A stretch of DNA of 64,000 bases, from the NCBI GenBank assembly GCA_029210695.1, contig JARGFH010000006.1, positions 29,005 to 93,004 on the forward strand. The letters are read 5' to 3'. A program made the position numbers and the translations under genes. Shown here piece after piece: positions 1 to 64,000 of this stretch. The notes under the pieces are model-generated. The model was not told the origin of the DNA. It did no database searches and saw only the letters and a list, made by a program, of their open reading frames with translations. The DNA is from Acidimicrobiia bacterium. Lineage in GTDB: Bacteria; Actinomycetota; Acidimicrobiia; Spongiisociales; JAHEDJ01. The first letter of the stretch is position 1. Every line of letters starts with the position of its first letter.

Positions 1-1
1 C

Positions 2-1885
2 TGGCGTCGATGGCTGCCGATGATCGCCGGAACCGGGGTGCATGCAATTCGCATCTACACGATGCAGCCACCGTGCTTCTATCGAGAGCTGCTTGCCTTC
101 AATCTGGCCAACCCCGACCACCCGCTGTACCTCGTCCACGGCGTGTGGGTTCCCCAGGAGTTGATGGCCGAGACCCACGACCTATTCGATCCCGCGGTTC
201 TCGAACTCACCCGTGCCGACATCGAAAACGCGGTAGCCGCCCTTCACGGGGATGTCGTGCTGCCCGGGCGTGGAGGCTACGCGTCCGGCCGGTACACGGC
301 CGACGTTTCGCCCTGGGTGGTTTCGTGGGCGTTCGGGGTCGAGATGAACCCGGTGATCGTGCAGGATTCGGATGTTCGCAACGCCGGTCGGACATACCGC
401 GGCCGCTTTGTGAGCGCCACCGGAGATGCGTCGCCAACCGAGGCATGGTTGGCCGAGATGATGGATCGCATCGCCCGGATCGAAGCCTCCTACGGTCGCA
501 CTATGCCGCTCACTTTCTCGAACTGGCCGACAACCGACCCCCTCATACATCCGACGGAACCATTGGAGACCGAGGACATGGTGGGCATCGACGCCAACCA
601 TCTCGTTGCCTCACCTGAGTGGCCGGGCGGTCTCTACGCCAGCTACCACGCCTATCCCTACTACCCCGATTTCATGCGCTACGAACCCGGCATCGCCGAC
701 TTCGAATACAACGGTCGGATCGACGCCTACGCCGGCTACCTGACCAAGCTCCGCGACCACCACGCCCGGGCCGGCCTGCCGGTGATGGTGCTGGAGTTCG
801 GTGTGCCGTCGTCGCTCGGGCCCGCCCACAGCGGATCGCTCGGACGAGATCAGGGCGGACACGACGAGGCGGAAGCGATGGCCATCAACGCCGGACTATT
901 GCGCACCCAGCACGACCTCGGGTTGTCCGGCGGGTTCGTGTTCGCCTGGCAGGACGAATGGTTCAAACGTACTTGGAACACCATGGACACCGAGTTGCCG
1001 GCCGGTAGACGGCAGCTCTGGCAGAACCCCTTGACCAACGAAGCCCACTTCGGCCTCATCGCCATGGACCCCGGTGGGCAGGGGGCTCCCATTGTGGTAG
1101 ATGGCTTCGATGACGACTGGAGGGTCGAGAACTCCCAGGTCATCATGGAATCCGGCGATGTTATGCACGAGGTCCGGGTCACCCACGATGAGGGATATCT
1201 CTACTTGCGTCTCCTGCTGAGCGAGGAAGAGGCCTGGAACGAGGTGCCCGTCGTCGTCGGTTTCGACGTTGTGCCGGGTGGCAATGGTGGATTGCCTGGG
1301 TCGCCGGGTCGGGGGGCTTCATCTGACACCGCGGTCGTGGTAGGTCCCGGCCTGGAGGCGAATGCGTTCGTTCGGGCCTCAAACGATTACAACGACCTCG
1401 TCCTGGGTTGCCGGCTCGGGTTCTACGACATCGCGGACGCCGACCTGGTCGAGGGAAGCGGGGCCTGGAACCCCCAGCGGTTGAACCTCAACCGCCCGCT
1501 GGCCATCCCTGTACTCGAGATCGATCAGCCAATCGAGTGGTTCGACCTGAATCCCCTGCCCACAGGCTCATCCGATCCCGGCAGTCGGGACTACGTCTCC
1601 CGTACCGTGTGGGCCGCGCGAGGAAAGGTGATCGAGATGAGACTGCCGTGGGGGATCGTCGGTCTGTCCGATCCATCATCTCGTGCGGCGCTGGTCGTTT
1701 CTGCCGACGGAAGGTTGTCGACGGCTGAGCTAGAACGCCTGGGCATAACGATCGTGGTGGGATCGAATACCTTCGAAACCGACGGTTACAGCTGGGAATC
1801 GTGGAATGCGGTCACCTGGAGCGAACGCCCAAAGGTGGGACTCCGGGCCTTCGTCGACGCAGTCTACGAAGTCAACGGTGATTGA
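2..1885 (+). CDS. 5'-partial hypothetical protein, TIM-barrel glycoside-hydrolase-like
   Basis: Long ORF open to the window edge (frame continues upstream of the Met at 20). Codon usage is consistent. Residues such as 'VMVLEFGVPSS' and 'GGFVFAWQDEWFKRTWN' resemble glycosidase TIM-barrel segments, but I do not recognise a family. Confidence 0.45.
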   Translation, partial: WRRWLPMIAGTGVHAIRIYTMQPPCFYRELLAFNLANPDHPLYLVHGVWVPQELMAETHDLFDPAVLELTRADIENAVAALHGDVVLPGRGGYASGRYTADVSPWVVSWAFGVEMNPVIVQDSDVRNAGRTYRGRFVSATGDASPTEAWLAEMMDRIARIEASYGRTMPLTFSNWPTTDPLIHPTEPLETEDMVGIDANHLVASPEWPGGLYASYHAYPYYPDFMRYEPGIADFEYNGRIDAYAGYLTKLRDHHARAGLPVMVLEFGVPSSLGPAHSGSLGRDQGGHDEAEAMAINAGLLRTQHDLGLSGGFVFAWQDEWFKRTWNTMDTELPAGRRQLWQNPLTNEAHFGLIAMDPGGQGAPIVVDGFDDDWRVENSQVIMESGDVMHEVRVTHDEGYLYLRLLLSEEEAWNEVPVVVGFDVVPGGNGGLPGSPGRGASSDTAVVVGPGLEANAFVRASNDYNDLVLGCRLGFYDIADADLVEGSGAWNPQRLNLNRPLAIPVLEIDQPIEWFDLNPLPTGSSDPGSRDYVSRTVWAARGKVIEMRLPWGIVGLSDPSSRAALVVSADGRLSTAELERLGITIVVGSNTFETDGYSWESWNAVTWSERPKVGLRAFVDAVYEVNGD

Positions 1886-1995
1886 CTCGTCGACCCCTGA
1901 ATAGCTCGGGGAGAACTCCACCGCTTGTGCGAGGCCAACGCCAAGTGCCAATGGCGCGTGCTCTATTGCCCATGGCCGGATGTACCATTCCTCCC

Positions 1996-3066
1996 ATGGA
2001 ACTCGACTTCGAGAGCTCTCCGCAGCCGATAGACGCTGAACTCCTACCGGCCCGCCGGCGTCCGCGCTGGCCATGGGTCGTCGTCGGCGTGTTCTTGCTG
2101 ACGATCGGGCTCACGGTGGCGGCGTGGAACGTCACGCTCCCGTACTTCGCCATGTCGCCGGGCCCCCTCTACGACGTTGGCGACTTCGTCATCTACGACG
2201 GGGTAGACACGCAGCAGTCGAAGGGCGACCTCTACATGCTCACCGTTGTCTTGCAGGAGGTGAACGTATTTGAGTATGCCCTCGGGTCGATCGATCCTGC
2301 GATCGATCTCGTGGCGCGCCAGGCTATTCGACCGGATGAGGTGACCCGGGAAGAGCAGCGGGAAATCAATTTGCGCTCAATGGACGAGTCGAAGACAACC
2401 GCCATCCTCGTCGCCCTCGACGAACTCGGATACGAAGTAACGCTATCCGGGGAAGGCGTGATGGTGGCCTCGGTGCTCGAGGACGTCCCCGCCGCGGCGG
2501 TTCTGCGTGAGGGCGACGTGATCATTGCCGTTGAGGGAGTTCCGGTGATGCTTGCCCCCGACGGTGTCGCCGAAATAACCAGCTACGACATCGGGGACAC
2601 GATCACGTTCACGATCCGCCGTGCAGACGAAACTCTCGACGTCGATGTGTTGCTCATCGAGCACACCGAGTTTGCGGATCGGCCCATGGTCGGATTCCTC
2701 GCCGAAACGTACAACCCTTCGTTCGAGTTTCCAATCGAGATCGATATCGATTCCCAAAATATCGGCGGACCGTCGGCAGGTCTCATGTACACCCTGGCCG
2801 TCATCGATACGCTCACCGATGGCGACCTGACGCACGGATGGAGGATCGCCGGCACCGGCACCATTCGTTCGGATGGGACCGTCGGGGCCATCGGTGGCAT
2901 CAAGCAGAAGGTGGTAGCTGCTCAGGAAGCCGGAGCGCAGTACGTGCTCGTGCCCGCCGCCAACTACGATGCCGCCGCCTCGGTCGTCGATGACGACGTT
3001 GAGCTGGTTGCCGTCGAGAGTGTTGATGAAGCCCTGGCGTTTCTGGATGGATTACCGCCTGCGTGA
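1996..3066 (+). CDS. YlbL/SdrC-type membrane PDZ-domain protein with Lon-like S16 peptidase C-terminal domain
   Basis: N-terminal TM helix ('WPWVVVGVFLLTIGLTVAAW'), a PDZ-like middle region and a C-terminal 'GGPSAGLMYTLAVIDTLT...GTIRSDGTVGAIGGIKQKVVAA' Lon S16 catalytic signature. The ORF track starts at a TTG at 1882; the ATG at 1996 (MELDFESS) is more plausible. Confidence 0.75.
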   Translation: MELDFESSPQPIDAELLPARRRPRWPWVVVGVFLLTIGLTVAAWNVTLPYFAMSPGPLYDVGDFVIYDGVDTQQSKGDLYMLTVVLQEVNVFEYALGSIDPAIDLVARQAIRPDEVTREEQREINLRSMDESKTTAILVALDELGYEVTLSGEGVMVASVLEDVPAAAVLREGDVIIAVEGVPVMLAPDGVAEITSYDIGDTITFTIRRADETLDVDVLLIEHTEFADRPMVGFLAETYNPSFEFPIEIDIDSQNIGGPSAGLMYTLAVIDTLTDGDLTHGWRIAGTGTIRSDGTVGAIGGIKQKVVAAQEAGAQYVLVPAANYDAAASVVDDDVELVAVESVDEALAFLDGLPPA

Positions 3067-3113
3067 GGGTTCAAACCCCGGATTCTCAGGAGTGAACAGG
3101 TATCGTTCGGGCA

Positions 3114-5048
3114 ATGGCCGACCTCGTTTCCCCCGATCAAATTCGCAGTAGGTCTTTCCGGACGACCTTTCGCGGGTACGACCAGTCGGAGGTCGCCGAG
3201 TTTCTCGATAGGGTCGCCCGCATGGTTGAGGCCCTGGAGACCGAACACACGCGTCTCAGAATGAGGGCCGATCAGCAGGCTGACCCGGACCTGCGAACTG
3301 AGTTTCAGCGAGTGACCGCCGAGGTCGGCGAGGTTCTGGAAGCGGCCCGATCGGCAGCCGAGGGCATGCGCGTACGGGCCGCCGCCGAGGTTGCAGAGTG
3401 GCGCCGTTCCGCGGAGGATGCTGCCCTGCAACATCGCGATGAGGCCCAGTCGGATGCAGAGGCATTGCGCGGTGACGCCTGGTCGACCTCCAAAGAGATG
3501 CTGGAAGCGAGCCAGGCGGAAGCCAGACAAATCATGGAGACGGCAGAGAGAGAGGCGCTGGCGATTGTCGGCCACGCCGAGCGGGAGTCGCATCGAAGCC
3601 AGGCGGGTGCCCGGCGTGCGGCAGAGGAGTCGGTGCGGACCGCCAAGATGGAGTCGGAAAGGTTGCTCTCGACGGCTCGAGTCCAGCACGATGAGATCAT
3701 CGACACTGCCCGGAAGCAGGCCGAGGCCGCGCAGGAACGGGCGCGAGCACTGGAGGTGCGCCGCGATGAGTTGCTGGCGGAACTCGAGACCGTTCGCTCG
3801 AAGATCCATGCCATGGAAACCGAGATCGGAGAGCAGCGAGCCCCGATCCCGGCTGATCCCGCCCAGCCTGCGTCCGTCCGCCTGATTCCGGCCGTCACTT
3901 CCGAGGCCGCCGCTCAGCCGCGCCCGGCCGATTGGGCGCCGGCCGACAGTGTGCGGATCATCCCCGCCAGAAAAATCGAGTCCGAGGAACCAGTCGACGC
4001 GGCATCGCTCGCCGATGAGGTTCGGCGTCTCAGGGACGATGCTGCTCTGGCCGAGCTGAACGGTCGACCGGCTGTCGGTCAAGACCCGGAACTCGAGCCG
4101 GAGGTCGATGAGCCGGATGATGATGATGCCGTCGCTGACGAGGTGCCGGAATCTGAGGAACCGGACGGTGGCCTGGAGTTGGCTGTCGAGGCGACGGAAC
4201 CCCGGCAAGACCTCGAGATCATCGACGCACTCGACGACGAGCCGGTTGTCGAAGAAGCGTGGGCGCTCGATTCACTGTTCGCAACGCTCCGCGAACCACC
4301 AAAGGTGAAACCTGCGGCGGCCCCCGAATACCCCGAAGAATCGGGCGTGCAGGTACCACCACCGGCAGCGCTAACTTCCGCAGATGAAGCTCCTGCCGCG
4401 ACGGTTGGCAGCGACGCCATCGCTGAACGTGACCAGTTGCTCCTTCCTATCACCAACCGGATCTTGCGAGGGGTGAAGCGGCAACTGACGGAGGCTCAGA
4501 ACCTCACGCTGGAGGATGTGAGAGTCAAAGAGCATTGGGATCCTGAGTCCGTCGACCTTGCCGACCGGGTCAGGGGCGACCTCCTGATTCTCGTGCAGGA
4601 GAGCTACGCGGCCGGCCAATCAGCGGCCGGGTCATCTCTGGGAGTTGAGACCGGAAGACCGAGACCGCGCAAAGGCGACATCCCCGACCACTCCGAGGAC
4701 TTCTCGTCGGCGTTGCTCGCCGCTCTGTCACATGTGGCCGAATCGGCCGGCGAACAGGGACCGAGAGCGCTTTCTGCATCGCTGTCGAGGGTCTACCGCG
4801 CCTGGCGAACCGACGAGGCCGAGCGCCGGATCCGGGAGTTCGCGGCGAGGGCGTTCCATCGCGGAATGCTGGCCGGCGCCTCGAGTGGGGGAGGGACGAG
4901 AGTCCGGTGGGTGCTTGCCGGAAGAGGATGCCCGACCTGCAAAGCGGCCGCCAAAGTCGGCTCAGTTGCTATCGATTCTGACTTCCCTGGCATCGAGGGC
5001 GTGCCGCCGGTGCATCCCGGCTGCAACTGCACAGTCGTTCCCGCCTAG
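3114..5048 (+). CDS. DivIVA-domain protein with long acidic/Ala-Glu-rich coiled-coil region and C-terminal Cys cluster
   Basis: N-terminus 'FRTTFRGYDQSEVAEFLDRV' is the DivIVA-domain signature. The middle is AE-rich low-complexity coiled coil. The C-terminus 'CPTCK...HPGCNC' has 4 Cys. Confidence 0.7.
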   Translation: MADLVSPDQIRSRSFRTTFRGYDQSEVAEFLDRVARMVEALETEHTRLRMRADQQADPDLRTEFQRVTAEVGEVLEAARSAAEGMRVRAAAEVAEWRRSAEDAALQHRDEAQSDAEALRGDAWSTSKEMLEASQAEARQIMETAEREALAIVGHAERESHRSQAGARRAAEESVRTAKMESERLLSTARVQHDEIIDTARKQAEAAQERARALEVRRDELLAELETVRSKIHAMETEIGEQRAPIPADPAQPASVRLIPAVTSEAAAQPRPADWAPADSVRIIPARKIESEEPVDAASLADEVRRLRDDAALAELNGRPAVGQDPELEPEVDEPDDDDAVADEVPESEEPDGGLELAVEATEPRQDLEIIDALDDEPVVEEAWALDSLFATLREPPKVKPAAAPEYPEESGVQVPPPAALTSADEAPAATVGSDAIAERDQLLLPITNRILRGVKRQLTEAQNLTLEDVRVKEHWDPESVDLADRVRGDLLILVQESYAAGQSAAGSSLGVETGRPRPRKGDIPDHSEDFSSALLAALSHVAESAGEQGPRALSASLSRVYRAWRTDEAERRIREFAARAFHRGMLAGASSGGGTRVRWVLAGRGCPTCKAAAKVGSVAIDSDFPGIEGVPPVHPGCNCTVVPA

Positions 5049-5138
5049 CCGCCGCTCCTTTCGCGTTTTTCTCCCACGGAGTGGGGGAGATGCTGAGTCT
5101 TCGAGGCAGAGGGGGCAGCTGCATTTCGCCGTCGAGGT

Positions 5139-5244
5139 TCTAGGTTCTAGGTTGTAGGTACTGGGTCTCCGTAGCCTTCTCGTTGTCGACCAACTGTTAG
5201 GACGGCAGAACCCAGAACTCACAACTTAGAACCTTAGAGCTCGC
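5139..5244. repeat. imperfect ~33-bp inverted repeat with short tandem units (GGTTCTAG x2, GGTTGTAG) flanking a ~40-nt loop
   Basis: 'ggttctaggttctaggttgtaggtactgggtctc' ... 'gaacccagaactcacaacttagaaccttagagc'. The reverse complement of the left arm matches the right arm at ~25 of 33 positions. It lies in the intergenic region between the DivIVA-like and UPF0182 genes. Confidence 0.5.
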
Positions 5245-5298
5245 AACCGTCGACGACCGCTCCCTTGAATCTCCAACGAGTCATAGAATGGCTGTCAT

Positions 5299-8169
5299 AT
5301 GCTGAATCGTGAACCACCCACCGAGTACGTCCCGGGGCCGCGCAGGCGCGGCCTCGGTGTCGTTGTCGTCATCGCCGCCGTAGTTCTTCTGGCCCTTCGT
5401 ACGCTGGCCGGATTCTGGACGGACTACCTGTGGTTCAGTTCGATTGACCTGGTATCGGTCTGGTCGACGCGCTTCTGGACGACGGCCGCCATCGTGGCCG
5501 TTGCGTCGGTAATCGCATTCAGTTTCTTGATCAGCAACCTCGTGTTGGCCGACCGTCTCTCGCCGAGGTTCCGACTGGTGGACCTGGGCGACGATGAAGA
5601 GGTGGTCGAGAGATTCAGCGAATGGGTTGAGCCGCGTATCCGCCGGGTACGTCTTCTGCTGGCCGCCGCCTTCGGGGTCATGCTTGGAATCGGAACGGCA
5701 TCGTTGCTCGATCCGGTCCTGGCCTTTCTGAACGCCAGCAACTTCGGCATTGTCGACCCGCAGTTCGGCATCGACGTCGGGTTCTTCGTGTTCCGGTTGC
5801 CGCTGTGGCGTGAGTTGGTGAGCTGGACGTTCCAGCTCGTGATCGCCACTTCGATACTGGTGGCCGCCTTGCACTACCTCAACGGTGGGATCAGGGTGCG
5901 CCAGGGGCGCGCCCCCGAGATAGGCCCCGGCGTCCGGGCGCATCTTTCGGTGCTCTTCGCGGTGCTTGCCATCATCAAGGCAGGCGCCTATCGACTCGAT
6001 GCCTACGAGCTTCTCAGTTCAACCAGGGGTCTCGTCTTCGGTGCCGGCCACACAGACGTGACGGCACGGATCCCCGCCCTCAATCTCCTCGTTCTGATTT
6101 CTCTGGCGGCTGCCGCCCTCCTCCTCTACAACCTCAGGCGGAGAGGATGGCTGCTGCCGGCGGTGGCGGTGGGCAGCTGGCTGGCGGTGTCGCTGATCGT
6201 CGGCAACATCATTCCTGCTGCCGTCCAGCGTTTTCAGGTTGATCCAAACGAGATCGAGCGCGAGCTGCCCTATGTGGGTCGAATGATCGAGTTCACCCGA
6301 GACGCCTTCGGGCTGGCTGATGTTGACGTGCGCTCGTTTGCCGCCACCCAGGACCTCGACGCAACGGCGATCGAGGCGAACCGGCCAACGATCGACAACC
6401 TGCGCTTGTGGGATCCGGCTGTGCTGGAGTCCACCTACCGGCAGTTGCAGGAACTACGCACGTTCTACAAGTTCGAGGACGTGGACATCGACCGGTATCT
6501 CGTTGACGGCGAACTCACCCAGGTGATGCTGTCGGCTCGCGAACTCGATCTCGAAGGGCTCGAGGTGACCGGGTGGGTCAATGAACATCTCGTCTTCACA
6601 CACGGCTTCGGGGCTGTCTTGAGTCCTGCCAACGCCGTGACTATCGAGGGGCAGCCGGACTTCTACGTGAAGGACATCCCGCCGGAGACCGAGGTGGCCG
6701 GCCTGGAGATCGATTCGCCGCGGATCTATTTTGGAGAGGGACTGAACAGCGGCAGTTTCGTGATCGTCGGCACCAACGAAAAGGAAGTCGACTTCCCGCT
6801 CGGTGCCGGCGAGAACGCGGTGGAGTTCAACACCTACGATGGCGCCGGTGGGGTCCGCATAGGCAACATCTTCCGGCGGGCCGCCTTCGCCCTTCGGTTC
6901 GGGGATTTCAATACCCTCATCGCCCAGCAGCCGACCAGCGAGAGCAAGGTCTTGATGGTGCGCAACATCACCGATCGGGTCACCACGGCTGCGCCGTTCC
7001 TGTACCCCGACGGCGATCCCTATCTCGTGGCTCTTGACGGCGATCTCATCTGGATGATCGACATGTACACGGTCACCGATCAGTTCCCCTACTCAGAGCC
7101 GACCAACACGGCTCGCCTCAGTGCCGAGGCGCGATTGCCGGTCGGCCTCAACTACGTGCGGAACTCCGTGAAGGTAGCGATCGACGCATACGACGGAACG
7201 ATGACGTTCTACGTGGTCGACCCAACCGATCCGATCATCCAGACTTACCGTAAGATCTACCCCGACTTATTCACGGATTTTGAAGAGATGCCTGAGTCGC
7301 TCGTAGCGCACCTTCGGTATCCGGAGGATCTGTTCCGGATACAGAGCGACGTCTACGCCCTGTATCACGTGACCGATTCCAGGGTGTTTATCAACAACGG
7401 CGACCCGTGGGCGATCGCCAGGGATCCATCAACCACGGCGTCGGAAGTGATCCGATTCGAGGGCGCCTACCGCGACGCAGACGGCAACGTGTTCCGACCG
7501 ATGTTGCCGTACTACCTGCTGATGCGACTCCCCGATGAGGCCGACCTGTCGTTCATCCTGATGCAGCCGTTCACACCGTCGAACCGGCCCAATATGTCGT
7601 CGTTCCTCGTCGCCAAGTCGGGGCCGGACAACTACGGCCAGCTGATCGACTACGAACTCCCGCGCGACCGGTTGGTGGACGGCCCCGGCCAGGTCGGCGT
7701 CCGGATCAATCAGGATCCAAGCATCTCGCCGGAGTTCACGCTGCTCGGCCAGGAAGGCTCGGTCGTCATCCAGGGCAACATGCTGGTGGTGCCGGTGGAC
7801 GAGTCCGTGTTGTATGTGCAGCCGATCTACCTCCAGGGTGAGGACCGCGGTTCGGCGCTGCCCGAGTTCAAGAAAGTGGTCGTCGTATTCGACGATCGGA
7901 TTGTGATGCGAGACACCCTCGACGAAGCAATGGCGGCCGTTTTCGAAGGCTATGTTGTACCGGGTGACGGAGTCGTCCCGGGTGTCGAGCCGGGTGACGG
8001 TGAACCGGTGTCCGGAGATGTGGCCAACCTTCTACGGCAGGCGGATGCGGCGTTCACTGCAGCACAGACTGCGCTGGACCGGGGCGACCTTGGCGCCTAT
8101 CAGGCCAAGATCATCGAAGCGCAGGAGTTCATCGCCCAGGCAATCGAACTGATCGGCACCGGCGGCTGA
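5299..8169 (+). CDS. UPF0182-family large polytopic membrane protein
   Basis: 956 aa. The N-terminal third has ~7 hydrophobic helices, followed by a long soluble domain. The size and organisation match the actinobacterial UPF0182 family. Confidence 0.75.
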   Translation: MLNREPPTEYVPGPRRRGLGVVVVIAAVVLLALRTLAGFWTDYLWFSSIDLVSVWSTRFWTTAAIVAVASVIAFSFLISNLVLADRLSPRFRLVDLGDDEEVVERFSEWVEPRIRRVRLLLAAAFGVMLGIGTASLLDPVLAFLNASNFGIVDPQFGIDVGFFVFRLPLWRELVSWTFQLVIATSILVAALHYLNGGIRVRQGRAPEIGPGVRAHLSVLFAVLAIIKAGAYRLDAYELLSSTRGLVFGAGHTDVTARIPALNLLVLISLAAAALLLYNLRRRGWLLPAVAVGSWLAVSLIVGNIIPAAVQRFQVDPNEIERELPYVGRMIEFTRDAFGLADVDVRSFAATQDLDATAIEANRPTIDNLRLWDPAVLESTYRQLQELRTFYKFEDVDIDRYLVDGELTQVMLSARELDLEGLEVTGWVNEHLVFTHGFGAVLSPANAVTIEGQPDFYVKDIPPETEVAGLEIDSPRIYFGEGLNSGSFVIVGTNEKEVDFPLGAGENAVEFNTYDGAGGVRIGNIFRRAAFALRFGDFNTLIAQQPTSESKVLMVRNITDRVTTAAPFLYPDGDPYLVALDGDLIWMIDMYTVTDQFPYSEPTNTARLSAEARLPVGLNYVRNSVKVAIDAYDGTMTFYVVDPTDPIIQTYRKIYPDLFTDFEEMPESLVAHLRYPEDLFRIQSDVYALYHVTDSRVFINNGDPWAIARDPSTTASEVIRFEGAYRDADGNVFRPMLPYYLLMRLPDEADLSFILMQPFTPSNRPNMSSFLVAKSGPDNYGQLIDYELPRDRLVDGPGQVGVRINQDPSISPEFTLLGQEGSVVIQGNMLVVPVDESVLYVQPIYLQGEDRGSALPEFKKVVVVFDDRIVMRDTLDEAMAAVFEGYVVPGDGVVPGVEPGDGEPVSGDVANLLRQADAAFTAAQTALDRGDLGAYQAKIIEAQEFIAQAIELIGTGG

Positions 8170-8286
8170 CACTTCCCCATTCTTGCGTTGTTGAGTGCCC
8201 GTGTTCTGGCATAGAGCAACGCCGGAATGGGCCGATGTGCCTTTGCAGTCCATCCAGGGCTGACGTACACTTGAAGGACAACACGA

Positions 8287-8363
<77 letters not shown>

Positions 8364-8366
8364 ACG

Positions 8367-8400
8367 AAAACCCTTGCACTGCAAGGGTTTTCGGCTTTTC
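8367..8400 (+). terminator. rho-independent terminator after the tRNA
   Basis: 'aaaaCCCTTGCactGCAAGGGttttcggctttt': a 7-bp GC-rich stem, a 3-nt loop and a U-tract. Confidence 0.75.
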
Positions 8401-8536
8401 TGGGATCCCTGGGATCGGCCGTTGTGAGCCTCCATACCGCGTCCATACCGCGAGAGCCGAAAGCTGGTGGGCAATCTTCGGCCGTCGATGGGTCTCTGAG
8501 TCCTCCTGACAAGGTCGCCCAAGGCGTTCGACTTTG

Positions 8537-8581
8537 GTCAACCCAGAGTTGACAGACTGCGGAGGTCAACTCTGGGTTGAC
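8537..8581. promoter_or_regulatory. perfect 17-bp inverted repeat pair (GTCAACCCAGAGTTGAC / GTCAACTCTGGGTTGAC) with 11-nt spacer; candidate operator
   Basis: Each arm is itself palindromic (GTCAAC...GTTGAC). The repeat ends 3 nt before the ATG (8585) of the Clp_N-domain gene. Confidence 0.55.
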
Positions 8582-8584
8582 GGC

Positions 8585-9280
8585 ATGATGGAGTCTTTGC
8601 CTACGCCAGATGACCTGATCCGTCTGGTCGAGAAGACAACCCCGGAGGCTGATTTGCTACAGCAGCTCACCGAGGCGGTTGTCCTGTCGGGTCGAATCAC
8701 CGAGTTGGGTGACGGCCTGGTCGGCCATTTTGTGGCGCGTGCCCGTTCGTCGGGTGCGACCTGGGAGGAGATCGGGGAATGCATGGGGGTGAGCAAACAG
8801 GCCGCACAGAAACGGTTCACCCCGAAAGGACGTCAACGTCGTGGAGGCTTCTTTCTTACCCGGTTGGCCGAGGAGGCGCGGCATGTGGTGCGCAGTGCCG
8901 TGACCCATGCCCGAGAGGCGGGGAGTACTCATGTGGGTACCGAGCACCTGGTGCTTGGGCTCGTTGACGATCCGGAGAGTGTTGCTTGTCGGGCGATCAC
9001 GGCTCTCGGTTCCGTGGACGCGATCAGGTCTGCGGCCCAGCGGGAGACGGATTCGGACGAGGGCGCTGCCGGCGCTGGTCGTCATATTCCGTTCTCGGCT
9101 GACTCCAAGAAGGTGCTGGAGCTGGCATTGCGGGAGACGATCCGTAGCGGTGATCGTCGTATCGGAACCGGGCACATCCTCCTCGGGATCCTCCGCGACG
9201 AGAAGTCACCGGGCGCTCGGGTTCTCCTCGAATCGGGGATCAGCCGGAAGGCGGTCGAGGCATGGATCGAGGAGGAGTGA
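8585..9280 (+). CDS. Clp amino-terminal (Clp_N/ClpR) repeat-domain protein
   Basis: Two Clp_N repeats: 'HVGTEHLVLGLVDDPES' and 'RIGTGHILLGILRDEKSPGARVL'. There is no AAA+ module, so this is a stand-alone Clp_N protein. Confidence 0.7.
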   Translation: MMESLPTPDDLIRLVEKTTPEADLLQQLTEAVVLSGRITELGDGLVGHFVARARSSGATWEEIGECMGVSKQAAQKRFTPKGRQRRGGFFLTRLAEEARHVVRSAVTHAREAGSTHVGTEHLVLGLVDDPESVACRAITALGSVDAIRSAAQRETDSDEGAAGAGRHIPFSADSKKVLELALRETIRSGDRRIGTGHILLGILRDEKSPGARVLLESGISRKAVEAWIEEE

Positions 9281-9583
9281 TGCGGGTGTCTCACCGCAAT
9301 GTGGAGACGCCCCTCCTAATCGGCCGGAGTCTGTGCGACGCCCGCCGGGAAGCGGCACGAGCCCGCCTTCGGGTGGTGGTTTCGTCGGGTTCGCCTGGTT
9401 GGCCGGCCGAGTTTCCCGACGCGTTGCGGATCGTTGGCCAAGAGCCGCCACCCCATGCCCGGATCCAAAGGCGCTGCACCGTCTCGGTTGTCGTGGACGG
9501 CGGAGCCGGCGACCGAGCACCTCTGCCGGCACCCGGGCCGGATCCGCTGTTGTCGGTGGCAGCCGACCTGGTGGAGCATCATC

Positions 9584-10573
9584 ATGGCCTGCGTATGGCG
9601 GAGCGGGGAGGTGTCTGACGTGTCCGTGCCTGCCGTTCAAGCAATTGGACTGAGCAAGACCTTCCTCGCAAGCGACGGTGAAGTGCCCGCGGTGCGAGGT
9701 ATCGACCTGGCGATCCCGGACGGAGAGTTCTTCGGTCTCTTGGGTCCCAACGGTGCGGGCAAGTCGACCACCATCGGCATGCTCACCACCCTGATCGTCC
9801 CCACCTCGGGGTCGGCGTCGGTTCTCGGGATTGACGTGGTCCACCACCCGGTCGAGGTCAAACGTCGAATCGGGATGGTGTCCCAGAACAACACCCTGGA
9901 TCAGGATCTGACCGTCGCCGAGAACCTCGAGTTCCGGAGCCGGTACTTCGGCATGAGCTCCAGGGGAGCGCGTGACCGTGCTCGGGAGTTGCTCGACCTG
10001 TTCGGTGTCGCCGACAAGCAGCGAGCGATGCCGAGGGAGCTGTCCGGTGGCCAGGCGAGACGTCTAATGATCTGCCGGGCACTGGCCCACCGGCCACAGG
10101 TGTTGTTCCTCGACGAGCCCACCGTCGGCCTCGACGCCCAGACCCGCGTCAACTTGTGGGACTCGTTGCGCCAGTTGCAGGCGGACGGCCAAACCATCCT
10201 GCTCACCACCCACTACATGGAGGAGGCTGAGCAGCTGTGCGACCGAGTAGCCATCATCGACGATGGCGTAGTTTTGGCCTGCGACACCGTCGAAGCCCTG
10301 AAGAGAAGCTCGGGAGCGGACACCGTGATCACCGTGGCCTTCGACGGCACGCCCCCGGACAGTGTCGCCGATCTCGCCGGCCGCCCCACGGTACGACAGA
10401 TGGATGTCACCGACGGTCGACTGCGGGTCATCACACAGTCCGATGTCAGGCTGCTCGGCGAGCTCATCGCGTTGGGCACCTCCGCAGGTGTCCCCGTGGT
10501 CGAGGCCACCCGAATGCCTCCCAGCTTGGAGACCGTCTACCTGACCCTTACAGGACGGGAGTATCGAGAATGA
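9584..10573 (+). CDS. ABC transporter ATP-binding protein (ABC-2/DrrA-like exporter ATPase)
   Basis: Walker A 'GLLGPNGAGKSTT', ABC signature 'LSGGQARRL', Walker B 'LFLDEPTVGLD' and an H-loop. Its stop overlaps the permease start (ATGA at 10570-10573). Confidence 0.8.
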   Translation: MACVWRSGEVSDVSVPAVQAIGLSKTFLASDGEVPAVRGIDLAIPDGEFFGLLGPNGAGKSTTIGMLTTLIVPTSGSASVLGIDVVHHPVEVKRRIGMVSQNNTLDQDLTVAENLEFRSRYFGMSSRGARDRARELLDLFGVADKQRAMPRELSGGQARRLMICRALAHRPQVLFLDEPTVGLDAQTRVNLWDSLRQLQADGQTILLTTHYMEEAEQLCDRVAIIDDGVVLACDTVEALKRSSGADTVITVAFDGTPPDSVADLAGRPTVRQMDVTDGRLRVITQSDVRLLGELIALGTSAGVPVVEATRMPPSLETVYLTLTGREYRE

Positions 10574-11420
10574 CCACGGCTGCCGATCGCTCCAGGTCCC
10601 ACGACCCCAGAGCGATGAGCGCCTTCCTCGCCATGCTCGCGCGGGATATGCGTGTGATGCGTCGCACCTTCGCCACCTCCTTCATGAGAGTCATTCTCCA
10701 GCCACTCCTCTTCGTGTTCGTCTTCGCCTACGTGATCCCGACGATCAGCGGAGGCCGCTTCGCCGAGGAGACCGGCACCAGCTACTCGACCATCCTCGTC
10801 CCCGGGCTCGTGGGCATGGCAATCGTGATGCAAGGCCTGTTCGCGGTGATCTTCCCGCTGATGATGGAACTGTCCTTGCTCCGGTCGATCGAAGACCGGG
10901 TTCTCGCCCCCTGCCGGTTTCGGCTTTGGCGCTGGAGAAGATCGTCGTCGGCGCCATCCAGGCCCTCATCGGCGGGTTGTTGGTGTTCCCCGCCGTGTTG
11001 TTCATCCACGCCGCCGGTCAGGCACCCGTCATCGAGGTGGCCAGTTGGCCGCTTCTGATCCTCGTCATGGTCAGCGGCTCCATCCTCGCCTCCGCCGGCG
11101 CACTATTCCTGGGCACGGTCACCGACCCCGACAAGATCCAGGTCCTGTTCGCCCTCGTGCTCCTTCCGATGACGATGCTTGGAGGCGTCTACTACCCGTG
11201 GGCCGCCCTCAGCAACATCCCATGGCTCCAGGTACTCGTGCTGGCTAACCCGATGGTGTACGTCAGCGAAGGACTACGCGCCACCCTCACCGCCCAGCTA
11301 CCACACATGCCCACCCCAGCCTTCCTCCTCGTGCTCCTCATCGGCGCAGTCGGACTGAGCTTTTTGGGCTCAACGCGATGGAGTGTGGGGCGTGGTGAGT
11401 TCCGGGAGCTGATTCGGTAA
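10570..11420 (+). pseudogene. ABC-2 family permease, apparently frameshifted (or sequencing error) at a C5 run near 10905-10912
   Basis: The N-terminal half (10570..~10920, 'FVFVFAYVIPTISGG...LVGMAIVMQGLFAVIFPLMMELS') and the C-terminal half (10926..11420, 'LEKIVVGAIQALIGGLLVFPAVLFI...') are both ABC-2 permease-like but lie in different frames. The switch coincides with 'ccccctgccgg'. Confidence 0.6.
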
Positions 11421-11483
11421 TCCCACGACGCGGGCAAGGGCCCCGTCATTCTGCGGAATGTAGATCTGCAGAAGGAGAGACCC

Positions 11484-12230
11484 TTGTCCGTGATTCAAGG
11501 TAGCCGTGGTGCGACTGTGCTGGTGGGGATGCCCGGGTTCGTGGTGGGTGCCCAGCAGCTGGTGGACGGCGAGTTGTGGCTGTTCGTCGAGACCGTCACC
11601 GATGTGGTCGGCTGTGTCGGGTGTGGAACTCGGGCGACCGGTCATGGCCGGTCCCGGACGCTGGTGCGGGATCTTCCCATCTCGGGGACACCAACGGTGC
11701 TGGCATGGTCGAAACGGCGGTTCAGATGCCCCGATCCTGACTGTGAGGTGGCGACCTGGTCGGAGACGACATCGGAGATTCTCCCTCGGGCGGCGCTGAC
11801 CGAACGGGCGCGGAGACGGATCGCCGAGATGGTCAACGTCGATGGTGACTCGATCGCGGCGGCGGCGGCAGCCTTCGGGGTGGGCTGGCACACCGCTCAT
11901 CAGGCGACCGCCGTCTTCACCGACCCTGCCGTCGATGACCCTGACCGGTTGGAGGGGGTGTCGGCGATCGGGGTCGACGAGAAACGGTTCTTGAACGCCA
12001 CCGGGGATCATCGGACCGTCTACACCACCCAGATCGTCGACTTGGACCGTCACCGGCTCCTCGACGTGATCGAAGGCCGTTCCCGTGACGTGTTGGGCAA
12101 GTGGCTCACAGAGCGGGGAGAGGACTGGTGTGACCGTATCCGGCTCGCCACCCTCGATCCGGCCGCCGGCTACCGCCGGGCGCTCGAGGACCGTCTCGAC
12201 AACGCCACCGTGGTCGTCGATCACTTTCAT
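11484..12230 (+). CDS. ISL3-family transposase, exon 1 (N-terminal zinc-finger + DDE start), interrupted by group II intron
   Basis: 'CVGCGTRATGHGRSR...RRFRCPDPDC' zinc-finger and '...IGVDEKRF...TVVVDHFH' are typical ISL3 (IS204/IS1001/IS1096) transposase N-terminal features. The reading frame breaks immediately after DHFH, where the GTGCG intron start occurs. Confidence 0.75.
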
Positions 12231-14436
12231 GGTGCGCCACGAGGCGCACGCACACCGTGCAGGCCGGGATGCCTGCCCTCGGTCATCACAGTGGCCGGGA
12301 GAAGCTGGGGGCCGTCTTGGCGGCGGACATGCGCCGTCTGGGACGAAGCGCCCTGACAACGTACCGCACGGTCAGCACCATCAGATGGCCGTGGCGGGCT
12401 AGCGAGAGGAGAAGGTATAGGAAAACGCATCGGCTACGAGGTCCCGTAATGGGTCGACCGCTCCAACCTGGTGGATATGGGCGGTGTGGAGGTGACGGCT
12501 CTCTCCCGTGGATGGGGAGCCGCCCGGCCTTTCCCTGGGCCGGGACCGGCGGAACGCTGTGTGTGCCCGCTGGACATGCCTTCCGGGATAGAGCCGAGTG
12601 CCTAACTCTTCAAACGGTTGCGTGTGAACGTGGGAAGCGTCTCATCCCGCCCCCTTTGGGGCTAACCACATGGTCTGGTGATGGGGTGGGGACGTGGCGG
12701 AGGACCCGTAGTAGTCGCAGGAGTGACGACCTGTCGTGGAGGCCGGGAAAGCCGGTCGCAGGGCGAAGGGGTCCAGCGTGAAGACAGAGCAACTGGCGCG
12801 AGAGGAGCCACCAGTGAATATTGGTGATCCGTGGCCCGAGCCCGACGAGGCACGAGCCTGGTTACTCGACGTGCAGCAAAAGCTCTACCGATGGGCAAGG
12901 GACGAACCGCAGCGGCGGTTCTCGGATCTGGCCAACCTGGTATATGACCGTCACAGCTTGGTGGCGGCGTGGCATCGGGTGGCCAGCCGCAAGGGAGCCC
13001 ACACCGCCGGTGTTGACGGGGCCACTCGTGGCTCGGTCGAACGGCGGGGTGTGGAGCGGTTCCTCACCGATATCCGAGACGACCTGTGGAGTCGGACCTT
13101 CCAGGCTTTGGAGGTGAGAGAGAAGCTGATCCCCAAACGGGATGAAGGAACCCGCCGTCTCGGGGTGCCCGCTTTGCGGGACCGGGTGGTGGGAGAGGCG
13201 CTCCGTGGGGTGATCGAACCCGTATTCGAGGCCGGTTTCCGGTCTCAGTCATACGGGTTTCGGCCCGGACGACGCGCCCACGACGCCATCGCCGAGGTTG
13301 TCCACCTCGCTCAGAACCCGATCGGTTACGACTGGGTGATCGAGGGTGACATCCAAGCCTGCTTCGACGAGATCCCCCACTGGCTCATCACCGATGGGCT
13401 CACGGCGAGGATCTCCGACAAGCGGGTGCTGGCATGGTGCCGATCCTTCCTCAAAGCAGGGGTGATGACCGAATCCGGTGACCGTGAGGCCACCATGATC
13501 GGCACACCCCAAGGTGGCGTGGTTTCGCCCCTGTTCGCCAACATTGCTCTCGACGGCCTCGATCGGTTCTTCGATCAGCGCCAACAAGAGCTGTTCGGCA
13601 CCTGGGACCAGGCGCACTGGCGACGCAAGAAGGGGCTCATCACCTATCGGATGGTCCGCTACGCGGACGACTTCGTGGTGATGATCAAAGGCCCCGACGC
13701 CCAGCCACAAGCCGAGATCCTGCGGGAGGAGATCGCAGACCATCTCTTCGAGATGGGACTGACTCTCCACAGGGACAAGACCCGTATCACCCATCTCAGC
13801 GAGGGCATCGACTTCTTGGGATACACCATCTCCAAGCAGCATGTCCCCGGCCGAGGCGACGTGATCTACACCTACCCGTCCCGCCGCTCCTTGGAGCGGA
13901 TCAAGGACCGGGTGCGGGAACTCACCGCCTCGAACACCACCAACCTGGAATTAGCCGAGATCCTCTATCCACTCAACACCGCCCTGCGAGGCTGGGCAGC
14001 GTATTTCCGTTTCGGTTCATCGAAACGGACATTCCGCTACCTCGGCCATTTCGCATGGCGTCGTGTCATCCGGTGGATCAAACGCAAGCACCCCTCGTGG
14101 GGATGGAAAGACCTCCAGCGCCGGTATCCCGAATGGGAACCACGCTCAGGAGATCTGTCCCTCTACAACCCAGAGAGGATGCCCGTCGTGCGATACCGCT
14201 ACCGAGGCCAACGAATCGCCCACGCCTGGAACACCCACGAGGTCGACCCGGCCGGAGCCCGATTCCGTCTGGTCAACGTAGACGACGCCGACGAGCACGC
14301 TTGGCTGGAAGAGATTCTCACCATGGGCTGAACGTGGAGAGCCCGGTGCCTGGAAACAAGCACGCCGGGTTCGGAGGGCGGGGGCGAAGAAACCGACATC
14401 CGCAAGGACGCACGGCGCTTCGCCTCCGACCCCTAC
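12231..14436 (+). mobile_element. bacterial group II intron (~2.2 kb) inserted in the ISL3 transposase gene
   Basis: 5' end GTGCG at 12231. The intron-encoded RT/maturase ORF lies in domain IV. Canonical domain V 'GAGCCCGGTGCCTGGAAACAAGCACGCCGGGTTC' sits at 14339-14372 (AGC triad, GAAA loop). Domain VI follows and ends ...CTAC at 14436. The exons flank it in-frame (DHFH | AVRLANQAIDDVRRR). Confidence 0.8.
12736..14331 (+). CDS. group II intron-encoded reverse transcriptase/maturase (IEP)
   Basis: RT motifs 'RRLGVPALRDRVV', 'GTPQGGVVSPLFANIAL' and 'YADDFVV', and a maturase/X domain 'LRGWAAYFRF'. The C-terminal DNA-binding/En region is short. Confidence 0.9.
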   Translation: MEAGKAGRRAKGSSVKTEQLAREEPPVNIGDPWPEPDEARAWLLDVQQKLYRWARDEPQRRFSDLANLVYDRHSLVAAWHRVASRKGAHTAGVDGATRGSVERRGVERFLTDIRDDLWSRTFQALEVREKLIPKRDEGTRRLGVPALRDRVVGEALRGVIEPVFEAGFRSQSYGFRPGRRAHDAIAEVVHLAQNPIGYDWVIEGDIQACFDEIPHWLITDGLTARISDKRVLAWCRSFLKAGVMTESGDREATMIGTPQGGVVSPLFANIALDGLDRFFDQRQQELFGTWDQAHWRRKKGLITYRMVRYADDFVVMIKGPDAQPQAEILREEIADHLFEMGLTLHRDKTRITHLSEGIDFLGYTISKQHVPGRGDVIYTYPSRRSLERIKDRVRELTASNTTNLELAEILYPLNTALRGWAAYFRFGSSKRTFRYLGHFAWRRVIRWIKRKHPSWGWKDLQRRYPEWEPRSGDLSLYNPERMPVVRYRYRGQRIAHAWNTHEVDPAGARFRLVNVDDADEHAWLEEILTMG

Positions 14437-14999
14437 CCGTCCGTCTCGCCAACCAGGCGATCGACGATGTCCGCCGTCGTGTCCAACAACAAACGCTCGG
14501 ACATCGGGGCCGGAAGAGCGACCCGTTGTATCGGGCACGCCGTGTCCTGTTGACCGCCGACGAACGACTCTCAGCCGACCGCTTCGAATGGATGAAGACC
14601 ATGTTGGATGCTGGCGACCCTGACGGGGAGGTGGGAGCGGCATGGGTAGCCAAGGAGCTGCTGAGAGAAGTGTTCTCGGCTGTCGACGAGGATCATGCCC
14701 GACGGCGGATGATCGCCTTCTACATCTTCTCAGCCGACGCCGACGTCCCCGAGCTCACCCGTCTCGCCCGCACCATCAGCCGCTGGTCCGAACAGGTCTT
14801 CGCCTACCACCGGACCCAGCGGGCCTCCAACGGACGAGTCGAGAACATCCACATGCTCACCGAGAAGATCCGCCGCAACGCCCACGGCTTCCGAAACCAT
14901 GACCACTACCGCCGTCGCCTCATCGGACGACTCGGCATCAAATGGCATACTCAACCCACCGCACGAATACGAGGCCGCCAACCACGATTCATCGCGTAG
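14437..14999 (+). CDS. ISL3-family transposase, exon 2 (C-terminal part)
   Basis: 'VRLANQAIDDVRRRVQQQTLGHRGRKSDPLYRARRVLL...FEWMKTMLDAGDP...' is the conserved ISL3 C-terminal region. It continues the exon-1 frame after intron removal, giving ~436 aa in total. Confidence 0.75.
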
Positions 15000-15139
15000 C
15001 GCCGCTTTTTGGCGGTCAGAACCTTCACCCACCGAGTCATCAGCTGACAGTCGGTGGTCCGAAATGCGGCTGCACGCCGTGAAAGAACTCATGCGGAAAG
15101 CGGAGCATCCGAGCGATCTGGACTTGACTGTAAGTCACG

Positions 15140-15799
15140 ATGCGTCATGGGCTGAATGAACTAGCAATTCGCGACGTCCGATACTTGCTTGTCGGTGTCT
15201 CCTCGAGCCACCTTGCGGGTCTGGCGGAAGGGTATGAACGGGGGCGCCAGGCTCTCGCGGAGTGGCGCACAGGGAGCGAAGCCTGGGCGACGTCGTACGA
15301 CCTCGACGCCCTGTTCGCGCCGATCTGGAAGGTTCGCACCCTTTGCGGTCTGGAGTGGATCGAGATGGAGTCCGGGGATGGGCCACCGTTTGACCGTGTG
15401 GGTATCAGCGTTCACGTACCGAGCTGTCGAAACTGTCTCCGCATCGTCTCCCGCGATCTGGAGAGCATTACTCCTGATGACCGGATTCCCTTGATTGTTG
15501 GATTCGTTGTGGATGAGGTCCTTGCCGAGGCTGGAACCGTGGTGACGGGTGTTCCTGGCGACCAGCTCGAGCCGCTGCGATCCGCAATACGCCGACGGTT
15601 GAGGAGCTTCGGTGTCCCCTTCCGGACCTATCCCCTCGGAGGTGATCTCCATGTGGTGTCCGAAGAGCTGTGGGACGACATGCCAGAGGATCGGAAGGCT
15701 GAGATCGGAGCACAGGCCGCGGAGGCCGTCGCTGATGCAATCCAAGGTCGCACCACACGTCGGCGCGGGATCGATTGGGGCACCTGGGAGGTCTTCTAG
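15140..15799 (+). CDS. hypothetical protein
   Basis: 219-aa ORF with coherent composition and no recognisable motif. Confidence 0.4.
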   Translation: MRHGLNELAIRDVRYLLVGVSSSHLAGLAEGYERGRQALAEWRTGSEAWATSYDLDALFAPIWKVRTLCGLEWIEMESGDGPPFDRVGISVHVPSCRNCLRIVSRDLESITPDDRIPLIVGFVVDEVLAEAGTVVTGVPGDQLEPLRSAIRRRLRSFGVPFRTYPLGGDLHVVSEELWDDMPEDRKAEIGAQAAEAVADAIQGRTTRRRGIDWGTWEVF

Positions 15800-15852
15800 A
15801 TCTAGAGAGCTGGCTCAGTCACCCGGCAGGAGAGTGTGCTCGCAAAGGCGAC

Positions 15853-16458
15853 TCAGGAGAACCCCTCGGCCGTGGCACGTTGGCGGATCGGGGAGGTGAT
15901 CTGCGCGGGCGTCCGTCGCATGTACTCGTGGGCCGGATGGGTTTCCTCGTCTTGGAGTGACCTGAGGTATGACACGGCATTGTCAGGAGTGAAGCCCTCG
16001 GTGTAACCCCGGTCTCGCCATCGACCCGGCTGCGTGCCAAGACCCGTCCAGATGACTGCATCGAGGGTCGGTCGCTCCAACAGCCAGCCGAGGGCAGTTG
16101 ACGCGATGCGGTCATCGACGGAACCGATTCGGGAGCCGTCTCGGCGGACCCCGTGGATCGATGAGAGATTCTCCGTGATGCCCTCTCGGGTCGCGAGATT
16201 GCGGATGGCTGGGTCGAGTTCCTTATGGCTGCTCACCGACCAGAGCGTCCTGACCTGGTGGGGATAGCCGGGTACGACGACGAGGGTGAGAGAACCATCG
16301 CGGGAGATCCTGGCGAATTCAACCGGGAGCGACGGACCGTCCTGTTCCCACTGGCCCGGTACCTGCAGCGCGAGGGTCTCTCCGCAGTGCGTCGGCCTCC
16401 AGATGAGGGAACCCCAGGCCAGAATCGCGATCTCCATCACGCTCGCCTCAGCCTGCAC
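15853..16458 (-). CDS. hypothetical protein (201 aa), downstream partner of small wHTH-like gene
   Basis: ORF with good coding character. Its start overlaps the stop of the upstream 80-aa ORF by 22 nt, suggesting a two-gene cassette. Confidence 0.45.
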   Translation of the reverse strand: MQAEASVMEIAILAWGSLIWRPTHCGETLALQVPGQWEQDGPSLPVEFARISRDGSLTLVVVPGYPHQVRTLWSVSSHKELDPAIRNLATREGITENLSSIHGVRRDGSRIGSVDDRIASTALGWLLERPTLDAVIWTGLGTQPGRWRDRGYTEGFTPDNAVSYLRSLQDEETHPAHEYMRRTPAQITSPIRQRATAEGFS

Positions 16459-16679
16459 AGGCCGGGTTCGACCCGTTCGAGGTCGTCGTAGACGACCGCG
16501 TGGTGGTCAGGGGCGTTACCGCACAGCCGGGACACGATGTGAGTTCGGATCGTGGACTCTCGGTATCGGGTCCCCTGGCCCCTCATCTCATCCACGACCT
16601 CGGAGGGGGAGAACGTGTCGCGTCGATGTCGACGGGCGAGGTTCCGGAAGGCTTCGAGGATTTCGTCTCGGCATGTCAT
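16437..16679 (-). CDS. small winged-helix (HARE-HTH/Mrr_N-like) protein
   Basis: 80 aa. 'EILEAFRNLARRHRRDTFSPSEVVDEMRGQGTRYRESTIRTHIVSRL' has the pattern of Mrr-N/HARE-type winged-helix domains. This is a speculative call. Confidence 0.35.
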   Translation of the reverse strand: MTCRDEILEAFRNLARRHRRDTFSPSEVVDEMRGQGTRYRESTIRTHIVSRLCGNAPDHHAVVYDDLERVEPGLCRLRRA

Positions 16680-16746
16680 GGCTCAGTCGCACTCAACAGT
16701 CGTGAGCTCCGGCACCGCCCCCGGGGAGGCGATTCTTGGCCAGGGT

Positions 16747-18828
16747 TCAGTCAACGAAGACCCCGTTTGGGGCATGCCCTGTGATGATCATGGAATCGTC
16801 TTCCTCGGCGAGCCTCCCAAGCAAGCTCGGATCCAATGTCAGAGCGCCAAAACCATCACCGTCGCCAGCGAGACCAGCCTGCCATGAGCCCGATGTCTCC
16901 ATGCCCCTCAGGATGACGGTCACCTCACCGTCGTCAGCTGGGAACAGCGCCGCGGCCTCGACGGGGATACGCAGTAGGCCGAGCGAAAGATCCTCCGCGC
17001 TGATGGGTTCAGTGCGGAGCGGCTCTTCCTCCGGCTCCTCAGCGTATGTGGCAATGTCCTGCCTGGCTCCGTCAGACGGTCCAGGCCAGATGGAGATCGC
17101 GACGTCGGCGAGGGTGCCACCGCGGTTGTCGATGGCGTCCTCGTCCCACTGGGGTGGGACACTCCGGTTGAGCGAAAGAGCACTGTGTTCAAGGATGTCG
17201 GCACGCTTTGCCGCCCACGATCCGTTTGAGAGTTTCGGGTTGAGCCGCTCGGTCACGAGGGTGAGGTTGCCGAGACGGTGGATCCGCTGCTCTCGTTCCT
17301 TCTCGGCCGCGAGCGGGTGCTTATCAGAGGGTAGGGGCCAATGTGCTTGCCAGGCCTGAGGCATCAAGTGTTCGATCGTTAGCTTGTCGAGCACAAGGAG
17401 TGTCTCGGCGTACTTGGTCTTGGAGGCCGTCTCTAGGGCTTCAAGGACGATTCGGAGGCGGGCTCGCGACAGCGCCCTGTACAGCTCACCTGTCTCGAGC
17501 GCAGTTCGGAATGCCTTGTCGTCCGGCCAGAGCTGACTGTCGCCCTCCAACGCTGACAGGTGGCGCTCGGTCACGGTATCGGCGTTCGTGGGGTCCTCCT
17601 GGACGGCCTGGAGAAGTCCGAGGAACACGATGTTGTAGTTCTTGGTAGTGAGCCGGCACGCCATCCGACGAACCAGATAGTCCTCCAACCTCCGAAGCAC
17701 TCTGTCGAGCGAGTCGGATGCCATGCCGTCATCCTCCAGGCCGAAGAGATAGAGGAGCAGTGGGTCCGCCGTGGTGATCTGCATGGTTCGCAAGCGATAG
17801 AAAAAGAGGCCACGGGGATCATCCGTCGACAGGTTGTCGAACAGGTCGTAGACGGCTGCGTATTTCCTGAGATCCTTGAGGAGATCCTCCACCGACTCGG
17901 ACCAGCTGCTCGTCGTGAAAGTGCGGAACTGGTCGAACAGGGAGGGCACACTGACCTCTTTCCCGTTCCGCATCGTCAGGTAGTGGCTGAGGAACAAGTC
18001 GAGGCGCAGGCGTTTCAGCCGGCCTTGTCGGATTTCCTTCCTCCATCGGGGCTCCTCGAGCTCCCGCCAGTAGGTCTCGTAGAGGTGCTCGACCGGTTCG
18101 CCAGCATCGGTTGCCCGCTGGAACAGCAGGTTCTTGATCAGGTCCGATGCCCGCAGCGGCGTACCTCGGGCGTTGAGCGTCTCGAAGATGACTTGTGCGT
18201 TGTCGTTGCGTTCGAGGTCAATGACCACGACCTTGAGCAGCGATCGAAGCACGGATGTCAGCGCGCCCAGGGCGGCCTCGGCATCATCCTCGGCTTCCTC
18301 CAACCACTGCGATGCCGTCTTGGTGAAGTACTGGTAGCACCGAGTTATCGGAGAGTTGCGGTCGGCCTCTTTGACCCGTCCTGCCATCACGGCCTCAAAG
18401 GAAGCGCGGTCGACGTTGGTGGGCCACACTTTGAGAAGATGGTGACTCTCGACGATCAAGTCCTGGTCGTTCTCGGTGAGCTTTGCCAGGACGCGGGCTT
18501 GCTTGTCGAAGCTCCGCCCCTGGGCCACATCCCGGCAGGCCGCGATCAATATCTGGAGGGTTGTCAGTCGCTGCTGACCATCGATGACCTGACGTGCCTC
18601 GAGTTCGGCCACCTGGGTCGATACGTGGTCGAGTACTACGGCGCCCAAGAAATGGGGCGCGGCATCCTCCGGCGTGGTCCGATACGACTCGACGATCGGG
18701 GTGACATCCGACCAGAGTGGTTCCCAGTGTTCCACCTGGTTCCAGACGTACGGGCGCTGAAACAGAGGAACCAGGTACCTGACGTCCTTCCCGAAGAGGA
18801 GCTTGAGGTCGACGGTGTCGGACTTCAT
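16747..18828 (-). CDS. GmrSD-family type IV (modification-dependent) restriction endonuclease, DUF262 + DUF1524
   Basis: N-terminal DUF262/ParB-like NTPase motif 'IDGQQRLTTLQILIAA' and C-terminal DUF1524 His-Me/HNH-like 'IEHLMPQAW...HRLGNLTLV'. It lies 7 nt downstream of the integrase on the same strand. Confidence 0.85.
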   Translation of the reverse strand: MKSDTVDLKLLFGKDVRYLVPLFQRPYVWNQVEHWEPLWSDVTPIVESYRTTPEDAAPHFLGAVVLDHVSTQVAELEARQVIDGQQRLTTLQILIAACRDVAQGRSFDKQARVLAKLTENDQDLIVESHHLLKVWPTNVDRASFEAVMAGRVKEADRNSPITRCYQYFTKTASQWLEEAEDDAEAALGALTSVLRSLLKVVVIDLERNDNAQVIFETLNARGTPLRASDLIKNLLFQRATDAGEPVEHLYETYWRELEEPRWRKEIRQGRLKRLRLDLFLSHYLTMRNGKEVSVPSLFDQFRTFTTSSWSESVEDLLKDLRKYAAVYDLFDNLSTDDPRGLFFYRLRTMQITTADPLLLYLFGLEDDGMASDSLDRVLRRLEDYLVRRMACRLTTKNYNIVFLGLLQAVQEDPTNADTVTERHLSALEGDSQLWPDDKAFRTALETGELYRALSRARLRIVLEALETASKTKYAETLLVLDKLTIEHLMPQAWQAHWPLPSDKHPLAAEKEREQRIHRLGNLTLVTERLNPKLSNGSWAAKRADILEHSALSLNRSVPPQWDEDAIDNRGGTLADVAISIWPGPSDGARQDIATYAEEPEEEPLRTEPISAEDLSLGLLRIPVEAAALFPADDGEVTVILRGMETSGSWQAGLAGDGDGFGALTLDPSLLGRLAEEDDSMIITGHAPNGVFVD

Positions 18829-18835
18829 TTCGGCG

Positions 18836-20002
18836 CTACAAGCCCATCTCACGGACATCGGCCGGGCGCGTCGGCTCTGCCCTTCGGTACACCTCGTCGA
18901 GGGCATCGGTGAGCGCGGCTTCGAGACTCGGGAAGAGGTGGCCGTAGGTTCCGAGGGTGACCTGGATGGTGCTGTGCCCCATCCGCTCCATGATCGCCCG
19001 TGGGTGGGCTCCTTCGGCGATGAGCATGGCGGCGTAGCTGTGCCGCAAGTCGTGGAATCTCATCTGCTCAGGGAGACCGGCTCGGAGCACCGCAGGCTTG
19101 AAATGCCGGGCGTAGAAGTTCGAGTGTCGGAGTGGTCCGCCCCTTGATGAGGTGAACACGAAGTCGCGACCGGCCTTGCCAGCAAGGTGCGTCGTCAGCT
19201 CTGCGACGAGTGCCTGGGGGATGGGTACTGCCCGACGTTGGTAGGTCTTTGGTGCTCCGAACTGGAGCTTCCCATACGCCTCCGTCGCCGAGGCCACAAC
19301 TTGGACGCGACCATGGAGGAGATCAACCGACTCCGTTCGGAGCGCGACGATCTCGCCCGCCCGTAGACCAGTGAAGCCGGCGAATCGCACGAGCAGCCCA
19401 CGCTCCTGATATCGGGGCCGTAGGTGCTCCCCGCCACCTCGCCTGATCGGCGGATTGGCCAGTTCCTCTCCGAGGGTCATGATCTGGTCGGCACTGAGGA
19501 ACACCATCTCGGCGGGCGGCTTCTTCGGAGCCTTTGCACCTTCAACCGGATTGACCTTGATCGCGCCGGATCGTCGGGCTAACTCGAGTACGAGCCGGAG
19601 TACGTCCCGGACATTGCGCACCGTGCCGGCCCCCGCTCCGGTCGAGGTGAGTTCGGCCAGCAACGCCACAACAGTTGGGTGGTCCATGCGGTTGACAGGA
19701 GTGTCTTCGAATCGGGGGAGGAGATGACGACGAAGGATTGACTCGTAGCTCTCGCGTGTCTTGGGGGTGAGGCCGGCGATGGTCGGCACCCAACGGTCTG
19801 CCCAGTCGCCGAAGGTTTCCCTGCCGAGTTGGGGGTCGAGCCAATCGCCGCGGGTGATGTCCGCTTCCACCACGTTGGCGAACTTCTGTGCGTCGGCCTT
19901 CCGATGGAAGGTACGGGTTCGATCTCCCTTATCCGGATCGCGGTAGCGGACATCCCAGCGGGTCTCGCCACTTGCCGTCTGCCGTCTCCTGATGTTCGCC
20001 AT
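18836..20002 (-). CDS. int: tyrosine-type site-specific recombinase / integrase
   Basis: N-terminal SAM-like domain 'ASGETRWDVRYRDPDKG...', catalytic domain with 'HDLRHSYAAMLIAEG' and 'GHSTIQVTLGTYGHL' (R..HxxR..Y). The ORF extends to 20158; the internal Met at 20002 (MANIRRRQ) is the likelier start. Confidence 0.85.
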   Translation of the reverse strand: MANIRRRQTASGETRWDVRYRDPDKGDRTRTFHRKADAQKFANVVEADITRGDWLDPQLGRETFGDWADRWVPTIAGLTPKTRESYESILRRHLLPRFEDTPVNRMDHPTVVALLAELTSTGAGAGTVRNVRDVLRLVLELARRSGAIKVNPVEGAKAPKKPPAEMVFLSADQIMTLGEELANPPIRRGGGEHLRPRYQERGLLVRFAGFTGLRAGEIVALRTESVDLLHGRVQVVASATEAYGKLQFGAPKTYQRRAVPIPQALVAELTTHLAGKAGRDFVFTSSRGGPLRHSNFYARHFKPAVLRAGLPEQMRFHDLRHSYAAMLIAEGAHPRAIMERMGHSTIQVTLGTYGHLFPSLEAALTDALDEVYRRAEPTRPADVREMGL

Positions 20003-20060
20003 GTTCGCTCCTGAGCCAATAGCGGATCCGGTCGTCGGCCGAAGCCACCCAATTGCGACT

Positions 20061-20303
20061 CTACCGACGATCACCGACATGCGTTCGGGTGCGAGTCCGA
20101 TCCGAGCTCCTTCGTACCTCGGCGACACGAACCCGGTCTCGGATCCATTGTTCGACATCAGTCCACCGGTAGCGGACGTGCTTGCCCACCCGAAAGCCGA
20201 CGGGTCCCTCTCCCCGGTACCGCCACGCGTACAGCGTCTTGATCGGGACGTCGAGGAAGGCGGCGAGATCCTCAGCCGTAAGAAGGCGGTCGTCTTCGTT
20301 CAT
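20061..20303 (-). CDS. xis: excisionase/Xis-family HTH DNA-binding protein
   Basis: 80 aa. 'LLTAEDLAAFLDVPIKTLYAWRYRGEGPVGFRVGKHVRYRWTDVEQWI' is the classic Xis/MerR-like HTH. It lies immediately upstream of the integrase. Confidence 0.7.
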   Translation of the reverse strand: MNEDDRLLTAEDLAAFLDVPIKTLYAWRYRGEGPVGFRVGKHVRYRWTDVEQWIRDRVRVAEVRRSSDRTRTRTHVGDRR

Positions 20304-20496
20304 GGGCAGATCGTGGATGCTGACCCTTTCAGGGGAGTGCCATTTCGTTGTCGATTCCTACCCGCCAGCTCCCGCGCCCACGCAACGCCCACTAGCGCGC
20401 CGAGACCCCGAGTTCCCCAGGAGCACGTTGGGATTGGAGGGTTCTTGACAGGGCTACTGACACTCTGGTGACAGGGTTCGATGCAACTGTCTGCTC

Positions 20497-21729
20497 ATGG
20501 AGATGTCAGATCTTGCTATCCCGGGCGGCCCCACGCTGTGTTGGAGGGCTGCCGACATTGAAATGACAGGGCTGTCGCGTTGCCCCGCGGCAGGCGCCCC
20601 ATATCTCCTTGATGACATGATGCGAATATTTCTGCCCCACCCCCTGCTACCTCCGACGCGTAGTGTTGGTTCAGCGTCTGTGAAAGGTGGTAGCCATTTG
20701 AGCCCAGGGCGCTGGTCAATCGGGTTCGGCGACCTGCCCCGGCCGCCGTTTGTCGTTGGCGTCGCATTTGCGGCGCTGCTGATCCTTGGCGCCTGCACGT
20801 CGACCGGATCCACGGAATCCACGACGACATCGTCGACCGATCCGGTGTCGACCACTGGCGAAGCGTCCTCAACAACAACGCCGACGTCGCTCACGACCAC
20901 CACGACCCGTCCCTCCGAACAGGACGTGATCGCCGCATGGGGCGCGTACTGGAACGCATGGATCGATGTGCGGGCGTCCGATGACCTTGATCGGGGTCCT
21001 CTCGAAGCCGTTGCCTCCCCGGAGGTGGTCGATGGTGCTCTCACTCTGTTCGAGCGCCAACGCTCGTCTGGCCTTGGTCCGGTTCAAACCGAAGTCGCGT
21101 TGCACGCAGCCGTCACGACCTCGGACGCTGATCGGGCCACCGTCGAGGACTGCGTGCTCTTGGCACCATCGTTCACCGACGCCGTCGGCGTCTGGTACGA
21201 GGCGGATCTTATTCGAAGCGACAAGGGCTGGATCGTGGACGCCGTTCGTATCCCCAGAGCTGGCGGATGCGTTCCCAGGGCCATGGCCGAGGCAGCCATT
21301 GAGGGATATGAGGCCTTCTACGCGGGTTGGACGGACTACTGGGATCCAGCCGACCCCGAGTCCCCGATCATTGATCAAGTTCTTGCCGAGCCGCAGCTTG
21401 GTCTGGTCGTGGATCTTCTCTCTGATCACGAGGCTCGCGGAGCTGCGCTTCGGGGTCAACCCAGCCTGCACCCCGAGGTGATCGAGCTGCGCAGCCCGAC
21501 CGAACTCGTGATTCTCAGCTGCCTCGAGCCATCCCCCGATTACGGGCTTTATGACATTGATACGGGCGAGCGACTCGACGACGTGCCGGCCGTTCGGACC
21601 GGTCAAAGGAACCTCGAGTCAGCCGTGATGATTCTCGAGGACGGCCTGTGGAAGGTGTCCGACCTACAAGGGCAAGTGGATTTCGCATGCGAATTTGCTC
21701 CAACAGATCGCGGACTTCCGTCCGTCTGA
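20497..21729 (+). CDS. secreted lipoprotein, unknown function (start likely downstream of 20497)
   Basis: Hydrophobic signal plus lipobox 'ALLILGACTS', followed by a Ser/Thr-rich linker. Confidence 0.5.
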   Translation: MEMSDLAIPGGPTLCWRAADIEMTGLSRCPAAGAPYLLDDMMRIFLPHPLLPPTRSVGSASVKGGSHLSPGRWSIGFGDLPRPPFVVGVAFAALLILGACTSTGSTESTTTSSTDPVSTTGEASSTTTPTSLTTTTTRPSEQDVIAAWGAYWNAWIDVRASDDLDRGPLEAVASPEVVDGALTLFERQRSSGLGPVQTEVALHAAVTTSDADRATVEDCVLLAPSFTDAVGVWYEADLIRSDKGWIVDAVRIPRAGGCVPRAMAEAAIEGYEAFYAGWTDYWDPADPESPIIDQVLAEPQLGLVVDLLSDHEARGAALRGQPSLHPEVIELRSPTELVILSCLEPSPDYGLYDIDTGERLDDVPAVRTGQRNLESAVMILEDGLWKVSDLQGQVDFACEFAPTDRGLPSV

Positions 21730-22580
21730 GTCTCGCCATCGCCATCTCCGCGGCGGTGGTGCTCCAAGCCGCGCCGGCGTCTGCCAACCACTGCTCCGGC
21801 GAGGGTGACATCTATCAGGGCGGCGGTGATGTGGTTGCTGAGTGCCACGGCAAGACGCCGGGACGGCCTGGTGAGCGGACGGTTCATGAGACCTGGGACA
21901 TCTATTGCACCGCCGCAGTGGGCCCGTACCAGGAGGGTGATGAGGTCGAGTTCTATGCCACCGACGAGTTCACCGCGGGGGACGTGGAGCATCTTGGGTT
22001 CGATCCGACGGGGGAGTATTGGTGGTGGAACGTGACCTGCTGGCGGGATGGGGAGCCGGTCCATTCCCACGAGTTCGCGGTGGAGGTGACACCACCGGTG
22101 CCGCCTGAGGCGATCCGCGATGTGGCGGTGGCCCGTTTGGAACCGCCACCGCCTGTCCCGGAGACGAGTCCGCCCCTGGTCCAGCAGACATTCGTTGCTG
22201 TTCCGACATGGTTGTGGCTGGATCCGGCGTCCTGGTCGCCGGTCGAGGTTTCTGAGACTCGTGGGTTTACCACTGTGACGGTGCGGGCGACTCCGACTCA
22301 TGCCCGTTGGGTGATGGGCGACGGGGGTGGAGTCACATGTTTGGGGCCGGGTGTGGCGTGGACGTCCGGGGCTTCGGAGGACGCGACGGACTGTTCATAC
22401 ACGTATGAGCACTCGTCCTACGGCGAGCCGGAGGGCCGTTTCGAGGCGTCGGTGACGGTTACGTGGGAGTTCGAGTGGTGGATCAACGACGTCTACCAGG
22501 GAGTGTTCGGCACGGCTGATCTGAGCGCCGCATTCGGGGTGGCGGTCGGCGAGATCCAAGCGGTGGAGACAGGAGGATGA
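21687..22580 (+). CDS. secreted Cys/Trp-rich protein, unknown function
   Basis: Signal peptide 'RLSLAIAISAAVVLQAAPASA' followed by several Cys and Trp-rich repeats. It directly precedes cpaB. Confidence 0.5.
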   Translation: MRICSNRSRTSVRLSLAIAISAAVVLQAAPASANHCSGEGDIYQGGGDVVAECHGKTPGRPGERTVHETWDIYCTAAVGPYQEGDEVEFYATDEFTAGDVEHLGFDPTGEYWWWNVTCWRDGEPVHSHEFAVEVTPPVPPEAIRDVAVARLEPPPPVPETSPPLVQQTFVAVPTWLWLDPASWSPVEVSETRGFTTVTVRATPTHARWVMGDGGGVTCLGPGVAWTSGASEDATDCSYTYEHSSYGEPEGRFEASVTVTWEFEWWINDVYQGVFGTADLSAAFGVAVGEIQAVETGG

Positions 22581-22581
22581 C

Positions 22582-23277
22582 GTGACTCGGAGCACTACAA
22601 GCTCATCGATTGGGCGAGCGGACCCAGCTGGCGACGGCAAACTTGGTTCTGGCCCCTTCCGGTTGGAGCCGCCACGCCGCAGGGTGCAGGTGCCTCAGCT
22701 GCTGATCGCGGTGTTCGTGGTGGCGGTGAGCGCGCTGGTGGCGGTGGTGCTGTTCTCGGGTGCCGCCGCCCGAGAGCCCGTGCTGGCTCTCGCCGAGCCG
22801 GTGGAGAGGGGCCAGGTGATCTCCTCCGGTGACCTGATGGTGGTGTTTGTGGCGACCGACGACCCGATCACGACACTGTCGTCGGAGGCGGCGTCGGGGA
22901 TCGTGGGTCTGACCGCGGTGGCTGATCTGGAGGCGGGAACCATCCTCACCGGTGCGCATTTCGTTTCCCGGAGCGTCCTCGACGCCGGGGAGGGTGTGGT
23001 CGGGTTGGCGTTGTCGCCGGGCGAGTATCCGACGCTGCTGTTGGCGCCTGGTGACCGGGTGGACGTGGTAGTGACCGACGGGGGGTCGTCTGTTTCGGAT
23101 AGCACCAGCACCCGGGTGGTGGTCCGGTCAGCGGAGGTGTTCGATGTCGCCGAGCTGGGCACGCAGGGGGACCGGTTCATTTCGCTGCGGGTTCCGGCCA
23201 CCGCGGCTGCCGAGGTAGCTGGGGCAGCTGGGGCGGGTCAGGTTCGGTTGGTGTTGGTCGCGGGGGTCGAACGATGA
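22582..23277 (+). CDS. cpaB: Flp pilus assembly protein CpaB/RcpC-like (SAF domain)
   Basis: N-terminal TM 'LLIAVFVVAVSALVAVVLF' followed by a SAF-like beta-rich domain. Its position upstream of the TadZ/TadA genes supports the call. Confidence 0.6.
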   Translation: MTRSTTSSSIGRADPAGDGKLGSGPFRLEPPRRRVQVPQLLIAVFVVAVSALVAVVLFSGAAAREPVLALAEPVERGQVISSGDLMVVFVATDDPITTLSSEAASGIVGLTAVADLEAGTILTGAHFVSRSVLDAGEGVVGLALSPGEYPTLLLAPGDRVDVVVTDGGSSVSDSTSTRVVVRSAEVFDVAELGTQGDRFISLRVPATAAAEVAGAAGAGQVRLVLVAGVER

Positions 23278-24062
23278 GCCTGGTCTGTTTTGGTTCCGCC
23301 CACGGCGCTCCCGGGGTGACGACCACTGCATTGGCGGTGGCAGCGACCTGGCCGGAGCGTCGCTCCTGTCTGCTGGTGGAAGCTGACCCTTTCGGTGGGG
23401 TGATCGCGGCCCGGTACGGCCTCGGTGATTCCCCTGGGTTGTCTTCGCTGGCGGCTGTCGCTCGGCGGGAACTCGACGACGACGCGGTTTGGCAGTGCGC
23501 ACAGCAGCTACCCGGTGGGGTTCGGGTGCTGGTCGGTCCTGCCTCCGCCGACGAGGCTCATGCCGTGTTGGGGGATCTGGCCGGAGCATTCGCCGTCTGG
23601 TCCGCTGCCCAGACCGAGGTTGACGTGATCGTTGACTGTGGCCGGATGCCACCGGGTTCTGGCGTGATCGGTCCTCTGCTGGAGGCAGGAGTGGTGATGG
23701 TGGTGACACGCCCGTCGCTCGATCAGCTTCGACCTGCCGCCCATCGACGGGCGGCTCTCAAAGAATCCGGGATCGACGCCGGCTTGTTGTTGGTCGGTGA
23801 CCGGCCGTACGGGTCCGACGAGGTGGCCGCCGCGTTCGGTGCTGAAGTGGCCGGTGTGATCGCCTGGGATCCGAGGACGGCGGCTGTGCTGTCGGGCACC
23901 CATGGCGCGGTTCGCGACCTGCGCCGTTCCCTCCTTGTCCGATCGGCAGCCACGCTGGCGGCCAGCTTGGCGCCGCCCCGCGCCGTCCTCGATCAGGGTA
24001 TGGCAATGGTCCCCGCAGCGGAGGTTGTGGCGTCGAAGGTTGCAGAGGAGACGGGTTCGTGA
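23274..24062 (+). CDS. TadZ/CpaE-like ParA/MinD-family ATPase with deviant Walker A
   Basis: 'FGSAHGAPGVTTTALAVA' (a degenerate P-loop of the SsdA/CpaE type). Stop and start overlap its neighbours. Confidence 0.6.
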   Translation: MSLVCFGSAHGAPGVTTTALAVAATWPERRSCLLVEADPFGGVIAARYGLGDSPGLSSLAAVARRELDDDAVWQCAQQLPGGVRVLVGPASADEAHAVLGDLAGAFAVWSAAQTEVDVIVDCGRMPPGSGVIGPLLEAGVVMVVTRPSLDQLRPAAHRRAALKESGIDAGLLLVGDRPYGSDEVAAAFGAEVAGVIAWDPRTAAVLSGTHGAVRDLRRSLLVRSAATLAASLAPPRAVLDQGMAMVPAAEVVASKVAEETGS

Positions 24063-25366
24063 CCGGCAACAACGACCTGGGTGGGCGGCTGCACCGTGCG
24101 GTGGCAGAGAAGCTGTCCGAGCATCTCCGGACTCACGACGGGGATGCTCCGTTGAGCCTCGAAGACGAACGTGCCCTCACCCACTCACTGATCGCCGCCG
24201 AGCTGACCCAACTTACCGAGAACGCCTACCGGAACGGACAGACTCCTCTCGACCCGGCCACGGAGTCGGACCTGGCCGAGGCGGTTTTCCACCGGGTCCA
24301 CGGGCTGGGACGTCTCCAGCCATACATTGATGATCCGGACGTGTCGAACATCCATGTCAACGGTTTCGACAACGTGTGGCTCGTGTACCGGGACGGCACC
24401 AAGGTCCGAGGCGAGCCGGCCGCCGATTCGGACCGTGACCTGATCGACATGGTCGCCAGCGCCGCCCGCAGGATCGGACGCAGCGAGAAGCGTTGGGATC
24501 AGGTGTCGTGGGAGCTGCACCTGCAACTCCCGGGAGGTGAGCGCCTCCATGCGGTGATGGGGTTGACGGGTCGGCCGGCGATCACAATCCGCCGCCACGA
24601 CTTCAGTATCTACCGGCTCAAGCATCTCATCGAGCTGGGCGTGATCGACGAAGGGTTGGCCGAGTTCTTGGGGGCGGCGGTGAGAGCGAAACTGAACCTG
24701 ATCGTGGCCGGAGGGACGAACACCGGCAAGACGACGATGCTGCGGTGTCTCCTCAATGAGATTCCGCCGGATGAGCGGGTTGTCACCGTTGAGGACAACC
24801 TCGAGATCGGTTTAGACCGGTTCGCTGATCTCCACCCCGACCAGGTGATGTGGGAGCGCCGGGGTGCGAATATTGAAGGCCGAGGCGAAGCGTCCCTGGC
24901 TGATTGTGTGCGGGCGACGCTGCGTCAGAACCCCGACCGGGTGATCGTTGGGGAGATCCGCGGTGTCGAGGTGGTCGACATGCTGCGGGCCATGTCCCAG
25001 GGCAACGACGGTTCGATGTCCTCGATCCATGCCGACTCTTCCAAGGGAGCGATCGTTCGACTCGGCATGTACACGGCCGAAGCCGGTCTCGACGAGGAGA
25101 CGTCGAACAAGTGGATCGCCAACGCCGTGGACCTGATTGTCCACCTGGGATGGGTGGACGGCACCCGCCGGGTCACCAGCATCCGCGAGGTGTTGGAGGC
25201 GGAGCAGCGCCAGATCGCGACCAACGAGGTCTACCGACCGGCAGCCGACGGAAAAGCGGTACCGGCTCCCGGCCCGACCATCAGAAACGACACGCTGGCA
25301 CGACTGGTCGCCGCCAGCTTTGACGCCTCCTTCCTTTCGACCGCTTCTGGTTGGCGGCGAACATGA
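24059..25366 (+). CDS. tadA: TadA/CpaF secretion ATPase (VirB11/GspE superfamily)
   Basis: Walker A 'IVAGGTNTGKTTML', Asp box and Walker B 'RQNPDRVIVGEIRG', and a His box 'GSMSSIHAD'. Confidence 0.9.
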   Translation: MTGNNDLGGRLHRAVAEKLSEHLRTHDGDAPLSLEDERALTHSLIAAELTQLTENAYRNGQTPLDPATESDLAEAVFHRVHGLGRLQPYIDDPDVSNIHVNGFDNVWLVYRDGTKVRGEPAADSDRDLIDMVASAARRIGRSEKRWDQVSWELHLQLPGGERLHAVMGLTGRPAITIRRHDFSIYRLKHLIELGVIDEGLAEFLGAAVRAKLNLIVAGGTNTGKTTMLRCLLNEIPPDERVVTVEDNLEIGLDRFADLHPDQVMWERRGANIEGRGEASLADCVRATLRQNPDRVIVGEIRGVEVVDMLRAMSQGNDGSMSSIHADSSKGAIVRLGMYTAEAGLDEETSNKWIANAVDLIVHLGWVDGTRRVTSIREVLEAEQRQIATNEVYRPAADGKAVPAPGPTIRNDTLARLVAASFDASFLSTASGWRRT

Positions 25367-26223
25367 ATCTCCTCGTCGCCGCAGCCACCGGTGGTCTCAT
25401 CGGGTTCGGACTGTGGTTGGGCGTCACCGCGGTGAGAGGAATCAAGGTGGTACCCGATGCCCGCCGGCTGGTACCTGCGGCGGTACGGGCGGAACGGGCC
25501 ACCGCTTGGCTCGCCGGAGCACTGCTCACGGGCATCATCGTGGGACTGGTCACCGGGTGGCCAGTCGCGGGCATCGGCACCACCCTCGGCGTGCTGGCGG
25601 GACCTGCCGCTATGGGTGGCACCGCTCGGCGTGCACAGGAGACGGCTACCGCCGACGCCATCGCCACCTGGGCAGACATGATCCGCGACACCATGGCCGG
25701 AGCGTCGGGGTTGGAGGAATCACTCATCCAGACCGCCGCCGTCGCGCCAACCGCCATCCGAAGGCAGTTGCAGGCGTTCGCTCACCGGCTGCGCCATCAG
25801 CCCCTCGAAGCCGCCCTCGACGGTCTCGCCAATGATCTCAACCATTCATCCGCCGACCTGATCGTCGCTGCCCTGGCCGCTGCCGCCCGTCTCGAGGCCC
25901 GCGACCTCGGTGGGCTCCTCGCCCGTCTGGCCGAGGCCATCCGGGGAGACGTCCGGATGCGCACCCGCATCGAGATCGGCCGCGCCCGGATCAGAACCTC
26001 TGCCCGAATCGCAGTCGCCACGACCACTGCCACGGTCGTCTTCCTATACCTGTTCGCCGGCCACCTGTTGGAGCCCTACGACACCGCCGGCGGCCAAGTC
26101 TGGCTGCTGGTCGTCATGGCTGTGTTCTTCGGTGCTGGGGTGATGCTCCACCACTACAGCCAGCTCGAAGCACCAGAACGCTTCACCCTCCGCCACATCT
26201 CACACAAGGAGGCGCTCCGATGA
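25351..26223 (+). CDS. tadB: TadB-like type II secretion system F-domain membrane protein
   Basis: N-terminal TM helices, a central cytoplasmic T2SSF-like domain and C-terminal TM helices. Coupled to tadA. Confidence 0.75.
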   Translation: MAANMNLLVAAATGGLIGFGLWLGVTAVRGIKVVPDARRLVPAAVRAERATAWLAGALLTGIIVGLVTGWPVAGIGTTLGVLAGPAAMGGTARRAQETATADAIATWADMIRDTMAGASGLEESLIQTAAVAPTAIRRQLQAFAHRLRHQPLEAALDGLANDLNHSSADLIVAALAAAARLEARDLGGLLARLAEAIRGDVRMRTRIEIGRARIRTSARIAVATTTATVVFLYLFAGHLLEPYDTAGGQVWLLVVMAVFFGAGVMLHHYSQLEAPERFTLRHISHKEALR

Positions 26224-27134
26224 CGGTACTGGCGGTCATGGCCGCGGGTGGGGGGATCGGGCTCGGTGTCTTCTTGGCCGCCAGGGCGATGTTCCCTCGA
26301 CCGGTGCCACTCCAGAAGGCACTGGCGGATCTGGGGCGTCCCCGCCGGACACCCATCCAGGCCCACTCGGGGTCGGTGGCAGGGATGACCGGGCGGGCCG
26401 GCCAGATGGCTGTCCGGGTCATGGAAGCCACTGGACTGGTGGACCTGGGACACCTCGACCAGCGGCTGCGGGCAGTGGGCAAACCAATCGAAGCCCACGC
26501 CTACGAAAAGTTGGTGGGCGGACTCGCCGGACTGTTCCTCCCCCTCGGCTTCGCCACGGTGTTGGCCGTCGGGGGCGTATCGATGTCACCTGGGTGGGTA
26601 GCGGCCCTCGCCGTCGGGTTCGGTGTCGGCGGGTTCATGTGGCCAGACCTCGGATTGTCGGAGCGGATCGAACGTCGCCGGCGGGACTTCCGCCACTCCC
26701 TCTCCGCCTATCTCGATCTGGTCACCATCATCCTGGCCGGCGGAGGGGGGCTCGAAACCGCACTCCAGACCTCCGCCGACCTGGGCGAGGGGTGGGCATT
26801 CACCGAGATCCGGGCCGCCCTCCGCAAAGCGCAGGTCACCAACCGCACCCCATGGGACGTCTTCGACGAACTCGGTCAAGAGCTCGGCATCGACGAACTC
26901 CGCGAACTCGCCGCATCGGCTCATTTGGCTGGCGACCAGGGGGCGCGCATTCGGGCGTCCCTCGCCGCCAAAGCCGACTCCATGCGTGCAGCCCAGACCG
27001 CCGCTATCGAAGCCCAAGCCGAAGCCGCCACCGAGAAGATGCTCCTGCCGGTGGTGACCCTCGTCGTCGGGATGATCCTCTTCATCGGCTTCGGAGTCGT
27101 CCAAGCGATCTCCACGCCGGGGACGGTCCCATGA
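26220..27134 (+). CDS. tadC: TadC-like type II secretion system F-domain membrane protein
   Basis: Second T2SSF paralogue with TM helices at both ends. Stops and starts overlap. Confidence 0.75.
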   Translation: MTVLAVMAAGGGIGLGVFLAARAMFPRPVPLQKALADLGRPRRTPIQAHSGSVAGMTGRAGQMAVRVMEATGLVDLGHLDQRLRAVGKPIEAHAYEKLVGGLAGLFLPLGFATVLAVGGVSMSPGWVAALAVGFGVGGFMWPDLGLSERIERRRRDFRHSLSAYLDLVTIILAGGGGLETALQTSADLGEGWAFTEIRAALRKAQVTNRTPWDVFDELGQELGIDELRELAASAHLAGDQGARIRASLAAKADSMRAAQTAAIEAQAEAATEKMLLPVVTLVVGMILFIGFGVVQAISTPGTVP

Positions 27135-27183
27135 CACCACCGAAAGGAAACATCAAGCGTCTACAACACCGCACGATCCGCTA

Positions 27184-27414
27184 TTGGAAGGAGCGACTGA
27201 TATGACCGCCTACATCGAGTACACCCGCCTCCTCATCGAAGTCACCCTGGCTTCGGTCGGAGTCCGCCTCCGAGACGAGAAGGGAGCAATGTCGACCGAG
27301 GCAGCCGTCCTCACCGGCGTGCTCGTCGCCGTCGCCGTCGCCGCCGGGGTGATACTCATCGCCAAGATGCGATCCAACGCCGAAGCGATCCCCGACAACG
27401 TGCCCGCCCCCTGA
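27184..27414 (+). CDS. flp: Flp/Fap-family prepilin
   Basis: '...KG|AMSTEAAVLTGVLVAVAVAAGVILIA': Gly cleavage site, Glu at +5 and a hydrophobic stretch, as in Flp pilins. Confidence 0.55.
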   Translation: MEGATDMTAYIEYTRLLIEVTLASVGVRLRDEKGAMSTEAAVLTGVLVAVAVAAGVILIAKMRSNAEAIPDNVPAP

Positions 27415-27434
27415 TCGAGCCGAAGGCGCAGGTC

Positions 27435-27830
27435 GTGGTAACGATGACGAGGAGACGAACAGGCGAGGAGGGCCTCACCTCCACCGAACTGGCCGTGGTC
27501 ATGCCGGTGCTCATCGCGCTCGTGTTGGTCCCGTTTCAGATCGCGCTGTGGTGGCACGCCCATCAGGTCGCCGACGGCGCAGCTCGCGAAGCCGTCGACG
27601 CCGCCCAGGTCGTCACCGCCACCGACGGCGACGGGATCCGAGCGGCCGAATGGTTCCTCGACGCTGCTGGCAACCTCACCGACCCCCAGGTGACCGTCAC
27701 CCGCACCGCCGAGACCGTCACTGTCGAGATCACCGGACGGGCACCTCGGCTCATCCCCGGATTCGACTGGAGCGTGGCGGTTCGGGCGTCTGGTCCGGTG
27801 GAACGGTTCGTACCGGAGCCGGACCGATGA
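27435..27830 (+). CDS. TadE-like pseudopilin
   Basis: 'EGLTSTELAVVMPVLIALVLVPFQIALWW' is the TadE N-terminal motif. Confidence 0.65.
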   Translation: MVTMTRRRTGEEGLTSTELAVVMPVLIALVLVPFQIALWWHAHQVADGAAREAVDAAQVVTATDGDGIRAAEWFLDAAGNLTDPQVTVTRTAETVTVEITGRAPRLIPGFDWSVAVRASGPVERFVPEPDR

Positions 27831-28255
27831 TGCGGATTCGCGACGAACACGGGGCAGTCTCCACCGAATTGGCGGTGCTCACGCCGCTGCTGATCGGGTT
27901 CATGCTCTTGGTCGTGTTCGCGGGTCGGGTCGCCCAAGCAGAAGGCGACGTCGCCCACGCCGCCCACGAGGCGGCCCGAGCCGCCTCCCTCACCGCCACC
28001 CCGTCAGCAGCGGTGGAAGCCGCCCAGGCGACAGCCTTCGCCAACATCACCGAAGGTGGAGTGGCGTGCCGGACCCTCGACGTGTCCGTCGACACAACCA
28101 ACTTCGCAGCGGGAGGCCAGGTCGCCGTTGCCGTCACCTGTCAGGCGGCATTCGGTGATATCGCCATGCTGGCCGTTCCCGGAAGCCGTACCTTCACCGC
28201 CAACGCCATCGAGGTGGTCGACACCTACCGAGCAAACCCCCGGAGCGTCCCATGA
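27827..28255 (+). CDS. TadE/TadF-like pseudopilin
   Basis: 'EHGAVSTELAVLTPLLIGFMLLVVFAG'. ATGA overlap with the preceding gene. Confidence 0.65.
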   Translation: MMRIRDEHGAVSTELAVLTPLLIGFMLLVVFAGRVAQAEGDVAHAAHEAARAASLTATPSAAVEAAQATAFANITEGGVACRTLDVSVDTTNFAAGGQVAVAVTCQAAFGDIAMLAVPGSRTFTANAIEVVDTYRANPRSVP

Positions 28256-28641
28256 ACGAGCGTGGGGCCGTCTCCACGTTCCTTGCGGTCATCGCTCTTG
28301 CCCTGCTGATGGCAGCGGGGCTGGCAATCGACGGTGGCCGGAAAGTCAACGCCCTCAGGGAGGCGAGCCACTTGGCTGACAACGCCGCCCGGGCCGGCGC
28401 CCAAGCCGTCGACCTCGACGCCCTCCGCACCACCGGTGACCTTATGGTTGTTCCCGCCGGCGCTGTCGACCGGGTGGACCAGTACCTGACGGCCCTGGGG
28501 TATGCCGCCGCTGAGGTGGCCGTGATTGGTGACAGCGTCACCGTCACCGTCAGTCTCACCGTGGACCCCGTCCTCTTGCCCACCGGGCAGATGACCGTCT
28601 CCGCCACCGAAACTGCCACAGCAATCACCGAGGAGCCATGA
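28252..28641 (+). CDS. TadG/TadE-like pseudopilin
   Basis: 'ERGAVSTFLAVIALALLMAAGLAIDGGR'. Confidence 0.6.
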   Translation: MNERGAVSTFLAVIALALLMAAGLAIDGGRKVNALREASHLADNAARAGAQAVDLDALRTTGDLMVVPAGAVDRVDQYLTALGYAAAEVAVIGDSVTVTVSLTVDPVLLPTGQMTVSATETATAITEEP

Positions 28642-31600
28642 TGCGACACCTGAACAGCATGATCCGTGGCCTCGTAGCCCTCATCGTCGTTCTTGGATTC
28701 GTGATTGGGGTTCCGGCCGGTCTGATTGCCTACGTGGGGTGGCCGCTGCCTGACAGCCTTCCCACACTCGACCAGATCCAGCTCGGTTTCAGGAGCGGCA
28801 TCGACCCCCAACTCCTCATCAGCGTTCTGGCGGCGATCGTCTGGATCGTCTGGGCGCAACTCCTCATCGCACTGACAGCTGAAGTCGTCGCTGCTGCGCG
28901 AGGCAGAGCCGCCCGCCGCTTGCCCTTCATTCCGGGGCTACAACCGGCCGTCGCTCAACTTGTCGCCGCCATCACCCTCGCCACCGCCACCCTCGGTCCG
29001 CTCCACGCGGTACCAGCCACAGCAGCACCCCTCCCCATCGAAATGTCCGTGGCGTCGAGCTACCCGGTGGTCCGCATCGGCCAAGAACCAGCGACGCCCC
29101 GGTGGGCGAAGGCCGACTCCCAGCAGCAGACCGAAACCGAATTGCCGCGGTACCTGGTGACGCGACACGACACCCTCTGGCACATAGCCGAGTCGACCCT
29201 CGGCGACGGGCGCCGCTGGGCCGAGGTCCGGACCTTGAACGCTGGACGGGACATGCGTGACGGCCACCGCTTCACCGAGACAACCGAACGGCTTCACACG
29301 GGGTGGGAACTCATCCTCCCAGCGGATGCCACCACAGCGGCCACTGAGCCTCCCCCGCCAACAGCGGACGAGGTGACCGTGGTGGCGGGGGACAACTTCT
29401 GGACCATCGCCGAGACAACCCTCGCCGGCGCCTGGGGACGACCACCATCGAACGCGGAGACGGCCGAGTATTGGCGGACTCTCATCGACGCCAACCGCGA
29501 TCGGCTGGCGCCGCCGTACGACCCCGATCTCATCTACCCCGACCAACAATTCGAGCTGCCCCCAATCCCGGCCGACCCCAAGACACAGGCCGTCGCGCCG
29601 ATCCCCGATCACATCCCCTCGTCCGCCGATGGGGTCGTCGTCGAAGAGGGAGACAGCTTCTGGAGTATCGCTCAACAGGCCCTTACCAACGCCTGGGATC
29701 GAACCCCCAGCTCCGCCGAGACGACCAGCTATTGGCGTCGGATGGTCGATCTCAACCGGGACCGGCTGTCGCCACCACACGACCCCAACCTCATCTATCC
29801 CGGCCAGGTATTCCAGCTACCGGCCATACCCGAGTACCAACAAGCGCAGACCGAACCTGACACCGAACTCGATACGGCCTCCCCGCCGGAGACGCCACCA
29901 ACAGCCCGGGAGGAGACCGGCACCACACCGGATAACCCCACCTCTGACCTGCCACCCGCCACCACCCCGCTCCCCCCGAAGACAGACGAGCCGATCCCCA
30001 CCGATGCGACCGGAACCACATACGAGGCGCCGGCGTCTGCAGACCCAGCAGACGACACAGATGAACCTGACAGCGTCGACGACGGGAGCATTGCGGGGGA
30101 GCTGTTTCCCATGGCCAGCCGCCTGGCCGGCCTCGGGATCCTCGCGGCCGGTCTCGCCACCCTCCTCCGGCGCTTGCGTAACGCCCAACTCCGGCACCGC
30201 CGACCTGGCACCGTCCCCACCGCCCCACCACCTGACACGGCCAAGGTCGAATCGACGATCCGCAGCGCCGCCGCGCCCACCGCCACCGAGTTCATCGACC
30301 TCGCCCTGCGCTCCATGGCCCGTGACGTGACCGAATCCCACATCCCGCCGCCTCAGGTCGTGGGTGTCCACCTCACCGCCGACACCCTCCGGGTGCTGCT
30401 GTGGGCACCACACAAGGATCCGCCAGCTGGATGGGCCGCCGACGACGGTGGTCGTAGCTGGACCATCCCCACCGTCACCGACATCGATCGGCTCCGCACC
30501 GGATCCCGGGGAGTTCCCGCCCCCTACCCGGCCCTCGTTACTGCCGGGCACGGAGACCACGCCCAGCTCCTCTTGGACCTTGAGTACCTCGGAGCGACCC
30601 AAGTCACTGGAGAACCCACCGATGTGGCCGCCACCTGTTACACGATGGCCACCGAACTCGCCGCCACACCGCTCGCCGACGACCTTCAGATCATCTGCAT
30701 CGGCTTCGGAGACGAAATCGCCGACCTTGAACGCGTGACCGTCGTCGACCACCTCACCGAGGTGCTCCCAGCTCTGGAAGCCAAGGCGACAGCGGTCACT
30801 CGACTCGAATCCCAAGCACCGCTGGCCGGTCGGCTTTCCCCGGGTGCCGGGGACACCTGGAACCCGATCATCATCCTTGACCCGGCCACAGATCCCCCGG
30901 AGGAGGCACGCCAACTTCTCACCCTTGCCCACTCCGGTCGAGGAGTGGCAGCGGTTGTCGGCTACCCCACCGGAGACCGGTGGCGACTCCACATCAAGAA
31001 CGACACCGTACGGATCGACCCACTCGGCTTCACCTTCGCCCGCCGCAACCTCACACCGGTCGAGCAGGCCACCCTCGGCGACCTGGTCACCGCCGGCAAG
31101 GACCTCGAAGGTCTCCCCGCCGAACTCGCCACCGACCCGCTCCAACACATTGTCACGGACGAAGATCTGGGAGGACGGGCCGAGGTGGCAACGGAACCGG
31201 CGTTGTTCGATGAGGACCATGATATTGCGGTCGACGGCACTCCGATCCCAGTGCCGGAGATGAAGGTGCTAGGCACCCTCCATGTAGACGGGATCGACGG
31301 CCGCTTCCCGCTTCGCAAATGCACCGAACTCGTCGCCTACCTCACCTTCCACCGAGGCGGCGTCGAAGCCGACACCCTGATGGAAGCCCTCTGGCCCGAA
31401 CAGGCTCCGGAGTATCAACGTCTCAACCGCCACACCTCACGGACCCGCACCACCCTCGGCATTGGCCCCGACGGTGAACCCTACGTGGGGTACGTGAGCG
31501 ACGGGATCTACCGGCTCAGTTCCCATCTGCGAAGCGACATCGAACGCTTCACGGGCCACATTCGCCAAGCCGACCAGAATGAAAGAACCAACCAGACCCA

Positions 31601-32006
31601 GCACCTCTACGCCGCCCTCGACCTGGTGGAAGGAACACCGTTCAGCGGAGCCGGCAACGCCTACAACTGGGCCCATACCGACGGGATCATCACCCACGCC
31701 ATCGTCGCCATCGACAACGCTGCCCACCGCCTCGCCCAACACGCCCTCCAGGCCGATGACCCCGACCAAGCGACCTGGGCTGCCCGCAAGGGTCTGATCG
31801 CCACAGGAGCCTGCGAAGAGTGCTACCGCAACCTCATGCGAGCAGCTATCGCCGAAGGTAACCAAGTCGCCTTCGAAGCCACCTACACCGAACTACTCGC
31901 AGTGACCGACGCCGACGACGGACCCGACGGAGCGAGCTTCCTCGACCCGGCGACCATCGCCCTCTACGAACAGCACAATCGCAGCCGCAGACGTCATGCT
32001 GGCTGA
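28638..32006 (+). CDS. large membrane-anchored protein: 3x LysM + Pro/Thr-rich linker + SARP-like winged-helix/BTAD regulator domain
   Basis: Two N-terminal TM helices. Three LysM-like repeats ('YLVTRHDTLWHIAESTLGDGRRW', 'VTVVAGDNFWTIAETTL...RDRL', 'VVEEGDSFWSIAQQAL...RDRL'). A ~300-aa P/T/E-rich low-complexity region. C-terminal 'ELVAYLTFHRGGVEADTLMEALWPE' (OmpR/SARP trans_reg_C-like) followed by a BTAD/TPR-like helical domain. Confidence 0.7.
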   Translation: MMRHLNSMIRGLVALIVVLGFVIGVPAGLIAYVGWPLPDSLPTLDQIQLGFRSGIDPQLLISVLAAIVWIVWAQLLIALTAEVVAAARGRAARRLPFIPGLQPAVAQLVAAITLATATLGPLHAVPATAAPLPIEMSVASSYPVVRIGQEPATPRWAKADSQQQTETELPRYLVTRHDTLWHIAESTLGDGRRWAEVRTLNAGRDMRDGHRFTETTERLHTGWELILPADATTAATEPPPPTADEVTVVAGDNFWTIAETTLAGAWGRPPSNAETAEYWRTLIDANRDRLAPPYDPDLIYPDQQFELPPIPADPKTQAVAPIPDHIPSSADGVVVEEGDSFWSIAQQALTNAWDRTPSSAETTSYWRRMVDLNRDRLSPPHDPNLIYPGQVFQLPAIPEYQQAQTEPDTELDTASPPETPPTAREETGTTPDNPTSDLPPATTPLPPKTDEPIPTDATGTTYEAPASADPADDTDEPDSVDDGSIAGELFPMASRLAGLGILAAGLATLLRRLRNAQLRHRRPGTVPTAPPPDTAKVESTIRSAAAPTATEFIDLALRSMARDVTESHIPPPQVVGVHLTADTLRVLLWAPHKDPPAGWAADDGGRSWTIPTVTDIDRLRTGSRGVPAPYPALVTAGHGDHAQLLLDLEYLGATQVTGEPTDVAATCYTMATELAATPLADDLQIICIGFGDEIADLERVTVVDHLTEVLPALEAKATAVTRLESQAPLAGRLSPGAGDTWNPIIILDPATDPPEEARQLLTLAHSGRGVAAVVGYPTGDRWRLHIKNDTVRIDPLGFTFARRNLTPVEQATLGDLVTAGKDLEGLPAELATDPLQHIVTDEDLGGRAEVATEPALFDEDHDIAVDGTPIPVPEMKVLGTLHVDGIDGRFPLRKCTELVAYLTFHRGGVEADTLMEALWPEQAPEYQRLNRHTSRTRTTLGIGPDGEPYVGYVSDGIYRLSSHLRSDIERFTGHIRQADQNERTNQTQHLYAALDLVEGTPFSGAGNAYNWAHTDGIITHAIVAIDNAAHRLAQHALQADDPDQATWAARKGLIATGACEECYRNLMRAAIAEGNQVAFEATYTELLAVTDADDGPDGASFLDPATIALYEQHNRSRRRHAG

Positions 32007-32062
32007 CTTGCGCACCCATTTCGGATCATGGTCGAGCTACCGGACAGACCCGGACGGCAGCC

Positions 32063-32311
32063 GTGAGTGAGCCCACACTCGAAACTCAAATCCACCGGAT
32101 CCAGATGCAACTCGGGAACTGGCACGACAACCTCGCCACTCGCGTGGCCGGCGAAGCACAAGCGCTTTCTGACGAGATCAGCAAGCTGGCGGACCAGGAC
32201 GACGTCGAAGCAGTTGAGGCTCTGGTCCAGCGAGCACACGACCAGATCATGACCAGCTGCGACCTCCTGCGCGATCTGAGACGTCGACTCCAGGATCTGC
32301 CGAAACCATGA
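32063..32311 (+). CDS. small coiled-coil hypothetical protein
   Basis: 82-aa helical ORF. Its stop overlaps the ATG of a 34-codon fragment. Confidence 0.35.
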   Translation: MSEPTLETQIHRIQMQLGNWHDNLATRVAGEAQALSDEISKLADQDDVEAVEALVQRAHDQIMTSCDLLRDLRRRLQDLPKP

Positions 32312-32412
32312 GCCAGCTCACATTGCATGAGGCAATGGTTGTGATTCTCAGGCGCCACGGAGGCGGGTGGATGAGCCGCGACGATATGGCTCGGGGGATC
32401 GCCCCCGGTTAG
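32308..32412 (+). pseudogene. 34-codon remnant resembling the N-terminal winged helix of Mrr/HARE-HTH proteins
   Basis: 'MSQLTLHEAMVVILRRHGGGWMSRDDMARGIAPG*'. It is too short to be a complete domain protein and ends 19 nt before the convergent DUF4238 gene. Confidence 0.3.
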
Positions 32413-32430
32413 GTGGCGCGCGTTGTGCGC

Positions 32431-33456
32431 CTACAAGTCAGGGGCCTGTGGCCGGGGGGAACTCCACTCATCCGGTATGTCGCGAATCGGCTTCCAAACG
32501 TGCAGCACTTCACCGTCGGTTCTTTCGGTGCCGCTATAGAGCGGCCCAGTGTTGAACCTGATGATCGGTCGCCTCCGAGCGAGCGGTAGGTGCTTGCCTT
32601 CGACGTTCTCTGGATGGAACGCAATGAGGCTTGTGCAGTGTCTTGCGATGTGCTCGTTGACGTTCTTGAGGCGACGAGGGCCCATCGTGCGAACACGCTC
32701 CGGACCTATGAGCCGGAGACTTATGAGACGCGTCCTATCGAGAGGAAGCCATATCTCGTCCGCGTCGTAGATCCCCACTCCCCGATAGGTGTCCTCTGGT
32801 GAGGGCAATGCCCAGATTGTGACTGGTCGGTCAGATGTGATGAGTTCGCCGTGCCGTGCTGCCTCAAGTGACCAGGCTCGCTGTTTGAGATGCTCGGCAA
32901 CCTGGAGGCCGAGATTGAACATCAGGTCGATGCGTAGCTGCGCTGTGTCCTCTCGGGTGGGGAAGTCAGGTTGCATTGCAGAGGCGTTGACGAAGTCACA
33001 GGCACCCTGGACTTCTGTCTCGTGGGGTTCAAATCCGAGCACATTTCGCTCCAGGTAATCTCTCATCGACTCAGGGTCTATTGGAGGATCACCGATCGCT
33101 TCTATGACGTCGTGAGTGAATTCGAAGCTCAAGACGTGATCGGGATCGCGCGCTAGCTGAACTCCCATGTACAGAGCGAGGGTATCCCGTTCGCCCGATC
33201 CGCTCGGCGGGAGGGTCCGCTCCTCATCGATACGGTCTAATACCTCTTTGGCATCCTCTTCCAATGCACCGAGGGTTTGTTCCGCGGTTAGGGGCTGTTG
33301 CGGCACCTTGTAGAGCCCGATCACAGCCATCACGTTGCGAGTGTTGGATAAAAAAGTGCTCCCGTCTCGCGACCTCACCGCCACCTGGTTCCGCTCGTTT
33401 GCGAACCGCTTCAGATATGACTGGGGCACAAAGTGATGGAGCTTCGGTTCACTCAT
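32431..33456 (-). CDS. DUF4238-family protein (defence-island associated)
   Basis: N-terminus 'LHHFVPQSYLKRFANE' is the signature start of DUF4238. Confidence 0.7.
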   Translation of the reverse strand: MSEPKLHHFVPQSYLKRFANERNQVAVRSRDGSTFLSNTRNVMAVIGLYKVPQQPLTAEQTLGALEEDAKEVLDRIDEERTLPPSGSGERDTLALYMGVQLARDPDHVLSFEFTHDVIEAIGDPPIDPESMRDYLERNVLGFEPHETEVQGACDFVNASAMQPDFPTREDTAQLRIDLMFNLGLQVAEHLKQRAWSLEAARHGELITSDRPVTIWALPSPEDTYRGVGIYDADEIWLPLDRTRLISLRLIGPERVRTMGPRRLKNVNEHIARHCTSLIAFHPENVEGKHLPLARRRPIIRFNTGPLYSGTERTDGEVLHVWKPIRDIPDEWSSPRPQAPDL

Positions 33457-33713
33457 GGTGTCGACAGATTCCGCCTACGACCCGTGAGGCTTGAACGGCC
33501 ATGATCACGGGGGGTAACCGCCAGCCTGATAGCGCATATCACCAAATCTCGGAGGGTTCCGCCCATATCTGAACCTCCCTGTCCCCGGGATCGGCACTTC
33601 TTGCTTGGCTGCCCGTATGGGTCGTGCCCAGCTCTTCCCACCACGGTGGCGTACTAGCGGCGCTCCTCTGGCGATGGACGTGCACCGAACGCCGCACCAC
33701 TCAACGACCGAAG

Positions 33714-35036
33714 CTATTTCTGCCGCTCGTCACCCTCGTCAACAAGATAAGTATGAGGTGCGACGACGGCAAGATGCCAACTTCCACCCTCGTCGTTGAG
33801 CGCCAGATTCCCCTCGTTGTCATAGCGGACCCACCGAAGCCGGAGATTCCCCGTGGTGCCGTCGATGGTCGCCTTACCTCTGGCCTCGGCCACGCATGAC
33901 TGCGTGTACTCGACTCGCTCGAGCACTACATCGGTGACTTCGTGCATGTCAAACCATGACTTCGCGTACTCGGCAGCCTGGCCAGCCGACTTATGGCCAA
34001 TGAGCTGAGGAGGCATGAGCGGCACGAGCTTTCCCCACTGCTTCTTCTGCCATGCCTCGAAGAACAGCTTCGATAGAGCGACCACCTCATCACTGTCGAA
34101 AGCTTCCCTCTCACGGCTTATGGTCCAGGGCTCGAACAGTTCTCGCGCCTTCTTCTTGCGGCCGTGCTCTGCGAGCCGGCCGAACGTCTCCCGCAACGTA
34201 GGTGGCGGTGGCTTAGTGTCTTCTGTGGCCTTCTTCGTGGTTGCGATGCTCCAGTCGACGACAGCGAAGAGGAGGTTCCAAGCCTTCGTCGCCACAACGA
34301 TGTTGTTGAAGTTCACGACGGAGCCGTGGACGATGCCGTGGCGGTGAACCTCGAACACCTCCTCATCGATTCGCTTCTTGATGGTCTTCAAGAACGGTTT
34401 CAATGCATTGGTGAGTCCCAAGTGATGGCCGGTCACGCTGTCCCAGGCGACCATCTCGTCGGCATCGCGAGCTGCGAGGCCCTGCCGCTCGCTTGCCTCG
34501 AAGTCGTTGACGAAGCCGTCCATCACTGAGATGAGAAGCAAGGTGCATGCATCGAAGCGCCCGGCGTCGTAGTCCTCCCGAGCCCTCACCAGCAAATGGT
34601 GGCGCTCACTCAGTCCGGGAACACCACGGAGTCTCAGCAGATGCCACTTTGTCGCTTCGGCGTCCCTGTACAACTCAATGAGTCGATGCTCTGCCTCATC
34701 CGGCGTGGAAGTCTCATCGAGGATGGCGTCGACTTCCCTGAGGTTCATCCAGTCGGTGAAGACCCAGTGGCGCGCCCCTAGGCGTTCGTAGAACGCATCG
34801 ACGCGATCGGCCATCTCGTTCATGCGCGTTTCCAGCTCGGCAATCTCGCTGCGCTTCTCGCGCATCACGAAGAATGTCAGGGCCTTGAACGCCTTGAGCT
34901 GCTGTCGCATCTCAACAAACGACGGCAGATCGTGTGCGGAGCGGTATGGGGACGTGCCCGATGAGTCGCTCGTGGTGCTATCCATTCCTGGATTGTATCG
35001 AACTAGTGTTCGGCTGAGCAGCCCCGCCTTCCTCAA
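33714..35036 (-). CDS. hypothetical protein with HEPN-like R-x4-H-G motif (start probably at Met 34985)
   Basis: 'EVHRHGIVHGSVVNFNNIVVATKAWNLLF'. It is divergent from, and shares this motif with, the neighbouring 35043..36188 gene. Confidence 0.5.
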   Translation of the reverse strand: MRKAGLLSRTLVRYNPGMDSTTSDSSGTSPYRSAHDLPSFVEMRQQLKAFKALTFFVMREKRSEIAELETRMNEMADRVDAFYERLGARHWVFTDWMNLREVDAILDETSTPDEAEHRLIELYRDAEATKWHLLRLRGVPGLSERHHLLVRAREDYDAGRFDACTLLLISVMDGFVNDFEASERQGLAARDADEMVAWDSVTGHHLGLTNALKPFLKTIKKRIDEEVFEVHRHGIVHGSVVNFNNIVVATKAWNLLFAVVDWSIATTKKATEDTKPPPPTLRETFGRLAEHGRKKKARELFEPWTISREREAFDSDEVVALSKLFFEAWQKKQWGKLVPLMPPQLIGHKSAGQAAEYAKSWFDMHEVTDVVLERVEYTQSCVAEARGKATIDGTTGNLRLRWVRYDNEGNLALNDEGGSWHLAVVAPHTYLVDEGDERQK

Positions 35037-35042
35037 GGCCGG

Positions 35043-36188
35043 GTGTCGAGCCTAGAAGGTGAGTCGCCTCCGATCCTGGGTAACAGGCAATACCCTGAGA
35101 GCATGATGAGTTTTGAAGGAACCGCCAATGGCCTGCCAGCCAAAGTGACGCTTCAGTCCGGCAAGGTATCCGTTGAGCTCGATGACAAGACTCACGGACC
35201 GAAACCGATAGTTGGCTCTGTCAAGAACCTCGACAAGGGAGCAGCCTGGGCAATCGGGTTGGGGTCGATCCGAGTCCGGTTCGTTGCGAATGACCCCGAA
35301 GCATTCACGCGACAGCTCATCCAGGGATTGATCGGTGCTCAGGAATCTCCAGCCGAGCTCTTCGAAAACATGTATCAGATGGCACCGACCGTTGCTGAAG
35401 GTATAGCGTCGATGAGCCGTCTTCTCGAGAACATCACTCTTACTTCGGAGATGCTGGGCGAAGAGCCGCCTGACTATTCGGACACCAAGAAGAATCTGGA
35501 ACTTCTGGCAAGCCGTCATCGAGAGTTCATGGAGCGATTGGCTCCACTTGGTTGGACCTTCTCGAGAGTCCTCGACCGTGGAGTGCCCGTCCGCTTCTAC
35601 CGAGTTGCCGCCAAGTTCATCGAAGTTGGATCAGACCCCGACGACGTAGACGAGTGGCTGGCTCCGCTTGTCCTCGACAGCTCGGAGCTTGAGAGGGTTG
35701 TTGGGGAGGTCGCCGCTCTCCCGGTTCGAGCCATATGGCAGTGGGCGTTCCTGGCTGGGGAAGCTGCCACTGCAACGAATGCCGGACTATTCGCGGTGGC
35801 CGCCGAAGCTTGGATCACCATTGCGGAAGGGCTTTGGCGTGATCTCCGCACCTGGCTTGGAGGGCAAGGAACGTTCTACCGCAAGGGTGACCTTGTAAAC
35901 CAGACCCTGACAGAACGCCTGACCCAGTCGTGGGAATCACTGGTTGTGGCCCACGACTACATGAGTCGATCAGTCAACCGCACAATGCTGGAACCAATCG
36001 ACCGGGCTCCCACTTCACGGCATGCGTTGTTGCACGGTCGAATAGCGGGCGCCGTCCGGAGTGTCCACGCAGCCAAGGCACTGACGATGATCGATGGAAT
36101 CCTTGAGCAGGCGCAAGAAGCCATCAAACTCGCCGAACCGGCCGAGTTGGAAACGCCACCGTGGATCGACGGAGGGGCGGTCTTGTAA
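35043..36188 (+). CDS. hypothetical protein with HEPN-like R-x4-H-G motif
   Basis: 'PTSRHALLHGRIAGAVRSVHAAKALTMIDGIL'. The start may be the internal Met at 35103. Confidence 0.5.
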   Translation: MSSLEGESPPILGNRQYPESMMSFEGTANGLPAKVTLQSGKVSVELDDKTHGPKPIVGSVKNLDKGAAWAIGLGSIRVRFVANDPEAFTRQLIQGLIGAQESPAELFENMYQMAPTVAEGIASMSRLLENITLTSEMLGEEPPDYSDTKKNLELLASRHREFMERLAPLGWTFSRVLDRGVPVRFYRVAAKFIEVGSDPDDVDEWLAPLVLDSSELERVVGEVAALPVRAIWQWAFLAGEAATATNAGLFAVAAEAWITIAEGLWRDLRTWLGGQGTFYRKGDLVNQTLTERLTQSWESLVVAHDYMSRSVNRTMLEPIDRAPTSRHALLHGRIAGAVRSVHAAKALTMIDGILEQAQEAIKLAEPAELETPPWIDGGAVL

Positions 36189-36293
36189 CTCCCAACCTGG
36201 AACCATGACGTTTACGGGCTAGCCCTGAGGAGAAACGGTTTCGCCACCCAGCCGATGACCCGCACTTCCCTCTCGGGCCCTGGTTCCACCTCT

Positions 36294-38243
36294 TCAGCTG
36301 AGGCTGCGATATTGGCTTCGCTTCCGCATCTGCCTGCCGACATGTACTTCGTCGGCGAGAGCGAGCTCGACAAGGCTCTCCTCTCGCTGGACGAGCCGGG
36401 CGAGGTGGGCAATGGCGTCGGTTCTGTCATTCGAGTCGGTCAGGCGAACAACAAGCGTGCCAGCCTCGTGCAGGGCCCTTGCGACGGCCTCTGGCTCGTC
36501 CAGGCTGTATCGACTCACGATCCGTTCCAGTAGGTGATGAATCAGTGGGAGGGCGTCAGCGATCGCCGTCGACAGGACACCCGCCTTGCCAGCCTCGACG
36601 AGGCTGGCAGGATCGGAGCCAGTGGGCAGGCTGGCGATTCTCACGTGGGCTCCGTCGGTTGTCACCGTTGGCATGTCAGCGACCCGCTCCGCCACCTGCG
36701 CGCCGGCGCCATCGCCGTCGAATGCGAGAGTGATTGTGGAGGCGATACCTTGAAGCGTGGAGAGGTGATGTTGGGTGACCGCCGTGCCACCAGTTGCCAC
36801 AGCGTGGTTGATGCCAACTTGGTGGGCTGCGATCGCGTCGGTGTATCCCTCGACGATTACGGCATGCCGCTGCTCGGTTATGGCCGGTGCGGCGAGGTGA
36901 AGACCGTAGAGCAGTCTCGACTTCTTGTAGAGGTCGGTCTCGGGGGTGTTCATGTACTTCGGTCCGTCGCCCGCAACAAGCCGACCGGCTAGGCCTCGTG
37001 GATTGCCTTGCTGGTCGAGGATTGGGAAGATCACTCGATTGCGCATCAGGTCGTAGAGCCGTCCCTGGCGGGATCGTCGCACAACACCGGCCTCGACGAG
37101 CAGATCGTCCTTGAAGCCATGTCGGCGGAGGGCGGTCGTCAGCGACTGCCACGAGTCAGGGCCGAATCCCAGCTGCCATCGCTCCACCGCTTCCTCATCA
37201 ATGCCCCGGCTGCGAAGGAAATCGACGGCTGACGCACCAGTCGGCTCCTGAAGTTGCTTTCGGTAGAACACTGTGGCAGCTATCAGGATCTCTTCGAGGT
37301 CCTTCCTGCGGGGTGGTTGCCGGTCTTGCGCTGGCCGGGCGGTCTCGAGATCCCGGACCTCGACCAGCGATCCGTCCCTGGCGGGTTCGCGCTCGAGCTG
37401 GCGTTCCTGTTCGAGCTGGGTGAGAACCTGGCGGGCGCAGCCGATCACCCGGTTGGCTGTGGCGGCCACCTTGGTCACGTCACCGCCTGACCAGGAGGCG
37501 ACGTAGGGGAGGCTGTAGCCGGCGCTGTCGATTCCGAGGGCGGCGCACACCATGTAGGCCACGGATTCGGCTTCCACCTCGACGATCCCGCGACATGACG
37601 GTCTGCCGTCCGAGGTTGGTTCGTGGAGCCGCACGTGGGCAAGCTCATGTACCGCTGTTTTGAATCGCTGCGCTCCGGGAAGGCTGGCACGCACCACCAC
37701 GTCTCGCTGTTGCCAGTCGGTGATGCCGTTGGCTTCGCCGAGTCGTTCGAGATCGGCGACTTGGAGGTCGAATCCGGCCCCGGTGATCAGCCCGCTCACC
37801 TGTTCCCAGTGGGAGGGGAGATCTCCTTCCACCAACGCCACCGGCACCTCTGGGAGTGCTTCGCCCTCGGTCTGGGCGAGGTCGAAGACGTGGACGACCC
37901 GGAACCCAACAACCCGTCGTTCCTCGTCTTCACCGTTTTCGGGGGTGACCTTGCGCACGACGGGGGCGAGGATCTGCAGCCCCTTTTCGCCGCGCCTCAC
38001 ATGCCGGCCGAGTTCCTGCCACGCCCGATAGCCGGCGACCCGGCTCGGGGTGAACCCGCGAGCCAACGACTGTGCCCAGATCAGCTGGGTGTTGGAGAAC
38101 GAGTAGTCGTGGAATCGGGCGGCGACGGCCAGAGCCTTTTGCCAGTCCTCGGAGGTGACGAGCTCCTGGAGCGATGCCTGCAGCTGTTCGTGGAGATGGT
38201 CCACGGCGTCGCTGCGATTGGTCGTCGGTTCGGCGGATTCCAC
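36294..38243 (-). CDS. ArdC-like antirestriction N-domain + HExxH metalloprotease + DnaG-type TOPRIM primase fusion (conjugative primase)
   Basis: ArdC-N/DUF1738 'FHDYSFSNTQLIWAQ...RVAGYRAWQELGRHVRRGEKG', zinc-metalloprotease 'AVHELAHVRLHE', and C-terminal TOPRIM 'AVIVEGYTDAIAAHQVG...ITLAFDGDGAG'. Confidence 0.8.
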   Translation of the reverse strand: MESAEPTTNRSDAVDHLHEQLQASLQELVTSEDWQKALAVAARFHDYSFSNTQLIWAQSLARGFTPSRVAGYRAWQELGRHVRRGEKGLQILAPVVRKVTPENGEDEERRVVGFRVVHVFDLAQTEGEALPEVPVALVEGDLPSHWEQVSGLITGAGFDLQVADLERLGEANGITDWQQRDVVVRASLPGAQRFKTAVHELAHVRLHEPTSDGRPSCRGIVEVEAESVAYMVCAALGIDSAGYSLPYVASWSGGDVTKVAATANRVIGCARQVLTQLEQERQLEREPARDGSLVEVRDLETARPAQDRQPPRRKDLEEILIAATVFYRKQLQEPTGASAVDFLRSRGIDEEAVERWQLGFGPDSWQSLTTALRRHGFKDDLLVEAGVVRRSRQGRLYDLMRNRVIFPILDQQGNPRGLAGRLVAGDGPKYMNTPETDLYKKSRLLYGLHLAAPAITEQRHAVIVEGYTDAIAAHQVGINHAVATGGTAVTQHHLSTLQGIASTITLAFDGDGAGAQVAERVADMPTVTTDGAHVRIASLPTGSDPASLVEAGKAGVLSTAIADALPLIHHLLERIVSRYSLDEPEAVARALHEAGTLVVRLTDSNDRTDAIAHLARLVQREESLVELALADEVHVGRQMRKRSQYRSLS

Positions 38244-38263
38244 CCCTCGATAGTGCGGTGAGA

Positions 38264-38297
38264 CCCTGTCAGCGGAGTGTCAGCGGCCCTGTCAGAG
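38264..38297. repeat. three tandem copies of (C)CCTGTCAG(C/A)G in the ardC-primase/relaxase divergent intergenic region; candidate oriT or operator
   Basis: 'ccctgtcagcgg agtgtcagcgg ccctgtcagag', with a fourth degenerate copy 'ggctgtccaga' at 38319. Confidence 0.5.
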
Positions 38298-38704
38298 ACC
38301 CTCCAACTCAGATCGGCCGGGCTGTCCAGATGCCGCTCATCGATTCGACTCCGCCGTATACCAGCGTTTTCAGGCCTCCGAGCAGAAACGCATGGGGTTG
38401 GCGTCCCGGTCGGGAATCGACTGACCGTGCGGCCGGCGGTTGGGCAGCACCGTCTCAGCACCCATGAGATTTCATTCCCGAACCGCTCGAATGGTCACGG
38501 GATGACAGGGTCCTCCTCCACGATCGGCCACATGAGCCAGATCGAACGAAGGAACGCGATGACAACCGAGCATCGCGACCACAGCAACACGACAGCGACC
38601 GCGACCAGCCCTGTCACCCGTCTCGCATCCAACCCCCCTCAGCGCCACACGCACGTGCAACAAGTTGCCTGGAGACTCCTGGCCGACCATTCGAGAGGGT
38701 CCGG

Positions 38705-41700
38705 ATGCTGAGCATCGCCAAGGCCCACAAGGACTACTACCTCCAGAAACTGAGCGAGATCACACCCAGGGAGGACTACTACCTTCGAGGTGGAACCGCC
38801 ACGGGTCGTTGGCACGGCAGCGGCGCCCTCGAACAGGGGCTGAAGGGCACCGTGTCAACGGAGGGCCTGGTGCGCCTCTTCGACGGACAACACCCGATGA
38901 CGGGGGAAAAGCTTGGCCGTCAGCTCCGCAAGGACGGGGTGGCGGCCTGGGATCTGACGTTCTCCGCTGACAAGTCGGTGTCGCTGCTGTGGGCGTTCGG
39001 CGACGACGAGGTCCGCCGCCACGTCGTCGAGGCGTTCGAGGAGTCCACCGCAGAGGCCGTCGCCTACCTCGAGTCGGTGGCGTCGTCGACCCGCGGCGCA
39101 TCCCGAACTCCGGTCGTGGACCGCGAGGGGAAGCCGATCCTCGATGACGATGGGAGACAGCGTCATCGGATCGAGACCTGGCCGATCCGCACCACAGGCT
39201 ACGTCTCGGCATGGTTCACCGAATTCACGAGCCGAGCAGACGATCCCCAACTCCATACTCACGTCGTCGTTGGGAACCGGGTGAAGGGCGTCGACGGGGC
39301 GTGGCGGGCCATCGACGGGCGCCTGTTGTACCGGCACAAGCTGGCCGCTGGCTACCTCCACGAAGCCGAACTGCGTCACCGCCTCACCGACCGACTCGGG
39401 GTCCGCTGGCAGCCGGTCCGCAACGGTGTGGCGGACATCGAGGGCTTCTCCCGGGAACAGATCATGGTCTTCTCGCAAAGACGCCAGGCGATCGAGGAGT
39501 GGCGTAACTCCCACGGATACGCCGACACCGCAGCCGCCAACGAGGTCGCCACGCTGGCGACACGGAGTCCCAAACAGGACCACCCCATCGACAACCTAAT
39601 GCCGGTGTGGCTGGAGCGGGGCGCCGGGATAGGAATCACCCCCGAGACGGTGGCCGCCGTGTTGGATCGCAGCCGGGAGGTCACGGTGCCTGACCCCGAC
39701 CCCATCCACGACCGGATGGCCTCCGCCGGAGGGCTCACCGCCCAGGCATCGACCTTCGGACGAGGTGACGCCATCAAAGCAGCAGCAGAAGCCCTCCCCG
39801 AAGGCGGACGAAGAAGTGACGTCGAAGCCCTCGCCGACACCTTCCTACGTCGCTCGGACGTGGTCCCGATCCTCCCCATCCACCCCACCAGTGACGCACT
39901 TAGCGACCTGCCGATCGAACTCGACCCCGCCGAACTCGCCCGGCTGCTAGAGCTCGTCAACTCGACGAAACCACCAACCATGCGGCGCCGCGACGGCGAC
40001 GTCTTCCCCGGCCTGGTCAACGAACGCCGCTACACAACCACCGAACTTCTCACCATCGAACAGCGGATCATCGACCGCGCCCAGAACGGTATCGCAGCCG
40101 ACCGGTGGACAGCCCGTGAGGAGAAGGTGGAAGCCGCCCTCGCCGCGCACCCGGACCTAACAGGCGGCCAACGGGCGATGGTCCATCAGTTCACCGGGTC
40201 CGGAAACGCCATCGACATCGGCGTGGGGGCAGCCGGAACCGGCAAGACCACCGTCATGGCCATCATCGGGGAACTCGCCACCGAGACCGAAACCCCGGTG
40301 GTTGGAACGGCGTTGGCCGCTCGGGCCGCAGCCGGATTCGAGACCGCCACCGGCATTCCCTCGACCACACTTACCCGCTTCCTGTGGGAGACCAAGGCAG
40401 CCGGTGGCCTCCCTACTGGCGCCATCGTCGTCGTCGACGAGGCAGGCATGGTCGGCAGCCGCCAGCTCGCCGATATGTCTGATCTGGTCGAAGAAGCATC
40501 CGGCAAGCTGATCTTGATAGGAGACCACCATCAGCTCGCCGAGATCGACGCCGGCGGGCTCTTCGCCGGGCTCACAGCTCGCCTTCCCGCGGTCGAATTG
40601 ACCGAGAACGTTCGACAGGACCAGGAGTGGGAACGCTCTGCCCTCGTCGAGCTTCGTCACGGGTCGATCTCACGGGCGGTAGCCATGTACAACCGGCGCG
40701 GGAAGATCAACGTCGCCGCCAGCAACGACGACACCATCACCCAGGCGGTCGACGCCTGGTACCGCGACCTCCAAGAGATCGGCGACCCAGCCCAGGTGCT
40801 GCTCATCGGGCACCGCAACACCACCGTCAACCAGCTCAACCGGCAGGCTCGCGCCCGCATTGCTGAATCCGGATTGCTCCACGGACCGACGGTGAGCACT
40901 GGCGATCGCATCCTCCAGGCCGGAGACAGAGCCGTGTGTCTCAAGAATCGGACCAGGCTCGGGGTGCTCAACGGCGACCTGGGCACCGTCACGGCAGTCG
41001 ACACCGAATGGCGAACCGTCACACTCCGGCTCGACCGCAACGACAACACCGTGACCGTTCCGCATTGGTACCTCGACGACGGCCACCTCGACTGGGGCTA
41101 CGCCCTGACCGGACACAAGGCCCAAGGCGCAACCGCACGCCGCGCCCACACGGTCGCGGGCGACGGCGTCGACCGGGAATGGATCTACGTCACCCTGAGC
41201 CGAGGCCGCGAAGCCAACACGATCTACCTGACCAACCCGGAACTTGACGACGGAGAGTGCTTGCATCTAGCGCGCCAGCCCCCCGACCGACTCCCATCCC
41301 TCATCGCCGCCCTCGGCCGCAGCGCCGCAGAGCCAGCGGCGATCGACACCGGACGTGGGCCCCGCATACTCACCGACGAGCAGTTGAACCAGCGGTTGGC
41401 CGACCCGGAGTGGCATCTACGGGTATCGAGAGGGCCGTGGCTCGCGGACGACATCGGTGACAGCGCTGAACCGCTTGTTGAGTATCTGGCAACGCACAGA
41501 GAGGCCCGTGCTCGTCATCGTGACCACCTTGCAGCCATTGCATACGAGCCCCCTCAATGGATCGTCAATGCAATCGGAGAGCGGCCCACGGAACCCGATC
41601 GTCGCGTCACCTGGGATCTGATCGTCGACCACGCAGTCAGCTACCGCGCTGAGCACGCCGTGGCAGACCAGGCTTCTGGGCTTCTCGGTCCACAGCCTGA

Positions 41701-41824
41701 GGGTGATTCGATAGCCGAGCGCGTCGCCTGGGCGGTCGCCAATACGAACGTCGAGCGTGGCGTAAGTCGTCTCAACCTCGAGGGCAGAAACCTGGAGTCA
41801 GATGGAGGCAGGTCGCTCTGTTGA
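38705..41824 (+). CDS. traA: MobF-family conjugative relaxase/helicase (TrwC/TraA-like)
   Basis: N-terminal TrwC relaxase domain ('MLSIAKAHKDYYL...YYLRGG...GRWHGSGA', 'HTHVVVGNRV' His triad) and C-terminal RecD-like helicase with Walker A 'GVGAAGTGKTTV' and 'VVVDEAGMV'. Confidence 0.9.
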   Translation: MLSIAKAHKDYYLQKLSEITPREDYYLRGGTATGRWHGSGALEQGLKGTVSTEGLVRLFDGQHPMTGEKLGRQLRKDGVAAWDLTFSADKSVSLLWAFGDDEVRRHVVEAFEESTAEAVAYLESVASSTRGASRTPVVDREGKPILDDDGRQRHRIETWPIRTTGYVSAWFTEFTSRADDPQLHTHVVVGNRVKGVDGAWRAIDGRLLYRHKLAAGYLHEAELRHRLTDRLGVRWQPVRNGVADIEGFSREQIMVFSQRRQAIEEWRNSHGYADTAAANEVATLATRSPKQDHPIDNLMPVWLERGAGIGITPETVAAVLDRSREVTVPDPDPIHDRMASAGGLTAQASTFGRGDAIKAAAEALPEGGRRSDVEALADTFLRRSDVVPILPIHPTSDALSDLPIELDPAELARLLELVNSTKPPTMRRRDGDVFPGLVNERRYTTTELLTIEQRIIDRAQNGIAADRWTAREEKVEAALAAHPDLTGGQRAMVHQFTGSGNAIDIGVGAAGTGKTTVMAIIGELATETETPVVGTALAARAAAGFETATGIPSTTLTRFLWETKAAGGLPTGAIVVVDEAGMVGSRQLADMSDLVEEASGKLILIGDHHQLAEIDAGGLFAGLTARLPAVELTENVRQDQEWERSALVELRHGSISRAVAMYNRRGKINVAASNDDTITQAVDAWYRDLQEIGDPAQVLLIGHRNTTVNQLNRQARARIAESGLLHGPTVSTGDRILQAGDRAVCLKNRTRLGVLNGDLGTVTAVDTEWRTVTLRLDRNDNTVTVPHWYLDDGHLDWGYALTGHKAQGATARRAHTVAGDGVDREWIYVTLSRGREANTIYLTNPELDDGECLHLARQPPDRLPSLIAALGRSAAEPAAIDTGRGPRILTDEQLNQRLADPEWHLRVSRGPWLADDIGDSAEPLVEYLATHREARARHRDHLAAIAYEPPQWIVNAIGERPTEPDRRVTWDLIVDHAVSYRAEHAVADQASGLLGPQPEGDSIAERVAWAVANTNVERGVSRLNLEGRNLESDGGRSLC

Positions 41825-41950
41825 ATCGGCCTGACATCAACCTCGATCGGATCTCGCCGCCTGAGCCACGTCACTAGGCGTATGAGTGCTCCGACGATCC
41901 AGGCGAGGAGCGCTGCGCCATGTTGGAGTCGACTTCCCTAGACTGGCGTC

Positions 41951-42160
41951 GTGGCGCCCGATGTAAACACGAGCGACCTGATCGGTTCGGCCGAGGTGGC
42001 CGAGATCATCGGTCTCTCTCACACAACCAGCGTCACGACATATCTCAAGCGATACCCGGACTTCCCGAGGCCGGTTGTCGATCTGAGTAAGAGCCGAGTT
42101 CGGCTATGGAGACGACAGGACATTGTGGAGTGGTGCAAGCAGCGGTTGAAGAAGTCGTGA
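41951..42160 (+). CDS. small HTH DNA-binding protein (AlpA/Xis-like)
   Basis: 'IGSAEVAEIIGLSHTTSVTTYLKRYPDFPRPVV...RLWRRQDIVEW'. Confidence 0.5.
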   Translation: MAPDVNTSDLIGSAEVAEIIGLSHTTSVTTYLKRYPDFPRPVVDLSKSRVRLWRRQDIVEWCKQRLKKS

Positions 42161-42216
42161 CTCACGAGATCGTCGATGGGTCGGTGAGTGGTGGCCCCAG
42201 TACCAGCCAGACGATC

Positions 42217-42927
42217 ATGGTTGCCAGCCTGCAGCACTTGCTCAGGGTTGTTCCGGCCGACGCGCCACCCAGCGGGTATCGATCTGCCGTCATGGAAGAG
42301 AACGTCCTTGGGAAGGAGACCATGCGCGCTCGCGAGTGGGCTTTTCGGCAGCTCCGTCGCTTCTACGGTCTAGACCCCGACGTCTTGCTGTTTCGAGGGC
42401 TTCGCGATTTGTGGCCGGACGACCCGGTCGGTCAGCCTCTCCTCGCCATGTTGTGTGCCCTCGCTAGGGACGCTGTCCTGCGCTCAACGGCCGGGGTCAT
42501 CCTGAATTCAGAACCGGGTGTGCCCGTTGGCCCTACGGACTTTCGCTCGACCATTGAGGAGGCCTTCCCTGGCGTGTATGGCGACAAGACCCTTCGCACT
42601 GCTGCTGGGAACGTTGCATCTTCCTGGTATCAGGCTGGCCACTTGGACAAAGAGACACGGACGGAGAAGGTCCGAAGTCGGGCGACGGCTACACCGGCCG
42701 ACCTTGCCTATGGCCTACTACTCGGACACATAGAAGGTCACAGAGGCCAGGCATTGTTCGACACTCTTTGGACAAGGGTTCTCGACCAGCCGGCATCACG
42801 CCTTACCGACCTTGCGGTTACCGCGTCGCAGCGAGGTCTGATCGAGTTCAAGAACGCGGGTGGCATCGTTGACGTCGGCTTCACCGTGCTATTGCGTCCC
42901 TTTGATGACGAGGCTTCGTCGCTGTGA
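42217..42927 (+). CDS. brxA: BrxA-like (DUF1819) BREX protein; start uncertain (ORF opens at 42106)
   Basis: Its position is immediately upstream of, and overlapping, brxB. The ~230-aa helical protein is consistent with DUF1819, but this is a sequence-context call. Confidence 0.45.
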   Translation: MVASLQHLLRVVPADAPPSGYRSAVMEENVLGKETMRAREWAFRQLRRFYGLDPDVLLFRGLRDLWPDDPVGQPLLAMLCALARDAVLRSTAGVILNSEPGVPVGPTDFRSTIEEAFPGVYGDKTLRTAAGNVASSWYQAGHLDKETRTEKVRSRATATPADLAYGLLLGHIEGHRGQALFDTLWTRVLDQPASRLTDLAVTASQRGLIEFKNAGGIVDVGFTVLLRPFDDEASSL

Positions 42928-43484
42928 GTTACGTCGACCAACTCGTCGAGGCCTACCGGAAGTTCGTGGCTCTCCCATGGCAGGAGAACCTGGCTCCTCC
43001 GCAACGGGTGTGGATGACCGTGTACCCACCTGAGCACGAGCGCCGACTACGACTCCATCTGCCCGCGTTCAAGGCGGCGACCACCGAACACAACCGAGCC
43101 TGGGCGCTGATCGACATCACCATCTCCTTCGAGCAGTGGATGGCCGACCACGAGTACCGAGACGCCTACTTCGAGGATCCCGAACTCTTGGAGACGGCAC
43201 TCCCTGCCTTCTTCGACCATCTTGTGGAGCATGTGCGAGCGCGTCTTGCTGAGCAACCAGATCCGAAGGGAGTTGTGGCAGTTCTCGGTGCGGGCACGCT
43301 GTTCGGTTTGGGTGACGCGGTCAAGGTGTCCGCTCTGCTCAACGCGGTCAATGATGCGGTCGCCGGCCGATTGTTGATCTTCTTTCCGGGTGAGCACGAG
43401 GGCAACAGCTATCGCCTCCTCGACGCCCGAGATGGATGGAACTACCTGGCGACGCCGATCACACCAAACGGGAGAAACGGATGA
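42924..43484 (+). CDS. brxB: BrxB-like (DUF1788) BREX protein
   Basis: 186 aa, translationally coupled between brxA and brxC. 'WMTVYPPEHERRLRLHLPAFKAA...' fits the DUF1788 size and pattern. Confidence 0.55.
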   Translation: MSYVDQLVEAYRKFVALPWQENLAPPQRVWMTVYPPEHERRLRLHLPAFKAATTEHNRAWALIDITISFEQWMADHEYRDAYFEDPELLETALPAFFDHLVEHVRARLAEQPDPKGVVAVLGAGTLFGLGDAVKVSALLNAVNDAVAGRLLIFFPGEHEGNSYRLLDARDGWNYLATPITPNGRNG

Positions 43485-46400
43485 CCATCACGAACAGGGA
43501 ACTCTTCCACCGGGACCCTACCGCCACGAAGATCCCCAACGACGGAGTGGCCAAGGTCGTCCGTCCCGAGACCGACCAGCAATGGGACGTCTTGCACTGG
43601 GAACTCCGGAGCTTCGTGTGCGATGGTCAGTACGCCCTCGGTCTTGAGCGGATACTCGACAGCTTCCTCAAGAACCTGACCCAATCAGAGCAGCCAGCCG
43701 TCTGGATCAGCGGGTTCTACGGGAGCGGCAAGTCGCACCTCGTCAGGGTTCTCGAGCACTTGTGGCGCGACGTGGAGTTGCCAGGCGGCGACCGCGCACG
43801 CGAGCTCGTATCGCTCCCGGAGGAGATCAGTGACCACCTGGTCGAGCTGTCAACCGAGGGCAAGCGCAACGGGGGCCTCTGGTCTGCTGCCGGCACGCTG
43901 GCATCAGGGAAAAGCGACGAGGTGCGCATCGCCTTCTTATCGGTGCTGTTCGAGGCAGCCGGGCTGCCAGAGCAGTACCCGCTGGCCCGCTTCATGATCT
44001 GGGCCAAGGAGATCGGTTATCTCGACCACCTCACCGAAGCAGTCACCCAAGCCGGCCGGACACTCGACAAAGAGATCCACGATCTCTACGTCTCACCTGT
44101 GATTGCGAAGGCACTCCTCGAAGCAGATCCGAGTCTCGGCGACACCGTGAAGGACGTTCGCGACCTTCTCAAGACGCAGTTTCCGCCTACCACCCGAGAC
44201 ATCGACCGTGACGAGATGCTCGACGTCATGGAACGGGTCCTTGCCTTCCAGTCGACCACAGACGGGAAGGTCCCGCTCACCTTGATCGTCCTCGATGAGA
44301 TGCAGCAATACATCGGTGATGACAACGAGAAAGCGATCACCGTTCAGCTGATTGCCGAGGACTGCTCGTCCCGCTTCGAGAACCAAGTCCTCATCGTTGC
44401 CACCGGCCAGAGTGCGCTGACGGCCACCCCAACCCTCCAGAAGCTCACGGAGCGGTTCACGGTGATGGTTCCGCTGTCCGACCAGGACGTTGAATCGGTG
44501 ATTCGCGAAGTCGTGCTCCGCAAGCGCCCGGAGTTCGTCCCGGAGCTCAAGTCCACCCTCGAGTCGGTGAGCGGCGAGATCGACAAGCACCTTGCAGGAA
44601 CCCAGCTTGCCCCGAAAGCGGCCGACAAGCCCGACCTCGTGCCGGACTACCCGCTCCTCCCCACGCGCCGCAGATTCTGGGAACTGGCGCTCCGAGCGAT
44701 CGACCGCGCCGGCAAGGCTGGCGTCCTACGAACTCAGCTTCGGATCATGCACGAGGCCGCGGCCCGGGTGGCCGGAGAACCGATTGGTCACGTGGTCGGC
44801 GCTGACTTCCTCTACGACGAGCAGGCCCCGGGCATGCTGCAGAGCGGGGTCCTTCTCAAAGAGATCGACGAACTGATCGCCACCATGCGCACCGAGGGCG
44901 CCGACGGCGAGTTGAAAGCCCGGATCTGCGCCCTGGCCTTCCTGATTTCCCAGATTCGCCCGAAGACCATTGGTGCGGAGGGGCTGCGTGCCACTGCCCC
45001 GTTCCTGGCAGACCTCCTCGTGGAAGACCTCGCCGATGACGGAGCGAAGCTGCGTAAGAAGGTGCCCGAGATGCTTGACGTCCTCGTAAAGGACGGGCGC
45101 CTGATGCGCATCGAGGACGAGTACCGGCTCCAGACGGAAGAAGGGGCCGAGTGGGAGAAGGAGTACAGCAGCCGTCTCGCCGCCATCCGCGACGACGCAA
45201 GCCGCATGAATCAGCTCCGCAGCGAACGGATCGTCGCTGCTGTGGACGGTGCGCTCAGTGGACTGAAACTCGCACAGGGAGCCAGTAAGACGCCCAGGAA
45301 GGTTCAGACATACTGGGGTCAAGACGAGCCGTCGACAGTCGACGGGGACGTCCCAGTGTGGATTCGCGACGAGTGGTCGGTGACGGAGTCAGCCGTCAAG
45401 AAGTCGGCCGCTGAAGCTGGGGACGAGAGTCCCGTCGTTTTCGTCCTCCTCCCCAAGCACGAAGCCGACCAGATCAAGGACGCCCTCGCCAGCTACGCCG
45501 CGGCCGAGGACACGCTACGAAGGCCCACACCGCAAACCGATGAGGGCAAGGAGGCACAGCGGGCGATGAAGACCCGTCTCGCTACCGACGACGAGCGGCT
45601 CAAATCGCTCTTCCAGGATGTCGCTGCCCGCGCCCGAGTATTCCAGGGTGGCGGCGCCGAGGTCACCACGTCGACGCTCCGCAGCGCCGTCGAGACCGCC
45701 GCCAACCGGTCACTGATTCGGCTCTTTCCGAAGTTCGGCGCCAGCGACAACGCCAACTGGGGGAAGGTGGTGTCCAAGGCGCGAGACGGCGCCCCAGACG
45801 CCCTCGCCGCTATCGGCCACCACGGCGAGCCGACCACGCACCCAGTGTGCAAGGAGGTGCTGGCTTCTGTCAGCCCGGGCGGTACCAAAGGCGCTGACCT
45901 GCACAAACGGTTCGCCGGATCCCCGTACGGCTGGCCCCGGGATGCCGTGAACGGGGCGATCCTCACGCTTCTTGCCGCGGGCCACATCCGAGCCGGCCAG
46001 GACGGAAAGGACCTCGCCGGACCCAAGGAGTTGCCTCCAACGCAGATTGGCAAGGTCACCTTGTACAAGGAAGACGAACCGCCGACGATGGGGCAACAGC
46101 TCGCAATAAGAAGCTTGCTCACCGCAGCCGGAGTCGCATATGAACCCAGCCAGGAAGGCGCGCAGATCCCGGCCCTCCTCCAGCGGCTCAAAGACTTCGC
46201 GGGGCGCTCTGGGGGTGCGCCACCGCTCCCCGAGTCACCCGATGTCGATCATATTGACGCCCTGCTAGCCCTGGGAGGCAACCAGCGGTTCCGCGCCGTG
46301 GCCGACGACCACGAACGACTCAGTCAGGAACTCGAACAATGGCGCGCCGCCGACCAGAAACGGGAAAAGCGGGAGGCGGAATGGCTTGACTTACAGCGTC

Positions 46401-46945
46401 TGGTCCGTCACGCCGCCGGGCTTCCAGTCGAGGGAGCAGTCCAGTCTGCGGTCTCGGCGATTCGTGATGGCCGTCAGCTTCTCGATGAGCCCAACCCGCT
46501 CTCACCAATCCTGGATGAGCTGGCCGACGCCCTCCGCTCGGACGTCTTAGGTCGCGCCGAAGAGCTCGCTGCTGCGCAGCGAGACGCCATCGCCGATCTC
46601 GAGACGTGGGAAGGGTGGAACGATCTCAGCCCAGGCGATCGCGAGTCGATCATCGCCGAGTCCAAGCTGAATCCCGCAGCCGCGCCAGACGTCGCCACCG
46701 ATGCTCAACTCCTCGACACACTCGATGCCACTCCCTTGAGCTCCTGGCAGGATCGGATCAGCCTTGTCCCGAGTCGGCGGGATCAAGCCCGCCACCGCGC
46801 CGCGACGAAGCTCGAGCCCGAAAGCGTTTCCATCGAGCTTCCGTCAGCGACCATCAAGTCCCCAGACGATCTTGACGCGTACGTCGACGAGCTACGCGCC
46901 AAGGTGCAGCCCCATCTCGATGCGGACAAGACGGTGATCATCTAA
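43481..46945 (+). CDS. brxC: BrxC/PglY-like large P-loop ATPase of BREX
   Basis: ~1150 aa. Walker A 'SGFYGSGKSHLV' near the N-terminus, Walker B 'LIVLDEMQQYI', and a long helical C-terminus. ATGA overlap with brxB. Confidence 0.8.
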   Translation: MTITNRELFHRDPTATKIPNDGVAKVVRPETDQQWDVLHWELRSFVCDGQYALGLERILDSFLKNLTQSEQPAVWISGFYGSGKSHLVRVLEHLWRDVELPGGDRARELVSLPEEISDHLVELSTEGKRNGGLWSAAGTLASGKSDEVRIAFLSVLFEAAGLPEQYPLARFMIWAKEIGYLDHLTEAVTQAGRTLDKEIHDLYVSPVIAKALLEADPSLGDTVKDVRDLLKTQFPPTTRDIDRDEMLDVMERVLAFQSTTDGKVPLTLIVLDEMQQYIGDDNEKAITVQLIAEDCSSRFENQVLIVATGQSALTATPTLQKLTERFTVMVPLSDQDVESVIREVVLRKRPEFVPELKSTLESVSGEIDKHLAGTQLAPKAADKPDLVPDYPLLPTRRRFWELALRAIDRAGKAGVLRTQLRIMHEAAARVAGEPIGHVVGADFLYDEQAPGMLQSGVLLKEIDELIATMRTEGADGELKARICALAFLISQIRPKTIGAEGLRATAPFLADLLVEDLADDGAKLRKKVPEMLDVLVKDGRLMRIEDEYRLQTEEGAEWEKEYSSRLAAIRDDASRMNQLRSERIVAAVDGALSGLKLAQGASKTPRKVQTYWGQDEPSTVDGDVPVWIRDEWSVTESAVKKSAAEAGDESPVVFVLLPKHEADQIKDALASYAAAEDTLRRPTPQTDEGKEAQRAMKTRLATDDERLKSLFQDVAARARVFQGGGAEVTTSTLRSAVETAANRSLIRLFPKFGASDNANWGKVVSKARDGAPDALAAIGHHGEPTTHPVCKEVLASVSPGGTKGADLHKRFAGSPYGWPRDAVNGAILTLLAAGHIRAGQDGKDLAGPKELPPTQIGKVTLYKEDEPPTMGQQLAIRSLLTAAGVAYEPSQEGAQIPALLQRLKDFAGRSGGAPPLPESPDVDHIDALLALGGNQRFRAVADDHERLSQELEQWRAADQKREKREAEWLDLQRLVRHAAGLPVEGAVQSAVSAIRDGRQLLDEPNPLSPILDELADALRSDVLGRAEELAAAQRDAIADLETWEGWNDLSPGDRESIIAESKLNPAAAPDVATDAQLLDTLDATPLSSWQDRISLVPSRRDQARHRAATKLEPESVSIELPSATIKSPDDLDAYVDELRAKVQPHLDADKTVII

Positions 46946-49900
46946 TGGCGAAGACGACACCGCTCTCGCCATCGTTGCGGAAGCAACTCGAAACGGCGAT
47001 CCTGGCTGGTCGCCGTGCTGCTGAGAGTGCATCACGGGCTGCGATCGATGGGTTGGGCGTGTTCGCGGATCGGCGACCCGAGCATCTCAACTCCGAGCAG
47101 GCGTCATTGCGGGTCGGGTTGCGGACCAAGTGGCGTCAACTGGGGGATGATCGAGAGCTGCTGATCGCCGAGTGTGCATATGAGCAGTGGCACCGGCTCC
47201 TGTTCGCCCGGTTCCTCGCCGAGAATCGGCTGTTGCTCCACCCTCAGTTCCGGGCGGCGGTGACGTTGGCAGAGTGTGAGGATTTGGCTCCGGAGTTGGG
47301 TGAGCCGGATGGCTGGTCGGTGGCGGCCCGGTTTGCCTCGGAGATCCTGCCTGGAATCTTCCGGGTGGATGATCCCTGTGTCCGATTGCGGCTGGCGCCA
47401 GAAGGACGGCATGCCCTCGAGGAGATCCTGGCGGGGATCCCGCCAGAGGTGTTCCAGGCTGGCGATTCCCTGGGGTGGGTGTATCAGTTCTGGCAGAAGG
47501 ACAAGAAGGACGAGGTCAACGCATCGGAGCGGAAGATCGGCGGAGCGGATCTGGGACCGGTTACGCAGCTGTTCACCGAGAACTACATGGTCCGATTCCT
47601 CTTGGAGAACTCACTGGGGGCGTGGTGGTCGGCGCGGCATCCCGACAGCCCGCTGGTTAAGGGCTTCGACTACCTCAGACTCGATGATGAGGGTCAACCA
47701 ACAGCGGGATCGTTTGACGGGTGGCCCGATCGAGCCGCTGAGGTGACCCTGATGGACCCGTGCTGTGGGTCGGGTCACTTCCTGGTAGAGGCATTTTCGA
47801 TGTTGTGGCGGATGCGGGCCGAGGAAGAGGGGCTCAGTCCGACCGACGCGCAGGATGCGGTGTTGCGGGACAACCTGTTCGGCCTGGAGTTGGATCCCCG
47901 GTGCGTCCAGATCGCCATGATGGCGGTGGCCCTGCAGGCGTGGAAGGCAGGGGACGGGTGGCGTGAGCTGCCGGTGCCGAACATCGCCTGTTCAGGTATC
48001 CCGGTGAAAGCCCCGGTAGACGAGTGGAAGGCTCTGGCGGAGGGTGATGAGCGCCTTGAGAGCGCCCTTATCCGTCTACACATCCTGTTCCGCGAGGCCG
48101 ACACCTTCGGCAGTCTGATCGAGCCCAAGCGGGCAACTGAGATCAGCGACCCCACCCAATTGCAACAGTCGTTCGAGGATGTGGAGTGGGACGCGGTCGC
48201 TCCCCTACTCGAGAAGGCCGCATCAAGGGAGAGTAACGACCCCGCAATCGCTGTGCTCGGCGCTGACGCTGCCAGCATCGCCCGGGCCGCCGACTACCTC
48301 AGCCGTCGCTACTCCCTCGTCGCGACCAATGTCCCATACCTCGGGCGTCAGTTCATGGAGCGGCATCTACGGGACTACTGCGACCGGTACTACTCCGACG
48401 CGGCGTTTGACATCGCAACATGCTTCGTTGATCGCATGTCTCGGATGGGGGCGGTCGGATCTACCCGCGCAGTAGTGCTGCCGCAGAACTGGTTGTTCTT
48501 GGGCAGCTACTCGAAGATCCGATGTCGCCTTCTGGACGAGCTGACGTGGGCAATGTGTGTCCGCCTCGGGCCGGGTGCGTTTGAGGAGATAAGTGGCGAG
48601 GTGGTTCAGGCAAGTCTTCTGATTGCCAACGCTGGACCGCCCGATCCCGGTCATGCAATGGCGCTCTTGGACGCTCGTTCCGAGCGGCCAGCAGCTAGGA
48701 AGGCGGAAGCACTCCGCGCGGGGGCGCCGTTGTTGATCGACCAAGGCACGCAGAGATCGAACCCGGATTGCGTTGTGGCTTTCGAACTGCTCGGCACTGG
48801 CCCGCTCTTGAGCGAGTACGCCGACAGCATCCAAGGTTTCATCACTGGCGACAACGAACGATTCCGACGGTTCTTCTGGGAGATCGGGTCGCTAACGAAC
48901 GACCTCAGCTGGGATCGTATTCAGACGACGGTGAACGTCACACGGGCGTATGGAGGGCGTTCGGAGTACATGCGCTGGGAGCAAGGCCACGGGCACCTGG
49001 CGACTAGCCCGCAAGCGCGGGTCCAAGGGCTCCAGGCACGCGGTCGGCGCGGGGTCGCGCTCGCGCGGCTAGGCCAGCTCCCGGCGACTCTGTTCGATGG
49101 TGACTTCTTCTCAGACGCCGTCGGTTTGGTCGTGCCTCGCAACGAAGCCGACCTCCGCGCGGTTTGGGCGTTCTGCAGCTCGGATAGCTATTCGGCGGCT
49201 GTTCGAGCGATCAACACGAAGCTGAGCGTCGCAAACGCAACTCTCGTCAAAGTGCCATTCGACATCGACCACTGGCGCACGGTCGCCGAGGGCGCTGGTC
49301 CTCTACCGGAGCCGTGGTCGGACGATCCGACGCAGTGGCTATTCGAGGGCCGTCCGGAGTTGTCGACGGCCTCCTTGCAGGTGGCGGTAGCGAGGTTGGT
49401 GGGGTATCGCTGGCCAGAACAGCCACAGTCGGACGATCTCGAAGGGTTCGCCGACTCGGATGCGATTGTGTGCTTGCCGTCGGTGGCAGGTGAACCCCCT
49501 GCGGCCGATCGGGTGCACCGTCTGTTGGCGACGGCCTACGGGGAGGCCTGGTCGCCGGCCATGGTTAAGCGACTCCTGGAGGCGTCAGGCTCGAAGAAGA
49601 CGAGCTTGCCGGGTTGGCTGCGGGATGACTTCTTCAAACAGCACTGCGCCCTATTCGGGAACCGCCCGTTTGTCTGGCACATCTGGGATGGACAGCGTGA
49701 CGGGTTCTCGGCGTTCGTGAACTACCACCGGCTGGATCGTAAGAACCTTGAAAAGCTGACCTACACGTATCTGGGCACAGATTGGGTGGAGCGGCAGAAG
49801 GCTGAGGTGCGTGATGAGGTGGCAGGGGCGGAGGCCCGGTTGGTGGCTGCGCTGGAGCTGCAGGCCAAGTTGGAGCAGATCCTGGAGGGAGTTGCACCGT

Positions 49901-50142
49901 TCGATGTCTATGTCCGGTGGAAGGAACTGCATGAGCAGCCAATCGGGTGGGAACCTGATCTCAACGACGGGGTGCGGCTCAACATCCGTCCCTTCGTCGA
50001 GGCCGGGGTGCTGCGCTCCAAGTTCAACATCCACTGGCGTAAGGACCGAGGCAAGAACCCGGACGGGTCGGAGCGCCACAACGACGTCCAGCTCACCCTT
50101 ACCGACAAACGAACCGCACGCCAGAAAGCCGGCAAGCAATGA
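46945..50142 (+). CDS. pglX: PglX N6-adenine DNA methyltransferase of BREX
   Basis: Motif I 'LMDPCCGSGHFLVEAF' and motif IV 'LVATNVPYLG' (an NVPY variant of NPPY). ~1065 aa. Start overlaps the brxC stop (TAATG). Confidence 0.85.
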   Translation: MAKTTPLSPSLRKQLETAILAGRRAAESASRAAIDGLGVFADRRPEHLNSEQASLRVGLRTKWRQLGDDRELLIAECAYEQWHRLLFARFLAENRLLLHPQFRAAVTLAECEDLAPELGEPDGWSVAARFASEILPGIFRVDDPCVRLRLAPEGRHALEEILAGIPPEVFQAGDSLGWVYQFWQKDKKDEVNASERKIGGADLGPVTQLFTENYMVRFLLENSLGAWWSARHPDSPLVKGFDYLRLDDEGQPTAGSFDGWPDRAAEVTLMDPCCGSGHFLVEAFSMLWRMRAEEEGLSPTDAQDAVLRDNLFGLELDPRCVQIAMMAVALQAWKAGDGWRELPVPNIACSGIPVKAPVDEWKALAEGDERLESALIRLHILFREADTFGSLIEPKRATEISDPTQLQQSFEDVEWDAVAPLLEKAASRESNDPAIAVLGADAASIARAADYLSRRYSLVATNVPYLGRQFMERHLRDYCDRYYSDAAFDIATCFVDRMSRMGAVGSTRAVVLPQNWLFLGSYSKIRCRLLDELTWAMCVRLGPGAFEEISGEVVQASLLIANAGPPDPGHAMALLDARSERPAARKAEALRAGAPLLIDQGTQRSNPDCVVAFELLGTGPLLSEYADSIQGFITGDNERFRRFFWEIGSLTNDLSWDRIQTTVNVTRAYGGRSEYMRWEQGHGHLATSPQARVQGLQARGRRGVALARLGQLPATLFDGDFFSDAVGLVVPRNEADLRAVWAFCSSDSYSAAVRAINTKLSVANATLVKVPFDIDHWRTVAEGAGPLPEPWSDDPTQWLFEGRPELSTASLQVAVARLVGYRWPEQPQSDDLEGFADSDAIVCLPSVAGEPPAADRVHRLLATAYGEAWSPAMVKRLLEASGSKKTSLPGWLRDDFFKQHCALFGNRPFVWHIWDGQRDGFSAFVNYHRLDRKNLEKLTYTYLGTDWVERQKAEVRDEVAGAEARLVAALELQAKLEQILEGVAPFDVYVRWKELHEQPIGWEPDLNDGVRLNIRPFVEAGVLRSKFNIHWRKDRGKNPDGSERHNDVQLTLTDKRTARQKAGKQ

Positions 50143-52466
50143 GCGAGACGGTGCGCGATCGTCTGGCTGGCCGTCTCGGAGAGGCTCTCGAGTACAACGC
50201 CAACGCGTTTGCGCCCCCGGTGGCGCTGCTATGGCCGGATGAGGGTCGCCATTGGCAGCAGGTGATCCCTCGAATCGCCAAGGAGCGACCGGTGCTGACG
50301 CTCGGCCCATTCGACCCCGACGCGAATCGGGGACCCGCGTATTGGATTCGGTGTGTGGTTGCTGGCACGGTCGAGACCCACCTTCCGGACGGAATCCCGG
50401 TGGTCTACCTCCCTGGGGTCGGTCGGAACTCGCTCCGTGCCGTCGAATCGTGTCCCTCGGACCTTGCGCCCATCGCCGAGCTTCAGTACCGGAGCCAGTG
50501 GTTCTCACACCCGAACGGCCGCGATTGGACGGCCTGGGCCTTGCTGTCGCATGCCGAATATGGCCTCGGGCTTCGCATCACTGATAGCGCAGATGCGGTG
50601 AGCGCGCTCCAGCTCGCCCTTGATCGGCTGATGGACGAGCGGATCGATCGGCTGGAGCGGCTGGTACTCGATGCCGACTTTTTCCACGATCTGGTCAATC
50701 CCGATCCGGTGCGCAGCCTGCTCGGTTGGCTCGATGACCCGATCGACTTCAGGTCACGATTCGACGAAGCGCAATGGAGCGCGTTCCTGCAGCAGTGCAA
50801 AGCCGACTTCGGGTTCGACCCGACGCTCGATGGCGAGATCAGCGCCGCGCGCAAGCTCGGAGATCGGGAGGAAAAGTGGGGCGAGGTATGGAAGCGCTTC
50901 GCCGAGACGCCGGAGCGGTATCCGGGGATCCCCGAGCAACTCCGCAAGGCCAGGCCCCAAGAGCAGCTCACCCTTGGGGAACAAGGACACTCCGAAAGCT
51001 GGCCGCAGGACAACGAAGCAGCCGAGAAGGACCTGCGCCAACGTTTGAAGGGATTCGACAGCCTCACACCGGAGGCTGCGCGCACAGAGATAGTGAAGCT
51101 TGAAGCCTCTCATGCATGGCGGCGCAGCACCATCTGGGCCGACCTAGACCACGCCCCCCTTGCTTTTGCCCTGGAGCAGCTTGCTGCCCTAGCAGACCTA
51201 GCTATGCAGCCCCTGGCGACGGATGGTCTGACCGAACTCATCCGGGACTATGTAGACCGGGGATGGAGGGCGGACGACGCTGCCCTGCGGGCCTTGAAGG
51301 CGGTCGAGTCCGGGCCAGACCGGGAGGCGGTCGCAGTGACAATGGACGCCCTTTATCGGCCGTGGATCGATGAGGGAGCCAAGACGCTCCAGTCGATCAT
51401 CGGCCCTATGGCCAACTCCGGTACCTACGAGACCGGCGCGCCCGCCAGTCCTGCCCCAGGGACCGTCACAGTGTTCATCGACGGCCTTCGCTTGGACATC
51501 GCTCACCGGGTGAGGGAGCGGTTGGCCGCCGTGGGCCTTGACGTCGATGCCGGCATAAGCCTCGCGGCGTTGCCCACCGTCACGCAGACCGCCAAGCCGG
51601 TCCTTGCTCCAATCCCTCGGGGTGCCCTGACGGCGGGCCCCGACTTGCATCCGGCGAATTCGGTCACCGGTACGAGGGCGTCAGTCCAGGTGCTGCGCTC
51701 ACTGATGAAGGACAACGGGGTCCAAGTGCTCGACTCGACTGATGTCGGTGACCCAACCGGTACGGCATGGGCTGAGGCCGGTGAGATCGACCATCGAGGC
51801 CACGATGTCGGCAGTCGTCTCGTCGACTACCTCGATCAGGAGGTGGATCGGATCGTGGGGCGGGTCCGCGAGTTGCTAGAAGCAGGCTGGCAGAGAGTCG
51901 AGGTGGTGACCGATCACGGGTGGATACTCCTTCCCGGCGGGCTGGAAAAGGTCGATCTCCCTCCGGCCACGACCGAGGTCAAGAAGGGTCGATGCGCCCG
52001 CCTCAAGGCGGGGTCGGTCGTCGAGACGCCGACGGTGCCATGGTTCTGGGATCAGGACGTCCGGATCGCCATCGCGCCTGGCGTCACATGCTTCGAGGCC
52101 GGCAAGGAGTACGAGCACGGCGGCGTCAGCCCCCAAGAGTGCATCGTTCCTCGGCTCACCGTGACCGTCGGTGTGTCCCCGATGGCCACCGATGGACCGG
52201 AGATCACGTCAGTCAAGTGGCTGGGTCTGCTGTGCCGAATCGAGCTGACCGGTGCCGGCTCAGGTGTGATCGCGGATCTTCGGGCACTTCCTGCCGATCC
52301 AAAGACCTCCATCGCCGAAGAGGCCAAAGAGACATTCCGCGAGGGCAAGGTTTCGCTGATCGTCCCCGACGAAGAACACGAGGGCGAGCCAGCACACCTG
52401 GTACTGGTCGGTCCCGATGGTCAGATCCTGGTCCAGCGCCAGCTGATAGTGGGGAGAAACCGGTGA
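50139..52466 (+). CDS. pglZ: PglZ alkaline-phosphatase-superfamily protein of BREX
   Basis: Conserved PglZ N-terminus ('VALLWPDEGRHWQQVIP') and a C-terminal phosphatase-like 'VEVVTDHGWILLPGG'. ATGA overlap with pglX. Confidence 0.8.
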   Translation: MSETVRDRLAGRLGEALEYNANAFAPPVALLWPDEGRHWQQVIPRIAKERPVLTLGPFDPDANRGPAYWIRCVVAGTVETHLPDGIPVVYLPGVGRNSLRAVESCPSDLAPIAELQYRSQWFSHPNGRDWTAWALLSHAEYGLGLRITDSADAVSALQLALDRLMDERIDRLERLVLDADFFHDLVNPDPVRSLLGWLDDPIDFRSRFDEAQWSAFLQQCKADFGFDPTLDGEISAARKLGDREEKWGEVWKRFAETPERYPGIPEQLRKARPQEQLTLGEQGHSESWPQDNEAAEKDLRQRLKGFDSLTPEAARTEIVKLEASHAWRRSTIWADLDHAPLAFALEQLAALADLAMQPLATDGLTELIRDYVDRGWRADDAALRALKAVESGPDREAVAVTMDALYRPWIDEGAKTLQSIIGPMANSGTYETGAPASPAPGTVTVFIDGLRLDIAHRVRERLAAVGLDVDAGISLAALPTVTQTAKPVLAPIPRGALTAGPDLHPANSVTGTRASVQVLRSLMKDNGVQVLDSTDVGDPTGTAWAEAGEIDHRGHDVGSRLVDYLDQEVDRIVGRVRELLEAGWQRVEVVTDHGWILLPGGLEKVDLPPATTEVKKGRCARLKAGSVVETPTVPWFWDQDVRIAIAPGVTCFEAGKEYEHGGVSPQECIVPRLTVTVGVSPMATDGPEITSVKWLGLLCRIELTGAGSGVIADLRALPADPKTSIAEEAKETFREGKVSLIVPDEEHEGEPAHLVLVGPDGQILVQRQLIVGRNR

Positions 52467-54913
52467 GCGACCTCGACCAGCTCGACCAACTCGCCGCTCA
52501 GGTGTTCGAGGGTTACCTGGTCCGCAAGGATCTTGCCCAGCAGTTCCGCGGCCAGTACCCGGTGCCGACATACGTTGGCGAATTCCTGCTGGGTCGATAC
52601 TGCGCCACGACCGACCCCGACGAGATTGCCGAGGGGTTAGCGATCGTCGAGCGTTCCATGAAGGAGCGGACCGTCCGCGCCGGGGAGGAGGAGCTCTTCA
52701 AGTCGCGGGCACGGGAAAAGGGCCGGGTCAAGATCATCGATCTTCTCCGAGCGAAGCTCGACGCCAAAGCAGATGCCTACAAGGCAGAGATGCCCAGCCT
52801 CCAGCTCAGCGGCATCCACATCTCCGACGAGCTGGTCAACGAGCACGACCGCATGCTCACCGGCGGCTTCTATGCCGAAGTCACACTCGAGTACATCGCC
52901 GCTCTGGGCCGGGAGTCGGGAGGTCAGCCGTTCCGGGTCGAGGCGGTTCGGCCGATCCAGATGTCCACCAGGGACGCCTTGGACACGTTCGTCGCCGGCC
53001 GAAAGCGGTTCACGCTCGAGCAGTGGCGGCACCTGTTGCTACGTAGCGTCGGCTTCGAGCCCGATCGGTTCACGCCGCGGGAACAGGACGTGCTCTTGGC
53101 ACGCATGGTTCCGTTCGTCGTTCCCAACTACAACGCTGTCGAGCTGGGCCCACGTGGGACCGGCAAGTCCCATCTTTTCCAGCAGATCTCGCCATATTCC
53201 CACCTAGTTTCTGGGGGCAAAGCGACCGTCGCCAACATGTTCGTGAACAACACGACGGGCCGCAGGGGCCTCGTTGCTCAGTACGACGTGGTCTGTTTCG
53301 ACGAGGTGGCCGGCGTGTCGTTCGATACCAAGGAGGGGGTCAACATCCTGAAGGGCTACATGGAGGCGGGCGAGTTCAGCCGCGGCAAGGAGAGCATCCG
53401 CGCTGACGGCGGCATTGTCATGGTTGGCAACTTCGACGTCGACGTGGTCGAGGAGTTGCGACAAGGGCACCTGTTCGGTCCAATGCCCAAGGAGATGCGG
53501 GACGACACGGCGTTTCACGACCGGATCCACTCTTACCTGCCGGGATGGGACGTGCCCAAGCTCCACCCGTCCTACTTCACCGACCACTTCGGCTTCGTCA
53601 GCGACTTCCTCGCCGAGTGCTGGAGTCAGGTTCGTCGCACCTCGCGGCTGGACGTCACCCAGGGTCGGCTGTCGTGGGGCAGCCAGCTGAGCGGGCGAGA
53701 CCGCAAGGCGGCCGATAACACGGTCAATGGATTGCTGAAACTCCTTTGGCCTGACCCGGAGATGGACGTATCGGACGAGGCGCTTGCCTGGGCTGCCGAG
53801 CTTGCGCTGGAGCTTCGTCGCCGCGTCAAGGAGCAGCAGGCATTCATCGGCGCCGCTGAGTTTGGGAAGGTCGACCTGAGCTACCGCATCGGTGACGGTC
53901 CCGAGAAAGTTGTTTACTGCGAGGAGAGCGTCCGTCACCGACTTCGAATGGAATCCGAGGAGAAGGCTGGCGGGCCTGAGAGAACGCCGTCGCTGCCGAT
54001 CCCCGAGCCAGACGAAGTCACAACTGGCAGCGCGGCAAGGCACTACGCACCCGGTGACGAGATCGACGGACGTTTCGAGGTTCTTGAGGTGCTCGGCGAG
54101 GGTGGCTTCTCCAGGGTCTACAAGGTCGTTGATCTCGTGGAAGGCGAACAGCGGGCCTTGAAACTGTTCGAGAGCGCCGCCGGCTATGAGGCGGTCCGTC
54201 GTGAGATCGGCGCTTTGCGCATGGTCCATCACCCCAATGTCGTTACGGTCTTCTGGGCCGACAAGACCGCGGACGGGGACTGGTACCTCGTTTCGGAGTT
54301 CATCGACGGCGAGTCACTGGAGGAGTACACGTCGGGCGACCGACACCTTCGGGATCGAGAGGCGATCGACGTGGCACTCGACGTGCTCGATGCGCTGGTG
54401 GCCATTCACCCCGACGCCGTCCGTCTCTCAGAGCTTGAGGAGAAGCGCCGGGGCGGTGAGCTGTCTCAGGACGAGTACTACGAGATGCAGGAGCTGCAAG
54501 AGCACGGCCTCGTCCACCGAGACATCAAGCCCCTGAACATCATCCTCACCCGCCAAGGAGCCAAGCTGCTCGACTTCAACATCGCATCCCGAGTCGGTGA
54601 CCCCGTGAAGACCCTGTCGGGGACACCCCCGTATCAGGCCCCGGATGCCGACTACACCCGGTGGGACGTGACGACGGATTTGTTCGCCGTCGGAGTCGTC
54701 TTGTACGAGCTGCTCTGCAACGGAGAGCACCCGTACCCCGGTGGCAAGCCCATGGTTGGCGAAGCAGTTCGAGATCCACGGTCGGTCCGCCCTGATCTCA
54801 GCGCCGACCTGGCGAAGTTCCTCGTCAAGGCGTGCGCACCAGCTCGCAGTGATCGATTCATCACCGCTCAGGAGATGAAGGGCGCGCTCGAGGAAAGTCG
54901 AGCTACCGGGTGA
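52463..54913 (+). CDS. brxL: BrxL-like AAA+ (MCM/Lon-related) ATPase fused to a C-terminal Hanks-type Ser/Thr protein kinase domain
   Basis: GTG start overlapping the pglZ stop (GTGA). The N-terminal ~480 aa match BrxL ('YVGEFLLGRYCATTDPDEI', Walker A 'ELGPRGTGKSHLF', 'VVCFDEVAGV', 'RELALELRRRVKEQ'). The C-terminal ~290 aa (from ~54030) carry kinase subdomains: 'LGEGGFSRVYKV', 'ALKLF', 'HRDIKPLNIIL', 'DFN', 'GTPPYQAPD'. No Lon S16 protease domain is present. Confidence 0.8.
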   Translation: MSDLDQLDQLAAQVFEGYLVRKDLAQQFRGQYPVPTYVGEFLLGRYCATTDPDEIAEGLAIVERSMKERTVRAGEEELFKSRAREKGRVKIIDLLRAKLDAKADAYKAEMPSLQLSGIHISDELVNEHDRMLTGGFYAEVTLEYIAALGRESGGQPFRVEAVRPIQMSTRDALDTFVAGRKRFTLEQWRHLLLRSVGFEPDRFTPREQDVLLARMVPFVVPNYNAVELGPRGTGKSHLFQQISPYSHLVSGGKATVANMFVNNTTGRRGLVAQYDVVCFDEVAGVSFDTKEGVNILKGYMEAGEFSRGKESIRADGGIVMVGNFDVDVVEELRQGHLFGPMPKEMRDDTAFHDRIHSYLPGWDVPKLHPSYFTDHFGFVSDFLAECWSQVRRTSRLDVTQGRLSWGSQLSGRDRKAADNTVNGLLKLLWPDPEMDVSDEALAWAAELALELRRRVKEQQAFIGAAEFGKVDLSYRIGDGPEKVVYCEESVRHRLRMESEEKAGGPERTPSLPIPEPDEVTTGSAARHYAPGDEIDGRFEVLEVLGEGGFSRVYKVVDLVEGEQRALKLFESAAGYEAVRREIGALRMVHHPNVVTVFWADKTADGDWYLVSEFIDGESLEEYTSGDRHLRDREAIDVALDVLDALVAIHPDAVRLSELEEKRRGGELSQDEYYEMQELQEHGLVHRDIKPLNIILTRQGAKLLDFNIASRVGDPVKTLSGTPPYQAPDADYTRWDVTTDLFAVGVVLYELLCNGEHPYPGGKPMVGEAVRDPRSVRPDLSADLAKFLVKACAPARSDRFITAQEMKGALEESRATG

Positions 54914-55027
54914 ATCTCATCTATCGAACCGGACGCCTACCCATGGGAGGGAGACGCTCGGGTGACAAATTGGCAGCGGTCATAATCACGGACATGTACG
55001 CGGCAACGTCGATCCCAGGAAGTCAGC

Positions 55028-57526
55028 ATGTGGCGCCGCGTTGATCTGCACAACCATACATTCCCAAATGAAACCTGCGACACAGAGTGGGACCCAGATC
55101 ACTTCGTCGCGTCCTGTGCTGATGTGGGCATCGACGTCATCGCAGTCACTGACCACGACACGTGCGATCGCGTGGCTGACGTCGTGGCTGCCGCCGGCGA
55201 CGTCGTCCACGTAGTTCCCGGTGTCGAACTCACTACTGACAGAGGGCACATCATCGCTCTTGGGCCCGGTGATGGGGGCCTGGCGATCGTCGAGGAGCTT
55301 CTCACCCGAGTAGGCGCGAGGCCCGGAGAGCAGGTCGATCTGCTTCGGCTGTTTGAGGCGCTCTCTGAGAATTGCAGCACTGGGCAGCCCTTCGCCTCGG
55401 CCATCGTGGTCATCGGAGCCCACGTCGATATGGACGGTCAGCTGCTCGGCTCTCCGAATTCGTTGAGTATCGAACGGCAACTTCGGTACGCCGGTCAGCT
55501 AGATGCTCTAGAGGTGGCCCGTGACGAGGTATTCGCCGAGTGGGTCCGCACTGGCGTGAAACAGGGACCGCACATGACCCTCCTGCGCGGTTCAGACGCT
55601 CATGATCCGGAAAACCGCAGAGATGTTGGGCAGTGGCTTTACCTTCCTGAGCTGTCGGCGGCGGCGTTCCATCACGCTCTGGCTCTGCCTGAGGCTTCCG
55701 TCAGGTACGAACAGCCCGATCCACCGCCAACATGGGTTATCGAGGCGGTCGAGTTTGACGGCGGCATGCACGAAGGGCATGTGTTCGCCTTCTGCGAACG
55801 AACCAACGCCGTCATCGGCCCACCAAACTCTGGGAAGTCGCTGCTCATCGACGCGCTGAAGTTCGCGTTCGGTATCGCCTGTGACCTAGACGAGGTCGAG
55901 GCCATCACGAAGAACCGAATGGCGAAGTGCCTACCGGCCGGGACGATCATATCCGTACGGCTACGCACAGCCGACGGACCGACCACTATCACGCGAACGG
56001 TGGGAGGTGCCGAAAGCCCCGACCCCCCATTTCAGCCGATTGTGTTCAGCCAGACTGAATTGACCCGACGTGCGCACGAGCCACGGCCGAGCATTCGACT
56101 GCTCGACGTGCACTGCCCCGATGCTGCCTCTATGAAGATCAGCCTATCGGAGGTACAAGGTGAGGTTGTCGATCTGTTCGTGAGGCTCGTCGCTGATGCC
56201 AAAGAGATCCGTCGTCTGGCCGGGCTCATCGGCAACACTGAGGATGGGCTGGCAGCAACGCGTAACCGGCTGCAGAACTTGGCCGGCACAGAGGAAGTCG
56301 CACAGACTGCCACGGCGACCTCCCGGGTTGGTCGGTGGCGCGCCAGCACACGGGAGCGCCTCGAAATGTGGCGTGATGAAGCCGAGCCACCAAGTCCGGA
56401 CGTACCCCGAGTGCCTGACGGCGTTGCTGGCCACGAAACGCTGGCTCCGCTGGTCCCCGGCGATCGGCTCACCGCTGCCATTGAGGCCTATGAACGGGAG
56501 GCTCGCGAGCTGATAGCCCGCCACGCCGAGTTGATGCTGAGTTCACTGGATGAGAGATCAGCTGACTTCGAGGCCATGAGTCGGGACGTGGTGGCGAAGC
56601 TTGCCGAGGCCGGCTTCAGTGAAGGATCGGAAGTGGAGATCGAGCTGAAGCGACTCCGAGATCGTCTACACGAAATGGAGGAGCTGGATGAACAGCGTCG
56701 CGAACTCGAAGAGGCTCTGGACGCTGATCTTGTGAACCTTCGCAATCTCATCCAGCGTGCCGCGGAGCTGCGATCCGCGCTAACCCGGGTTCGCAAGGAG
56801 GCTTGCACCCGGGTCAATGCCTCGATGCGCACCTTCTTCGCCCTGATCGACGGCGAGGGCGCCGCGGGCCGTCTTGATGAGATTATCAATGATCTGAAGA
56901 TCGGGACGTACATGCGGCCTGAGACCCGGAAGAAGATACGGGAGGAGCTTGACCGGCCAGCGCTACTTGAACAAGCAGTACGGCTCGCACAAGGTCGATT
57001 GACGGACACCGACGACGCATCGGACCAGGAGAGACTGGTTAGCCAAGCGATGGAGCGTGAGCGCCACCAGGATCTGGCGAGGCTTGCGACGACGTGGCCC
57101 GGAGACGGCCTTGATCTCCGAAAGAAGGGTGGCAGCGGCGCCGACACAGCGTCGTTCAATGAGCTGACGGAAGGGCTGCGCGCCCTGGCCATCAAGGAGA
57201 TCTCGTTCGCGGCATCCGAGCTTCCGGTTGTCACGGACCAACCGGAGGACGCAGTCCCGACCCGCGCCGTCTATGACAGCCTTGTACCAACTCTGCGCGA
57301 GCAGCGTGCAATCAGACAATTCATCGTCGTCAGTCACGACGCCAACCTTGTAGTTGCCAGCGACATGGAAAGCGTGACGGCCTTGGAGGGAGCCGATGAC
57401 GGAAGCCCGTACAGCGGATCCCTATTCGATCGCCGCATTCGGGACCTCGCTCTGGAGCACCTGGAAGGCGGAATCGAGGCGTTCGATCGCCGAGCCACGC
57501 GCTACGGACGACCTCTACCCGCGTGA
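55028..57526 (+). CDS. Ppl-like protein: N-terminal PHP phosphoesterase domain + SMC/RecF-type ABC ATPase with coiled coil
   Basis: PHP motifs 'DLHNHT', 'IAVTDHD' and 'HVVPGVELTT'. Walker A 'IGPPNSGKSLLIDALKFAFG'. A long charged coiled-coil region. C-terminal Walker B/D-loop 'RQFIVVSHDANLV'. Confidence 0.65.
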   Translation: MWRRVDLHNHTFPNETCDTEWDPDHFVASCADVGIDVIAVTDHDTCDRVADVVAAAGDVVHVVPGVELTTDRGHIIALGPGDGGLAIVEELLTRVGARPGEQVDLLRLFEALSENCSTGQPFASAIVVIGAHVDMDGQLLGSPNSLSIERQLRYAGQLDALEVARDEVFAEWVRTGVKQGPHMTLLRGSDAHDPENRRDVGQWLYLPELSAAAFHHALALPEASVRYEQPDPPPTWVIEAVEFDGGMHEGHVFAFCERTNAVIGPPNSGKSLLIDALKFAFGIACDLDEVEAITKNRMAKCLPAGTIISVRLRTADGPTTITRTVGGAESPDPPFQPIVFSQTELTRRAHEPRPSIRLLDVHCPDAASMKISLSEVQGEVVDLFVRLVADAKEIRRLAGLIGNTEDGLAATRNRLQNLAGTEEVAQTATATSRVGRWRASTRERLEMWRDEAEPPSPDVPRVPDGVAGHETLAPLVPGDRLTAAIEAYEREARELIARHAELMLSSLDERSADFEAMSRDVVAKLAEAGFSEGSEVEIELKRLRDRLHEMEELDEQRRELEEALDADLVNLRNLIQRAAELRSALTRVRKEACTRVNASMRTFFALIDGEGAAGRLDEIINDLKIGTYMRPETRKKIREELDRPALLEQAVRLAQGRLTDTDDASDQERLVSQAMERERHQDLARLATTWPGDGLDLRKKGGSGADTASFNELTEGLRALAIKEISFAASELPVVTDQPEDAVPTRAVYDSLVPTLREQRAIRQFIVVSHDANLVVASDMESVTALEGADDGSPYSGSLFDRRIRDLALEHLEGGIEAFDRRATRYGRPLPA

Positions 57527-57597
57527 TGGAGGATCGTGCGGATTATGCATGCTGACCTGCGCTGGTTGCTTGCAGCTGATGAGACGTCTACTCGAAG

Positions 57598-59271
57598 TCA
57601 ACGTGGCACCCAGCTCCATCGCCCTCTCCGGCTTCCGTACCAGGGCCGGAGGTGGAGACGAGCTGGGTGAAAGTTCCCGTAGACGAGGACACCGGTGCCG
57701 GTGTTAGAGCGGCGGAGGTCGGCGGTGGTGGCGAGGGGTCGATGCCGGGTGGATTCGGTGACGCTCTCTCGTCCGTCTGCGTTGCGGGTGCGGGAGTTCT
57801 CGAGGGTGGTTTCGTCGCCGATGAGTCGGCTGATGTAGTCGAGGGTTGGGGTGTCGGAGATGCCGGCGAGGACGACCTTGGCCCGGTGGTTGTTGATGAC
57901 GGTTTGGGCGAAGGTGCCGTAGCGGGCCTGGATCTGGGCGAAGTCTTGCCAGACGGTGACGAGTTGGATCCCCACCCCGCGGGCGGTGGAGGCGAGTTGG
58001 GCGAGGTCGGGGAGGGGGGCGATGTTGGCGGCCTCGTCGATGACCAGCAGGAGGGGTTTGGTGAGTCGGCTGCTGGCCCGGTTGGCGCGGTCGTAGACCC
58101 GGGCGACTATCTGTTCGATGAGGGCGGTGAACAGTGGCCGGAGGCGGGCTTGTTCGTGGAGGGGCCCACAGATGTAGAGGGTGTGGTTGCCGCCGTCGAG
58201 GAGCCGGTCGGGGTCGATGATTGGTTGGCGGATCGTGGTGGCGAGGACTCCGGGGTCTGAGAAGGCGGCGAGGACGGTTTCGGCTGTGGTGTAGGCGGAG
58301 GACCGGGTGCGTTCTTCCCGGTTGATCGACGCGGCGAATGCTTGGAGGGCGTCGATCTCTTTCGCCTGGTGGAGGGCTTGGAGGGGTTCTTGTTCGTCTT
58401 GGAGGTCGACCCAGCGGATGACGTCGGCCATGCCGGCGCTGCTGGTGGCGGCGGCGTAGAGGAGGGGTGCGAGGAGTTTCTGGGCGACGGCGTACCAGAA
58501 GTCGGAGTCTTGGAGTCCGCCTCGTTCTCCGGCTCGGGCGGTGGAGGCGAGCCAGGCGGCCATGCGTAGGGCTCCCTGCCAGTCGTGGGCTGAGTGGAGC
58601 GGTGACCAGCCGGCGGAGGGTTCGTCTGTCGATCCGACCGGGTCGAATACCCAGGTTTCGCCGACGGAGCGACGCTGGTTGATGGTGTGTTCGAGGAGGT
58701 CGCCTTTGACGGAGGTGGCGATGACGGGTCCGTCCCATTCGAGGAGGGCGGGGATGGCGAAACCGGTGGTCTTTCCGGTGCCGGCTGGTCCGATCACGGC
58801 GACGGAGTGTTGGGCTTCGGTGGCGACGAGTCTTCGCTGGACGGTGCCGAGGGTGAGGCGTCCGGGTTGGGGTCTGCGGACGAGGAGAGGTTTGAGGTCG
58901 CCGGGTTTGGCCCATCGGGCGGAATCTCCATCTGACGAGTTTCGATGCCGGTCGTGCCAGCGGTAGCCGACCGCGCCGACGGCGGCCAGGACGGCGACGA
59001 GAACGGTGAGAGCGGCGTAATAGGGGAGCGGCGCCGGAAGCAGGTGGGTGACGGCGGGTGGCCAGGATTCGTTGGGTCTGGCCGGATTGGTGAGGAGTCT
59101 CCAAACGATGAGAGGGCCCTCGGAGAGAGGAACGGGCAGCCACGTGCCGCTCCAGAGACGGGCAGCGACCTGGCCGGCGGCCCACACCACCGCGCACGCC
59201 GCTACCACGGCGGCGGTGACGATGGTCAGAACCTTTTCGCCGTCGGGGTTGGCAGATGCCGGGTGGGTCAT
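57598..59271 (-). CDS. type IV coupling protein (TraD/VirD4/TcpA-like T4CP)
   Basis: N-terminal TM helices and Walker A 'VIGPAGTGKTTGFAIPALLEW'. The ORF extends to 59361, but the Met at 59271 gives a 4-nt coupling with the upstream gene. Confidence 0.85.
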   Translation of the reverse strand: MTHPASANPDGEKVLTIVTAAVVAACAVVWAAGQVAARLWSGTWLPVPLSEGPLIVWRLLTNPARPNESWPPAVTHLLPAPLPYYAALTVLVAVLAAVGAVGYRWHDRHRNSSDGDSARWAKPGDLKPLLVRRPQPGRLTLGTVQRRLVATEAQHSVAVIGPAGTGKTTGFAIPALLEWDGPVIATSVKGDLLEHTINQRRSVGETWVFDPVGSTDEPSAGWSPLHSAHDWQGALRMAAWLASTARAGERGGLQDSDFWYAVAQKLLAPLLYAAATSSAGMADVIRWVDLQDEQEPLQALHQAKEIDALQAFAASINREERTRSSAYTTAETVLAAFSDPGVLATTIRQPIIDPDRLLDGGNHTLYICGPLHEQARLRPLFTALIEQIVARVYDRANRASSRLTKPLLLVIDEAANIAPLPDLAQLASTARGVGIQLVTVWQDFAQIQARYGTFAQTVINNHRAKVVLAGISDTPTLDYISRLIGDETTLENSRTRNADGRESVTESTRHRPLATTADLRRSNTGTGVLVYGNFHPARLHLRPWYGSRRGRWSWVPR

Positions 59272-59732
59272 CGGCCGATGCCACCTTGCCGGGTCTCTCG
59301 GTGTGGCCGGCGGTGGTCGGTGTCGAGGGCGCGGAGGAGCGGGATTTGACAGGCGCCGCATCGGCAGGCACGCGGGGTGGGTTGGGTCCAGGCGTCGGGC
59401 CAGTAGGGGATCGTGGTGACACAGGGTGTGCAGAGGGCGTGGCTGCCGAGCAGCGGGATGAGCGTGTATTCGTCGTCGACGGGGATCTGGCTGTTACACA
59501 GGTCACAGATCCACAGGCTGTTGTCGTCGGGGACGCTGCTGATGATGACCACGCCGAGACGTTCCATCTCCTCGCGGATGCCGGCTTCGGCGGCGACACG
59601 GCGCCGGTAGGTCTCGCGGTGGGCGGCGGGTCGGACTATGAACCGCAACTCGTTCCGACACGGCTCGCAGAGACCCTGAGGTGTGAGGCGAGCCGACGTG
59701 TCGCAGCTTCGGCAGGTGTCGTTGGAGTTCAT
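59268..59732 (-). CDS. Cys-rich protein with four CxxC pairs (two putative zinc ribbons)
   Basis: 'CRSCDTS...CEPCRNE', 'CDLCNSQ', 'CTPC', 'CRCGAC'. ATG at 59732. It sits in the conjugation operon with 4-nt overlaps on both sides. Confidence 0.5.
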   Translation of the reverse strand: MNSNDTCRSCDTSARLTPQGLCEPCRNELRFIVRPAAHRETYRRRVAAEAGIREEMERLGVVIISSVPDDNSLWICDLCNSQIPVDDEYTLIPLLGSHALCTPCVTTIPYWPDAWTQPTPRACRCGACQIPLLRALDTDHRRPHRETRQGGIGR

Positions 59733-60043
59733 CGTTCGAGTCCTCGTCCGGTCGGGGTGTCGAGTGACCGATGCCGTGGGCTGTTGACGATTTCGGCGGT
59801 GAGGAGGAGGCCTGCGACGCGGTCGTCGGCTGCGAGTTGGTCCCATTGGTTGATGACGGTCGCGGCGAAGCCAGAAAGGGGATGTGACGAGGACTGGAGT
59901 GCTTGTGTGATCCGGTCCCTTTCGTCCGCCTCTAGGTGGAGGGATGGGTCGGTGATCCCTCGGTCTGGGTCGGTGAGGGCGGTGAGGGCGTTCCCGATCC
60001 GTTCCCTGGTGAGGATGTCGGTTGGGGCGGGATGACTTGGCAT
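59729..60043 (-). CDS. hypothetical protein, conjugation-operon member
   Basis: 104-aa ORF, translationally coupled to the downstream Cys-rich gene. Confidence 0.4.
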   Translation of the reverse strand: MPSHPAPTDILTRERIGNALTALTDPDRGITDPSLHLEADERDRITQALQSSSHPLSGFAATVINQWDQLAADDRVAGLLLTAEIVNSPRHRSLDTPTGRGLER

Positions 60044-60055
60044 GGTGTGGCTCCT

Positions 60056-61258
60056 TTAGTGGGTGCAGCCGCTGGTGGCGGCGGTGACGGGGCTGAGTCC
60101 GATGCCGGTCCACCAGGCCTCGAGAGGTTCCTGGGGGCAGAGCAGGGCGCCGTTCGGGTTGCGGATCTGGAAGTGGAGGTGGGGGCTGGCCGAGTTGCCG
60201 GTGTTGCCCGACGTCATGATCAGTTGGCCTGCGGTCACTTCGGTTCCGGGTTGGACGGCGACCCCGGTGCCGTGGCAGTAGGTGTAGCGGTGGTTGTCGA
60301 GACCGGTGACGGTGACTCCCCAGCCGCATTTGCAGGTGGCGCACGGCCGGTAGACGCCTGTGACGGTGCCGGGGTGGGCGGCGTAGACCGGGGTGGATTC
60401 GGGGACACCAAGGTCGGAGGCGGGGTAGTCGTGGTGGCTGCGGCGGATCATCTCGACGGTGACCGAGTCGACCGGGAGGGGGAAGACGTAGACGCCGTCG
60501 GCGGTGATGGCACCTTGGGTGAACCGGAAGGTCCGGTAGTAGTCGACCCACCCGGTCACGGTGGCGACGTATTCGGCTGAATTGTTGTAGCGGCGTAATG
60601 CGGCTTCGAGGTCGGTCGGGTTGGTGTAGTCGCCGGGGCGGGTGAGACAGAGGTGAGCAACGGTGCCGAGGGAGGCGTCGAACACGTTGTGTGGGTCGGC
60701 GACGCCGTCACCGTTGCCGTCCTGTCCGTAGGCTCGCCATGAGCCGGGGAGGAACTGGGCTGGTCCGACGGCCCGGTCCCAGGTCGGGTCGCCGTCGAGT
60801 AGGCCATCGTCGGTGTCGGGTATGACGGCGGTACCGGGGTGGGAGCCGTCGAGGGTGATCCCATAGAGGGGAGGGGTCACCTGCCCGGAGGGGTCGACGG
60901 TGCGTCCACCGTGCGTGGCGTGGTTGGATTCGACCTTCCAGATCCCGGCGACGACCGGCCAGTCAACCACACAACCCTCTGCGACCGAGGCGGCGTTGGT
61001 TTCGGCGGCGATGTAGGCGGAGAACACCACCGGTGGGATGCCGAGAGCCCCACCAGCGGCGGCCGCCGGTGAGCCGGCGACCACAGCCGCGACCCCCAGC
61101 ATCACGATGAGGATGACCAAGCCGAGCGGGGCGGTGACGATCCCAACGACGATGATGACCCGCCACAGGCCAGACCCGCGGTTGTGTTCAGCGAGTTTGT
61201 CGGCCAGTTTCTTCTTGGCGAGGTGGGTGGCGGCCTTGGCGACGAGTTGGAAGCTCAT
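60056..61258 (-). CDS. bifunctional cell-wall hydrolase: lytic transglycosylase (SLT-like) + M23 peptidase
   Basis: N-terminal TM helix. SLT-like 'IWKVESNHATHGG' and 'AVGPAQFLPGSWRAYG'. M23 'GNTGNSASPHLHFQIR'. Confidence 0.8.
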   Translation of the reverse strand: MSFQLVAKAATHLAKKKLADKLAEHNRGSGLWRVIIVVGIVTAPLGLVILIVMLGVAAVVAGSPAAAAGGALGIPPVVFSAYIAAETNAASVAEGCVVDWPVVAGIWKVESNHATHGGRTVDPSGQVTPPLYGITLDGSHPGTAVIPDTDDGLLDGDPTWDRAVGPAQFLPGSWRAYGQDGNGDGVADPHNVFDASLGTVAHLCLTRPGDYTNPTDLEAALRRYNNSAEYVATVTGWVDYYRTFRFTQGAITADGVYVFPLPVDSVTVEMIRRSHHDYPASDLGVPESTPVYAAHPGTVTGVYRPCATCKCGWGVTVTGLDNHRYTYCHGTGVAVQPGTEVTAGQLIMTSGNTGNSASPHLHFQIRNPNGALLCPQEPLEAWWTGIGLSPVTAATSGCTH

Positions 61259-62751
61259 GCCGGGGTCCTCCTACTGGCCTGTTGCCATGCGGCGGCGGCG
61301 AGCCCTGGTGGCGGCTGGGGCTTCTTGTGGGGCAGGTTGGGGACTTCGGCGGCGGCTTCTCTGACGGTGTGGGTGACGCCGAGGCCGGTGAGACCGCCGG
61401 ATTGGTAGGGACGGATCCAGGTGGCGCCGTGTGAGCCGCCGATGCGGTTGCCTTCGAGGCGGGCCAGGGTGGAGTCGGCGAACCGGGCGGAGATGTCGAG
61501 CAGCTGGCGTCGTCCAACGGCCATGACGGCCATGAAGAAGATCACCAGCAGGAACCTGGTCCACATACCGCCGGCCACACTCAACAGCCCGTTGAGGCCG
61601 GTGACCAGCAGCGCCAAGAAGACGCCCATCACGATTACGAGGGCGACCACCCGCACCAGGGCGGCCACCCAATGCCAGAGAAGTGACCGTCCTGCGCCGG
61701 GGAACAGCCCGGCGTACAGCGCGATGGGGAGGAGGGCGATGAGGAACAGGGCGAGGCCTTTGGCGACGACCAGGGTGAAGGCGGTGATGACGAACAGGGC
61801 GAGGGCGGCGGCGGCGACCACCAGGTAGAGCAGCGACCCGACCAGCCGGCTCACCGACGCTTCGGCGTTGAATGAGGCGTTGGTTTCGCAACCGGCGGCC
61901 TCCATGAGTTGGCGGGGGGTGTCGTCGAAGCTGTGAGGTCCAGACGCCAACGCCTGGTTACGAGCGTCGGCACATGAACCTGGGGGGAGGGGCTGGCCCC
62001 AGTTGATGGTGTCGTAGGGGTCCCGGACGAACCCGGCCATCAACGCCGCACCAACCCGGTCGGAGATGTCGCCTCCTTGGTCGGTGTCGGCGGCGAGGGA
62101 GACGATCTCAGCTGAGATCCCACCGGCAACCTGCATCGTTGCAGTGACTGCGCCGCCGAACCCCGACCCGGTAGAGATCGAGACGAGAACGGCGAACACG
62201 ATGAGCGTCACCGCGAACTCTCCCGCACCCGCACCGACCCTCCCCCGCAGGAACTGGAAGCCCATGTACAGCGCGGAGACGACCAGGCCGAGGTGTGACA
62301 GTCGCATCGGCCCGAGCACCCGACCGTCGAGGAGGTCGGCGACGGTGGTGGCGGCGTCGGTCAACGCTGCTTCGATGACGAACCCGGCCGCGGTCTCCAA
62401 CAGCCAGATCGCCACTGCCACCAGTAGCTTGGCGATCGAGAAGACCAGGTCGGTGGCGGTCCCGATCGTCACGCAGGCGACGTCGCCTACGAACCCGGCG
62501 TTGGAACAGCCGATGTCGTAGCGGCCGATCCCAACAATCCCATTCGTCTCGCTGGTGGGGTAGTCGGTGGGCGGGTACAGCTCCTCACCCAACTCGACGC
62601 CCGGGGCCGGTCCGGTTTGGGCGTGTGCGGGGGGTGCCGACACGATTCCGGCGACGACGACGACTGCGACCAGCCACATGAAAACCCATCCCCACCCGTC
62701 CAATACCTGTGACCGGCGACCGCGCCTGGCGGTGTCCTGGCCACGGGTCAC
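61255..62751 (-). CDS. VirB6/TrbL-like polytopic membrane protein of conjugative T4SS
   Basis: 498 aa with ~8 TM helices. Located between the VirB4-like ATPase and the hydrolase with overlapping stops. Confidence 0.55.
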   Translation of the reverse strand: MTRGQDTARRGRRSQVLDGWGWVFMWLVAVVVVAGIVSAPPAHAQTGPAPGVELGEELYPPTDYPTSETNGIVGIGRYDIGCSNAGFVGDVACVTIGTATDLVFSIAKLLVAVAIWLLETAAGFVIEAALTDAATTVADLLDGRVLGPMRLSHLGLVVSALYMGFQFLRGRVGAGAGEFAVTLIVFAVLVSISTGSGFGGAVTATMQVAGGISAEIVSLAADTDQGGDISDRVGAALMAGFVRDPYDTINWGQPLPPGSCADARNQALASGPHSFDDTPRQLMEAAGCETNASFNAEASVSRLVGSLLYLVVAAAALALFVITAFTLVVAKGLALFLIALLPIALYAGLFPGAGRSLLWHWVAALVRVVALVIVMGVFLALLVTGLNGLLSVAGGMWTRFLLVIFFMAVMAVGRRQLLDISARFADSTLARLEGNRIGGSHGATWIRPYQSGGLTGLGVTHTVREAAAEVPNLPHKKPQPPPGLAAAAWQQASRRTPA

Positions 62752-64000
62752 GGCGCTTCCCCGCCGGCGACCGGCGCCGAATTCTGGTGGTGGTCGAGGG
62801 ACGGCCAGGGTCCGACCGTCACCCGGCTGGCGCCGGGGGTGGTGGACAAGGCGTTGGTAACGTCGAGGTCGTCGGGTGCGGCGATCCGGACCAGTCCGAA
62901 CCGTCCCGCCGGGTCACGCATCAAGCATTCACCGGTCCGGAGGGAGGTGACCGTTTCGACGTTGTCGTCACGGCCGTCCGAGCCGAGGAAACCGAGGGCG
63001 TCGGCGGCGGTTCCGGGGGACTGGCGAAACACGACCCGGTAGCCCAGCAGCGTGTCGATGTCGTCGGTGTCGGCCCCGCCGGTGAGGTCTGAGGGAAGCT
63101 GGCTGAACGCCCATACCGCTGCGAAGTGTTTGCGGCCGTCACGGATCAGGTCCATCACCAACCCGTGACCCTGCGCACTCGCAGTGAGAGCGTGGGCCTC
63201 GTCGAGGAGCAGGGCGGCGAACCGGTCGGGGTGCCGGAACAGCACCCGGCGGGAGAACGCGGCTACCAGGTAGAGGATCGCCTGACCCAACAGCTCCTCT
63301 GCCAACTGCTCATCCCGCGCTGCGTCTCGGCGGGGGAGGCGGAGGCCGGGGAGGTGGAAGCACACGTAGTCGCCGTTGAGGTCGACGGCCGGGCCCGGGT
63401 CGCCGAACACCAGCCGCCCATAGGAGATCTCCGAAAGGGCCCGAAGCTTGTCCGCCACCTCACCACCCGCACCCCCGGATGTTTCGAGGTGGTCGATCAC
63501 GTCACGAAGACGGGCCGGGTCCCCGGTTTCGGCGGCTTGTTCCAGGGTGTGTTGTGCCGCCCGGTAGCACAGGGTGCCGGCGGTCGACCCGGGTGGGGTG
63601 GCGGTGAGCAGGGTGATGAACCCGACCCCGTAGCGGAGTCGCAGCTCGTCGGTGTCGAACACTACGAACGGGTCGAGACTCACGGTGGCGTCCGCTGAGA
63701 TCTCCACCACCTGGCCGGTACCCGGAATCACCCCGGCGAGCTGGCTGTACTCACCCTGTTCGGTGCGGTCGACCACAACCACCTGGCCGCCCATCGCCAC
63801 CGTGTTGAGAGCCAACGTTTTGGCCAGGTAACTCTTTCCCGAGCCGAGTTCGCCGATCGCGGCGAGCGAACCCGACCGGTTGAGATCCCGTGGCCCATAG
63901 GAAGGATCACAGAACACCGGGCGGGCGTTGAGCCCGTCGAGGGAGAACCCGAGGAGCATGCCACCGGGGTCGCCGACACCGGAGCCGGCGAACGGCATCG
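62748..64000 (-). CDS. VirB4/TraE-like conjugative ATPase, C-terminal part (N-terminus beyond window end)
   Basis: Walker A 'IGELGSGKSYLAK', Walker B 'ALLLDEAHAL', 'AVWAFSQ'. The ORF is open to position 64000. Confidence 0.8.
   Translation of the reverse strand, partial: MPFAGSGVGDPGGMLLGFSLDGLNARPVFCDPSYGPRDLNRSGSLAAIGELGSGKSYLAKTLALNTVAMGGQVVVVDRTEQGEYSQLAGVIPGTGQVVEISADATVSLDPFVVFDTDELRLRYGVGFITLLTATPPGSTAGTLCYRAAQHTLEQAAETGDPARLRDVIDHLETSGGAGGEVADKLRALSEISYGRLVFGDPGPAVDLNGDYVCFHLPGLRLPRRDAARDEQLAEELLGQAILYLVAAFSRRVLFRHPDRFAALLLDEAHALTASAQGHGLVMDLIRDGRKHFAAVWAFSQLPSDLTGGADTDDIDTLLGYRVVFRQSPGTAADALGFLGSDGRDDNVETVTSLRTGECLMRDPAGRFGLVRIAAPDDLDVTNALSTTPGASRVTVGPWPSLDHHQNSAPVAGGEAP

Follow-up and report, generated by a model that had tools for sequence, protein, structure and literature searches.

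A distant relative of the anti-phage protein Ppl, predicted to be a PHP nuclease-ATPase, on a conjugative element of an Acidimicrobiia bacterium

Introduction

Ppl is an experimentally validated single-gene anti-phage defence (Gao et al. 2020; Xu et al., Mol Cell 2026) that occurs in Gammaproteobacteria, E. coli among them, and the E. coli protein is, in the terms of the title of Xu et al. and of PMC12904381, a 3′-5′ exonuclease of ssDNA that is inhibited by NTPs and activated by 3′-OH ends. Two profile models of it were used here, the NCBIfam equivalog NF042955, with a cut-off of 1000 bits, and PADLOC PDLC02208. A broader family of PHP-ATPases, the model of which also recognises Ppl, is represented by NCBIfam NF045780 under the name of TrlF family AAA-like ATPase; plasmids, too, carry genes of this family, with toxin-antitoxin and nuclease genes around them. 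A literature search for the function of TrlF found no publication, the name standing there for an unrelated tropolone thioesterase or, as TRLFS, for a type of laser spectroscopy. Spaf_1101 (NF045781) is the third curated family to be considered. To these must be added a set of actinobacterial, plasmid-borne PHP-ATPases, likewise uncharacterised, which we call the Gordonia type after WP_338857833 (‘AAA family ATPase’), encoded by plasmid p1 of Gordonia hongkongensis. In what follows, these proteins are compared with the product of a gene (the query) located in a 64,000-nucleotide stretch of DNA from an Acidimicrobiia bacterium, the whole of which is referred to as the window.

The gene and its start site

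The reading frame and the element preceding it are as follows:

55028..57526, + strand: complete PHP nuclease-ABC/SMC ATPase fusion gene, an ORF of 832 aa with an ATG start, stop codon included (ORF listing; ~40 full-length homologues; AlphaFold2 model with a mean pLDDT of 89.8 and a pTM of 0.75)
55017..55022, + strand: Shine-Dalgarno-like AGGAAG, 5 nt 5′ of the ATG (read off the sequence)

The start at 55028 is supported by the AGGAAG element and by the conserved MWR..DLHNHT N-terminus, the pattern MWRxCDLHxH being kept in 28 of the 29 aligned sequences. These two features, together with the homologues (37-66% identical to the 832-aa protein, with conservation centred on the motifs) and the confident AlphaFold2 model, argue for a real gene, beyond a chance ORF in high-GC DNA. 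Antisense ORFs are present across it (e.g. 56488-57234, 248 aa) and were taken as shadows of the high-GC gene. The GenBank copy is annotated as a ‘hypothetical protein’ with a start placed 48 codons too late, so that two PHP motifs are lost. An Rfam scan of 54000-58500 gave no match, and nothing useful came out of a promoter and terminator scan of 54600-57900, which relied on the sigma-70-type consensus only and is uninformative for actinobacterial promoters.

A PHP domain fused to a split ATPase head

The N-terminal quarter of the protein is occupied by one domain:

55028..55702, + strand: PHP phosphoesterase domain, aa 1-~225 (Pfam PHP; NCBIfam CehA/McbA and RNase RNM; profile and Foldseek matches)

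Its metal ligands are H8, H10, (E15), H43, E67, H74, H132, D190 and H192, of which the first two belong to an H8-N-H10 motif encoded at nt 55049-55057 and the fourth to T41-D-H43-D44. In our alignment these residues vary little or not at all, both within the clade of the query and in Ppl/TrlF, and all but E15 could be aligned with the ligands of RNase AM as well. Profile matches to solved PHP enzymes, 9etk (1.6e-10) and RNase AM (7ug9), proceed motif by motif; with the N-terminal part of the model, Foldseek retrieved the PHP proteins 7ug9 (RNase AM), 3e0f and EndoQ (5zb8). The metal-binding site predicted for this domain is complete.

The remainder of the protein is made up of an ATPase head and of a coiled coil inserted into it:

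55733..56122, + strand: N-terminal lobe of the ATPase head, aa 236-365 (Pfam SMC_N, AAA_21 and AAA_29; Foldseek matches to SMC, JetC, Rad50 and RecN heads)
55817-55840, + strand: Walker A GPPNSGKS, aa 264-271 (sequence, alignment)
56045-56062, + strand: Q-loop FSQTEL (Q342 invariant in the alignment)
56123..56824, + strand: antiparallel coiled-coil insertion, aa 366-599 (AlphaFold2 helices, Foldseek, hhalign)
56825..57523, + strand: C-terminal lobe of the ATPase head, aa 600-832 (region best matching the Ppl, TrlF and Spaf_1101 models)
57164-57181, + strand: signature-like LTEGLR, aa 713-718 (cross-clade motif table)
57224-57250, + strand: Walker B PVVTDQPED, P733 to 741 (cross-clade motif table)
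57320-57340, + strand: H-loop FIVVSHD, aa 765-771, with the switch histidine H770 (cross-clade motif table)
57461-57505, + strand: superfamily C-terminal motif LEGGxxAFxxRxxRY (invariant residues, cross-clade motif table)

Within the head, G264, P266, G269, K270 and Q342 are invariant in the clade alignment. The coiled coil, of about 230 residues, splits the head and is modelled by AlphaFold2 as helices 366-401, 408-451, 478-527 and 533-599, the apex, at about aa 452-477, being rich in Pro and free of Cys; no Cys is found in aa 440-490, and there is neither a zinc hook nor a hinge. In hhalign comparisons this region aligned with the coiled coil of Ppl/TrlF. The top Foldseek match was an Smc head with its coiled coil, 5xei (1.4e-9), and the ATPase part as a whole matched the heads, with coiled coil, of SMC, JetC, Rad50, RecN and LmuB. 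Matches to designed PPR proteins were set aside as compositional, originating from the helical region. Neither sequence search nor Foldseek found a solved structure of a full-length PHP-ATPase.

The preliminary description of this DNA had proposed the same ORF and, within it, a PHP domain with HxH...DHD...H motifs, an ABC/SMC-type ATPase with the Walker A GPPNSGKS and a long coiled coil. All the motif strings that it quoted are present, and these assignments agree with ours, the coiled coil corresponding to long helices at aa 366-451 and 478-599. It was mistaken in taking FIVVSHD for a Walker B/D-loop: this motif is the H-loop, and the Walker B is VVTDQPED.

Relation to Ppl, TrlF and the Gordonia type

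The gene had also been described as a match to the Ppl system. When the query was scanned against PADLOC, Ppl was indeed the top match (E = 3.7e-26). The score, 89.5 bits, is nevertheless far from the 1826 bits of a true Ppl, and on the NCBIfam model the query obtained 101.5 bits, below the 1000-bit cut-off, when true Ppl proteins obtain 1078 (A. pittii) to 1330 bits (E. coli); in other words, the query reaches 5-10% of the true Ppl profile score. Its match to an independently built Ppl profile is in two end pieces (HMM positions 7-315 and 741-890/893, i.e. about 51% coverage), and a BLASTP comparison with E. coli Ppl gave collinear HSPs at both ends as well (606-825 against 675-888 for the C-terminal one). 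Comparison of profiles, that of the family against that of Ppl, gave an end-to-end hhalign alignment of 789 columns (probability 100%, E = 2.4e-48).

The best-scoring curated family for the query is not Ppl but TrlF, with 198.2 bits (E = 3.3e-58), which is again below the cut-off (350 bits); Ppl comes second and Spaf_1101 third, the latter with 84.2 bits for a cut-off of 475 and over the C-terminal ~100 residues only. TrlF is also the best profile-profile match (hhalign probability 100%, E = 3.3e-54, 801 columns, end to end). For comparison, the TrlF model gives 627 bits to true TrlF, 477-501 to Ppl and 330, slightly below its cut-off, to the Gordonia type. The Gordonia hongkongensis protein can be aligned with the query over its full length (26% identity, E = 4e-45).

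Ppl and the query have in common the order of their elements (PHP, Walker A, Q-loop, coiled coil, signature, Walker B DQPE, H-loop, EGGxxAFxxR) and the same PHP metal ligands, and both are single genes found on mobile DNA beside other defence genes. TrlF has the same architecture and the same catalytic motifs; the Walker A Lys, the Q-loop Gln, DQPE, the H-loop His and EGGxxAF are common to the clade of the query and to Ppl/TrlF. From these sequence comparisons, homology of the query to Ppl is certain. The differences are equally clear: identity to Ppl is only ~22-29%, the query is ~60 residues shorter, and three motifs depart from those of Ppl, namely the Walker A (GPPNSGKS versus GSRGSGKS), the signature (LTEGLR versus ASPGQK) and the D-loop (DAVP versus DDLD). 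TrlF differs from the query in the same three motifs. The hosts differ too: uncultured Actinomycetota and Chloroflexota for the clade of the query, Gammaproteobacteria for Ppl.

A neighbour-joining tree of 109 sequences, i.e. a distance tree without bootstrap values, has the topology (((Ppl,TrlF),Gordonia-type),query clade), with all four groups monophyletic. The Gordonia type, the nearest outgroup of the query, is thus a separate clade, and it retains the GxxGxGKS Walker A, the signature Gln and, mostly, the D-loop Asp, whereas the query clade has, relative to Ppl/TrlF, an altered Walker A, no signature Gln and a Pro in place of the D-loop Asp. Judged by scores and tree, the query is not an orthologue of Ppl but a distant, previously unnamed relative, and it belongs to a deep clade, also unnamed so far, that branches outside both (Ppl,TrlF) and the Gordonia type. 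What holds of the original proposal is the architecture, the homology to Ppl, borne out by its top rank in PADLOC, and the adjacency to BREX described below; assignment to Ppl proper does not hold, given 101.5 bits against 1000 and a position in the tree outside Ppl plus TrlF. The alterations in GPPNSGKS, in LTEGLR and in the D-loop suggest that the nucleotide-dependent interface between heads, and hence the details of regulation, differ from those of Ppl.

Comparison with SMC-like proteins

The query shares with Rad50/SbcC, SMC, RecN, JetC and LmuB the fold of the head and the location of the coiled coil between the lobe carrying Walker A and that carrying the signature and Walker B. Likeness in sequence does not extend beyond the P-loop region (19-26 bits); where these proteins have DE as Walker B, the query has DQPE, the zinc hook or hinge is missing, and its nuclease, a PHP domain, is part of the same polypeptide, whereas they use separate nuclease or kleisin partners. 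One could imagine from the fold that the protein is a housekeeping DNA repair enzyme, a single-chain analogue of SbcCD/Mre11-Rad50 with PHP in place of the Mre11/SbcD phosphoesterase, acting on DNA ends or hairpins in double-strand-break repair. The fact that SMC, Rad50, RecN and RecF heads with coiled coil are the nearest structures of the ATPase part would fit this idea, as would a weak match to NCBIfam Rad50 (25.8 bits) and the GO term ‘double-strand break repair’ attached in RefSeq to the Gordonia homologue. But 25.8 bits is to be compared with a cut-off of 700, and the 18.8 bits obtained with SMC with one of 729, when TrlF reaches 198 and Ppl 101. A best match to SbcC or RecN, the result that would have contradicted a kinship with Ppl, was not observed, the Rad50, SMC and RecN models giving only ~19-26 bits; nor was the other such result, a PHP domain devoid of its catalytic residues. 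The coiled-coil apex, devoid of zinc hook and of Cys, argues against a role in repair as well, and so does the role in defence of its characterised relative, Ppl; no SbcD/Mre11-like neighbour was found in the window.

Distribution of the clade

About 40 full-length sequences make up the clade, and every one of them comes from uncultured Acidimicrobiia/Actinomycetota or Dehalococcoidia; full-length copies occur in about 12 of 185,579 species genomes, in two phyla. A word-indexed homologue search with the family profile brought nothing from outside the clade; the outgroups were reached by an exhaustive HMMER search, in which the Gordonia type was the closest reference for 95 of the next-best relatives. 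The neighbours of clade members vary and include integrases, restriction-modification and PIN/Phd genes, parts of BREX and type IV secretion system (T4SS) genes. No shared partner family was found among 126 flanking ORFs from 14 loci, the commonest being integrase, with three occurrences; pooled neighbour scans of the clade loci gave a modest defence signal and many housekeeping neighbours. The gene is rare, patchily distributed and located on mobile elements or close to them, and it appears to be a stand-alone one, acting without a conserved partner gene. So sparse a presence, crossing phyla, and a location among varying genes on conjugative or integrative elements are the opposite of what a conserved repair gene would display, and we hold the repair function described above to be very improbable.

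A conjugative element with BREX as cargo

The surroundings of the gene in the window are as follows:

36294-38243, − strand: ArdC-primase, on the far side of BREX (Pfam ArdcN, DNAG_N and Toprim)
38705-41824, + strand: relaxase, on the far side of BREX (Pfam TrwC)
42106..54913, + strand: complete BREX type 1 locus, BrxA, BrxB, BrxC, PglX, PglZ and BrxL-kinase (PADLOC)
57598..63998, − strand: T4SS coupling protein, M23/SLT hydrolase, TrbL/VirB6 and VirB4-like ATPase (Pfam T4SS-DNA_transf, TraG-D_C, Peptidase_M23/SLT_2, TrbL and AAA_10)

The window is a conjugative element, of which BREX and the PHP-ATPase gene are cargo. PADLOC recognised the BREX proteins with 254 (BrxA), 219 (BrxB), 1342 (BrxC), 1274 (PglX), 850 (PglZ) and 704 bits (BrxL). 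The locus is directly upstream of the PHP-ATPase gene, on the same strand, and ends 114 nt before it. The preliminary description had correctly placed the gene right after BREX; that this makes a defence island is only part of the picture, the two being cargo of a conjugative element and their adjacency not recurring in other members of the clade.

BREX loci host embedded accessory defence genes, and the gene could accordingly be an accessory or an effector of BREX, co-transcribed after brxL and supplying DNA degradation, a step missing from BREX itself. The gene follows the BrxL stop by 114 nt on the same strand, with no predicted terminator or sigma-70 promoter in between, which is weak evidence in an actinobacterium, and one other clade member (locus L004) has BrxE, BrxA and BrxB genes distantly nearby. 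A conserved linkage to BREX was rejected, however, by tblastn with the BREX and ICE proteins of the window against 38 other loci of the clade: with the six BREX proteins as queries, BREX was not detected beside any of them. The pooled neighbour scans did not bring out a recurrent BREX family either, the BREX type 1 gene set is complete without the PHP-ATPase, and Ppl works as a single gene. Of the explanations considered here, service to BREX is to us the least credible.

Another possibility is that the gene serves the conjugative element, as an anti-plasmid or exclusion-like nuclease directed against incoming ssDNA or small circular DNA, in the manner of Wadjet and Lamassu. The relaxase and BREX lie on one side of it and the T4SS coupling protein on the other, other clade members (L001 and L002/L022) are also beside T4SS genes, and the fold resembles that of JetC and LmuB, with weak PADLOC matches to LmuB. 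In principle, a 3′-5′ ssDNA exonuclease sensing 3′-OH could recognise the free 3′ end of the transferred strand. On the other side, most clade loci have no conjugation genes within 10 kb, the LmuB matches (13-26 bits) cover mostly the P-loop region (~aa 236-327) and one coiled-coil stretch, and the nuclease and kleisin partners of Wadjet or Lamassu are missing: none of LmuA/LmuC or JetA/B/D was found in the window or among the clade flanking ORFs scanned. This explanation, which is a variant of defence more than a true alternative to it, seems to us unlikely, if less so than the two preceding ones.

Proposed function

We infer, with moderate confidence, that this is a mobile gene for a stand-alone nuclease-ATPase belonging to the Ppl/TrlF superfamily, the most likely role of which is to protect the host, or the conjugative element itself, from phage or other invading DNA. 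This Ppl-like defence reading is based on the homology, the intact active-site motifs, the modelled structure, the stand-alone mobile distribution and the validated role of Ppl; transfer of function and mechanism is uncertain because the relation to Ppl is remote, the scores of the query falling short of the cut-off in each of the three curated families. If the enzyme works like E. coli Ppl, the ATPase heads and the coiled coil would form a sensor for NTPs and DNA ends. Normal cellular NTP levels would keep the enzyme inactive; infection would deplete NTPs and expose 3′-OH ends of DNA, upon which the PHP domain would degrade DNA as a 3′-5′ exonuclease and replication of the invader would stop.

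A more adventurous idea is that the clade is a functionally distinct branch of the PHP-ATPases, in which a rewired nucleotide sandwich would create a differently gated sensor and/or an exclusion nuclease directed against the 3′-OH of incoming conjugative ssDNA. Different gating is conceivable because LTEGLR, the D-loop Pro and GPPNSGKS add to the DQPE Walker B found throughout the superfamily, and the conjugative target because of the repeated placement beside type IV secretion genes. Were conjugative ssDNA the target, ICEs of uncultured Actinomycetota and Chloroflexota would be carrying the protein as a nuclease by which one element excludes another. We consider a distinct branch of this kind doubtful, though a little less so than roles in repair or BREX.

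Significance

Most probably the gene is one more defence gene that acts alone by degrading DNA, and nothing fundamentally new. The practical outcome is a correction of annotation, which alters no concept in the field. The clade-specific changes at the ATP-dimer interface are natural variants with which the control of the PHP exonuclease by NTP sensing could be tested. If our reading is true, at least two sizeable clades, that of the query and the larger Gordonia-type clade, escape the current NCBIfam models of Ppl, TrlF and Spaf_1101, and single-gene nuclease defence of the Ppl type would reach uncultured Acidimicrobiia and Dehalococcoidia, far beyond the Gammaproteobacteria.

The gene and its product

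The ORF at 55028-57526 (forward strand) is present exactly as claimed in the preliminary description; in the ORF listing it is a single frame of 832 aa opening with ATG. It is preceded by a Shine-Dalgarno-like AGGAAG (55017-55022, forward strand, read in the sequence), the N-terminus MWRxCDLHxH is kept in 28 of 29 aligned homologues, about 40 full-length homologues share 37-66% identity with it, and AlphaFold2 with the family alignment gives a confident model (mean pLDDT 89.8, pTM 0.75); we are thus dealing with a real gene, not a chance ORF of high-GC DNA. A GenBank protein 99% identical to this query (P0001, a 784-aa 'hypothetical protein' from an Acidimicrobiia MAG) is annotated from an internal GTG, codon 49 (region 55028-55174), which costs it the PHP motifs HxH and TDHD. 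The homologues' conserved N-terminus and the AGGAAG argue for ATG 55028 as the probable start.

Domains and motifs of the query (forward strand; the six motifs are conserved in the homologue alignment)
Residues 1 to ~225: PHP domain (profile, alignment and Foldseek matches)
Residues ~236-832: ABC/SMC-type ATPase head, split by a helical hairpin (AlphaFold2, Foldseek)
Residues 366-451 (up) and 478-599 (down): coiled-coil hairpin (AlphaFold2 model)
G264-PPNSGKS: Walker A
FSQ342TEL: Q-loop
L713-TEGLR: signature-like motif
VVTD737-QPE740-D: Walker B
S769-H770-D: H-loop
LEGGxxAFxxRxxRY: C-terminal motif

The PHP part shows weak yet consistent matches to Pfam PHP, the NCBIfam CehA/McbA metallohydrolase and RNase RNM. 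Among PHP enzymes of solved structure the family profile matches 9etk (E 1.6e-10) and RNase AM 7ug9, a residue-level alignment puts HxH, TDHD, GVE and GSDxH of the query on the RNase AM motifs, and Foldseek matched RNase AM, BAD_1165 and EndoQ. Alignment of the metal-binding residues found the ligands in place: H8, H10, H43, E67, H74, H132, D190 and H192 vary little or not at all across the homologues. For the ATPase part, the top Foldseek match is the Smc head with coiled coil 5xei (1.4e-9), other top matches being JetC, condensin/cohesin, LmuB, RecN, Rad50 and RecF; the hairpin apex is Pro-rich and devoid of Cys. All the strings first quoted were recovered (H8-N-H10, T41-D-H43-D44, GPPNSGKS at aa 264-271, FIVVSHD at aa 765-771), but one had been mislabelled: from the positions of the conserved ATPase motifs, FIVVSHD, taken for the Walker B/D-loop, is the H-loop, and the Walker B is VVTDQPED.

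Relationship to Ppl and TrlF

The PADLOC best match for the query is Ppl (E 3.7e-26, 89.5 bits). Among NCBIfam models TrlF ranks first with 198 bits (cut-off 350), followed by Ppl with 101.5 (1000) and Spaf_1101 with 84 (475), while the Rad50/SMC models reach just 19-26 bits, so the best hits are not SbcC/RecN proteins. A fused SbcCD-like repair enzyme, with which the fold would agree, is very unlikely, being contradicted by this profile hierarchy, by the coiled-coil apex without a hook and by the sparse, mobile distribution described below. Annotated reference proteins taken from plasmids served to calibrate the scores.

Scores in bits against NCBIfam Ppl, NCBIfam TrlF and PADLOC Ppl
E. coli Ppl: 1330; 477; 1826
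A. pittii Ppl: 1078 and 501 (NCBIfam models)
N. vulgaris TrlF: 516; 627; 453
Gordonia plasmid homologue: 210; 330; 157
Query: 101.5; 198; 89.5
Other members of the query clade: 82-120 (PADLOC Ppl)

On these calibrated scores, TrlF-type PHP-ATPases form a broader superfamily that includes Ppl as one subfamily and the query as an outlier. Against a profile built from 18 Ppl-family proteins, the majority of which a source names Ppl, the query-clade profile matches from end to end (probability 100%, E 2.4e-48, 789 columns); the match to one of 14 TrlF-family proteins is slightly better and takes in the coiled coil (E 3.3e-54, 801 columns). BLASTP of the query against E. coli Ppl yields one HSP at each end, in collinear order (29% and 27% identity), and with the Gordonia protein the alignment is full-length (26% identity, E 4e-45). 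On these alignments we regard homology to the Ppl/TrlF proteins as beyond doubt.

Nevertheless, by any curated threshold the query is neither Ppl nor TrlF, and sequence comparison places it in a separate, unnamed, deep clade. When 1.84 billion representatives were searched exhaustively by HMMER with the family profile, 1148 reached E≤1e-30, with a sharp score gap between full-length members of the clade (~770-1270 bits) and everything outside it (none above 328); most of the best 150 of these 1148 are 855-915 aa long and aligned end to end. By BLASTP the clade comprises 41 full-length sequences, including the 99%-identical copy of the query, and 95 of the next relatives lie closest to the Gordonia type. 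A neighbour-joining tree of 109 sequences recovered all four groups as monophyletic, in the order (((Ppl,TrlF),Gordonia-type),query clade); mean distances of the query clade are 0.93 to Ppl/TrlF and 0.89 to the Gordonia type, against 0.74 between Ppl and TrlF. As a distance tree without support values, it gives a provisional branching order, unlike the separateness of the clade, which this reservation does not touch.

The Gordonia-type clade itself (L012, the plasmid locus, 4974-7598; P0066-P0176) consists of full-length PHP-ATPases with at least 95 representatives at 50% identity. Their score falls slightly short of what NCBIfam TrlF requires (330 bits against a cut-off of 350), and their sole annotation is 'AAA family ATPase' plus a GO term for double-strand-break repair; annotation seems to have missed a probable defence family here.

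No PHP ligand is missing from any of the four clades, and all of them keep the Lys of Walker A, the Gln of the Q-loop and the His of the H-loop, together with the C-terminal EGG..AF..R. They also share an unusual Walker B, 'D-Q-P-E' (query aa 737-740), with Gln where ABC ATPases canonically have the catalytic Glu. This Gln resembles the hydrolysis-deficient E-to-Q mutants used experimentally and may relate to the proposed NTP-sensor role of the head. The query clade differs from Ppl/TrlF in its Walker A (GPPNSGKS vs G[SG]RG[ST]GKS), signature (LTEGLR vs [AG]SPGQK) and D-loop (DQPEDAVP vs DQPEDDLD, an Asp to Pro change). Since Walker A, signature and D-loop residues of ABC ATPases line the interface of the ATP-sandwich dimer, nucleotide-dependent head engagement may be tuned differently in the query clade.

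Distribution and genomic context

Of 185,579 species, each represented by a single genome, about a dozen carry the gene at full length; these are all MAGs of Acidimicrobiia/Ilumatobacter, other Actinomycetota or Dehalococcoidia/SAR202; a Nitriliruptoraceae MAG has a C-terminal match alone, at a contig end. In the window, the gene lies directly behind BREX, as first described: on the same strand and at 114 nt it follows a complete BREX type 1 locus (BrxA, BrxB, BrxC, PglX, PglZ, BrxL). The 'defence island' holds as regards BREX, but the wider region (36294-64000) makes up a conjugative-element backbone, with BREX and the target gene inserted between relaxase and coupling protein.

Features around the target gene
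36294-38243, reverse: ArdC-primase fusion (conjugative element)
38705-41824, forward: TrwC relaxase (conjugative element)
52463-54913, forward: BrxL-kinase (Pfam BrxL_N, BrxL_ATPase and Pkinase; PADLOC BrxL positions 4-501 of 680)
57598-59361, reverse: T4SS coupling protein (conjugative element)

The rest of the element includes an M23/SLT hydrolase, TrbL/VirB6 and a VirB4-like ATPase. GC is slightly lower in BREX and the target gene (61-64%) than in the transfer genes (67-68%), which fits cargo status.

Several other features of the region deserve mention. BrxL carries a Ser/Thr protein kinase domain on its C-terminal side and lacks the usual Lon-protease-like C-terminal domain; no match to BrxL homologues on 352 PLSDB plasmids reached into the kinase part. 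Elsewhere, it is type 2 BREX that is marked by a kinase (PglW). The mechanical start of this ORF, 51920, overlaps pglZ, and the real one is likely GTG 52463. A DUF4238 gene lies at 32431-33456 (reverse), ~22 kb upstream of the target gene, and another (L009, an E. coli IncF plasmid locus, 675-1676) immediately adjoins a bona fide ppl; this may be chance, or DUF4238 may recur as a neighbour in defence islands. The same mobile region holds a 1122-aa ORF whose sole detectable domain is LysM (28638-32006, forward) and a 440-aa ORF without a match in a Pfam scan (33714-35036, reverse).

Neighbours of other clade members
L001: T4SS genes and integrase
L002: T4SS and Tad pilus genes
L004: integrase and BrxE/BrxA/BrxB
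L005, L006: integrases
L007: PIN/Phd toxin-antitoxin pair
L008: Dcm/NgoMIV/Vsr and large helicases

Among 126 ORFs flanking 14 loci, scanned together, no recurrent partner appeared, the commonest family being integrase (3 of 126), and R-M components were scattered among many housekeeping genes. These variable neighbours, together with the dozen or so species, mark the gene as stand-alone and rare, with a patchy spread over two phyla and a frequent location on or close to mobile DNA. The same strand and short spacing would agree with an accessory component of BREX, but tblastn with the BREX proteins of the window found none near any other clade locus, and we consider such a role very improbable. 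L004 has, at 3647-7674, an unusual BREX-like arrangement of integrase, BrxE, BrxA and a 433-aa protein in which BrxB is combined with an ABC_tran/SMC_N ATPase domain. The gene might instead serve the ICE in exclusion or against plasmids; this variant of the defence reading is plausible and is prompted by T4SS genes adjacent to the gene at three independent loci. However, tblastn with the conjugative-element proteins found T4SS proteins solely in L001 and L002/L003/L022, so this adjacency is not general across the clade and the variant is rather unlikely.

Possible function

Ppl is described as first found as a single-gene defence (Gao et al. 2020), restricting T7 and countered by Bas63 gp130. 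Secondary descriptions (PMC12904381 among them), with Xu et al. (Mol Cell 2026) as the cited source, summarise it as an ssDNA 3'-5' exonuclease that is inhibited by NTPs on both PHP and NTPase domains and activated by NTP depletion plus 3'-OH DNA ends from a phage homing endonuclease. In the query, the sensor of nucleotides and DNA ends would be the coiled-coil ABC head; it would gate the fused PHP exonuclease, and this in turn would destroy invading DNA. Such Ppl-like logic is the best-supported model because every catalytic and nucleotide-binding element, as well as the architecture, is retained. Domains, ligands, homology, stand-alone status and mobility were seen directly for the query; nuclease polarity, NTP gating, trigger and defence phenotype would follow from analogy with Ppl. 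A defence or anti-MGE role is probable, and a Ppl-like nucleotide/DNA-end-sensing PHP nuclease defence is a reasonably likely overall description; the Ppl-like mechanism in detail is more doubtful, with chances slightly below even.

The original observation is therefore confirmed apart from the mislabelled motif, and its Ppl interpretation is partly supported: architecture and ancestry agree, as the end-to-end profile alignment attests, but 101.5 bits against a cut-off of 1000 and a separate clade speak against identity. The query is Ppl-like in architecture and ancestry, a new divergent member within a known kind of system, of modest interest.
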